DNA of 57,911 nucleotides, the filler included, from Jimgerdemannia flammicorona (Eukaryota), in assembly GCA_003990765.1 (NCBI GenBank). It is 3 parts of 3 records of this genome, joined end to end, with 100 filler letters (N's around TTAATTAATTAA, not from the genome) between each part and the next. Parts side by side here need not be neighbours in the genome. Positions count along the whole stretch, not along the records: positions 19,340 to 38,575 come from RBNJ01001991.1; 2 more parts are not named here. One strand, written 5' to 3'. Both the position numbers and the translations under genes were made by a program. This document shows, piece after piece, positions 1 to 57,911 of this stretch. The stretch's first letter is position 1. Each line of letters opens with the position of its first letter. The notes beneath the pieces were generated by a model. That model saw nothing but the letters and a program-made list of their open reading frames with translations, was not told the DNA's origin and searched no databases.

Positions 1-202
1 GGTTGGGGGCTGCGGGGGGGTTAGAGGTGCCACTTGGTAGTGAAAATCTGTGGTCAGAGTGGTGGGAGAGTTGGAGTTGTTGGTGAGAGGGTGGTCTTTA
101 TACGTGAAGAGGTGGGGTGGGGCCCCCTGATGGGAATCGGTTAGTGGGTGGGGATATTGTATACTTATTTATAGACTGTAATAAAGACGGAGTCCAAGGG
201 AC

Positions 203-270
<68 letters not shown>
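1..270 (+). mobile_element. 3' end of a non-LTR retrotransposon (LINE) with poly(A) tail
   Basis: G-rich 3' region, AATAAA at 180-185, AGTCC-AAG-GGACT mini-hairpin, then A65 (206-270). A homologous tail lies at 12504-12607. Confidence 0.75.
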
Positions 271-272
<2 letters not shown>

Positions 273-329
273 GATCTGATAATACATATAGTAGTTTTTT
301 ATACTGAAGGCTATATTTTTCTATTAAAG

Positions 330-1300
330 ATTAGTTACTAAAATGTGAAAAAATACTATATTATTTATGATATTATCTATTGTAATAGCCAAAATCTATA
401 CTTGAAATTTTTAGTTAACAAATTTATATAAAAATAAATAACTATTAAAATTTATTTTATTTTAAGACTTCTCTCAAAATACTGACCAGATAGTAAGTCT
501 CCCCTTTTTACCTTAGTTGTAATCTCAAGTTTCTAGATATAACTAATAAAAATATCTGTAATATTTTCTCCAAAATAAAGATTATTAAGTTTGATAAAGT
601 TAAGGATAAGATATTTAAGTTACTAATTAATATCAATCTAATTATCAATAATGTTTAGAAATGAAATTATATTTAGTAATATCTATATATTAATTATAAA
701 TAAAATTCTGCCTATTAAATTCTGTTTATTAAATATGAGATTAAATTGATAAGCTCTTTATATATATATAATTTAGCTTATAATAGTTATAGTATTACTC
801 TTATTTATTTATTTTATCTAAAGTATCTGATAAAGATTATTATACTTCTTTCTATAGGCCTCTAAGATATCTTTATAAAAAGTATCAGTACTTGACAAAT
901 ATAAATTATACTTGAAGAGATCAAAGATACTATATAATTAGTCACTCTCAAAAGCTATAAATAATTAGTCTATATATACAATCTAGCAAATGAGTTAATT
1001 TTAAAATTCTGCCAAAGTATATAGCTAAATATTTTTGATTAAATAGAGTTATTGATATAGAAATAGTTGAGCAATCAGATAAATATACTCATTATAGCTT
1101 AGATATCAATTTTATTTATTTCTGTATTCTTTTTTATTTTGTTAGAGTATTTGTCTTTTATATATTAATATATATTTAAAGTTAAACTACCAAATATTTT
1201 GAACTTCTAGCTATATAGTATAAATGATTAATAGAAATAATATTATATACATATATATTAAACAAAAATATCAGTTATATTATAAATATATATATATATA
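330..1300 (-). pseudogene. Degenerate hAT transposase fragment (with an intron)
   Basis: Reversing C>T/G>A changes on the minus strand gives motifs resembling ISFTTDxWTS..SFLxITxHWID..W.L...LDF..L...HSGENIA..F and, after a GT..AG intron, ILAITTDNA.NN. Boundaries are approximate. Confidence 0.65.
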
Positions 1301-1320
1301 TTTTTTTTTAATTTTTTATC

Positions 1321-1800
1321 TGTAATAATTATGAATAACTATAATGATTCTAGTTTCTTTAAGAGGAAGTAGCTAAATTTGGAAGTACTAGTTGGTCTAA
1401 AGTAACTCAAAGAGATACTTAAAGATTCAAATGTTCTTGAAAGATTTCTGGAAGAAAATATTCTGAGCTTTATTCAGGCAGAGAATATGGATATTTATAT
1501 ATGATCTGAAAGAAAGATCCAGAAGGATCTTGGAAAAAAAGAGAAATGTCAAGAAATAGGTTCTTGGCAAAGTTGACTAATATTATTCTACAATGTTCCA
1601 AAAGGTTCCATGACTAGCTAAGACAAGATGCTTGGTATCAAAGAAAGATAAGAATATTCTAGTAATATCTGGGTACTGAGAGAAGGTTTCTAAGTAGAAG
1701 GTGACAGAATATAGTAGAATGTTCAAGAAATGATAAGAAAAGACTAACTAAAAGATGTAAAAATATACTAAGACTAAATATGACTGTGAAATTGTTATAA
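1321..1800. mobile_element. Probable decayed solo LTR
   Basis: Starts TGTAA and has repeated AGAA(T/G)(A/G)TTC(T/C)-type motifs common in fungal gypsy LTRs. No convincing TSD. Confidence 0.35.
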
Positions 1801-1985
1801 TAATATTATCTCTAGTCTTAGTACAATATTACTAAATTTCAGAATAAGAATTATATAAAAAGTGTAGAACTATTGAGGATGTTTAACTTGAAGCATTATT
1901 AGTATTATAAATTATTGAAGACTGATATATCAATATATATATATTTTATATATATTAATATATCTAGTATATAAGTTATATATAT

Positions 1986-4224
1986 TGTGACATGTGGTTT
2001 GTATCTCAAGTTGCTTCAAGCACGGCTCAATGTGCCACTTGGTGGAGCACACAATATATGACCGAGTGTGTTTGCAATGGTTGTGGGTTGATGGTCACAT
2101 GATCGGTTTGTCTGATTCGTATGGTGGAGGCTCAGTTGTTTAGTAGTCAATGAATTTTCCTAGTATGGCAAATTACTTCTTGAATGTATATGGTTCGTGG
2201 CACAGCAGGTAAAAAGGGGAACTCATCCATCTGACTTGTTAGGTGAATGACGATGGTACTGGCTTTCCTAAGCTAAGTATCCTTGGGTTCCTTGGCTGGG
2301 GTCTTAACACTTGAATGGTAGGTCTCAAATGTGTGGTCTTGAACCTCGAATGGCAGTTGGCTCTGAATGCATGGTGGTCGGGTCAAATACACAACAGTTG
2401 GGCTGGCAGGATCTCGGCGGCAGTTGGCAGTTTTTGTGTGGCTTTCCTTTAGTGGCAGATCTTTAAACTGAACTGAATGGCTTTTCATGCAGCTTTTCTT
2501 AGCAGCAGCGGGTCTTTAAACTGAACTGAACAGCTTTTCATGTGGCTTTCCTTAGCAGTGAATCTTTGAATGTTTTCCATAGCAAGAGAAAATTCTTTAA
2601 CTCAAACCTCGAGTGATCATTGCTCTAGTTATCTTGTTCTCAGAATTTATCCGGTCTCTTGGAGGCAGTGAGGTTTCTCTGTAATCCTTTTTTTTTACTT
2701 TTAAATACAAACTGACTGAGGTTTATTCACTCTAAGATATAGGGTTATTTATACAATTTTGCTAGCTATGGGGGGGGGGGGGCTAAGGTATACTACATTG
2801 TGGTGGTTTAATTGCTGAATATGAGTACAACAGTTGTTTGTACCAAATTGAGATAAGATGAGTGCTAGTGCTGGATATGGATGTTGTGGGTGGTATTGCT
2901 AAAAACAGATATTACTGACTTGCTGACAAACATTGGCTGACCGGACTGAGGAAATGGATGTTGGATCACTGAATTGAGATAAGATGAGTACCAGTGCCAG
3001 ATTTGGTTGTTGGGGGTGATATCACTGGAAACGGATGTTACTGACTCACTGACAAACGTTAGCTAACCGGACTGGAGAAATGGACATTGGATTACTGAAT
3101 GGTAAAGTACCCTTCGTCAGTGAACCAATCATCTTGCTGGATTGTGACTTCTTCATTCTGTTCTTCAAAGAGTAGGAGTGCTAGCCAGGAGGTGAGGAGG
3201 TAGAATTGTGGCCAATCATCTTTAATGACATTCTCCAACTCTTGGACTGCTTGAAGGCAGACAGAGGATTGGTAGATTCTTTGTTCCTCCTCTACTTCTT
3301 CCTCAGATCCTCCAGTTTCTGTGTTGGTAGAGACTTCTGGAACTTCTTGATTTGGTTCCCAAATGATGAGGTACAAATTGTAGCTGACAGGGTGGTGAGT
3401 AGTTGGGGTTGCTCCAACAGATATTGTGATGGTAATGGATGGTCCTTCGAAGATTTCCATGAGACTCATTAGGTAATCTTGATGGTTGTCTCGGAGTGGA
3501 GTGGTGTGAAAGCCTGGTTGAGTGGGCTTGGTTTGTTGGCTTTCTACAGCAACCTGGTTACTACCAATAGAGTTGGCTACTTCTGATTCTATCCAGTCTG
3601 CATCTTTAGTTGAGAGGTGGGCAAGACTTCCAGCAGTCACTCCTTGTAAGTGTACTATAGCCCAGGGAATATGGCAGAAGATTTGGTGAACATGGAGGAC
3701 TCTCTTGATTAGCCAGCCGGTGGTTAACATTTCGGCAATGAGGTCTTCCTGGTCGCCTTCTTGGGTTTCATTATGAAGATGGTGTCCAATTTCGTAATCA
3801 TGCCAGAGGGTCATTCGTTCAGTGGTATCTTTGAGCTGTTGGGTCATTATGTACCAGTAATTGATGAAGTGTCCAAGATCCTTGGTGTAGAAGTTCAGAT
3901 GTTCAGAGGTGTCTGGGTACCAAATAGCCTTCTTGATAGCTTCAAGGATTAGAGTCTTTGGGCCAGGCAAGGGGGAAGAGTGGTGGGAGGTCTGATTGGG
4001 GTGGCAGATAGGAGGCATTGTGTGGTGGATACTTGTTCTTTGATGCTGATTCCTGAGGTGGAGTATGGCTCTTTAAATAACATAGTCCTCCTTTTGGCTC
4101 AGATTATCATTGCTCCTTTTGGGATGATCACCTAATGGGTCAGGCTGTCTATTTGATTATCATGCCATTATGTTATCTGATCTTAGCAGTCACCAGTACT
4201 CTATTGTCAATTGCGTACATCACA
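1986..4224 (-). mobile_element. 2239-bp solo LTR-like element, TGTGA...TCACA, 4-bp TSD ATAT
   Basis: Termini TGTGACAT (1986) and TGTGATGT (reverse complement of the 4224 end) are both derivable from TGTGACGT by CpG decay. ATAT lies at 1982-1985 and 4225-4228. There is a sharp GC step against the flanks, and on the minus strand TATAAATA (~2750) is followed by AATAAA (~2725). Confidence 0.75.
3092..4018 (-). CDS. 308-aa hypothetical protein encoded inside the solo LTR (CpG-eroded but open)
   Basis: Long ATG-initiated ORF with TATTTAAAG ~55 bp upstream and an acidic C-terminus. The His/Cys/Gln/Trp excess is consistent with decayed CGN Arg codons. Confidence 0.55.
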   Translation of the reverse strand: MPPICHPNQTSHHSSPLPGPKTLILEAIKKAIWYPDTSEHLNFYTKDLGHFINYWYIMTQQLKDTTERMTLWHDYEIGHHLHNETQEGDQEDLIAEMLTTGWLIKRVLHVHQIFCHIPWAIVHLQGVTAGSLAHLSTKDADWIESEVANSIGSNQVAVESQQTKPTQPGFHTTPLRDNHQDYLMSLMEIFEGPSITITISVGATPTTHHPVSYNLYLIIWEPNQEVPEVSTNTETGGSEEEVEEEQRIYQSSVCLQAVQELENVIKDDWPQFYLLTSWLALLLFEEQNEEVTIQQDDWFTDEGYFTIQ

Positions 4225-4280
4225 ATATAATGAAATAGTAATAATAAGATAATATTTGATCACTTTTATCTCTCACTATA

Positions 4281-4459
4281 GAGAATTCAGATTGGAGAAT
4301 TTAGATTGAAGAATTCAAATTGAATAATTCAGATTGAGTAATTTAGATTGAGTAATTTAGATTAAGTAATTCAGATTATTTCTAATTGAGATTTAGGTCA
4401 AACTATTATCTAATGAATAGAATCCAAATTTGATTTGAATTAACTCATTTGGAGTACTA
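4281..4459. repeat. hAT terminus with subterminal tandem repeats
   Basis: Tandem ~14-bp ATT(C/T)AGATTGAGTA units ending in AACTCATTTGGAGTACTA, which matches the MITE terminus at 36563-36580. Confidence 0.55.
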
Positions 4460-4779
4460 GCTATATACTTAAAATACTACTCTATAATAGATATGATAGT
4501 TAATACTATAAAGCCCCTTCTAGAATCTAAATTTAAATAATATACTTAGTTAATATATCTCTTTTAAGTATTTTCATATATTTTTCTTTTTCTTTTTCTT
4601 TTATTTATATATTATAGCTTAAATATAAGTTTAATTAAATTTATATTATAACTAATAATTTAATAACCCTAGAGCTTTCAAAAAATATTAGGTTTAATTT
4701 ATTATATTAATTATATATAAAGTTTTTAGTATTTAAAGTAAGATTACTAATTTGATCACTTTTGTTTCTGATATCATTT

Positions 4780-5800
4780 TATTGATAACTTTAATATTTT
4801 ATATAACCATTCTTGGCTTTGAATATAGCTGTAATATATCTCAGTATATTCTCTATCAAACCAGTATAAATATTATCAGAAATCTTATTTTACTTATCTT
4901 CTACTTACTCTCAAAGTACCTATATTCTCTTCAATACTTCCTCATATATATTGAACCTCTATTTAATATACTACTACAGATATTCTATAGAATTTAGATC
5001 AGGAGATTAAGTGGACCAGTTTAACAAGTAAATTGAATAGCTTATAAACTATTTCTATATCAAACTATATATATACTTTAGATTATTATCTTACTAAAAT
5101 ATTTTTTTTTTTCAGCTATATCTTAAAATATTTGATGGATTTCTTCAGTTTGTCATCAAGAATACTTTTGTAGAGTATGCTATCTATTCTACTATCTATT
5201 TTGCATATATCTAATACTAGTATATAATATATAGTTCCAAATTATCACTGAACTATCTCTAAATTTAATAGTACTGATTGTATAGTAGTTTTTGAGTAGT
5301 GCACTAGGTTTAGATTTCTTCTACACTTATAGATATCTATTGGAGCTAAAGTAGTTGATCTTGGTCACATTTAAGAAAATGACATATTTCTAATTATCAA
5401 CCATCTAATCTTTATATTTTTGGACAAATTCATACTGAGTCTTCTTATAATATATACATAAGTAATTTTTGTTTTTTTTTGCTTGATGATGGCTTTTATA
5501 TCTACTTTTTTCAGCATTTTATATATGGTCTTAGTACTGATGGTTTTTCCATCTTCTTCTATTAGTTTGGTAATCTTAAAGATAGTTTTAGTCTTATTAA
5601 AGATGATTTGGCAAACTACTTATAATGAGTCATAAAAGATAAGTATATATAGGTAGTTATTTTTTGGTTCAATAGTAATATTGGTATAATCTTTCTTCCT
5701 TATTTGTGTGACACATTCATAACTAATACTCATCTCTTTGAAAACTTTATATATAGATATACTAAAATATAATATATTGATTATATAGTTATAAATATTG
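4780..5800 (-). pseudogene. Degenerate Tc1/mariner (Tc1-like DD34E) transposase
   Basis: The minus strand retains relics of W..VIFSDE.K.N, T.KFGGGSVMIWG, IFQQDNDPKH and W..QSPDLNPIE.LW. TIR-like AGTGGGGGATAAAAGTGATCAAAT motifs occur at ~5906 and, inverted, at ~4255. Confidence 0.7.
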
Positions 5801-5934
5801 ATAGAGAGCTTTTTTATTATTTTTAAAATATTTTGAAAATTGAAATTGATAGAGTATATTGATAAGAATAATAGAGAAAAATTCTATAATAATAGTCCAA
5901 ACAAGAGTGGGGGATAAAAGTGATCAAATCAGTG

Positions 5935-6240
5935 TTTATTTATTTATTTATTTATTTATTTTTATTTTATTTTTATTTTATAGACTCAGAGTCTATAGAT
6001 TTTTATTAGAAGGAAATCTAAACTATATAGGCCAAAATCCTCCCCCACCATCCATTAAGTATAACTTCTTTATTAAACCTAGACTAGCTATTGTCTAGTA
6101 GCTCAACTATACCAGATACAGCAGAGCCTATAATAGTCTGTATCTCATTCTATATACTATGCTCTTCCTACTACCAGAGAGAACTCAATTATATACCAAT
6201 GACCAAAAACATATACTCAAAACCCCAACATATATAGATA
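5935..6240 (-). mobile_element. 5'-truncated LINE 3' fragment (tail family 2)
   Basis: T-rich run followed by sequence homologous to 13040-13320. On the minus strand it reads ...CTAATAAAAATCT...(A)n. Confidence 0.55.
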
Positions 6241-6439
6241 AAATATTTATAAGTAAAGAAATCTTAAGTATTATTTTTAAGCTATACAAACTGGTTATAT
6301 TGATCTAATTATCTCTATAATGATGAGACAAATTTGCTATACAGAATATAGTAATCAATTTAGTCCCAAAAGAGTAGATATTGATTATCTATATATATTA
6401 GAACTTAATATTTACAATGATCTAATATATACTAGAGTT

Positions 6440-6815
6440 TACTATAATATATATTAGTTCTTTACTCATCTATCTTAAATATTTTCTACTTTTTATTAGT
6501 TAGTTGGGGGGTTTTTCTTTTATCTTAGGCTTTTATTTAGAGTTCAGAGAGCTATTTCTTATTTAGTCTCAATATTACTAGATCTGATATATAGGTATAC
6601 TCTTATAGTAAATAGGTCTAGTGAGTAAATAAGTCTAATTTATATAGTGGAAGATAATATATCTATTATATAACTAAAATAGTAGAACTATTAGATAATT
6701 TGATAACTTAGATTAATAAGAGAATAGCACTTGAGAGAGAAAGTAAGAAAGAGTTTTGATCTATATATCTAAGTTTTCTTCTAATAAAAATCTATAAAAA
6801 CTTAATCTTATTAAA
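6440..6815 (+). repeat. Short non-autonomous retroelement-like repeat, copy 1
   Basis: Aligns in reverse complement to 11790-12190 and ends in the family-2 LINE tail. Confidence 0.5.
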
Positions 6816-7047
6816 TATATATAAATTTAATTTATAAAATAATTAATATCTTTAAATATAATTCTCTTCAATTATATAGTCTATAATATTAATATGAGAT
6901 TTATAAATATCTCTTTATTTTCTATATATATTATTATTATAATATTTTATTTTATTTTTTTAATAAATATTAAATATCTTTTCTTAAACTATTTCATCTA
7001 TTCTGATATATCTTTTTAAAGTTTGATATTGTTAATATTTTTACTTT

Positions 7048-7153
<106 letters not shown>

Positions 7154-7699
7154 GGAGGAAGGCCCAGTGGGAGCCATGGGAGCAAATCCAGAACCAGTGT
7201 CAAAGTAAATAGAAGACATGTGGAAGAGCATGTATAAGGAGAACAAATAAAGAATGTAACTGAAAATACATCAGCTGTTTATTGCTATGTAAAAATGTGG
7301 TCCTTATATACAAAATACGACATCTCAAAAGAGAGGATGCACTACAACTTAGAGCAAACTGAATTAGGAATCACATGACTGCTGGAGATAAGTGGAGATA
7401 AGAGGAGAGCCAATCCCAGTTGTAGGATAAAAATCATAAACAAATACAAATAAAACAAATCCAAATCGAGATTAAAAAACATTCTTGCCCCCTCTGGGAT
7501 CTCATGCTTGCTCTGGGGTCTTGGCCTTACTCCACTCTCCTCCGCTACCTTTGGTCCCTCACTTCGCTTGAGCTTACTGCAGCTCACTCTATTTCGGCCT
7601 CACCCCTTGCTCATGCTCACCCCTCTAGGGTCTGCAGATGTTTTTTAATCCCGATTTGGATTTGTTTTGTTTGTATTTGTTTGTAATTTTTATCCTGCA

Positions 7700-7820
7700 A
7701 CTAGGATTGGCTCCTCTCTTATCTCCGCTTATCTCTAGTGGTCATGTGATTCCTAATTCAGTTTGTCCTGAGTTGTAGCACATCCTCTCTTTTAGGATAT
7801 CATATTTTATATATAAGGAC
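7700..7820 (+). promoter_or_regulatory. Putative Pol II promoter in the PLE pseudo-LTR
   Basis: ATTGG (reverse CCAAT), GTCATGTG (a decayed CACGTG) and TATATAAGG ~125 bp upstream of the ORF1 ATG (7943). All are present in the three arm copies. Confidence 0.45.
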
Positions 7821-7942
7821 TACATTTTTATGTGGCAATAAATGGCTGATGTATTTTCAGTTACATTCTTTGTTCATTCCCCTTATATATGCTCTTTCAT
7901 ATATCTTCTGTTCACTTTGACACTGGTTCTGGGTTTGCTCCC

Positions 7943-9126
7943 ATGGCTTCTGCTGGGCCTTTCTCCTCCTCTGCTGTACTGCCTGCCCTTGGGGCCTCCA
8001 TCCTCATTGACGAACTTATAGATGAGGTTCCTCCTCCTCCTCCTCCTCCTCCTCCCCCTGCCTTTACCCCCACTACTGTCTCATTTGAGACCTATGTCTT
8101 GTCCACTGTTCTTTCCCTTTCCCTGGACCTTTGTCCTTCTAGTTATCTGCTCCTCTCTCAGTTCTGGTTGGTTCTTGCTCTCTCTGCCAAGGAGGCTCAT
8201 CTCTGCCATAATATCGATATCATTACTCCACCTGCCATCCGCTACTCCGTTCTCTCCAAGGCCTGCTGCCAAGCTCTCTCTGAAGAGGTTCATGCTGCCA
8301 CTGCCACCACCAAGCTTTCCACCACTGATACTGCTGCTGCTTGTGCCATCACCACTTCTGCCTCCTTCTATTGTGCCTGTACCACTTTCATGGCCTTCAC
8401 CTCCTCTTGCCTTTCAGATGCTGCCCCCTTTTGTGGCTTTGCTATCTATGAGGTTCCTTCTGTCACTACTGATATTGATGCTGTGCATCACTTTCTCCTC
8501 ACTGACACCTCCTTTGTTGCTTGCCTTCATGAATAAGAGTTATCATATACTACCACTTCTGCTTATACCACTATCACTGCTCCCCTATCTGCCTCCCCTG
8601 AGGTTTTGGTCTCCAAGACCATTCGTGCTGAAGCTCATGCTGCTGCCCATACTGAGGTCTATTCCTTCACTGCCACCACTGCCAAGGCCCCCTCCAAGAC
8701 CTCCATCAAGACTCCTGCTAAGCCCAACCAAGCTTCATCAGCCTCTTCTCAGTCCCCCTCCCCTGGCAAGGCCTCCTCCTCTATTCCCCCTGCCCCAAGC
8801 ATGACCACCAACTTGGTTCTCACCCTATTGGGGCCTGGCCTTATGCTGTCTGCTCTGGTCACCTCCACTGTGCCTACTGGCACCCAGCCAAGTCTGTCTG
8901 TCCTCATGGTGGTGTTTCTCACACTGCTGCTCCTTTGGCTGCCTGCTTGCCTTTGGCCTCCTCTGTTGGTTTCTCCTCTACCTCCTCCACCCATGCCCCT
9001 GAATGTAAGGGCTACATGAAAGCCTGTGGCCACAAGGTCTGGCACTCTGACAGGGTGTGCTCCTATTCATCAGGTTCACCACCTTCAAAAAAAGTCAGAG
9101 GGAAGGGGAAGGCCTTCCGCTCTTAA
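7943..9126 (+). pseudogene. PLE ORF1 (Ala/Thr/Pro-rich with Cys/His-rich C-terminus), disrupted
   Basis: ORFs 7889-8536 and 8606-9019 share a frame, separated by one stop. A frameshift near 8800 leads to ...VCSGHLHCAYWH...ECKGYMKACGHKVWHSDRVC. Confidence 0.55.
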
Positions 9127-9212
9127 ACTTCCCCCCAGCATAGTTCTCCCCCAGTGTCTCTGTCTCTTTTCAGATTCTGTCATCGCTTCTGGTATGTCCT
9201 GAGTGGTTTCTC

Positions 9213-11141
9213 ATGCTGTCCCCCCTTCACCTTTCCCAGTTGCTCATCCCGAATTTTCAGATTTATTCTTCTCTTGGAATACTTTTATCTCCTCCTTTCT
9301 CTTTGGCTGACTGCTCCCTTTCTCCTCTTCAAGTCTTTGCCTTATTCTTGAGTCCTTGCTTTGTTTTTCCTATGACTCCCTCACAATTCTCCTTCACTGA
9401 TCTGGCTCATCTCACATGTTTTCATCGTACTCTTGACCTTGCCATCTTCTTTAAAGATCATGGTGAGATGCCCTCTTGCTATTTTGTTCCTAGTGATTGG
9501 GCCCCCCCTCCCAATGTCTCATCACACTGCATATTCCTTGACATGGCTTGCTCATTGTCCATTCCTAGATATACTCACTCTTGCTTAGTTTCAGACTATG
9601 CTGTATATACCGTGCTTAAATCAGTCAAGCAATTGCCTATGTATTTGCTCACAGTTACTGATAAGAATCAGAGTTTTGCACTTATTCCTAAGTTGCTCTA
9701 CCTTGATGGCCTTTCTGCCCTCCTTCGAGCTGTGGCTTACGAGCCTAGTGCTCTTAGATTGGATGAGGTTCTTACTCTTTTTCGGGTTTCTCTGGCTCAT
9801 ACCAGATCACTTTCAGATTCCCCATTTGCGAATCCCATTTTTAACTTCTTCCAGGACTCTTTGTCCTCTCTTGACATTTGTCTTCCAGTTTTCTATATCC
9901 TTCCTAAGGTTCACAAGCCTACTTTGGCTTGGCATCCCATCATGGCTGCTTATAATTCTCCTACCATTGAGATTTTGAAGTGGTTATCCTGCTTCTTTCT
10001 CTCCTGGATGGCTCTCTTACAACACCGTCTTAGGCCTGAGTATACTATTCTTCATGATACTCAGGAGCTTGCCCTTCTCTGCTCCACCATTGTGCCTATT
10101 TATCATTTCTCCCATTTGGCCTCTAGTGATTTTTTCTCCTTCTACACTGCTATTCATTTTGATGAAATTGATGATTGCCTTTGCTTCTTGGGTTTTATTA
10201 TCTTTCCTTTAGATTTCCCAGTCTTATTGGCTTCCATTGTTGAGCTTACACTCCTTGTCTGTAGCTCTAATTATTTTGAGTCAGCCCTTGGCTCCTTTCA
10301 CCAGACTTCTGGTATTGCCATAGATATGAATTGTACCCTCACCCTTGCCAATCTCATTGGCCTGACCCATGAACTTTGTACAATACATGATCCTTCTTCA
10401 CCTCTTTCCATTGTATTCTGAGCTGGGGATATCTTCTTTCACCAATATATCAATGACTTTATTGTCTTTGCTATTACTGGTGTTGATATCCCTAGTGTGT
10501 TTCTGAGTGTCTACTCTCCCTACCACTCTATTACTTGGGTGTATAGTATGACTAATATCTCCTTTTTGGACCTTTTCATTTCTCTTTCTCCCTTTTGAAC
10601 TGTTGTTTATTCTCATTTTTCATGTTCTCAACAGTTTCCTGACTTCTTGTCTAATCATCCTCATCATACTCTTCTTGAATGTATTTGTGGTAAGGCTTGT
10701 CATCTTACACTATACTGTTTCCATCGCTCTGATTGGGTGTCTGCTGTTTGGGTTCTTGGCAACTTTGTGATCCATCATCATGCCTACCCAATTTCTATCG
10801 TTTGTGATCTGCTTGCTTCTGTTGAATGGTTTGTTGTTTGCTCTTTTCTTCTCTCTCCTCTTTACCCCCCCTCCCTTCCCTCCCTCCCCCTTTACCCTCT
10901 CCATACTCTCTCTTCTTTCCCACCCCTGATTCTTGTTATACTATTTGATCATACTTGTTGGGTTACTCAATGCCCTGATACCATCCTGCACTCTTCTCTT
11001 TTATGCCATGGACTTTCATCTCTTTCTCGATGCCCTCTGATCACTCGTTTGCATCTTCCTTCTGTTTCTTCTTTAATCCATTGCTCTTGTTTTGCATTTT
11101 GGTCACCTTCTGGTATCTTTGACTCTGCTGGAGAGAATTAA
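9213..11141 (+). pseudogene. PLE-type reverse transcriptase (mutated), no GIY-YIG domain
   Basis: FYILPKVHKP..WHPI, SDFFSFYTAI, FHQTSGIAIDMN...LANL, YINDF (from YIDD, just after a CGA>TGA stop at 10419) and thumb motifs SNHPHH and HAYP. The ORF stops at the start of the 3' pseudo-LTR. Confidence 0.85.
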
Positions 11142-11789
11142 AAAACATCCTTGCCCCCTCCAGGGTCTCACGCTCACTCTGGGGTCTCGGCCTTACTCTG
11201 CTCCTCTCTGCTATCTTTGGCCCCTCACTTTGCTTGGGCTCACTGTGGCTTGCTCCATTTCAGTCTCACCCCTCACTCATGCTCACCCCTCTGGGGTCTG
11301 TAAATGTTTTTTAATCTCAATTTGGATTTGTTTTGTTTATATTTGTTTGTGATTTTTATCCTGCAACTGGGATTGGCTCCCCTCTTATCTCTACTTATCT
11401 CCAGTAGTCATGTGGTTCCTAATTCAGTTTGCCCCAAGTTGTGATACATCCTCCCTTTTGGGACATCATATTTTGTATATAAGGACCATGTTTTTATGTA
11501 GCAATAAATAGCTGATGTATTTTCAGTTATATTCTTTGTTTGTCTCCCTTATACATGCTCTTCTACATGTCTTCTATTCGCTTTGATACTAGTTCTGAGT
11601 TTGCTTCCATGGCTCCTGCTGGGCCTTCCTTCTCCTCTAAACTTTAGCTGATATACTGAAAGAACTTTTTATAGTAGATAGTTGCTATCACTATTGTTAA
11701 GAGAGGAGATTGTATTATTGTAAATAAAATTAGGAGTAGAATTGAGAATAAAGTTAGAGATTATATATATTAGGTTTTTAAGATAGATT

Positions 11790-12190
11790 GTATTTTTTTT
11801 TTTTAATAAGATCAAGTTTTTGCAGATTTTTATTGAAAGAGAATCTAGACTATATAGGTTAAAACCCTCCCTCACCTTCTCTTAAGTGGTACTCTCTCAT
11901 TATTTTTAGGTTATAGAGAGAATCTGTAGTTTTATCATTTTAGCTATATATATTAGATACTAGCTATACTGATCTCTACTATATAGATCAGACTTGTCTA
12001 TTCACTAGAACTAGATTATCAGTCTAAGACTATAAGAGTAGACTTATATATTAGATCTAGTAATACTAGAACTAAATAATATAATCCTCTTGACTCTAAA
12101 TAAAAGTTAAAGATAAAAGAAAAACCCTCTAACTAATTAATGAAAAGCTGAACAGATTTATAATAAGTAAGTAAAGAACTTATATATAAG
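11790..12190 (-). repeat. Short non-autonomous retroelement-like repeat, copy 2
   Basis: Poly(T) followed by the reverse complement of 6440-6815. Confidence 0.5.
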
Positions 12191-12503
12191 ACTTTCTCAA
12201 AAGGACTAATATATAGACTAAGGTCTAAAAGATCTCACTCCTACTTTCTGAGTCTGTAGGTCTTGATCATATTACTATATCAGCTTCTGATTTCAGTTAG
12301 ATACTATCAAATAAGAAAGATCTCACTCTTTAAGTCTGTAGGCCTCAATTATATTACTATATCAGTTCCTAGTTTTAGTTAGATATAACTAGAATACTGA
12401 TCACTGTACCACTTTACCCTCTACCAGTCAATCAAAAGGCTCTACTAAGATAACATTCACTCTAATACTGATAACTATCCTCAGTCTAGTATCTGACTAA
12501 TTT

Positions 12504-12607
12504 AACCCCTATGGGAATTGGGTAGTGGGAGGGTGTCCTATAAACTTATTAATATATGGGTAATAAATGGCAGAGTCCAAGTAACTATAAAAGAAAAAAA
12601 AAAAAAA
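12504..12607 (+). mobile_element. Extremely 5'-truncated LINE insertion with 16-bp TSD
   Basis: Homologous to 120-270 (AATAAA..GAGTCCAAG..ACTAT-polyA). Flanked by AGTATCTGACT(A/G)ATTT at 12488-12503 and 12608-12623. Confidence 0.8.
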
Positions 12608-13039
12608 AGTATCTGACTGATTTACTATTATCACCCTTAATACTATCTGAAAAATAGTCACTTATATCAGAACTATATTTGCTGAAAAGCTTGCTAAAGC
12701 TCAAAGGACTCTACTTATAAATACTAATAATCTATAGATAATCTATACTAATACTTGATACTCAAGATTAACCAACTCTCTATATAGCTCATAAAATATC
12801 ATAATGATATCTTATTGATAATAGTAAAAGAAAAAAGATATTACACTAAAATAAGTATATCCTAGATATAGCCAGAGGTATATATAAGAAACTATAAAAA
12901 AGTAGAGAAAGTACTAATTTCATACTAATAAAGAGACAACTTATTACTATTATCTCTCCTTCACTATATCAATATAGGTACAGCAAACTAATCTAAGATA
13001 GAGAGAATAAAAGTAAAGGAAAGAAGACTTGAAAAATTG

Positions 13040-13320
13040 TTTTTTTTTTTTTTTTTTTTTTTAATAGACTTAAAGTTCTGCAGATTTTTATTAGAAGGAA
13101 ACCTAGACTATATATAGGCCAAAACTCTTCCCCACCACTTCTTGAGTACTATATCTCTATAAAATCTAAACTAGCTATTATTCAGCAGCTTGACTATATT
13201 AGGAACAATAGAACTTATATTAGTCTATACCTCATTCTACATATATACTCTTTCTACTACTAGAGAGAAAATGATCATATGTCTATGATTAAAGATATAT
13301 ATCCAAAACTCCAATATATA
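13040..13320 (-). mobile_element. 5'-truncated LINE 3' fragment (tail family 2)
   Basis: Poly(T) followed by homology to 5980-6230. Confidence 0.55.
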
Positions 13321-13569
13321 TATAAGACTATACTTGAGCTAATTTATATAATCTCTACTACTCCAAGTAGAGTAATAGGTAAAGAAAAACTCCTCTTAAA
13401 GTACAGAATAATAGATAGGACTTAGTTCTCTCTGATGAGGTAAGTAGAGAACTTATATATAAGGCAGAAGAAGACTCTTAATATCTCATTACTCAAGCCT
13501 ATAGACCTTAATCATATTGCTATATTAGCTTTTAGTTTCGGTTGAGTGTAGCTAAGATAGTATTATTTA

Positions 13570-16500
13570 GTTTATACAAACTTCTGATAATACTTTTAAT
13601 ACAACTTTTAAAGAAAAGATAATAGTAATATAGAAACCAATAAGTATTTAGAGAAGTGTACTAGGCAGTATAGCCTTAGTGTGTTTGACTGATAGTATGT
13701 AAAGAGGAGTTATGATTTGAAAGAGAGTCTGTTAGGCTCTCTAGCTAGTAGATATAGAGGGAGAAATAGTAGTACTGATAGACAAGAGATGGGGAGAGTG
13801 AGCTTTGCTGATAAAGTCAAGGCTGGGCACTCATAAACAGGCTTGGAGAGTTGGCTGTAGAGAGATAAGGAGAAGGTATGGGCTGCAGGACCTAGTAGGG
13901 TGACCTTAGAGAGTAGTAGTAATAGGACTGAGGGAGTAGTAGCTGGGGAGAGTAAGACTGCTGATAGAGGAAGAACTGCTAATCTGAAAAAAAAAATCCA
14001 GATATGATGACTGATGATAGATCTAGGCAGAGGGAGAGAACAAGACTAAAGAACTTGACTAATAATATAATAGATCTGGTAATAGCACTATTACTCAAGA
14101 AATCAGCATCTGAATTTACTATTATACTGTACTTCTAGAGCTTAGCAGTTATAGTAAAAATAGTTCTAAGACTTCTGACTCAGGAGATAAAGAAAGTAGC
14201 CTCCATGAAGTTCTTAAAGAAACTGAAAAGAGTAGTAATAGGTTTTGAGGAGGAGGATTTGATACTGTGAGTATTGAAGAGAGGAGTGGTAGTGGGGAGA
14301 GTAGTGATCTCAATAGCTTAGTACTTGTGCTAGGACCCCTGAGTAGTTCAGCTAGTGGTGGTGAATGTACCTATAGTAAAGAAGAAGATGGTCAGAGGGC
14401 TGATTATTGATGCTATCAAGAAGTATAGGGATATAATAGATGTTGGATTCAGAGTCTAAGAAGGTATAGAGTTTAGAATAGAGAATGTTGATATCAAGAT
14501 AAGGCTAGTAGACAAGAAGAATACTGGAAAAGGAAGGAATTGACCAGTAGTACTTAAGTGGGGTCTAGTGGAGTATAAGGTTTTGAGAGTAAAGAGAATA
14601 TCTGAGGAGGAGAACTTATTGGAGATATTAAAGAATCTAGCTGATATCATTAAGAGGAGAAGGCTGGCCTAGAAAGAGTTTGAGACTAAGACAGTAGTAG
14701 AGATTATAAATAGTAAGAGAGTACAACTAGATAGGACTGCTTGGGAGAGGGCTCAGAGAAGGTAGCTTCAGAAAGATTTGTTGACAAACTTAGTAAAGGG
14801 AACTGAGGGGGTAGATACTGCTCTGAGTATTAGATCTAGGACCAGTACCTAGGTAGGGAAGAAGAGAGTGGCTCAGAAGGTAACTTAGAGAGAGGGCAGA
14901 GATCAGAGGCAAAATATGGTAACTAAAGATAAAGTAATAGTAGAGGAGACTCAAGTTCAGTATGAGATATCTACAGGGAGAGAGAGGGCTGATAAGCTGT
15001 AAGATATACTGGAGGAGAGCTAGAATAAGTTAGTGAGGATAAATACTGATAGGGGTCAGGGAGCCAGAGGGCAGAAGGTGGCCCTGAAAGTTGTAGAAGC
15101 TATTGGAGATAAGTAATAGTTATGGAAGATACTGATAAATATTATAGCTAATGAGTTAAGAGAGGTAGATTTTTGTATTATTAGTAAGATATACTAGAGT
15201 GATATCTTATAGAGAGAAGAAGTAGTATAAAAGCTCCAAGATGAGTTGATGGCAGCTCTACTAGAGGTAAAGGAATATAAGATGAATGACAATAGGGAGG
15301 TAGTTCTTCTGGCAATTGCAAATAATCATACAGCCTATCTATAGGGACCTAGAAAGGGGCTGGTAAAGTGGCAGATAGTATGTAAGAAATATAGATCTTT
15401 TATAGAAGTACAGGATAGAGAGAACTATTGTAGTACTAGATGTTCAGCAATGAGAGGCAGACAATCTTGAGATAGAAAGAAACTTGGATGTAGCTAGTAA
15501 TATAGTGAGTATAAAATATAGAATAGAGGGTTTATCTTCAAATATTTATTCAAACTAAATAGTATAACTAGAATTTTCTCTCTGAATATCAATGAGTTAT
15601 GGGGAGTAGTGAGATATTGAAGTATTTTCTACTAGCTGCAGGAGTTGGATGCTGATCTATTTTTGCTATAGAATATAAAATATAATGAGAACTTAGATAT
15701 GTTAGACTAGATGAGAGAATGAGAGAGTACAGCAGTATAACAGAGTAGAGTGGGTATTTTAGTTCAAAAGGATAAGGAGAATATTAGAGATATTAGATAC
15801 TGAGGAAGCAGAGTAGTGTGGAGTATGTAGAGAAGACTGGGCTGGAACTCTGTGACTATTGTATCCTACTACTACTTAGTAGAAAGAGGGGTATGCTTGG
15901 AGTAGATAAGAGGATTATAAGACTCAGATACTATAGTAGAGGTGGGGATTGACTGTCTGAGAGAGAACTTTAACATAATTTATAATAGATGAATGGACAG
16001 AATAGATGGAAAGAGGGGGCTGGCTGATAGGAGTGGAGAAATAGAGGACTGGGAGAAGGTAGAAAGACTAAGCTCTCTGATAGATGCAGGCCAACTGAGG
16101 TGAGGAGATCACCAGGTATATACTCACTGAGTAGTTAGACTTAACTTGAGAATTGACTAGATTTTGACTGCTGAGTGCTAGGAGAGTGATGTTTGGGAAT
16201 CTTTAGAGACAGTATAGTATCCATAGTCTGATTATTAAGATCTTCTGAGATGTGAAAGGTTTAGAGAAAGTGGGAAGGAATCTAGATATTAATATCTAAA
16301 TACTTTCTTACTGAGAGGTCTTTTTGTAGGATGTCTGAGTGGTGGACATTCACTCTAAAATTCTTAGTTAGAGGGCAAATAGACTGATGATTGGGGATTG
16401 ATAGCAGAGATTGAAGTCTGATACTCAATAGTTCTGAGGAGAGGTAGAAAAGATGAAGAGTGTCTAGAAGAGAGATTATATAATGTGGGCTTCTTGTAGA

Positions 16501-19239
16501 TTAGAGAAGTTGTTAATGATATGAGCTAAATTGATAGTAGTTAGAGAGGGAGGAGATTGGTAGACTCAGTAGATCAGATTCAAGATAGAGGAACTACAGA
16601 AGTTACTAAGGTAGGAGGAGAAATTACAAGTAAAGAGTATAGTAGTCTAGCTATAGTGATAGGACTTAGAGGAGAGAGAAAAGTCTATGAAGTTTTTATC
16701 AAGGCTACTTTGGGTAAGAAGGGTGAAGTAGTAGTGAGAAGGAGTATTAGATAAGGTAGAGAAGATAGTGGTAAGAACTTAGGAGATCTTGAGCTATTTG
16801 AGTAAATATTAGAAATATCTATAAAGTGAGAAGAAGAGTGAAGAGAATATACTAGATATTGAATAATATCTGAAGAACTGATACTCAGACCCAGTAGAGG
16901 GTCTGGGAGAACTTATAGTAGTAGTATAAGGAGAGAAGATCTATTAGGTATTGGCAATGATAAGTCTTGAGATAGCCCCTAAGGAGGAAGATCTACTCTG
17001 AAATTTCTAAAAGAGAATAGTAGATATTAAGTTAATATTAGAGGAGATAGTATAGATATATAATAAAGTTATTAGCTCTGAGGCCTAGATTGAGAGATAG
17101 TATCTGAGACTTATAGCTCTATTATATAAGGATAAGAGAAGAAGAGAGGAGTAGAAGAACTAGAGGCCAATCATACTCTTGGATATAGATTACAAGTTGG
17201 TCATAAAAATCTTAGTAGCCAGACTATAGAGAGTAGCTCAGAGAATACTAGAAGAGAAGCAGAGAGACTTTATTAGTGACTATTTGATTATAGATAGAAT
17301 AGTATAGATATATAGTATTATTGAGAGAGCTTATGCTATAGGAGTAGATAGTCACCTTATGTTTCTGGACCAGGAGAAAACTTATAATATAGTTAAGAGA
17401 ATATGACTGAAGAGAGTTCTAAAGTAAATTAGAGTTTCTTTAGAGTTTCAGAGATCTTTAGTTAGTCTGTTAGAGGAAAGTCAGATAGCTATTATAGTGA
17501 ATAGGTACTAGGAGATTTCATTCCTCCTAGATAGAGGGGTACTGCAGAGAGATCTACTATTACTGATCCTTTATACTCTTTCTTTAGAGCTTCTGTGAGA
17601 CAGAATTAGATATAAGATGAGAGGGTTAAATATTCTTGAGATGAATTGGAAGGTAAAAATCTTTACTGATAATATAGTAGTTGGGCTGAGCTCTGTGGAA
17701 GATATGGTAGCACTGAAGAAAGCAGTGGAATAGTATAAAGAGTACTCAGAGACCAAGTTTAACTAATACAAGTATGAGACCCTGGTATTAGAAAGAGAAA
17801 TAGTAGGCAGAAATGTAATTGGAATAATTATTCTAGCAGAAGAGATGGTTTATTATTGGGAATCTACTTCTTAGTATATAACTCTCTATTATCTAGGAGA
17901 TGATAGGAGCAGTAGTTAGTAGAGTGAAAGAATATACTTCTAGAGTAGAAAGGTTGATATATCTCTCTAACAAGAAGAGTAATAGTATTGAATATATATT
18001 AGCTACCTAAGTTGTAATATCTGGCATATTACTTAGACTTTCCAGTATAAGTAGTCAAGAGATTGCTAAAGATAGCCCAGATCTAGATCTGGGCAGAATG
18101 GTATAGTCAGATTAGATGAGAGATATTAATGCTACCTGTCAACTAGGGGAGGTTGGGTCTGGTGGATCTTATCAAGTGATTATACTGCTTGAGAATATGG
18201 TGGCTGAGATGAGCTAGTAAACTACAGGGTCAGAAGTAAGTATCTCTTATATAGAAGATGTAGGAGGTATAGTTCTCTCTCTAAGATATGTCTGATAACT
18301 TACTCTCTCTGATAGTACTAGAGGAAAGCTAGAGGATACAATTTAGGAGATTCTGGTGAGATATAGTAGATAGAACTCATTATATTAGTCTCTGCTAGTG
18401 GGGTGATGAGAGTAAGATAGACTAGAGACTCCAGATATAAAGATGAGATCATCTTTTGCTGGAGGGGATATCTGTAAATAACTTTTATCTAGAGGATGAT
18501 ATAGAGTATCTTTAAGAATATGAGAGAGATCTGTGACCAGAGGCTTAACAGAGGATAGAGATTAGTGAAGAGTGGGACTAGGCTGACATCTGATCATAGA
18601 GTAAGAAGATGGTATAGTAAATTCTGCCCAAGTTCTAAGTAACATGGTGGAGGCTTCTATAATAAAATATGATATTGAACTTTTGGTCAGAATATCTGAT
18701 AGAAGAGAGGGCCTTAGAGTGTGAGGAGTACTTTGATGTCAGACAAAAGAGAGAAGTGGTTCAGATCTCAGAATATTAGCTAGGAGAGTGTAAAGTACTA
18801 GAAGACTTTTGGAGAGTAATCAAGAGCTGGCTGAGAGACCACCCCCCTGAGCTAGAGATAGAGGAGAGATAGGATGGCCTCCAGAGGAGGCTGGTGGGAG
18901 AGATTGGTAATGAGTGATTAACCATTGGATAGATTCTGGCTGTATGAGTTAGACTTGCTGAATATTGACTGTATATATTTGAGGATGGCCAGAAGTTGAC
19001 ACTTGGGGTGTAGGTTGCTAGGTGGGAATGATTAATGCTAGGGCTTTTGAATGGATAGTAGTGAGGGTAGGAACCTGGAAGAGGAATTTGTCAAGGGCTT
19101 ATAGAGAAGATTTGTGAGAGAAGTAGGGGGAGGATCAGAGTGGTAGAGAGGAATGATGGTGTTCCAGATGAGTGGATGGAGGGAAGGGAGCGGTTGAAAG
19201 GGGGGTCCGGGGGCGGAGGCGTCGGGGGATATCCTTTTT
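13570..19239 (+). mobile_element. Degenerate L1/Tx1-type LINE (ORF1; ORF2 APE-RT), copy A, running into the gap
   Basis: ORF1 relics (SFADKVK, CCHC-like knuckle ~14360-14410). ORF2 starts ~15560 with RIFSLNxNG, then GDFN, RID, KNWRPITLLDxDYKL (~17155), FLDQEKxY (~17362), QxDxL..xLY and FxDD. Colinear with 33305-38090. Confidence 0.85.
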
Positions 19240-19339
19240 NNNNNNNNNNNNNNNNNNNNNNNNNNNNNNNNNNNNNNNNNNNNTTAATTAATTAANNNNN
19301 NNNNNNNNNNNNNNNNNNNNNNNNNNNNNNNNNNNNNNN
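19240..19339. other. Artificial contig linker (N44-TTAATTAATTAA-N44)
   Basis: Six-frame stop palindrome centred in exactly 100 bp. Identical to 38576-38675. Confidence 0.97.
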
Positions 19340-19433
19340 AAAAAAAAAAAAAAAAAAATGGTATGAAAGGAGAAACGTAGCACGAAGGGAGAAACTGCTA
19401 AATACTCTATCTGGACTGAACCTTGGGTTATAG

Positions 19434-19607
19434 AACGATGGCGACATTTACGACGCATTGCGCGAGGCCCTTACATACCTTACAAAGCAACGAAACATTA
19501 CGCAAGCTCTACAATTCTCACTTACGAGGGTGGCTGCGACAACGGAGGGCGGTGGGGGAGAATCTGCACAAATGCAAAAAGGAGGAGGAGGATTTTCGCG
19601 CTCATGA
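19434..19607 (+). CDS. Possible terminal exon of an unidentified host gene
   Basis: CTGAAC branch-like site and TAG acceptor, then NDGDIYDALREALTYLTKQRNITQALQF...FSRS* in CpG-intact DNA. Confidence 0.3.
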   Translation, partial: NDGDIYDALREALTYLTKQRNITQALQFSLTRVAATTEGGGGESAQMQKGGGGFSRS

Positions 19608-20632
19608 CGCCACAGGGGCTGGCGGCAATAAATAAGAAGGAGATCGAAGATCTGATGACGCCGTTGACGTTGCGGGCGGGAGAGGATATTTTTTGAGTAT
19701 TATGTTTGGAGAGTCGAATGAGCCCTGTGTCGTTTGCAATTGGCTCCCCTGATATTATCCCCTAGTATTTCTTCGTGAGCAACAGAGTGTCCGCGTCTGA
19801 CACTATTCAGTAAGCACATTAATGAAACTAACGGTGTTGATGTTCGAGGCTTTCAAAAAACGTTCATATGTTGGAAGATGTTATCCGCGGACCGAAAATC
19901 CAACGACGAGAATCCATCAAACCAGTCACCATTATCATACAGTGGCCTAGATAGACTTGTGCAATTGGGAGGAAGAGTGTTAGATTGTAAATGTAGTATT
20001 ACTGCTCGCTCTGCACTAATTTACTTACTGATAGTATTGTCCTTCAGAAAGAATGTAAACATACCCGCTATTTTTTTATTTAATGGATGCAGTTAATAGC
20101 TATTATCCGTTTAAACCCTTTTTCACACCTGCAAGAATTCCCGTAATACATTAGTAAGAGTGCGAAAACTTGCATGATACCTCGGAAGGAACTTCTTTGT
20201 GATGTTTCCCAGAAGTATGTCGCTAATAAATAAAGAGCGGTCGTGTGCCTGAAAAAGTCGGACCTATTGGGACGTCTTTGCTAATGAATTCCTAGGGATT
20301 TAAAATTCTGGCACCCGTCTGGTGGGGAAATTGCGGTACTCCCTACAATGCAAATATCGCTTCCATACAGCACATAAGAAAACAATTTCTTGTTTGCTGC
20401 ATGTACGTAAGTCCCGCGATTTTTTGTATCCTATATTCACTAAGGTCATAATTTCTTGGGTGCTTCCTATGCAAATGCAGCCCGACATACAAAGATCCCG
20501 ACTGGTCTACAGTTTGTACTACAACAAAAATAGTGACATGCACATATAATGACAACTGATGGCTTAAACAGGTATCAAGCCGATCGTGTCAATCAGCAAT
20601 TACACAATTAGCCTCTCAAAACTTATGTATAT

Positions 20633-21675
20633 TGTAATGTGCCAGCTCAATGGAGGCAAATTACAAGGTTGGGGCTGCTATGTAGTTTGGCTTAAGTCCC
20701 ACCAGTTACTTATTCAAAAGCAACAAAATGTTCAATAGTTTCTCTGTTTTACATATGTAACATAGATAATTTCGGTATATTTCCTAATTAGGCAGCATTC
20801 TTGGGGTTTCTGTGTAATGTGGATTTTCTTATTAAAAAGGGTTGAGGTAATTTCTGTATAGTGCGAGTGATTTCCTTCTTGACTTCAGTGTGATGATCCT
20901 GGCAATTGTGATATGGACAATCTGGCAGTTTTTCTTATTAGGTAGAAATTCAGGTGATGTGGATTCTTGAACAAAATGGCAGATAGTGTGGATTCTTTCT
21001 GAACCAGCAGATTACTTAAAAACAGTGGACTTCTCTTCTTGGCTGACAAAGTTATATCAAAGACTGCTTTGTTTGTATAAACAGATTTATTGCAAATATG
21101 TATCAGATAGACTAGTTTTATAGCAAGATGGTGGACTTCTTTAAAATAACTAGGATGATTTGAATTTCTCTCAAATAGCAGCAAAGTTCTTTACTCAAAC
21201 TTAGTGGCAAACTCAGGCTTTATATTGAAAAGTGGACCAGAGTGAAAAATAGCTCACAACTTCTGAGCAGTGGCTCATTAGTAGGTTTCTTCTCCTAAGT
21301 ATATCAGAAAATTAGCTTTTGCTTTAATTTTTAGACTGAGGTTTATTTACTCTTATCTTTGAGATATTTTATAAAGTTGTGATTACTATCTGATTGCTAT
21401 GTAGCTAATTATAGAATATACAGGAATACTATTTTGAGAAGAGGAGTGATCAGATATATCTATTAAATACAAATGTATCTGATAGGTATAGGTGTGTTCA
21501 AAAGATACAGGTATATCTGATGGATATAGGTATGTTCTTAGGATACAGACCAATAAAGCTGATTTAGTATCTTACTAATTATAAGTAGTAGTATATATAA
21601 GTAACTAGGTATAAGTAACTATACTATGCTGAGTATTTATATTATCTAGTAATACTATGTTATTTACTTATTACA
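20633..21675 (-). repeat. 3' LTR of the gypsy element
   Basis: TGTAA...TTACA. Direct repeat of 29366-30403. Confidence 0.85.
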
Positions 21676-24600
21676 TCAGCCTCCACAAAGAGTAGTCTGT
21701 CTCTAGACTATTTTTTAGTCATCATTGTAATATCCATAGATATCTTCAGCTTCTATGTCTATACTATTATATCTTCTTTAGTATATATCTGAATTACTCT
21801 ATTCTAGTGGCTCTTCTTCTTTCTAAGAGAACAGATCTTCAATGTAGTTGATAATGCTTAAGTAGGTAGATATGGTTATTTTCTAAAAGTCATTTATAGA
21901 GAACTGGACCTAGGTTAGTACTGTAATATTTTATTTGTAGATTGTGTAGAGTCTGTCTATAGCAATAGTATTTCTTCTGGAAAGATCAGTAGTATTGTAG
22001 ATATAGATCTGTTCTGAGGCTAGAAGGTTTTGTAGTAGTTAGTTAATTATATAATAGGCCTATAGTTGGTGAATCTATAGTAAGCATTTTGCCAAGGTAA
22101 GGTTTTCTTAGTATACCCAAATCTATTAAAGATAGGTTCTATTAATTTCTCAGAACTGAGATAAGAGGACTTGTAGAGATTAAAAAAAACTAAGAACAAG
22201 AGTATAGAGATACTGATCAATCCTCTAATTTATTATATAGATAGTAAGTATATCTTAAGGTAATTGGTATAGACTGGAGTCCTCAGAGTATATCTATTTA
22301 TACTTCTTAAATAGATGCTAGTTCCTCTAATATTATATATAAGATAAGGTTCTTTCTATTTGAGCTATAGTTTGGTGGCAAAGTTATTTTAATAATACTT
22401 CTCTAGACTAATACTAGATCTCTAATCTTGATCTTCTTATCTTTTTACTTCTGATCATAATACTTCTTTAGACTTTTCTAGGCCTTGATTATGTGAGCTC
22501 AGACTTGATTATATAATTATTCTGCTTTTTTGAAGAGATCTCTGAGATTCTTATAATTAGTAGTTCTGGTTCTCTTAGTAAACATCATCTTGAATAGCTT
22601 TGTTTAGTAGAGATAGTAGGGGTATTATGAATTTTCCATAAGATTTCTGATAAGTAGAGATCCCAGTTGATAGGATTAACTCAGACAAGTTCTTTCTTGA
22701 TAGTTTGGTTCATTTATTCTATTATATCATTAGTTTGAGAGTAATATGATACAGTTTATTTGAGGTGGATCTTGTGAATTCAGATATAACTTATGATTAT
22801 ATTATTGATAAATTCAGTACCTTAGTCAGAAATAAGTTCTTCTAGAGGTCTATATCTAAGTATAAGACTAATGAAGAGGCCAACAATAATTAAGACATCA
22901 GCAATTTCCATTGAGAAAGCTTCAGGCCATTTAGTCAAATATTTTATAAATATTAGAATATATTTGTTCTTTCTCAATATAAATAATAAGAGTTTAATAA
23001 TATCTACTTTCTATCTCTGAAAGATATTGTCTAATGATATAATTGATTATAGTAGTACTTAGTAGTTCTCCTTTTCTTAGTATTTCTGGTAGATATCATA
23101 TTTCTTAAATATGTCTCTGACTTGTATTCTGAGATTAAGTTAATGTTAATATATTATTTATAGCTTTACTTCTATATTTATCTATCCTTGATGGGCTTTC
23201 TGGTATTCTTTTTAGAAAGCTCTTCTTGTGCTTTGATAGTTATGAGAGCTTCCTTTAGGATATAGTTTCTCAATATACTCTTCTTCTGATTCATTGGAAT
23301 TGGTAGAAAAGTATATCAACATTATTGTAAGCTTTTTCTAACTTATAAATAATAGTGATTTTGTAATCCTATAAGATAAGAATCCAGCAGATAAGAATTC
23401 CAGTAGGTTTCTTACAGTTGAATAGTTATTTGAGAGTAATATAGTTAGTTATCAGAGTGAATCTTTTTCTGATAAGATAGTGTTTGAACAGGGTGACTAT
23501 CTATATAACTTTAAGATATTATAGTTTAGTACTACTATAATTGGTTTTTTGTTAGTTGATAGCTCAGCTTGTATATATTAGCTATTATATAGTACTGCTG
23601 ATCAGATTCTTCTTGAGCTAGAACTATACTGAGCTATCTTTGAAGATATCTATATATAAGATAAATGACTTCTATTAGTTGAGTCATATAAAGATTAGTG
23701 CTATAATCATATAGCACTTGAGTTCTCTAAAGGCTAGTTCTTGTAGTTCTATCTATTTATATGGTTCTTCTTTCTTGAGAAAAGTTTGAATTAGAGTGAT
23801 AATTTGGGCTAAGTCTTTGATAAATCTTCTATAGTAGGATATTAATATCAGAGATGATAATGTTTTCTTCTAGATCTTAGATACTGACTAGTTATTGAAC
23901 TTTTCAGTTTTCTTTAGATCTGCTTGAGATCCTTCTTTAGAAATAATAAATATAAGAAATTTGAGTTTCTATTTTTCAAAGTAGTTTTCTTAATATTGAG
24001 TCTCAGGTAGTTCTTACAGATAAGTTGGAAGAATTCTTTTAAATAGTGCAGGTGTTCTTCAAAATTTTCTGAATAGATTTTGGAATCATCTATGTATACA
24101 ATCAGGCAGTGGTAAATCAGTAGTCTATAGACTGAGTTCATTATTCTCTAAAAGATAAGAGATATATTACAGAGGCCAATGAGTATTCAGAGATATTCAA
24201 ACAGTTTTTCAAGAGCAAGAAAAGCTGTTTTCTGAATATCTTTGGGGTCTATAGAAATCTCATAAAATTCTGCAAAAAGATCTATACTGCTAAAGTATCT
24301 GGTATCTTTTAATTGATCTAGAAGGTCATCAATTCTGGACAAAGAGTAGATATCTTTTTCTATTACTGAGTTGAGCTTTCTGTAATCTTTGCAGAGTCTC
24401 CATCTTCTTTTCTTGAGTATAATAAATATTGAATGGTCTAGGAGCTGATAGAGAGTCAGATAACTCTATTATCTAAGAGTTTCTAAATATGTTCCTTCTC
24501 AAATATCTTTAGATGATGGAGTATTCTCTAAGGCTTTTGCTGAATAAGTATTGTATTTTGTATTTATACTATTATAGTATAATAGATTATATAGCAGATT

Positions 24601-25375
24601 GCCATAATCTATAATAAAAATATCTTGATATTTATGAAAGAGTTCTACTAGTTGCTATTATTACTGAGGGATTAATTCTTCTCTAATATTAGTAGAAGAC
24701 TTTACTTTCTCCTTAGTTACAGAAAGGCCTTTCCTTTCTTCTGAGACCTTTTGCTATTTTATGATAGGTTTAGTTTATAAACTTCTCTGTAAGTCTAGTT
24801 GAGATAGGGTATCAAATAGTCTATAATGGTTTCTTTTAGCAGAATGAGGCTTTTCTAGTTACTTAAGAGTATACAGGATTTATTTTGTCAGAAAATATGT
24901 ATCTTCTATATCTAAGTTCTTAATATCCTTATTAGATTTGAAGAAGAGATTCTTAGGATTAGATAGTGTAAAGATTTTAAAGATGGTCTCCTCTCCTAGT
25001 TCTAGAGTGAGGTTTTTGTATAGCTTGACTAGTTGACAGTATATATATTAAGGAGTATCCTTCTTGAAGTGGTTGACCTGAAGGAGGTATACTTCTTTCT
25101 TGTCTAAGTTTCTAAATTCTTCAATTTGTCTTGTATCTTAAGTTAGTATTGAGATCTCTTATAGTTGGAGAGTCTTGATCTTCATGAAGATAGCTTGATC
25201 AATCTTTTGCCATTTATAGATTCCATTCCATTCTATATTACTATTATTTAGAATGACCTTAATTTTGTCTATATATCTAGAATCTATTGTTTCTCCTTCA
25301 ATAGTTATTCCTTATCTAGTGAGTCCAGACCTTGAGATAAGTTTCTTTGGATAATTGTATAGCTAGTTCTATACT

Positions 25376-25518
25376 TAGTACTTCCAAATAAATCAAATTA
25401 ATTTAAATCAAATTAAATTGAGGCTCATTTAAATCAAATCAAATTGGGGATTTTTCAATTTAAATAAAGTTTGAATTGAATCAAATTAGACCTTTGATTT
25501 GATTTGTTGAGAGTACTC
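25376..25518. mobile_element. 143-bp hAT-type MITE inserted in the gypsy dUTPase region
   Basis: Perfect 8-bp TSD TCTATACT (25368-25375 and 25519-25526), TAGTACT../..AGTACTC ends and AAATC/GATTT subterminal repeats. Confidence 0.8.
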
Positions 25519-28500
25519 TCTATACTAAGTACTATTATTCTTCTTAACTTAATAGATTTATCTCTGAGGCTATGAAGGTCATATTCTATATCTTTCTGTA
25601 AGCTTTGATTAGAGGTTTGGCCTTAGAATGTAGCAAGATATACTGGGTAATATTTTCACTGAGATTGAGTTATTCTTAGACTGAGGCTCTAGTAGACATG
25701 AACTCTCAGACTTTAAGATTAAGGTGTGGTCATCTGGCTCTAATGGAGGGATCTCAGAGATAATTGATTTTTATTTTTTCTATAGAATCTAGGGTCTCTA
25801 TGAAGCTGATGACATCTTCTATCTATCTTTGATGGGTTTTATATTTGATGAGGGCTAGGATATCATTTTCTAGATTATAGATCTTAAGAGTCTTCTTCTT
25901 TGATTTCTTAATTTAGTTTCTTCAAATATAAGCTCTATAATCTCCTTTCTTCAATATATGTATAGTAATATCTTTACTGAGATAAATCTTCTAATATAGA
26001 TAGTCTCATTAGTCTAGAGGTTTTCTATAATTACAATATCCTATTACTTAAAAATATAGTTCTCAGTTATTGACTTCTTACTGTCTTAGGAATCAGTATC
26101 CATTCTTATTATAAGTTGGAAGAAGGATAACTATTGGCTCAGAAGAAATAACTCTATTCATTGGCTCAGTTTTTTAACATTATATTTATTTCTTAAAAGT
26201 AATTATTTATATAATTATAATTAGAGATCCTGGTCTATAGTATCTCTAAATTTCTTACTTATCTATTAAGTAGCACTGATAGCAGTAGTCCTAGAGAGAG
26301 CAAAAGACCTTTTGATACTAGTATCTTTTTAGCTAAAAGACTCTTTCCTGATATATTTCTCATCTTAAGATAATGATAACTATGCTTAGTCCTTCTTCAG
26401 CATTCCAGGAGTCATTATCTTCTAGTAATATCTAATGGAGGTTATTCTAGAGGATAGATTTAGGGAGTTCCTCTGTTTGGGAACTTTTTGTTCAGAAGTT
26501 TCTTTATCAGATGTTTCTTGATCACAGATTGCTTATACTTCTGTAGCTTCAATTATAGATATCTTCAGAGAGTAGTTGGATTTCTTTTTTCTTTTTCTAT
26601 ATTCAGAGTAGGCTATATTAGAAAAATTTTATTTTAATAATTTGAAGAAATATTTAAAGTACTTATATAGAATATTCTGTGACTTGTTCTGCAATACCTC
26701 TGATTATGATAGCAATAGTATCTTTAGCCCATATATTATCTACTGGCCTATCATCTACTAGATTGATTTATGGATTAAGTCTGGAATCATTTCTATCTTC
26801 AGATTCTTCTTCTTTCTCTATCGTAAATTCTTCACTACTAGTATACTCTTCCTGAATAGTGACTTTTTACTTCTTCTTTGATTACTCATAGATAGTTACT
26901 TTAATTCTATACTTCTTTTCTCAATAGTCAAATTTGAGTACCTATTGATTAATATCAATAACTATATTTATTTCCTTCATCTAGTTGATACTAAGGATTA
27001 TATTATAAATGATAGCTTTAGTATCAATAGCTTTTGAAATAGAGAACTAAATGTGTCTAAGAGAGATAGTGATATTTTATACTTCTCTAAGAGGTTGAGT
27101 TTGGGTTCTATCTGCTACTATGATGCTGAGATTTGATGGTCTATCAATGGGCCACTAGAGGGTATCTAGAAATTACTTGGTAATGATACAGATAGCTACT
27201 CTTGTATCAATGGGAATTTTTACCTTCTATCCTTCAATATCTCTATATAAGTATATGTTGATATATCTTTCTATAGCCTAGATAGTAGTTGGTACTAATT
27301 CTTATTATGGGATTGAGATCCAGCTAGTGCTGGACCTAATAGTCCTCAATAGGTTATTTTAAACTCTAGCAGATATCAGTTGTAAGAAATACAGAAGAGA
27401 GACTTCAATCTTGGCTTCTTAAATCTTTTATAAGACTTTATTATAGATATTCTAAGATATGGTCTTTGGAGTATACTTCTTTTTGGGCTTTGAAACAATA
27501 GACTCTTATTCTCCTTACTCTATTTCTTCATTCTCTAATAGTAGTTTGTTAATTTCAGAGACAAATAGTAAAAGAGACTGGAGAGATATTTCAATCTGCT
27601 CTTCTTTATCTTCCTCATATTCTTGAATAATTCTTCTGCTAGTATTTCTGGATGATCTTCCTACTGATCTTTTCCTTTTCTTAGCTGAATAGACTGTTTT
27701 CTTAGTGATAATCTTGGTAGAGTATAGGTCTAGATTACTGTAGTCTTTGCTATTACTCTCTTATTCAAAATCTTTGACAGAGTAAGCTTCAGTCTTCTTG
27801 AACTGAGTTGCATTCTTTTAATTTAGTAGTTCTGAGTCTCTTTGATCACTTCTTCTATTATTATATTCTATAGTATAGTATCTGAACTGTCTATAGTAGA
27901 AGTATTAGACTTAGACTCTATCTCAGACTAAGTATCTTCTTTCTTCTTATAGCTGTTAGTTTTTGTTATTTCTGAATAGATATGTAGTCTTGATTCCTTC
28001 ATAGTATATATCCTTATTATCCTATAGATAGCTCTGATTTTTACATATTGTGAGTTTTTTAATTTGGTTAACCAATTAGTCTAACTTGGAGTTAAGGTCT
28101 TGGATTTCATTTTTCTCTTTTTTTTTTACTTCTTGACTGATTTCTCTTTTTCTAATTTATCATATTCTTGAAGAAGTCCTTATAGGATTTTAATCAAGAG
28201 ATCTTCCTTATTATCTTTTTTATCATAATTACTCCAGATAATTTCTTAACTGATATCAAAAAATCCTTAAGCTGTATCTATCTGTTCTTTAGGCTTTCAG
28301 ATATCTAGAATACAGATATACTAGGCAAGATTTGGAGGGATTCTATTTATGAAGATCATAATGTCTTGGTTGGTAGTATTGAATCTGACTATATATTCTT
28401 TTCTAAATTCTAGTGAGGAATGCTTGAGTAATTCTCTAATATTTATCTTTATTCTTATTATAGATTCTTGAGTCTTATGATAGATTTCATTTCTTATATA

Positions 28501-29365
28501 TTTTTTAATAAACCAGTAAGTCATAACTCTATATTCTTTTTCTCAAGATAATGTTATATAGATGGCTGCTCTCTGGTCTAAATATACATTACTTACTACT
28601 TAGTTGAAAATAGCTTAGCTGGTTCTCTGAGTTGGGCTTTAAAGAAGTGACTTTTCTCTAGATAAAGAAATTCTTTAGAGTTGTATTTCTTTAATTCTAT
28701 CAAGAAATTCTCTGGGTCTTCTTCTAGATATCTTATAAAGATTGACATTGAGGTGACTATTTCATTATTACTATCTTCTGGTTCTGATTCTGATTCTGAT
28801 TCTGATTCTGATTCTGATTTACTTTCTGAGTTATTACTAGAGCTTAAGATACTTGGATATCCTGAAGATAGTGTTATTGATATTGAATAAGGTACAGTAG
28901 ATCTGAATATCCTTAAAGGAACAATTTTTAATTCTTTTGATTCTGTAATTACTGATCCTAGTAGTAGTTTAATGGGGGAGACTGGTAGAACTTCTGAGAG
29001 AAACTGAGATTATATAATAAAATATTCTAATTCTTATACAAGCTTATTGAAGTTTCAGGTAAGGTCCTTTGTATTGTCAGATTGATCTAGTTGATCTGAT
29101 TGATCTGATTAAATCAGGTCTTCTGATGATAAGTCTGATTGAGGATTCTATGCTATATTGACTTCTGGTTGAGATTCTTCTAATACTAAATAATTGGCAA
29201 GTCTTGAGATAATTACTTCTTTTTCTGTCTAAATACTAGTGATAATTCATTCTTTTATAGTAGTAAAGATTAGTGTTATATCAAATATATCTAGTTTGGT
29301 TATTGAGTTATTATAAGCAAAAAAGTTATATAGATTAAAAAAATCTTTCCTATTGAGCTCTCAAA

Positions 29366-30403
29366 TAGAATATATAGTTCTATGGAGACAAATTATAAGA
29401 TTGAGACTACTAATTAATTTGGCTTAAGTCTCTAGTAACTTTGTCAAAAGTAACAAAATATTAAATAATTTCTCTGTTTTATATAATAAGAATGATTTTG
29501 GCAGATTTCTTAATTAGATACCATTTTTGAAGTTTTGTATAATATAGATAATTTGTGAATTTCCTTATTAAAAGAGATGGTAGTAATTTCTGTATAGTGT
29601 GAGTGATTTCCTTCTTGACTTCAGTGTGATGATTGTGGCAATTATAATATAGATGATCTGGCAGTCTTTCTTATTAGACAGAAATTCAGATGATGCAGAT
29701 TTTTGAACAAAATAACAGATGGTACAGATTCTTTCTAAATCAGCAAATTACTTAAAAATGGTAGACTTCTCTTCTTAGCTAATAAAGTTTTGTTAAAGAC
29801 TACAATTTATACAAATGAATTCACCACAAAGATATATCAGATAGACTGGGTGGTAAAATAGCAGACTTCTTGAAAATAATATAGATTTCTCTTAAATGAT
29901 AGTAAAGTTCTTCACTCAAACTTAGCAGCAAATCCAGGCTTTGTTTTGGACAGTAGACTAGAGTGAAAAATAGCTCACAGTAGCTTATTAGCAGATTTCT
30001 CCTCCTAAGTATATCAGATAATTGGCTTTTGCTTTGATTATTGAACTGAGAATTATTCACTCTTATCTCTGGAGTATTTTATATAGTTGTAGTTGCTATC
30101 TGATTTCTATATAGCTAACTATAGAATGTGTAGTAATGCTATTTTGGAAAGAGGGGTGACCAGGTATGTCTGATAGACACAGTTATATCTGATGGGCACA
30201 GGTGTGTCTGATGGGCACAGGTATGTCTGATGGGCACAGGTATGTCTGATGGGTACAGATGTGTCCTTAGGATATGATCAACAAACCTGATTTAGTACCT
30301 TGCTAATTATAAGTAGTGGTGCATGTGGGTAACTAGGTATGAGTAACTATACGATGCTGAGTATTCATGTCATCTGGCTATACTATGTTATTTGCTTGTC
30401 ACA
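29366..30403 (-). repeat. 5' LTR of the gypsy element (contains 19-bp CTGATGGGCACAGGTATGT tandem repeats at ~30160-30265)
   Basis: Direct repeat of 20633-21675, ending TGTCACA. Confidence 0.85.
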
Positions 30404-30888
30404 ATATATATATATTTGTTTGCACATTAGAAATTATTGCCCTTGAGTTTAGATTTCTAAATCCACGTGGTAAATTGTGGCACTGCGTATACAGGAAATT
30501 GTGTCGCTGGAGTGAAAACAATCGTGGCAACGAAGTGCTTGAAATTACGGCCCTAGAGTGAAAGCAATCGTGGTACTTGCATATAGCACTCAAGAAATCG
30601 CACAAAAAGTTTAAGTACAAAAAATCGTGTACGACCTTGTGCATGCGGACCTTGATCTTGTCGACCTTTTCAATCTGCTTAGTTAGCTATCTACAGGCTA
30701 TCAATTACGTTTGCTAACCTAAACCAATGCTCAGCCCCACTTACAGTCCTACGGACGGCGTTGAAAATTTTTATCTCAATAATAACATTGTACTAAATTA
30801 TAAAATAATTCTCGAGAACACAGCTTTTCTCTTAAAACAGGATAATTGAAATACTTTAGTTCGACAAAGGGAATTCGTAGATTGAGAT

Positions 30889-31371
30889 CTAGGATCGCTT
30901 TTCTGTAACGTCAACCCAGCAAAGCCTGTCAAGGCGAGTACAACGAGTGCAGGGTGCCCCTCGACAGCGTTTTTTATTCCATTTACATTCAGCGCACACC
31001 TCCCCCGGAGGAGTTCGCTTCGTACGATTGATGGTAGGGTGAAGGGGACATCGTCTCTTCCTCTTCGAGCAGTCCGGACAGCTCTTATACGGAATATACC
31101 TGGGGATGAGTGTGATTGCGGTGGAAGTTCCTATGATGACATTCGCTGAAGTGAGAGATGGCGGACTAGGAGCGAGACTTTGAGAAATAAGTCCCGGCTT
31201 TTGCGTTGCTTGTTTCATTGCAGCGGCCTTTGAGAAGTTGCTGTCATGGAACTTTGACTTGAGATGGACTTGAATGGCGCCTATATGGCGAAATAATGTT
31301 GGGCACATCGGAGAGGGGCAGAGGATATAAATGTGGAGGTGTGCAAAATTAGCTGAGGTCGAAGTTGTTGT
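30889..31371 (-). CDS. Small zinc-finger protein: C2H2 finger + CxxC-x6-CxxH + Zn(II)2Cys6-like cluster (5' end unresolved)
   Basis: The open frame reads CPSPMCPTLFRHIGAIQVHLKSKFH ... CPDCSKRKRRCPLH ... CAECKWNKKRCRGAPCTRCTRLDRLC. CpG intact. Confidence 0.65.
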   Translation of the reverse strand, partial: TTTSTSANFAHLHIYILCPSPMCPTLFRHIGAIQVHLKSKFHDSNFSKAAAMKQATQKPGLISQSLAPSPPSLTSANVIIGTSTAITLIPRYIPYKSCPDCSKRKRRCPLHPTINRTKRTPPGEVCAECKWNKKRCRGAPCTRCTRLDRLCWVDVTEKRS

Positions 31372-33304
31372 CTAGAGTCCTGGGATATTCGTTGTTGTCC
31401 GCCATATGATATGAGAATATTCCACCACCTTTATATGTGGAAAAATAAAATAAAAATTAATAAATAAAGTAAGAATCCGGCACAAAATAATGTCGCACAT
31501 GGAGGGACCGCGTGTGAGTTCAACTGAACCACCGCAAGTTTAGCAACAATCCCATTCGCCGTTGTTGGATTAATGTTTTGACTACCAAAGAATTGGGGCG
31601 AGTAAACAAAATAAACGGAGTCGAATTTTACTTCGGAATGCTCCGATGAAAGTAGGAAGGTTTAATAATTTCCGGGGGCGTGGTCAGGATCGAGGAATAT
31701 AGTAACAACTTGTGGATTTGCAACGAACAGTCTCCAAAGTTGAAGAGCGAAGTCAACGTTGACCACATGGCTAGCTTCTTTGTCAATTAATATGTTGAAG
31801 GTGCGTGCTCAGTGTAAGGAAGTGTGCCTGAATACGAACTGACAAGATCTTGTAATGAGTGATCCGGATAGAATAGGCTCAATTTGTCGAAAATCCGCTG
31901 CACGTTCACGATTTCTTTGATGACTTGGCTTTGGTTCATGGGTAACTGGAAACTTTGATGGAGTCGCTGTCTGAAAGGGAGCGGGATCTGAAAGAGATTA
32001 TTCGGCGCAGCGGGTGACGTAGTATTGCATAATCGCTTCCGCAATTTCACCATCCGCGTCATGGGTCATCACCATTTCCTAAGCTTCTCACGCGTTATCT
32101 TCTGGTATCTGGATGCAGTAGCGACCGCCTCAGATGCTGTCTCCTTGTCGAACCCGAGTTCCCTGGTAGGCAGGTAATGAACATCCACACGAACACAATC
32201 TGGGTCCCACTTGTCGATTGGATGGGAGAAGGAAAATATAAAAATGAGAGTGGCGATTTGTTTTCCATCGCGGCGCCTGCACCTGCGCACCTGAACCAGA
32301 ACCCGAATCTGAACTTATGTATTGGCGCTTGGCGTTGGCTTACGTTAGCAAATTAATATACGGAATGCGAAGCTGAGGATTGCAAAAGCTGGACACGCTA
32401 CCACTTGCATAGTTGAAAATGTACCTCAGAATGAGTTCACGTAAAACTTGTGTGCACACAAGAAATCATGGCCTTTAAGTGTGGCCATAGAGAGAAAAGA
32501 GTCCATACAGCACACATGAAATCGCGGTCATTGAGTGCAAGAAATTGCACAAGAATCGTGACCTCAGAGTGAAAGACATCGTGACCCTTAAACTTGTACG
32601 GCCTACAGCACATGTCTCTTAAATGAAAAAGAAGAGACAATAAATCGCTGGCTTTCACAAAAGCAAAAACAAAAACAAAAACAAAAAACAAAAACAACTG
32701 TGCAAAAGTTCCGTTCTCCAGTAAGACGAAGATCTCAACTCCAGCACGCCCGATTTATTTCGTACGACATACTGGTTATGTAGAGTATGCAAGGTTAAGA
32801 TTCTGTAATAGTTATTTTCATTCAACGGGAAAAAGTATCGCAGGTTACAAAATGTGTTCATGGGAGAAAGTGGGTATTGACACCTGTAGCTCTACTTTCT
32901 ACAATATAAGAATAAAGTAGTATTCTTATTACAGAAATCTCAAATCTGACTTATTAATGATTCCAAGTCTGATTAACTTAGGATATATATATAATCTCAG
33001 TCTCTTCTAAAGCAAGAACCTGAAAGTGATACTTAGACTCTACTATATTAGACAATTTAGAACTAAGCACTTTCTCAAGAACTTAGAACTCAGAGCTGAT
33101 AGTTATTATTAATTACCTATAATATAGTAATTCTATTGATATATAGTTTTATTATACTCACTTAGTAATAGTAATTTGAGTATAAGTAATCTAGTATTTA
33201 GCAATCTATTTTTCATTAATTATATCTAGTTTTTGATTAAGTAGCTATTTTAATTTGAAATACTCTTAGAACTCAGTATAATGACAACTCTTTCTCTAGT
33301 AATA

Positions 33305-36300
33305 CAGGTTACACAAACTTCTAACAACTCTCAAGATATCATTTTTGAACAAAAGGTACTAGCAATATGGTAACCAATGAGCATTCTGAGATATATACTG
33401 GGTAGGGTGACTCTAGCACATTTAGCTGATAGTATGTAGAGAGGAGTTATGTCTTGGGGGGAAGTATGAGGGGCTTGCTGGCTGGGGGATATAGGAGGGG
33501 AGGAGGCAGTATGAGGAAACAGAGGACTGGGAGGGTGAGTTTTACAAATAAGATAAAGGGAGAGAGGCAGTATGGAGAGACAGGGGACTGGGAGGGAGAG
33601 CTTCACAGATAAAGTGAAGGAAAGTTATCTGACAACTGGACTGGAGGGCTGGCTAAAGAAGGATAAGGAGATAGTGAGGACTACAAGGGCTGATAGAGTG
33701 GTCTATAGTAGGAAGGGCAGTAGGGCTGAAGAACTGCTGATGGTAAGAGGACTACTAATCTGGAAAAAAAAATCCAGATATGATAGCTAATGGTGGATCT
33801 GGACAGGGGGTGGGAATGAGGTCTGGAGATCTGGTGGATGGTGTAATGGATCTGGTGGATGGTGTAATGGATCTGGTGGCAATACTATTACTCAAGAAAT
33901 CAAGATCAGAGTTTGCTATTATACTGTATTTCTGTGGCTTAGCAGTAACTGTGAGAATGATTCTAGGGCTTCTGGCCCAGAAGATAAAGGGAGCTACCTC
34001 AGTGAAGTTTTTGAAAGAGCTGGAAGAAGTGGAGGTAGGATTCAAGAGAGCAGAGGTGCTGTTGGAGGCAATAGAGAAGAGAGTAGTAGAAAGGGGGGTA
34101 GTGATTTCTATGGTCAGGTACTTATGCTGGGACCCCTAAGTAGTACAGTTGACAGTAATGGATATTCCTATAGTATTGAGAGAGATGGCCAGAGGGCTGA
34201 TTGTAGAGGCTATCAAGGAGTATGGAGACATTGTAAATATAGGTTTTCAGATCTGAGAAGGTATAGTATTCAGGATAAGAGATGTGGACATCAGGGTATG
34301 ACTGGTAGGTAAGGAGAATATAGAGAGGACATGGGACTGGCTGGTAGTACTCAAATGAGAACCAGTAGAGTATAAGATCTCAAGAGTAAAAGGGATACAG
34401 GAGAAAAAAGAGGACCTACTGGAGGTATTAGAAGATTTGGCTAGAGCTATTGAAAGGAGGAGACTGGTCTGAAAGAAGTTTGGGACCAAGATAGTAGTGG
34501 AGATTATGAATAGCAAGAAGATATAGCTGGATCAGGCAGTCTGAGCACAGGTATAGAGGAGATGTATTCAGAAGAATCTATTGGCAAAGCTGAGAGAGGG
34601 GGCAGCAGGGGAACTATTGCTGAAGATGCTGAATCACTAGCAAGTGCCTTGGCAGGAGAGACAGAGGTGGCTCCAGAGGGGACCCAGAGAGAGAGAGATG
34701 GCCCTGGATTGAGTGTAGTCATGGAGGATGCAGAGATGGTAAAGGGGAAGTATCCTCAGTATAGAGTGCTGGCAGAGCTACTGGTGAAGATAAACTGTAG
34801 GATGTACTGGAGGAGGATTGGAATGAGTTGAGAATAGGAAATGTAGAGAAAGGGCAGATAGAGATGGTGCAGAGGGTGGTCCAGAGAGTTGAGGAGGTAG
34901 TGAATGAGGAGAGATAGCTGTGCAAAATGCTTAAGAATATGGTAGCTAAGGAGCTGGGGGGAGAGGACTTTTGGGTTCTAAGTGAGAGGCACTAGGATGA
35001 TATTCTATATAGCAAAGAGGTGCTGAGGAAAATCAGAGATAAGATAATAATAGTCTTACTAAAGGCTGAGGTTTATCAAGTAGATGATGACAGAGAGTCA
35101 GTACTTAGGACAATTACTGCTTATATGTGGGATCCAAAGAAGGGGCTGAAAAAGTGGTGGGTGGTTTGTGAGGAGTATCAGGCAGAGATGGAGACTGTGG
35201 ATAGTGTGGATTATCAGGAGATCTTAATAGCACTGGATGCTCAGCAGGGAGAGGCAGATAAGCTTGAGGCAGAGAGAAACTTGGATTGTATAGGTGATGA
35301 GATGAGTATGGAATTGTAGAGTTAGTATTTCTTCTCAAAAAACATTATTTAATATGAACAGTATAACTAGAATCTTCTCTTTGAATATTAATAGACTGAG
35401 GGGTATAATGAGATGTCAGAATATCTTTAGTTGATTGAAAGGACTGGATGTAGATCTTTTTTTATTACAGAATATAAGTGGACTTGGACTTACTAGATTG
35501 GATAAGAGAATGGGGAGATGTAGTAGTATAGCAGGGTTGGGTGGGCTTTCTGGTTAGGAAAGGGGAAGGAGATATTAGGGACATTAGACATTGGGAGAGC
35601 AGACTAGTGTGGGGAGTGTGGAGGAGGCCAGGCTGGACCCCCTGACTGTTGGGTCATGCTACTGCCCTGCAGAAAGGAGGGAATAGATAGATTGGATCAG
35701 AGGATTGTGAGAGACCAGTATTTTGGCAGCTGTGGATATTGACTGTTTGGGAGGTGACTTTAATATGATATATAATAGTAGGCTAGACAGAACCAATGGA
35801 GAGAGGAGTATAGTGGATAGGAGTGGAGTGATGGAAGATTGGGAGAAGATTGAGAGACTGAGTTCTTTAGTGGATGCCAGGCAACTTTGGTGGGAAGATC
35901 ATCAGATCTATACTCACTGGATAGCAAGGCTGAGATTGAGAATAGATAGCTGAGTGCTGGAGTGCAGATAGTGCTCTAAATGAGTCAATCCAGATGAGAT
36001 TTGAATTCCATCCAGATCAACTCAGATGGGATTCAAATCCCATCTGGATAGATTCAAATCAACCATTGTTTTGATTTCCAAATTAGACAATTAAATGTTT
36101 ACATCAATAACTCAATAAATAATCATCCAAATTTGATGATCTTGGTGTCATTTGAAAGCCCTTACTAAGGTCTTTCTAATGATATCAGGAATATTAAAAT
36201 CAGATTATTCAGTGCCAAGATATTAAGGAAAACATTCTATTTGATAAAATTTTCAAATTGGCATATTGAATAATTTCCAAAATCAGTAATTCAAACATTT

Positions 36301-38090
36301 CTCTTCATAACTCAGCAAAGCATAATCCTATTTCAATATTCTTGATATCATTAGATAGGCCTTATTAAGGGCTTTCAAATGATACTAAGATTATCATATA
36401 TGGATGATTATTCATCAAATATTGATATAAATATTTAATTGTTTAATTTGGAAATCAAAACAATGGTTGATTCAAATCCATCCAGATGGGATTTGAATCT
36501 CATCTGAGTTGGTCTGGATGGGATTCAATCCAAATCAATCCAAATCCAATCTAGATTAAATTGACTCATTAGGAGTACTAGATGCAGATGTCTGGAGTGA
36601 GATTGTGACACTGGTCAGACCACTGTGGCTTACTGGGGAGAGGGAGGTTTGGGGGTAGTGGAGATGGGTCTGGACATTGATATCTGAATATCTCACTACT
36701 GGGAGATAGTATCTTATAGGATGAATAAGTGGTAGAGATTTGTACTAGGATTGTTAGCTAGAGGGCACAGGGGTTGGAGATTGGGAATCATTAGTAGTGA
36801 TTGAAATCTGATGCTCAGAAGTACTGGGGTGAGACTGGGAGAGAGAGAGGAGCTCAGCAGAAGTGGCATATTAGGTGGGCTTCACTGAGGTTGGAGAAAC
36901 TGCTAGAGAGATAGGTGGGGTCTTTGGCAGACTATAAGAAAGGAGACTGGAGGATTCAAAGGATTCAGTAGGAGGTAGCCAAACTGAAGGAGCTGCTTAG
37001 ACAGGAGGAGGCATTGTAGGTAAAGAGGTTAGTGGCTTGGCAAAGATGGCAGAGTTTGGAGGAGAGGGAGAGGTCTACTAAATTTCTATCAAGGCTGTTA
37101 CAGATAAGGAGGATGAGGTAGCAGTGGGAAGAAGTATTGGATGAGGCAGAGAATATGGTGACTGAGATATTAGAGATCTTGGGCCTACTGTAGTCTTACT
37201 GAGGGCAGCTGTGGAGTGAGGAGGAGAGTAGTGAAGATGCTTTAAGTATTGAACAGTAGTTAGAAGATTGGCACTCAGACCTAGCTACAGACCTGAGTTA
37301 ACTTAAAGTCCTGATGAAAGGAGAGAAGATGTATTAGGTCTTAGCAATAATAAGTATAGGGACAGCTCTTGAAGAGGATGGGTTATCTTGAAATTTTTGG
37401 AAGAAGATGGCTGGAGTTGAGATTGTACTGGAGGAGATAGTGTAAATGTATAATGAAGTCATTAGCTTAGAGACCTGGATTAAGAGTCAGTACCTGGGGC
37501 TTATAGCTCTATTGTATAAGAACAAGAAGAGATGAGAGGACTGAAAGAACTGGAGGCTGATAATACTTCTGGATATAGATTACAAGTTGGTGATAAAGAT
37601 TGTGGTGGCCAGGCTGTAAGAAATAGCTCAGCAGATACTTGAGGCTGAACAGAGGGGCTTTTTCAGTAGTTGTTTGATTTGAATAGGACAGTGTAGGTTC
37701 ATAGTATTATTGAGAGAGCTTGAGCAACTAGTATTAATAGTCAACTAGTATTTCTGGATCAAGAGAAAGCTTATGATAGAGTTTGGTATATATGGCTGGA
37801 GAGGGTATTGAAATAAATAGGAGTCCCACTGAGGTTTAGGAGATCATTGATTGATCTTTTGGAGGAGAGTCAGGCAGCTATTACAGCAGGGGAGAGTCCT
37901 CTCCCCTGGGTAGAAGAGTGCCACAAGAAGATCCATTGTTGCTGATTCTCTATACCCTCTCATTGGAGCTCTTGTTGGATAAGATATAGTATAGAGTTGG
38001 GGGTTTGGACATTTTGGAAGTGAACTGAAATATTAGAGCCTTTACTGATGATATAGTGGTTAGGCTGGACTCTATGGAGAATGTGGCAGT
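33305..38090 (+). mobile_element. Degenerate L1/Tx1-type LINE, copy B (interrupted by a MITE, ends within RT)
   Basis: Colinear with copy A. Relics: SFTDKVK, RIFSLNxN (~35370), CLGGDFN (~35750), KNWRLIILLDIDYKL (~37545), FLDQEKAYDRV (~37752), FTDD (~38041). Confidence 0.85.
35969..36580. mobile_element. 612-bp fold-back hAT-type MITE
   Basis: TAGTGCTCTAAATGAGTCAA...TTGACTCATTAGGAGTACTA with ~250-bp inverted arms. The 8-bp TSD copies AGTGCAGA and GATGCAGA are each one G>A away from GGTGCAGA. Confidence 0.85.
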
Positions 38091-38575
38091 GTCAGCTCCT
38101 TTCTCCACTACCTTACCGGTCACAAGGTTTGGTAGGCGACCTTCCGAGTCCTCTTTCCCCTAATATTACCCCCTCTACCTCGGGTTGGTTTGCTGTGCCT
38201 GCAGGGGCATGGTGGGAGGAGGGCAATGGTAATGAGTTGCCCCTTTATCGGTGTCGGATCGGTGCTTCCTCCACTTTTTCGCGGATTCTGGTGCCTTCAG
38301 CTGCATCTGGGGTGTACCTGTTTTGGTGCGGCGCCTTCTTCCTTTTGCCGTTGCCAACAAGGTGTTGTCTCGGTGTGTCTCAGGCTACGTAGGGAGTCGG
38401 CCGACCTTGGGCGTCAAGTGCTCAGTGTAGGTTACCTGCAGGTCCTCAGTGCCTGTGGTGGGGCCCTCTGGCTTTGGCGAGCTTCCCGGCGAGCGCAGTT
38501 CTGGCATAGGTGACTGCTTTTCGGATGTTGTCAGGATGGGAGGGGAGATGGCCATCACAGATAGGCAGAAGGGCG
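38091..38575 (+). mobile_element. Probable 5' end of a young, CpG-intact LINE nested in copy B
   Basis: Abrupt return of CpG. The last ~70 bp (GGGAGGGGAGATGGCCATCACAGATAGGCAGAAGGGCG) resemble the early ORF1 region of copies A (~13760) and B (~33555). Confidence 0.5.
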
Positions 38576-38675
38576 NNNNNNNNNNNNNNNNNNNNNNNNN
38601 NNNNNNNNNNNNNNNNNNNTTAATTAATTAANNNNNNNNNNNNNNNNNNNNNNNNNNNNNNNNNNNNNNNNNNNN
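38576..38675. other. Artificial contig linker (N44-TTAATTAATTAA-N44)
   Basis: Same 100-bp structure as 19240-19339. Confidence 0.97.
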
Positions 38676-39568
38676 TTCCTTGTATATAAAAGAATCATCA
38701 AAGTGTTGTCAGGCGCAAGCAAGTTCATGAAATCACGTAGTTCATCTAAATTAGAATGCATTCTATATACAGACGGAACGTTTCCCCGCCGGTTGAATAA
38801 TTCAACAAATTGATATTCCACAAACAAGTGGCCATCTTAAACTACCTCCGTTTCCCTCATGAGTTTTCCTTGAACCACTCAAGCTATCTCGCGATTGCGA
38901 TGACGACCTTTGATACTCCAATCAAAAAAAAAAAACTGAAAAACAGAAGCGCGAAGACAAACGTGAAACCGTTGACAATGGTGAATGGGGTCGAAACCGC
39001 AGGAAAATGGGACGCCCGAAAATGTTAAAAGGAGGTGGCAAACATTGGTTTGATGTGCCAAAAAAAGGGAGTTGTGACAATGATCTACAATGATCTGCAG
39101 CGGCTCGCCACAGCGTCGTATTTCGTTTTGGGAAATTAACTCGTCACAGTTGCAGTATACCAAACTATCAATACATTCCAGGGCAAGAGATATTGGACTG
39201 TCTCGCCATACTTATCCAACTTAACCAGCATGAAACGTGTGATAAACTTATAAGAAATTCTAAATATAGTTCATTTGTAGCTGGTTTATTTATTTATTTA
39301 TTTTGAAATTGTGAACACCGCAGTGCAAAACCAAAAACCAAAAAAAAAAAAAACATTTGCTGAGAACGCAACTTATCCTACCAGTTGCAGAGCAAAGTAC
39401 GAACAGCACCAAGTCAACCATTTTTTTCACGACAATCAAAGTGATTACGACATTACTTATTATTCATGTGATAGTTACTCTAAATCACTCTAGTAGGCTG
39501 AACCCATTGATACATACCATTAGATTTAAATTGCTCACCAGTTGCTTAAAGATATTTATGGACTAGTT

Positions 39569-40491
39569 TTACACCGTGAATTTCATGCATCTGGGCGGGG
39601 AGATCGAGTTCAAATATAACATAAGCAGATGCATAATACACATCCAAGGTAAAAGAATTGTCCTCGTCCATCCTTAACATATCCCGGTCCGCCTCCCGTC
39701 AAGATAGCACGCCCAAAGTTTAACCCCATTCACCGAACACTCCCGACATTCACCCACCTCGTTTCCTCATGTGTCTCCAGACACTTTTTAGAACAGTATC
39801 GCATCCCGCACCGGACGCACGAATAACAGCTTTGAAACCCGCACACAGTGCAAAACTTTCGCGGAGGGTAGCTAGAAGGTGCCACAGCAGCAGTGATGTA
39901 GGTAGGGGTGGTGGGTGGGAGGAGTTCGATTTTCTGGGGGGCGATAGAAAATGTGCGAGGTGTTTTTGGGTAGATTAGTCATGTAGGGTAGGGGGTCAGG
40001 GATGTGAACAGTCTATCATGGTGTAAAATGAGCACTCACCGATTCCTCGATCAGAAGGTTTAAGTTTTTCTTGGTTAGGAGGAGACGACGTATATCGCCT
40101 TTGGACTTCTTACGAGTTTTACGGACTGATTTGAATACGTAAGGCCATGAATTTGGCTTTGTCAACACCCAAAAAAAAAAAAAAAAAAAAAAAAGCCGGC
40201 ATTTAGAGCTTCATAAATTATTTACAAGCAAGGCTACTCACTTTCGCCATCCTTCTTCACCGCCCCAGCCACGATGGCAATGTCGTACTCCGGCACGGCT
40301 TGGAAGTTGTCGCGTTCGAGGGAATCGAGGTGGCGTTGTAGATGCCGCCGTTGCGCCTCCGGGTCGAGCGCGGGTCGGCCTGCATGGAAAGCAATCGCTA
40401 TAAGTGGGTGATGCATGGATTGAAAGCGCAACCAGTTAGCTTGAATTCCCAGGCATTTACCTTGTTTTGCCCTGTCGGGTTTCTTGGACAT
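39569..40491 (-). CDS. VPS71: SWR1 complex subunit Vps71/Swc6 (ZNHIT1 family), zf-HIT protein, 5 exons
   Basis: Exons 40491-40461, 40379-40242, 40125-40040, 39933-39758 and 39590-39569 splice in phase. Motifs LDPEAQRRHLQRHLDSLERDNF and PPRKFCTVCGFQSCYSCVRCGMRYCSKKCLETHEETRCMKF. Confidence 0.9.
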
Positions 40492-42203
40492 AATGATGAG
40501 CTGAAGAAGAGTCGCAAGCGGAACGACGAATTCTTTTTTATAAATTCATCCGCGGAAACCCAAGCATGACGTCACCATATTGACGCCAAGCAAATAAATT
40601 TCGGGAACGCAGCACACCACCCCCAGAACAAACAGTAGAACCACAAAGTCCCTCCAGTAAGCCTGTCTGACGATTCATCGCATGAAGACAACACAAGAGG
40701 GAAATATTACGAGAACCTGTTTCAATGATAGGGACCTTGTGTTCGCTGTTTTTACTGCCGAAATGAGAAAAATTCTGAGACTTGAGCTTCCCACTGTGCT
40801 CGCGTGTGGAGTTTCGTCCTTGGGAAACAGCTTGCTCGACCCTTCACCCTCTGAAACCGGGAATCCCAAAGCAGGATGAACGAGAAAGTCAGGGTGTGGG
40901 GGTAAGAGTGGCGATGACCAAGTCTCGAAACTCACACGTCTAAACGCGGCACAAAAATAGTGGTGAACGCAGTGAGGGTTTTCTTGATCTTATTTGATCG
41001 GCTTCCTTCCTCTACATCCCCTCTTTTCGACATACCTATTCTTATATATAATCCCATACAGGACCTTCATGGCAGTATTTGAAAATTCGTGCATAGAGGA
41101 GTTTGCACATGTTTCATTATCGGTACATACATATATGCTATTCTCTTGTGAGCATTATAGGATTTTACATATCCTATGACGATTTCCCGCAAAATTATGG
41201 ACTGAACAGGTGCGTTGTGTTGTGTAGTAGCAAGACACAGCATTTCCTTATCATGGCTTTGGCGAATGAACTGGGGAATGGAAGTAGTTATTATACTCGC
41301 CGGGACGTTTATACATACCAGCTGTGCGATGCCAGGTTTCCTGATACGCAAGAATTCGCCTGCTGTTGTGAGTGTTTGTCGTGGAGCTAAAGGTATCAAA
41401 AGAAAGGATGGTTCGTGCAAAAGACGTCGTGATAACGCATGAACATGTATATTTCTGACTCGTTTTGAAACGAGCAAAAATTCCCTATCAGCGAAAGCCG
41501 CGATCTGCTGGATTTACGATGAATGAATCGCATCAAATTAAATGTTTAGTCCGAAACTACGAGAAGCAACGAATACAAAGAGGCGCATCGGGCCAAAGGA
41601 ACAGAAGAAAAAAAAAAACTATATTACAACGTCATAGAATTGACAAGAAGGGATGCACGTCGCCACAGAAGCAAAGAACGAGTAAACAAGCCATCATTAT
41701 AAAAGTAGTACAATGCGGATAGCAAAGAGTATGGAGAGAGGGGGGGGGAGGGGGGGAGAGCGGATTGACGCAGAACGGAATGATTAAAACAGCATTCTCT
41801 ACCAATGATTCAACACAGAATTGCTACTGATTTCTAAAGTACTTAAAACAGAAAAAGAGATACGAGTCAGTTAACATACCAAGAAACGAAAGAGGAAGGA
41901 AGACACAAAACAAAAGGAAACATGAAACAAATCGAACGATGACTACACTCAAAAAAACTGAAACACCAGAAGAGGGTGGGAAGCAAGAGAAAAATCCAGT
42001 TTTTCGGGCAGCCACCTCAGCAAAAAAGAGAAAAAGAAAGAAATACAAAAAAGTTCAATAATGTCGCCACATAACGTCAATACACCTCTCTACAAAGTCA
42101 TTTCGTGTTGGTCGACCTCCATGCCCTCCACAAGATGCGATCCATTTTCGCCGCAAAAATTATACAGAATTGTGTATGTGTCTAATAATTTACAAATGAA
42201 TGC

Positions 42204-42239
<36 letters not shown>

Positions 42240-42405
42240 CCTGATCCAAGATATCCATTGCAATCAATCGACCTTTGAAGCATCCGCATGTTCCCCGACC
42301 CCACAGATCGTCGTCCCTCCATTTTAGCAACCATCATTTTGTCAGCATCCAGGTCCGGGACTCTCCAAAATTAACATTTGCAAAGCCATTCGCTCCATTC
42401 GCACT

Positions 42406-45400
42406 TCAACTAACATGCGCGTCCTGCGAGTTACGTCTTGACGATCCCGACGTTGCCGATACCATACGAGGAGACCCTTTATCAAACGACGGTTTCCTTT
42501 CGGGAGTACCTCTCCGGTCCTGCGATCCCCTCCGTGAAGATGACGATCTCTCTCTACTATCTCTTCTATCCCTCCTATCTCTACTATCACGTTCCCTGTC
42601 TCGATCTCTATCCCTGTCCCGCCTATCCCTGTCTCTATCCCTATCTCTATCCCTATTCCTGTCCTGCGAATTCCGCCGCGATGAAGATGACGAAACGTGA
42701 TGATGTGATGACGCAGAAGAAGTTGAATGATAGTCAGCATGGCGATCGTGCCGCGATGACGTCGAATATGCGGACGCTGACGATTGATGATTTTCACGGT
42801 GACCACGACTTCGATTCGAAGACCGGTATGATGTGTCAAAGTCCTTGCCATCGCGATATACCGATCGAGACTCCTTGTCATTACGGTGAGGGGCTCGTTC
42901 AGTCGCGGATGAGTGATCCGAAAGGGATATGGTGTCCCTTTTAACCTCTTCGGGTGGTGTCGGATTGGCAGGTTCCTCGATGCGCATGCGTTTTGAAGCG
43001 GGTGGTTGCATTGTCTGTTCAACGGGAGAAGACGGCATTGAAATGACTGGGCGCCCTCCTTCGTGACGTGGCGGCACAATGCTGACAGAGGGTGCTGCAG
43101 GTACAGGCTGGGGTACAACGTGTGGCAGTTGCAAGGGTTGTTGCTGCGACTGAGGGACAGTTAGTGGCTCCGATTGTTGCACGAGAGCCGTGCTCGGATC
43201 TGCAGGTAGTGGTAGAATTGGTTGGGTAAAACCGTTGACAGGACCAGGGTGGTTCTTCCGTTTACGCTGTTTCGTTTCATATTCGTGCCAATCCCCCTTG
43301 ATCTTGGGTAGACTGTCAAAAATGGATGGGAAAATTTGGCAGACAAATTAGAACAATCTTGAACCAAAATATCATTAGAAGGACCACATAAGCATCTTAT
43401 GCATCTCACCGTTCGGGGGAGCAAGCTTCTGGATCCTCCTTTGTGAAGTAATCAAACTGGAGAGCTTGCGATGCCGATGGCCGTTTGGCAGGATCTAACG
43501 ACAACAACGCTTCTAAAAGTTCCAATGCACCTGGTGACAGATTCCTATATATAATACACAACAAAATTTGAGCGACCGAGTTTCTGATGAAAGGTAGATA
43601 TAGTTTCCCGCAAGGTTTTGAAACACACTCACTCTGCATAAGTCTCCCGAAATCGGTTCTCAAATTTCTCTTTAGGTCGCACCAGTTCATACCACGGTAA
43701 ATCCACGACAGCAGGCCATGTCTCTGGAGTTGGTGTACCCATGATTCGGTAGATGAGTTCGAGTTGTGTTATCTCATCGTTACCTGGAAAGACGGGCTTT
43801 CGCGTGAAGAGCTCCAACATAATGCAACTGTGCGAGAAACAAGACAGAAACCGTAAAAGCATTGTTACTTAAATTAGGGCTTGTGTCGCGCTCATCCTCC
43901 AGTGTTGCAATGGGGACATCTCAAGAAAATTCCCCGAATTATTATAACAGTTTCTACTTACCCAACGCTCCACATGTCCACCTCTGGTCCATATGCCGTT
44001 GCGCCCAGTAGTAACTCCGGTGGTCGATACCAAAGCGTGATCACACGGTTAGTATAGTCGTGTGCTCGAGCCCTTTGAAAAACACGTGCGAGACCAAAGT
44101 CGGCCAATTTGAGCTCGCCACGGTTGTTGAGCAACAGATTCGAGCCTGAACAATGGAAGTCGACATGCCGATCAGAAACATTGAGGTTTGATGATGAATG
44201 CAAAACCATGCAATTATGTCGGCAGCTAAACATGTCCCGGACCGGCCCTCTCTCTCTAGTCCAATTTTCTCTTGCACCCCTCGCCGCTACCCAATTATAT
44301 TTTCTCGTTTTCATACCGTCTCAACGGCAGAACAATCATCCTTGTCCCACTCCCCTCCCACTCCAAGAAAGAAGAAAAGAAAAAAAAAAGGTATTACAAC
44401 CCCCGCTCCTGATCCACTTCACGTTACACGAGCTCTCGATTCGATTATAAATAAATAACAAATACAAAATGCTCACCCTTGATATCTCGATGTAGTACTC
44501 CCCGATTATGCAGAAACTTAAGTCCCTCGAGCATCTGCATGACAAGACATTTCACATGTTCCGGCCCAAATTTATGGTGTGGATGCGCCAAAACGCCTGT
44601 GAGATCGTGATCCATGTATTCGAACACCATGTACACCGAGCCTGCATTAACACGAACGTTTGAAAGATAATGGGAACCATTCCAAGAGTGTGGAGATGGA
44701 TATAAATCTGCATATTAGAAAAATTGCAGCAGTAGCAGCACCGTGCGAAGAATGGTTTTTGGTGTTGAATCGAATTTCAGGCTGCCTCCGGAATTTCAAT
44801 GCCTTAGCAACATGCTGAGCCTGTCCAAATCGGTTTAAGACACCAAAAAGTATACATTAATGAAACTTTTCTCCCTTTTGCGTACCTTTGGACACCATTA
44901 TTTGATGCAATTGCACGATATGTTTATGCTTGAGCCGCTGAAGAAGTTTAATCTCTCGCATTGCCGTTATCGGGAACTGTTCGAACACAAGGGATGTAAA
45001 GGTAAGAAGTATGCCAACAGAAACGCGTTTCCATCAAACAAAAATTTGTATATTACAGAGCAACAAAACTGGGTTTCAATTCGATCATTAATTAACCTGC
45101 CTCTTCACAAAAAAAAAAAAAAAAAAGGGGGGGAGGGGGACATGACCAGCTCGAAACTACACATATGCCAACTTACCCCCTCCTTCTCCGATTCCATCCG
45201 TATTCGTTTTAACGCTACGAGCTCGCCAGTGTCACGGTTACGCGCTTTGTACACTTTTCTGCCAGACGACGATGAATTGAAAACAAGAGGCCTGTTAATT
45301 TTACCTGCTTTCATCAATTGACGCGCGCCAAAATCTGTATCTGTAACCCTGCCTCTAATCCTTGCTTCCTCCCAATCCAATTAGTCTTCCCCCTTCATTG

Positions 45401-47870
45401 ATCACGTCGCCCTCCAATCAGGGTCTTCTAAAACCGCTTGTGCCCATCAACAATCATCCCAAAAATAAACATGCGGCAAATGAGGTGCTACGAACCCATA
45501 TGTCCCCTCCCCAACTTGTCCCAATTTCTCAAACAACTCCGTTGGTCTGGCCGCCATATGCTGCTGCTGCTGCTGCTGCGATAGCGCCGGAACAACGCCA
45601 ATTTGCTCAACGCCGGTTGACGAAGCAGATGTCGGCGTGACCAGTTGATTTTGTACGTCCGTCGCTGTCCCTGCCGCCAGCGGAGCGGTGTTGAGCGTAG
45701 ACGGTCGCACGGCCGTGTGCGGTTGTGCCTGTGCTTTCGGCAATGGCGGTGGTGCCAATGTCGCCGCAGGAGGTTGCCTTGTCGCCGATGAAGAGCTTGT
45801 TGTCGCCGGCGGTTGTCTCTCCTTGTCGGTCTCCATTCCCGATTCCACCACCACCACTGCTACGTCCTGTTCTAACACCACGCCATCCTCACCCACCGAA
45901 TCCTTGCTCGGCCCCTGTGCCGCCAGCTGCGCCGCAGCTTGCGCTGCCAGGGCCACCACCCTTCCTACTTCCTCATCGTTCATCACAGAAAGACTCGTCT
46001 TCCTCTTCGTCCCGCCGCTTCCCGCGCGCCCCCCTGTCTTTAATGAAAATCTGACCGCATTCCCAGGGCCGCCCGGTTCTGACGTTGTTGGAAGGGCCAT
46101 AGACGCACCGGTTGCTACGCGTTCTGCTACAGACACCGTGGGTTGAGGTGACGACGTGGATTTCGCTCCTGCACTACCACTACCACTACCACCACCACCA
46201 CCACCACCACTACCACTACCACCAGCACCAGCACCAGCACCACCACCGGCCACCCCCGACAACGATGACTTCCTCCTTGCCGGTTCACTCGAAATCACGT
46301 TCCCAGTTCCCAAACAATTTTGCGACGGCACTGTCCCACCAACACGCCAAGGGGGGGGGGGTGGTCCGATCGCATCAGGTTGCGATCTCCACGGTGGTGG
46401 TGGGGGGTGCGGTGGTGGATATTGCGGTGCTGAATATGGCTGTGGCGGGGGAGGTTGGGGTTGTTGAGGCGGTGGAGGCTGTTGGGGTTGTAGAGGAGGT
46501 GGAGGCTGGGGGTAGTAAGGCGGGGGAGGGGGGGGTGGCGGCGGAGGTTGGGGTTGGGGTGGCTGTTGCTGTTGATATGGGTCATGGTAGTACGTTGCAG
46601 GGCCCGTAGGTGGGGGAGGTTGATGATAGTAATTGGCGGCGGCGTGCATATACTGTTGTTGATGTTGATACGGATCCTGTGGTTGGCTATATGGATCTTG
46701 GGGCCGAGATGGATCGGTTGCATACATGCCATGCATTTGCTCGGGTGTGGGAGGCATATGATGTTGTGCCGGGGGCAAGTTCTGCTGGTAGGGATCCCAT
46801 GCGGGTTGCGCCGTCGTCGGGTATGGCTGCTGTGCCGCCGTCGCCCAATCGCCCGACCCTGCGCGATGAAGCGAGCCAGTTTGATCCCACCCTGGCGTTT
46901 GCGGTTGATAAAACGCTGCCGGTGCCGTCGGAGGAAGCTGGCCCGCGAATGGGATGGTTCCTTGCATCGGCTGCATCGGACCCGAGTAAGCACGATGGGG
47001 AATTCCATTAGCACCAGCACCAGCACCGTAAGGATCCTGTGGGGGTGGCAAATCACCATGCTGTCGCGCGTCGTAATAGTTCCCCGTCGGGTATCCACCT
47101 CCACCCACCCCACCAGCGTTCCCATACATGCCGTTCTTCAACGGTGGTGGGCCACCAGGCATGAAATCCGGTCGCCCCGAGTCGCGACGGTACATGGGTG
47201 GCGGTGAAGCTACATAGTCCCTACTGCCGCGCCGGTACCCCTTATCCGGCCCGTACCCACGCGAATGTCTATCCTGGTCCCTTTCGAACCGGTCACGGTA
47301 GTATGGTTCTCCACCACCGCCTCGACCCCTCCCCCCGCGCGAATGACCCCAGCCACGGCCACCCCCACCCCGGTCGTGGTACCGGCCACCACCCCGTCCG
47401 CGAAACCCTCCCTTGTCAAACCCAACGGCCCCGCCCCCCCCTAGTCCCCTGTGATACTCCTCCCAACCCCTACGATCGTCCTTATCATATTGTTCATTAT
47501 TATAGTCGTCCCTACTACGCTTCTCAACAGCGCGTCTTTCCTCGCTGCTCCCTCTCCGCTCCCGCGGCGGTAATGCAGGCTGATCGGACCGGGCGTCGGG
47601 CGGATGCGTGCCTTGCGAATGTGGGTCGACATCCATCATATCGTTCGACCGCAACGCGCCGTCTGCAGCCGAATGGTCGTGCGTGGGCGCGGTCGCCGAG
47701 CCAGCGGGTTGGTGAGGACGGTGGGTCGAGCCAGGCGGTGGTGTAGGCGGAGCCACGGACGAAGGTAGCGACGAGGCGACGCCGGGTGCGGGGTGATAAG
47801 GTCCGCTCGTTTCACTGTAAAAAAGTGTCGGCGCTGGGCGTGACACGCTCTCGTCCTGGTGCCCCTCCAT
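42406..47870 (-). CDS. CTK1: RNA Pol II CTD Ser2 kinase catalytic subunit (Ctk1/Lsk1/CDK12-13 family), 8 exons
   Basis: Exons 47870-45496, 45258-45177, 44976-44886, 44641-44477, 44145-43962, 43827-43633, 43544-43410 and 43312-42406 splice in phase. Motifs [62 protein letters not shown] and GDWHEYE. Start and stop exons are less certain. Confidence 0.92.
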
Positions 47871-49103
47871 GCGGCGTTTGTGATCTCCTTGATGAAATTT
47901 GGATTGGTCGTTGGGTGAGCAGACGTTTCGAATGGTCGCCCAGAGAACGTGGGTCAACAGATTTGGTGTTCACTGAATGAAGCAAGATAGCAGGAGGTTC
48001 TCTCTGCGGCGAAGGATAGAAGGAGAGACAAGATGTCAAGGGTTGTTTTTTGTTTCCTTTCTCTGACTGTCATCCACAACAGTAGGAAATGACGTCACCT
48101 CCAACTGGAATATTTTATCTCACCACCATCTTGCCACACTGTCCAAACATGCACAATTCCTTCCATTCCAGCAACAGCATGGTATTACCAAAAGAGGCCG
48201 CAAAAAACCCATGGCCCAAAATTGGTGGGGTTGACCCAACTTCTCACCCATTACAATGTCCGCGACCGCCCCTCCCATGGGAAAGAAGAATCTATACAGT
48301 AATATGCAAATTTCTGCTTTGATTATTTAATCCACTTTGTTGCTATCAATGCATTTATGTCAATCTTCTCCTTTCCGTTTAAAACAGATATTCTGGGGCT
48401 TGCGGAATCTAGCCCAAGCCTTGGTTTTATATTAACGCGTGCATGTCGCGTATCGATCACGTGATATTCGTCGCCATGTCGAAGGGGCGGATTCCGCAAT
48501 TCTATAATGAGGTTCGCACACATCCAAAAACGTAACCCCCGACTCCGTAAACCCCTCCCTCGATCTCCACACACACAAAAAAAAAAAAAAAAAAGTAGCA
48601 TATTGATAAAAGAACAAAAAAAAAAAAAAAAAAAAAAAAAAGAAAAAGAAAAGGAAAATTATAAATACAAATAAAGATAAGACATTTCACCCAGGAAATG
48701 TATCTTGGCATTGGTACACAAATGCTACACCTACATTCAGGCCACGTAACTATGTAAAATTACGTGAATGAGGTAAAATATACAGCCACCCTTCACCTCT
48801 TCCTGGATTGAGGACACTGAACATGAACAGTACGACAATCAACTAATGACAATCTAAGATATAAGTTTGGCCAAATATATACCTGCAGGCAGCATGCCAC
48901 AAAAGGCGCTGTATCCATAATTTCAAACAACCACATGAACCAACAAAACAACACAAACGCATTTCAAATAACAAGTGGATCGGAACCAAAGCTATGCGCC
49001 ACTGCGCCATACATACAATCCATGTTTAAACAGAAAACATCATCTTCTCAAATTTTTTCATTCGTCACCCCACCCATCCTCTTTCCGCCACAAATCATAC
49101 ATT

Positions 49104-52100
49104 CTACTGGCTTTCTGTGGCGTTTTCCAGCTCCTCCGCCTTCGCCTTCCCCTTCTGATTGCCAACAGCCGGATCAGTAGCTCCACCCTTGTCCTCCAGA
49201 CTCCCTTGCCTCTCGAGATTATGCCGCCCATTTTCCTCCTTGTTACCCTCCCGCCCCTTACTCCCTTCCTCCCTTCTCTTCCGTTCCAGCCTCAGCTTCG
49301 GCCCCGAATCCCTCGTATCGCACTGACCATGCCTTTCTCTCGACGCCTCCCTCGACGGCGAGAACGACCCCGTCTGATGATCCACAACGAGGGGCTCCGT
49401 TTGGCGTGTATCCATACTTTTCGTACTACCGTCGTTGTCGTCGTCATTCCCCCATCCATCCTCGTCTCGCCATCCATCATCATTCCGAATTGCCGCTCCT
49501 CTCGCCGTCTCCTTTCCTGATTCCTTCACCCAAGCTGCAACCCTCGCCAGCCTCTCCTCCTTACTAGGCGGTGACGGTCCGGATCTTAAAACCCCCTCTG
49601 GCGATTCGCCCCTCATCATCGCCGACAGCGTCCTTGGCTCACGAGCTCTCTCAATCGAGCCGGCCGACTCCAACGACGTCCTTCGGTCAAGCGTCGCGAG
49701 TTGAATGTCTGTTGCAGAAGTAGTCCCACTATATTTGCCGTGGCTTGACCTCGCGAAATTCGCCCTCTCAGGCTCCTTTGTCGTCCCGGCGCCACGTCCG
49801 TCACAGTCATCATCGGCTTCATCAGCCTCCCACAGATCGTCATCTCGCCACTCATCATCGTTTTTCCTCTTGCCTGGTCGCTTCTCCTCCGTCATCGCAA
49901 AATCTCCGTCTGCATCGCGACCCGGAAACCCACCGCGCCACAGCTCCGCGGCTGTCGGACGTGAGGGCAAAGGATGCACCCGTGGTCGTTTAGGTGGAGG
50001 AGCTTGCGCGTCGCGACCGGGTTCGTCGGCGGGAGGAGGCAGAGGAGTGGGCAGAGGTGAAGGCGCAGGGTGAGGGGGGAGAAAGTTCGATCGGTCCGGT
50101 CGCGATATAGAAGGTTGTGGCGGAAGAGGGGCGTAAGGGTGCATATACGCCGACGTCCCTGGCGGTAGGGGTTGTGGTGGGGTGAAGGCATTGTGGAGAC
50201 GGGGTTGATTTAAAGGTGGTGGCCCACGAGGAGGAGGCGGTGGAGGAAAGGGGACGAAGGGGTGGCCTTGTTGGATGGGTGAGATGGGTGGAGAGAGATT
50301 TTGCGGGTGTGGAATTGGGGGAGGGAAATTTGGTAAGGTAGGATTGTTTTTGGAGCGAGATTGAGGCGTGGGGTCCGGATAGAGTTGGTGGTTTTGGTTC
50401 AGAACTCCCCTATTCATTGGAGGCTGCGGAATCGATGCAATGGCTCCTTCTACCATGAGATGTACAGGTCTTCCTTCCTTTGCTGCGCGAACCATGGCTC
50501 GTTTTTTCTCGCACTGTTCCCCCTTATCCCGCATCAACTTCATAACTAGCTCGCACGTACGAGCCTGTTTGGCGAATTGCGCCTCTTGGTCGCCCAGGAG
50601 CATGTCTAGCGTCGTGAGAAAATCTGGAGAGAGTGGGCGTGAATGTGAATCAACCAAATATGTGAACTGCCACATTTCGTGATAGAGGGGAAAACGACTA
50701 ATCTCTCACCTAGGCCATCCACATTGGCATCAATCCCGCTCGTCGGCCAGTGCTTCTTCTGCTGCACCGCGGTTTCGAACGCTTTCCATTGGGCTGCAGT
50801 GATGGCGTCGAGCTCGATGACGCGTTCGCCTTGGTCAAGCAGGAGCATGGAGAGCTCCTTGAATTTGGCCTGTCCCGTGATTCGGCAAGAGAAAGGAGGA
50901 AGAAAGGAGGGTTAAGTTTGTGCGGGATCTAAGAAGTGGACGAAAACTTGAGGCGTGGTCAATCCGAATAGGCGATTCTCTGAAACACAGACCGTCTGAA
51001 CAACTTTCCCAACATATTGCTAAAATTACACATACCGCATCGTCTGCTGACGGTTCTGGCGTCGCATGCGACGCAGAATTCAATGCCGTGGAAGGTGTCT
51101 TTGACACCGCCCTTACATCCTTCTCATTAGAATCCGCCACGGATGTAGTGTCTATAGTAGCATCTTCTGAATCGAAAGTGGGTGGTAATTTAGCCGCGAT
51201 GACGATTCGTTCATGGTGCAGGTGGTAGGGAAAAGTTGCCGCTTTTTATAAGAGTTGTTACAAAGATCGAAATTCGGCCTCGCCACTTTTGTGCGAATCA
51301 AATGTCCCAGATCAGCGGAAGGAAGCCCCACCAGCTCACATCCAAGACACCAAATCACTGCAGACAACCAATTCATTGAGATCAAAATGTTAGGGACTTA
51401 CGAAGCTTTTCCCGTATCTCGTCCAAGTAGACCTTATCATATACCTGCCGCTCTTCCCAGATCTTCAATAATCGCCCGATCTTTGCACGAATCTCTTCGG
51501 ATGAAGTGCGGTGCGCGTGCTCGATGGCCGAGGGAAGCATCTGTGTTTCAGATTCAAATCCAGAGAATTGATTAAAACCGATATCAGTAATACCATTATC
51601 AAGTGTGCATTTTGGAGGGGATACCAAAGCCCGGTGGACCATTTGAACATTTAGAAACGAAGCGAGACGGGTGTAAGAGAAGACAAAATATATCTCACAG
51701 GGGCAAAGGCATCGATGAATTCGGGGCCTTTCCGGCGCGAATTTTGCAGAACGTCGTTAGCGAGGTAGAGAAGAACGAGCTTGCGGGGCGCCGTGGCTAG
51801 TTAATTACGTGCAGATACTGTCGGTGAATCTCGGGCTTTGCCTTCAGGTCACGAGTTGTCAACCACGGAATCCAAGTTCCATGCGGAGCTACTGATTGAA
51901 CCTACTAGATTTTAGCTCTCCAATCCACGTCTGCACGCTTGACTTGGCATGACGCGTGTGGAACATAAACCCTGGGGAACGGGAGATTGGAAGGTGCAGG
52001 AAGCAAGAGGCGGTTAACACACGCCGATGCACCAGACAGGGTGGCAGTACAACCATTCTCTGGAAGGCTGAGATGACACACATTGAGAGAGAGTTTGTAT

Positions 52101-52166
52101 GGACTCTGGGGTGTTTGACAGTTTTGCAAGTTTCTCTGCCAGCTGCTGGTCCGAGTAGGCAGCCAT
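49104..52166 (-). CDS. RTT103: CID (CTD-interacting domain) protein, Rtt103/RPRD family, multi-exon
   Basis: MAAYSDQQLAEKLAKLSNTPESIQTLSQ/WFMFH..HA...VQTW/RKLVLLYLANDVLQNSRRKG.EF..AF/IGRLLKIWEERQVY, followed by a helical segment and a long Pro-rich/charged tail. Confidence 0.88.
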
Positions 52167-52264
52167 GGCGGACATGGACACAGAACGGGGTTACATAGAA
52201 GCACAGGAAGCCGAAGGGGTGACTGTCAAACCCACCAAGAATGTTGTGACGTCACCCCTTGCAT

Positions 52265-52960
52265 TTATTCTTCGCCCGCTTTCGCCTGCTCCCACAACCC
52301 AATCGCAACCGCCTCCTTCACCCTCCACAGTCCCAGCTGTCCCGAATGCTCCACCGGCCTTTCAAGCGGCACCACACGATCGATAATCCACCCGTACATC
52401 TTCTGGCTGCACGTCTCGGTGCTCTTCCACACGTTCGTATCTGGAATCTCCGTAAGAGGGACGCAGGCGGAGAAGTGCGCGAGACCCAGTATCTTACCAC
52501 CGGTCGTGCGCAGGGTTGATTCGGGTGGGGCTTCAGGCCAGCATTGGCTTGAGCATACAACGGGTAGAATGAGAGTTAATCTTGGTGAGCAAGAGACAGA
52601 TGATGTACAGGAAAATTTAATGTACACATACAGTCTCACGACATTATACGTCCCATCCTTGAAACATCTATCGGATTTTCCCGCGTGGATCGCCACCCAT
52701 CGCCCCCTCTTTTGGTCCTGTATGGCCAACCGAAACTTTCGGTTCTCCAGCCTCTTCGAGCCGTGTATAATGGCACTGGCAAACGGTTCCTGTACTGTGA
52801 TCGCGTGTAGGGCCTCCGCCTCGTCGCCGTCGGCGGCCTGCATGTCCTGGGTGGTCATGTTACTGATTTTCTTCGCACGAGGTTTCTTGCTGTATGGTGC
52901 GGAGGTGGTAGGTGTGTCGTCTTTGGTTGACTGAGCAGTGGAACGCGTGGTGCGGGTCAT
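52265..52960 (-). CDS. ASCH-domain (PUA-like) protein, probable 84-nt intron 52548-52631
   Basis: AITVQEPFASAIIHGSKRLENR (ASCH GxKxxExR signature), WVAIHAGK, GKILGLA, WII and GQLGLW. Confidence 0.85.
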   Translation of the reverse strand: MTRTTRSTAQSTKDDTPTTSAPYSKKPRAKKISNMTTQDMQAADGDEAEALHAITVQEPFASAIIHGSKRLENRKFRLAIQDQKRGRWVAIHAGKSDRCFKDGTYNVVRLYVYIKFSCTSSVSCSPRLTLILPVVCSSQCWPEAPPESTLRTTGGKILGLAHFSACVPLTEIPDTNVWKSTETCSQKMYGWIIDRVVPLERPVEHSGQLGLWRVKEAVAIGLWEQAKAGEE

Positions 52961-53234
52961 ATTAGAAACGACGTACTGGACAAGGAGCAAACTGTCACTG
53001 GGAACTGGCGGCGATGGTGGCGTCAAATGAATTCAACCAAGTCACACTTTCTACGTCACTATTTGCGAAAACAGTTTTTTGTGTAAGGGTGTATGTATCT
53101 AAAAACAAGTATCAAACCTAAAGAGGGCGGTCGAGAGAATATTACACACTAGGGTCCAGAGTTGCTAACCGACACGAAGATAAATTTACATAGATTTCTC
53201 TAAAAATCAATAGACCCAATCTCATCTAGTCCAT

Positions 53235-55303
53235 CTAGGTATTAAAAAATCCATCTCCCCCAACCGGCTTGCCCATCCCGCCCATACCTCCCCCATACGC
53301 CACTTGCGGCAGAGGCGTCATCGCTCCCAAATGCTGCTGCACGGGCGGCCTAACACCGTACGTTGGACCACCCGGCATTCTGCCACCATAACTCGGCCGT
53401 ACGAGCGGCCGCTGCGGAAACGGTGCGCCAGGACTCGACCCGGGCGACGCGCTGCCATTGGTGGACGCGTAGTATCCGCCGCCGCGGCCAACAGAGGACA
53501 TTGGCGGACCCACAGGCCGGTACCCGCTCGGTGAGGCACTGTACGTACCGTTGTACGATGGGAGGGAGTTGTAGCTGGTCTGGTTGAACTGGTATTGATC
53601 GTAGCCCTGCCGAAGCAGGCGGGGAATCGGCCGCATTGTACTCGTCGGCGAGCCCATGCTCATCGGCGAGCCCATGCTCATCGGCGAGCCCATGCTCATC
53701 GGCGAGCCCATGCTCATCGGTGGACCCATCCCCATCGGCGGGCTCCGATCCATTGGCGGGCTCCGATCCATCGGCGGGCTCTGATCCATCGGCCTCGGCG
53801 GGCTCATCCTTGGCGGACTCATCCTCGGCGGGCTCATCCTCGGAGGACTTACGCGCTCTACTGGGGGGCCCATTCCCATCATATATATAGGCCTGAACTG
53901 AGGCTGCGGTGGCGCAGGCCTGTACCCGAACGGCGGCGAGCAATTGACTTCATGAAGGTTCTCATCGTCTGCCAGTGCCGTGGCTGGTGTGGTTGGTAGT
54001 GAGTCGATTGAGCATGCGAGCGACGGGCTCGATACCTCGTATGCGGTGGCCATCGTGGGAATCACCGTACTTGTCTCGACGGTGGCCCCCACGGCGCGCG
54101 CTCCACCAGCCATATTATGACCAGAGTACGCGCTCCATTTAAAATCCTGGCTCGTAGCAGTCGATAATGGACCACAATTTCCATGCTGATGTTCGCGTTC
54201 TTGCTGCTGCCGCGACCCCTCGTCCGTCGGGTGTTCATACTGGTGCTGGGTCAGTCGCACGGCCTGCTCCGGGGACTCGGAGAGCTGTTGCTGGCCGAGG
54301 AGCCCGGTGGCGGTGGCGTTACTAGTTCGGTGCTGATCATTTTGAAAGTAAATGGGTTGGTAAGAGCTCGCGGACGAAATGCTATGGGAGGCGGTCGTGG
54401 CGGGGAGGGGTAGCGTGGAGTTGTTGGCGGGGAGGGCAGAGGAGGCAAAGCGCGGAGAGGGAGGTTTGAAAAGGTCGGGTTGGTTTCGGATGAGAGGGTG
54501 GGAAATGACCATTTGAGCGTCATTGTCAACCTGCAGAAGAGTAGTTGGGAGTTAGTTATTGGATTTGGTAATTTGAGGATGGGACACAGACTTGCTGGGT
54601 AAACCGTAAAACAAAAAAAAAAGACCAGAAACTAAAACCGAACAACAAAAATTGAATATATAAAAAGTAATATGGTGCATTGGAAATATAAAGGTGGAAA
54701 GACCAGAAATTTTCCGCAGACTCGGCGCTTTGCGCTGCAAGATCATATCGTCACATGTAATCCTACCTGAGCGTCAATTTTACTATTCCTATTCCTCTTG
54801 ATAAAGAAAAGCGTGGTCAACCCAATAACCACGATGCCACCAACGGCCCCGCCCACGATCACGCCAACTGGCGGCTCCGCCTCTGGCACCGCCGACGGCT
54901 GAGGGGTCGGTGACGGGACAAAATCCACGGTGGTGACCGTGTTCACAGCGGTGGCCATGTTCGATGGCGCCGGCGAGGTGGGCATGGTGCTAACAACAGT
55001 GTGCTCGGCGCTTGCGGGCGAGGGGCCAGACGAGGGGCCGGACAATCGTGTCGCTCGCGAGGAAGAGGAAACATTGGTTTTATTTCGGCCTGTCGAAGCT
55101 TTAGTAGATGCGAGCCGCCTAGGGTGTTGGCTAGAGTGGACGGGGGCGCCGGCGACGGTAGTCGAGGAATCATGGTGGATTGATGGGTATTTGGTGACGG
55201 AGGAGGGAAGGGTTCCGGCGGCGGTGGTAGTGTTGGGGAAGAGGGCGAAGAGGCAAAGAAGAACAAGGATGGCGGGTGCCGATGATGATGGGTTGAAGAT
55301 CAT
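53235..55303 (-). CDS. Single-pass type I membrane protein (signal peptide, Ser/Thr-rich ectodomain, Mid2/Wsc-like TM, long Ser-Pro-repeat tail), 2 exons
   Basis: Exon 55303-54767 (hydrophobic N-terminus; GVIVGGAVGGIVVIGLTTLFFI-KRNR) splices in phase 0 to exon 54530-53235. Confidence 0.75.
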
Positions 55304-56084
55304 TATCTGTTCTCGGACTCGAGGATGCGGCCGAGGAGTTGTAGGCTTTCTCTGCGGTCAGGCAACAAGCACAAGCATTTGGTGGAATGCTCACAATTGA
55401 TTTCCATGACCAGACCACAGTGCCGGGCCAAGCTCCAAACTTAAGACGCCCGAATCTGACTCTGCGACATTCCCGTGGGACCCAATTTAGATACGTGTGG
55501 GAGGCACAAAATTACTGTGGGACCAAAGACTTTGGATTTCTCGTTGCTGCTATACTTTATACAGCTTTTTAATTATTTAATTATTTTCGATGCTTCTCAC
55601 GCTCGGCCTCTTGAAATCCTTTAGCCCTTCCGAGCGGTGCTAGGGTCATTTGTTTACTCCGATCAGCTGGCACCACTTATTGTCTGATCCGGGCGCTATA
55701 TCGTGGTGGATCTTCCTCAAGACTCGTTCTTTGAATGGAGTGAGAAGGTATATATATATGTATATATATAACAAGGATCCTGCGCTTAAAGGAGGGTGAA
55801 GTTTGTCTCAAGAAGGAGAAGTGGCTCTCGATCGTCATAAAAACCGTCACGCGCTCTATCGAGCTTGGCCGACTAATGTTCCGACCTGCGTTAAGGTTAT
55901 ACCTGGTACTTCTGTAACTTCTACGACTGAATGAATCACGTGCTATGCCTAGTGCTCCTAACAAATCGTTGAATTGAACCAGAACACTTTACAACTAAAG
56001 GAATAACCATTTATTATCTCAAAGGTACTGTTCTTTTGGTAGAATGATAAGATTTAACGGCTATTAGCCTTGTCAACAAAACAT

Positions 56085-56280
56085 AGGTTGAATCATTTCC
56101 AGGTTAGATCGTTGAATTGTCGTCAGTCGTTGCCAGGTTGAATCATTACCAGATTGGATCATTGGATCGTCGCCAGGTTGGCTCATATATCAATTCAACC
56201 TGGCAACGACGATCCAAAGATTCAATCTGGCAATGGTGACGACAATAATTCAACGATCCACCCTGGTGACGATCCAAAGG
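56085..56280. repeat. Imperfect fold-back palindrome built from CCAGGTTGAATC / TTGGATCGTCG units
   Basis: 56099-56179 pairs with 56196-56266 around a ~15-nt loop. Confidence 0.7.
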
Positions 56281-56742
56281 GTGACCGTGGTGACACTGAG
56301 TTCTTTTGATGCCAGGCAGTACTCTTCATTGTGAGCGTGAGAGTTGGGGACCCCAAATATTTTCACTTCTGATTGGCTGTTATTTGTCGAAAAACAAGTG
56401 TCGATTATTTTCAGTTGGTCGTGGCACTGTGCTGAAGTTACAGCACCGGTCTATTATAGTGGTAAGCCTGATAGCAAGATCGAAGAGGCCGGTGGCCGAT
56501 GTATGGTCGGAGAAACCTTTATAAACAAACACCGAAGTCGATATACGGCCACACAGAGTCAGGTCTCGGTTTATACAGCCCCAACACCCTTTCAAGCTTT
56601 TTTGGAGTGCGTAGAGCACTATAATTAATATGAGATGAAATTAAAAAGGTACCAATCCAGGTAGGCCATAAGGTTACTTTTTATGTTTATTGGTATTTTG
56701 TGGTCAGCTGACCTCGAAGGCAAGCCACCCCTTTGCACTGCA

Positions 56743-57846
56743 ATGCACTACTGCACTGGGCTCATGTTCCGTGCAGCCGAAAGAGTCCGTGTTCCCGCAC
56801 CTTCGATACCCAGCCATTATTTGAGGCAGGCGCTTGCATGGAGACCAGTCAGTTTCGACACATTTCTTGCGAGGTTACCCGCGAGGCGATGGGAGACCAC
56901 TTCAACCAATGTAAGCATTGCCAGAAGCTTTTTACCATACGATGCGGGTTAGTGATGCTAGTGACTTAATTCAAGTCGTGCCTTTCATGTTAAATGTCGC
57001 CCGTAATTCTGTAGAAATTGAAGGAGATCGATCTATCCAGCTTTCCATTAGAGAACATTCGGAATTTCAGCATAATCGCACACATAGGTATAAATGGCCC
57101 AACTTGTTATGCAAACATTAACATAATTAAATCGAGAATTAACCAGTTCCTATATTATTCAATATTTTGACTACTTGGCCTCACTCAGATCATGGCAAAA
57201 GCACTCTTGCCGATAGGTGTGAAACTCCATTTCAACTTTGGAAGTTATGAAAACCACCTGTTCAAACCAAAACCTAAATTCATATGTCGCAACCCATCCA
57301 CCCATTAATAAAAAAAATAAAAATAAAAATAAAATGCCCAGGTTACTAGAGCACACCGGAACTATCAGACAACGCACGACCAACAAGCAGGTGCTTGATA
57401 AACTGAGAGTGGAGCGGGAGCGGGGCATTACGGTCAAAGCGCAGGTTGGTGTGGATATATTTTTTAGCTCCTTTCACTATTTTGGAACACTCATAATTCT
57501 GACACCCCGGCCGTCTTTACTTCTGTTATCACGAATTTTACCCGACTCATAGACTGTCTCTATGTTTTACAAACAAAATGGGAAAGACTATCTCTTGAAC
57601 TTGATCGACACCCCGGTATGTACCTTATTCCGTCACCTCCAATTGATGATAAACACATCTATATCAACATCGCGGTCTCACATATAGGGCCACGTGGACT
57701 TCAGTTATGAAGTCTCTCGTTCGCTCGCCGCGTGCCAGGGGGCGCTCCTGCTGGTCGACGCCGGGCAGGGAATCCAAGCACAGACCGTGGCGAACTTTTT
57801 CCTTGCGTTTGGGGAGGGATTATCGGTGATACCGGTGATCAATAAG
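56743..57846 (+). CDS. GUF1: Mitochondrial translation factor GUF1 (LepA/EF-4), 5' partial, continues past the window
   Basis: Exons ~56743-56910, 57015-57087, 57189-57216, 57342-57444, 57553-57615 and 57688-57846. Motifs [73 protein letters not shown] and VINK. Arg-rich presequence; start codon uncertain (56683/56743/56764). Confidence 0.93.
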
Positions 57847-57911
57847 GTGATGTATATGCTGTAGTAGATTGTGTGTGAGAAAGAGTTTCCCCCCCTTTTT
57901 TTTTTTTTTTT

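Follow-up and report, generated by a model that had tools for sequence, protein, structure and literature searches.

Edge-tapered transition load in the twin LTRs of a dead, probably Ty3/Gypsy retrotransposon from what looks like an early-diverging fungus

The window analysed here, i.e. the whole stretch of 57,911 nucleotides, consists of three pieces of ~19.2 kb joined by N-spacers (N44 TTAATTAATTAA N44 at 19240–19339, and a second spacer at 38576–38675), and its interval 20633–30403 is, judged by sequence, probably the degenerate remains of a minus-strand Ty3/Gypsy element. The left LTR (20633–21675, minus strand; 1043 bp, TG..CA), which in this orientation is the 3' LTR, forms a direct repeat with the right or 5' LTR (29365–30403, minus strand; 1039 bp), whose first bases are mutated and whose end reads ..CACA. 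The degenerate interior (21676–29364, minus strand) has a GC content of 0.29, a single CpG in 7689 bp and 170 stop codons in one frame. It retains, on the minus strand, remnants of a reverse transcriptase (23953–24414; Pfam RVT_1, E 3e-16), whose conserved columns were used in the direction test described below, of an RNase H in a different reading frame (23363–23674; Pfam RT_RNaseH, E 4.8e-10) and of a dUTPase domain (25144–25341; Pfam PF00692, E 7.6e-06; coordinates converted from residues 1342–1407 of the frame starting at 29364), while no integrase family was found in the element by Pfam at E 0.01 or better. A possible 4-bp target-site duplication, ATAT (20629–20632, repeated at 30404–30407 after the right LTR), is weak owing to its low complexity. 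No second copy of the element occurs elsewhere in the window, and a 27-base stretch identical between both LTRs has no exact match in the metagenome contigs. Protein searches with the degenerate pol returned only relatives at 25–56% identity. Of five that were checked, the four with a name belong to a pseudoscorpion and a frog and provide neither an outgroup nor a taxon.

The DNA on both sides is of a different kind. The left flank (19340–20632), which has no second copy in the window, contains 58 CpG at a normal observed/expected ratio (o/e 1.02), and the right flank (30404–32840) contains 117 CpG (o/e 1.04) with no CpG depletion beside the element; in the first 250 bp the ratios are 0.74 and 1.18, respectively. 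Flank GC (0.42–0.43) is higher than that of the element, and Pfam searches of both flanks found no host gene or transposon family, save a weak RVT_1 trace at ~37.5 kb. Across the window, CpG is essentially gone from every transposon, genes and unique DNA have o/e near 1, and the boundaries are sharp. CTK1 and GUF1 lie on another piece than the Gypsy element, and a CTK1 exon shares 85–89% identity with Mucoromycota proteins vs 81–85% with the listed Basidiomycota proteins in a 62-residue comparison, a match compatible with a non-Dikarya fungus. The host of the dead retrotransposon looks like an early-diverging fungus. The first-pass annotation had supposed a non-Dikarya fungus; the taxon argument for this is weaker than was assumed, as it comes from 62 residues on another piece. 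An 840-aa low-complexity ORF (45450–47969) gave no match at E<=1e-10 in a protein search.

Of the 996 columns that MAFFT aligns between the two LTRs (now ~79% identical), 791 are identical, 170 differ by a transition and 35 by a transversion. The transitions are divided 85/85 between the two copies, the copy bearing A or T being almost always the segment that faces the interior. In successive 100-column bins from left to right, sites with G/C in the left LTR and A/T in the right number 13, 15, 7, 15, 13, 10, 4, 5, 3 and 0, and sites of the opposite class number 0, 5, 3, 4, 11, 6, 9, 15, 17 and 15. The positions of the two classes are clearly separated (Mann-Whitney p=2.7e-13) and cross over near column 543 of 1058. 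The first-pass annotation had claimed, from two quoted sequence pairs, a flip of polarity between the LTRs made up overwhelmingly of transitions; both pairs are present at their positions, and the formal alignment with per-position tabulation bears out the flip as well as the excess of transitions. Its warning that LTR-divergence dating is invalid here is likewise justified by a total divergence of 205/996 vs 35/996 for transversions only.

Metagenome contigs provided comparators: of 80 loci, 49 are at least 5 kb long, 12 of these carry direct repeats 2.5–15 kb apart, and five were analysed. Left out were L003 and L054, whose repeats are >99% identical, L059, where the repeats overlap as a tandem array, and four loci with short, nearly identical repeats at the two ends of the contig (L060, L063, L066 and L079). 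None of the four testable LTR pairs shows polarity (0/4; the fifth has too few changes), and the polarity is therefore not a generic artefact of comparing LTRs.

With both LTRs folded so that distance counts from the outer edge, the CpG, CpA and CpC cytosines changed amount to 0/44, 4/50, 6/53, 8/47, 16/52 and 16/46 in the first six bins and to 18/47, 20/52, 22/57, 23/44 and 17/32 in the next five bins inward. After correction for invisible double hits, the mutated fraction in each LTR is 0 at its outer edge, climbs inward and levels off at ~0.5 after ~520 bp, the taper of the left LTR (20633–21150) being mirrored in the right (29885–30403). A ramp-to-plateau fit gives a plateau of 0.50 and a ramp length of 520 bp (support about 430–680 bp), and its AIC (508.9) is better than that of a constant level (567.6) or of one sharp step (516.6). 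A smooth sigmoid or an exponential (511.3 each) does almost as well, and separate ramps per LTR are no better than a common ramp (nLL 251.77 vs 252.43). The 7.7-kb interior carries the same load as the LTR plateau and matches the inner LTR bins in composition. Since the two plateaus are the same, the polarity flip represents the two tapered ends of a single contiguous mutated domain. The proposal that the load scales with distance across the whole domain is not supported, as the taper covers only the outer ~0.5 kb and the interior is flat. Mutation does not leak into the unique flanks, the load being already zero at the element's own edge.

Exactly such a flip, with overlap in the R region, is also predicted if RNA-guided or transcription-coupled targeting marks only the transcript unit, from its start in the 5' LTR to its poly(A) site in the 3' LTR, so that the 5' U3 and the 3' U5 escape; a step (column 430 in the left LTR, 820 in the right) indeed fits only slightly worse than the ramp (shared-step AIC 516.6 vs 508.9). 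However, U3 is usually far longer than U5, and the asymmetry expected from this is contradicted by tapers that are symmetric in outer-edge distance (shared 252.43 vs separate 251.77). The innermost bins still climb instead of forming a step, strand bias is absent, and the control element described below is mutated to its very ends, all of which makes transcript-unit targeting improbable.

The changes follow a distinct context rule. In the left LTR they affect CpA 46/147, CpC 21/91, CpG 9/22 and CpT 6/124, and in the right LTR CpA 37/147, CpC 25/91, CpG 11/22 and CpT 8/124, corresponding to rates of 41–50% for CpG, 25–31% for CpA, 23–28% for CpC and 5–6% for CpT (CpG > CpA ≈ CpC >> CpT). In the zones lying 0–250, 250–500 and >500 bp inward of the outer edge, the changed proportions are 9, 28 and 51% for CpA, 8, 31 and 43% for CpC, 1/3, 7/7 and 12/14 for CpG, and 2, 2 and 9% for CpT; this one polarity across four contexts fits a single graded intensity multiplied by context-specific rates. 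Among the 170 transitions, 20 are at inferred CpG, 143 at CpA, CpC or CpT and 7 without an assigned context, in agreement with the earlier claim that many non-CpG sites are included. No strand bias was detected in the LTR changes (per-site rates 0.26–0.35), and there are no strand-coherent runs (40 and 41 runs vs null means of 37.1 and 38.8). A processive single-strand deaminase was rejected, since the strand-coherent runs expected of it are absent.

The direction of change was examined in 57 conserved columns of the interior reverse transcriptase, where 36 residues match the homologue consensus and 21 differ; of the latter, T>C or A>G would restore 10, the reverse change one and a transversion five, and the other five need at least two changes. 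From this ratio of 10 to 1 for C>T/G>A in the interior, we infer that the LTR changes, too, are C>T and not T>C. As the LTR direction is obtained in this way and not by outgroup polarisation, and as the flanks (0.42–0.43) are GC-richer than the element, it could be argued that no graded mutator acted and that the outer segments instead gained G/C through GC-biased gene conversion or repair from the flanks, or that patches were homogenised by less mutated copies. Such a gain is very improbable in view of the 10:1 interior direction, the contiguity of the stop-filled interior with the inner LTR halves, the agreement of the CpT-sparing context rule with the control pair, and long unmutated runs that are within chance length (P 0.31–0.36). 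Gene-conversion patches, considered for an odd 33-nt block shared by the LTRs, were dismissed on the same run lengths.

The proposed check by RIP indices was run on the interior, and the classical indices do not clearly call it (TpA/ApT 1.09; (CpA+TpG)/(ApC+GpT) 1.07), leaving the result equivocal. With CpG hit hardest, CpA hit no more than CpC and no clear call from these indices, the process acting on the Gypsy element does not match classical RIP.

An unclassified repeat-bounded element (7148–11638), surrounded by CpG-free, AT-rich transposon DNA, served as a control. It contains direct repeats at 7471–7972 and 11137–11638 and a 335-bp terminal unit in three copies (7148–7483, plus strand; 7638–7972 and 11303–11638, minus strand), and a six-frame Pfam search of it found no family. 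Its repeat layout, which we took to suggest a DIRS-like element, gave it a name that was dropped, since no RT or recombinase was found. Over 502 columns, the copies of the control pair differ by 75 transitions and by not one transversion; the changes fall at CpG 27/68, CpA 25/138, CpC 22/170 and CpT 1/126 in both copies together, the same order as in the Gypsy LTRs. It is less mutated than the Gypsy element (plateau 0.245), and its load profile is flat (nLL 177.3 with no ramp, 184.0 with a 150-bp ramp and 197.5 with a 520-bp ramp), 13/50 susceptible sites within 150 bp of the element end being changed, with changes 7 bp from the end. The contrast of flank types is thus one between two tapered edges of one element and one untapered element on another genome piece. 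As the untapered control end lies in transposon-rich DNA, a heterochromatin-directed mutator fits better than a repeat-directed one. The first-pass annotation had left both open; the shared signature and the unprotected control edge favour the heterochromatin half of its proposal, and the repeat half fits less well.

A LINE-like copy (33306–38089) also adjoins unique DNA and has lost all CpG as far as its 3' end, beyond which the next CpG is at 38117. Its CpA depletion is slight. In an alignment to the related copy on the first piece, the changes inferred for it show no trend toward the 3' end; as a twin pair these two copies (13569–17710 vs 33306–38089) were rejected as too old (66–68% identity, 240 and 127 transversions). 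Since the LINE-like copy is little depleted in CpA, the non-CpG layer is unequal among transposons, which a simple model in which all transposons are heterochromatin does not predict. Load and background change are also disproportionate, with 0 transversions at load 0.245 and 35 at load 0.5, which hints at bursts, as in RIP.

These observations bear on a homology-dependent, RIP-like mutation, in which the LTRs (or copies elsewhere) pair and the effect fades where homology ends and is stronger beside the linker of a direct repeat. Neurospora repeat-linker-repeat constructs show qualitatively the same polarity, the younger control pair is transition-only (75:0), the disproportionate load hints at bursts, and CpA is hit less in the LINE-like copy, where internal repeats are lacking; the LTRs, now ~79% identical, are near the level at which RIP ceases to recognise repeats. 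As in Neurospora RIP, C-to-T changes affect both strands of repeated DNA, direct-repeat copies are more mutated on their inward side and reach zero at the outer borders, and, in the part of the Neurospora record used here, the DNA between the repeats is mutated too. The near-exclusive C:G to T:A transitions typical of RIP are found (170 vs 35; control 75 vs 0), but its strong CpA preference is seen neither in the Gypsy LTRs nor in the control pair. Fading at repeat borders occurs at both Gypsy ends and not at the control end, which adjoins other transposon DNA and for which even a 150-bp border zone is 6.7 log-likelihood units worse, with changes 7 bp from the end. In Neurospora the border zone measures ~150 bp, in the Gypsy element ~520 bp, and the context is CpA in the former vs CpG > CpA ≈ CpC >> CpT in the latter. 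In the DIM-2 branch of Neurospora, mutation reaches outward into single-copy flanks; in the Gypsy element the domain ends inside the element and the flanks keep their CpG (first 250 bp o/e 0.74–1.18). In addition, RID is reported only from Pezizomycotina in the sections of PMC9963178 relied on here. A RIP-like, homology-dependent process is therefore considered rather unlikely for this element.

Two other systems invite comparison. In plants, H3K9me-coupled non-CG methylation is divided between CMT2/DDM1 in transposon bodies and RdDM at their edges, and the bodies of long elements are high in non-CG marking and differ from the edges, a pattern that the non-CpG load of the Gypsy element resembles; however, gene-facing plant edges are often richer, not poorer, in CHH methylation, and both kingdom and enzymes are different. 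To our knowledge, there is no mutational read-out of this kind. Methylation-driven CpG decay of transposons, known from Basidiomycota and to be seen beside the CG methylation of transposons in Rhizophagus irregularis (PMC8647823), likewise erases transposon CpG and spares unique DNA. Unlike in plain CpG decay, the changes here also reach roughly one in two CpA and CpC cytosines, and 143/170 transitions are in CpA, CpC or CpT. In R. irregularis, only CG methylation was measured, according to passages of PMC8647823, and no edge taper is described in the passages used here. The introduction of that paper states that RIP-like signatures were not detected in Mucoromycotina, and according to the abstract of PMC12543289 they are placed in ascomycetes only.

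The reading we favour over a homology-edge effect of the classical RIP kind, with a probability of about one half and with one element of each kind to compare, is a methylation-linked mutator that follows a chromatin domain. A transposon-directed C->T conversion would act on both strands at rates CpG > CpA ≈ CpC >> CpT, uniformly over the interior and the inner LTR halves, where roughly every second CpA and CpC cytosine is changed and nearly all CpG are lost, and would fall off to zero along a straight ramp through the last ~0.5 kb toward the CpG-normal, presumably unmethylated unique DNA. The taper would then be the time-integrated profile of a domain of silent chromatin or cytosine methylation, whose intensity would be set by the DNA beyond the boundary and not by the end of homology. 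Both the chromatin basis and the enzyme are inferred: a DIM-2-like or DNMT1-class enzyme, coupled to H3K9me/HP1, may have methylated cytosine in every context, and enzymatic or spontaneous deamination may have followed. According to the passages of PMC9963178 cited here, DIM-2-like homologues occur in Endogonales and Glomeromycota, and RID-1 is restricted to Pezizomycotina. It is tentatively suggested, as a possibility well short of an even chance, that an Endogonales-like early-diverging fungus possesses a homology-independent, chromatin-guided mutator of CpG, CpA and CpC, not CpT, whose dose copies the silent-chromatin profile.

If a C-to-T mutator confined to transposons operates in this lineage, mutational genome defences would be more widespread than known so far. 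For the mechanism, the useful part is the edge behaviour, which separates the place where homology ends from the place where silent chromatin ends, and the window data point to the second; the taper spares the neighbouring unique DNA, unlike RIP leakage. In this genome, LTR-divergence dating and Kimura landscapes will badly overestimate ages, and unevenly so along each LTR. If the proposed mutator is real, twin LTRs would be a fossil record of heterochromatin boundaries, lying ~0.5 kb inward from transposon ends that face genes and missing where one transposon meets another, and would testify to a genome defence separate from both Neurospora RIP branches and from plain CpG decay.

The window is discontinuous, as two spacers (N44-TTAATTAATTAA-N44; 19240–19339 and 38576–38675) join its three pieces of about 19.2 kb, and features on separate pieces are thus not genomic neighbours. 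The CTK1-like and GUF1-like genes, named in the first-pass annotation for placing the organism, are located on the third piece, and the middle piece carries the only long direct-repeat pair (20633–21675 and 29365–30403) found by a repeat search and a self-BLAST of the window. The 7.7 kb between these LTRs contains minus-strand remnants of reverse transcriptase (Pfam RVT_1, 3e-16), RNase H (RT_RNaseH, 4.8e-10) and dUTPase (7.6e-06), which run through many stop codons (170 in one interior reading frame). The element is a dead retrotransposon on the minus strand, probably of Ty3/Gypsy type, and the right LTR is its 5' LTR, as the pol remnants lie on that strand. Its termini are TG..CA, and ATAT at its borders may be a 4-bp duplication. 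The dUTPase domain (25144–25341) lies upstream of the reverse transcriptase in the pol remnant, and this family is listed for none of the 42 relatives found by a word-indexed protein search. A unit of about 48 bp is tandemly duplicated in the right LTR towards its outer end (30161–30265), where 18 bp are absent from the left LTR, and minus-strand open frames of 101 codons (20888–21190) and 85 codons (29824–30078) occur within the LTRs.

The first-pass annotation had described C>T hypermutation whose polarity flips between the two LTRs, the copy facing the interior being the mutated one. This observation is confirmed, as the quoted strings were found in the sequence and the positional sorting of the transitions is far beyond chance (Mann-Whitney, p=2.7e-13). 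In a MAFFT alignment, the LTR pair shares 996 aligned columns, comprising 791 identical columns, 170 transitions and 35 transversions. G/C is held by the left copy at 85 transitions and by the right copy at 85, strongly sorted by position: per 100 columns, the left LTR retains G/C at 13, 15, 7, 15, 13, 10, 4, 5, 3 and 0 sites, and the right LTR at 0, 5, 3, 4, 11, 6, 9, 15, 17 and 15. The polarity is not generated by the analysis pipeline, as it appeared in none of four testable LTR pairs from metagenome contigs (p=0.23, 0.99 and 0.59 in three of them and, with the trend reversed, 0.096 in the other), a fifth pair having too few changes. These comparators came from a protein-profile scan yielding 80 Gypsy loci, 49 of them of at least 5 kb, 12 with direct repeats spaced as LTRs would be, and 5 usable; their transition:transversion counts are 87:22, 91:48, 110:61, 11:7 and 34:14, and CpT is not spared in them.

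The window holds no further copy of the element to act as an outgroup, and a 27-mer common to both LTRs has no match in the metagenome contigs. The direction of change was examined in the reverse transcriptase remnant by comparison with 345 aligned domains from 192 homologues. Among 57 strongly conserved columns, 36 agree and 21 differ; T>C or A>G restores 10 of the latter and the reverse change restores 1, while 5 require a transversion and 5 at least two changes, and the decay of the interior was thus C>T/G>A. The LTR changes probably had the same direction, as the inner halves of both LTRs directly adjoin the interior and share its composition. C and G of the plus strand are mutated at equal per-site rates (0.26–0.35), and C>T and G>A changes interleave as by chance (40 and 41 runs, where the null means are 37.1 and 38.8). 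Differences between the LTRs of one element must arise after its integration, owing to the way in which LTRs are synthesized, and cDNA editing is thus ruled out as their source.

With the G/C state taken as the earlier one and the cytosines of both strands classed by the next base, the changed sites in the two LTR copies are 9/22 and 11/22 at CpG, 46/147 and 37/147 at CpA, and 21/91 and 25/91 at CpC, while CpT is almost untouched (6/124 and 8/124). All contexts show the same polarity, and CpG is the first to saturate, with 1/3 changed at 0–250 bp from the outer edge, 7/7 at 250–500 bp and 12/14 beyond 500 bp. The main rival explanation is a homology-dependent, RIP-like process, for which inner-biased RIP between direct repeats in Neurospora provides a real, though qualitative, precedent for the polarity; however, the mutation context here is not CpA-specific, and the taper is 520 bp long. 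This length comes from gradient models which allow for hits in both copies, since such hits leave no visible difference. A linear ramp to a plateau fits best (plateau 0.50, ramp length 520 bp with a support interval of about 430–680 bp; AIC 508.9), followed by a sigmoid and an exponential approach (both 511.3), a single step (516.6) and a constant (567.6). With increasing distance from the outer edge, successive 100-bp steps have corrected mutated fractions of 0/19, 4/28, 6/32, 8/30, 16/34, 16/29, 18/35, 20/41, 22/53, 23/41 and 17/32.

The composition of the interior equals that of the inner LTR bins (GC 0.29, one CpG in 7689 bp), which together with the ramp fit indicates a load flat across about 8.7 kb and a taper confined to the outermost half-kilobase on either side. 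The flip between the LTRs is therefore two end tapers set against each other. The earlier interpretation holds in part. A transcript-unit model, which also predicts the flip, fits poorly, as the two tapers are symmetric and strand bias is absent; parameters specific to each LTR bring no better fit (nLL 251.77 for separate vs 252.43 for shared).

The repeat-bounded element at 7148–11638 on the first piece served as a control. It contains direct repeats (7471–7972 and 11137–11638) and a 335-bp terminal unit that occurs three times, with one copy inverted at the left end, and its plus strand is strongly pyrimidine-rich; as a six-frame search yielded no Pfam family, it is left unclassified. CpG-free, AT-rich transposon DNA lies on either side. 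The 502 ungapped columns of its direct repeats hold 75 transitions and 0 transversions, distributed as 12+15 of 34 at CpG, 14+11 of 69 at CpA, 13+9 of 85 at CpC and 0+1 of 63 at CpT, which is the context rule of the Gypsy LTRs. The profile is flat, with changes per fifth of 10, 6, 7, 7 and 9 in copy A and 7, 8, 5, 6 and 9 in copy B. The right copy terminates at the element end, where 13/50 susceptible sites within 150 bp are changed, the nearest at 7 bp. Compared with a model that has no ramp, a 520-bp ramp loses 20.2 log-likelihood units and a 150-bp ramp loses 6.7. Hence the taper is no general feature of repeat ends; it is present at CpG-normal neighbours and absent at transposon neighbours, with one element of each kind. 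The lack of any border zone here argues against the homology-dependent process, and the control is also at odds with the prediction of the transcript-unit model.

All transposon-like blocks of the window have lost their CpG, and in genic and unique DNA the observed/expected ratio is about 1, with sharp borders between the two. CpA depletion differs from element to element. A LINE-like element is present in two copies (13569–17710 and 33306–38089; 66–68% identical), with endonuclease-like and weak RVT_1 traces and zero CpG in both; the AT shift is stronger in the copy whose piece consists wholly of transposons than in that between unique stretches, and the copy at 33306–38089 contains a long imperfect palindrome (36001–36528), a 537-bp stretch matching its own reverse complement at 81%. 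Blocks 4400–7100 and 11640–13500 are very AT-rich (GC 0.18–0.30) and CpG-free and have diverged repeats in common, and a minus-strand Tc1/mariner-type HTH remnant (5374–5619) occurs in these blocks. Two further points favour the homology-dependent process: the load does not scale with background change (0 transversions at 0.245 vs 35 at 0.5), and the LINE-like copy at 33306–38089, which is without internal repeats, is only slightly depleted of CpA, although it has lost all CpG and has unique DNA at its borders.

The CTK1-like exon shares 85–89% identity with Mucorales/Umbelopsis proteins vs 81–85% with the Basidiomycota proteins listed, and no 100% match occurs among the matches listed. The first and second pieces probably come from one genome, as both carry the CpT-sparing signature. 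Ascomycetes are the only group for which PMC12543289 records RIP-like signatures, and PMC8647823 indicates that none were detected in Mucoromycotina. Among the papers listed by full-text literature searches, none dealt, by title or abstract, with positional LTR polarity or RIP-like mutation in Endogonales. New are the taper as measured here and its symmetry, together with the way in which it depends on the neighbouring DNA and the absent leakage, the key contrast coming from one locus of each kind.

A chromatin-domain origin of the mutated stretch is favoured over these rivals. The flanks adjoining the element show no CpG loss, which indicates that the domain ends short of the element's edge without outward leak, unlike DIM-2-dependent RIP of Neurospora, which leaks outward as outlined in 10.1101/115501. 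As indicated in PMC9963178, RID is limited to Pezizomycotina, while DIM-2-like enzymes are present in Endogonales and Glomeromycota. Cytosine methylation coupled to silent chromatin may cover the element, would be mutagenic at CpG, CpA and CpC, and would wane across about three nucleosome lengths toward the presumably unmethylated adjoining DNA.
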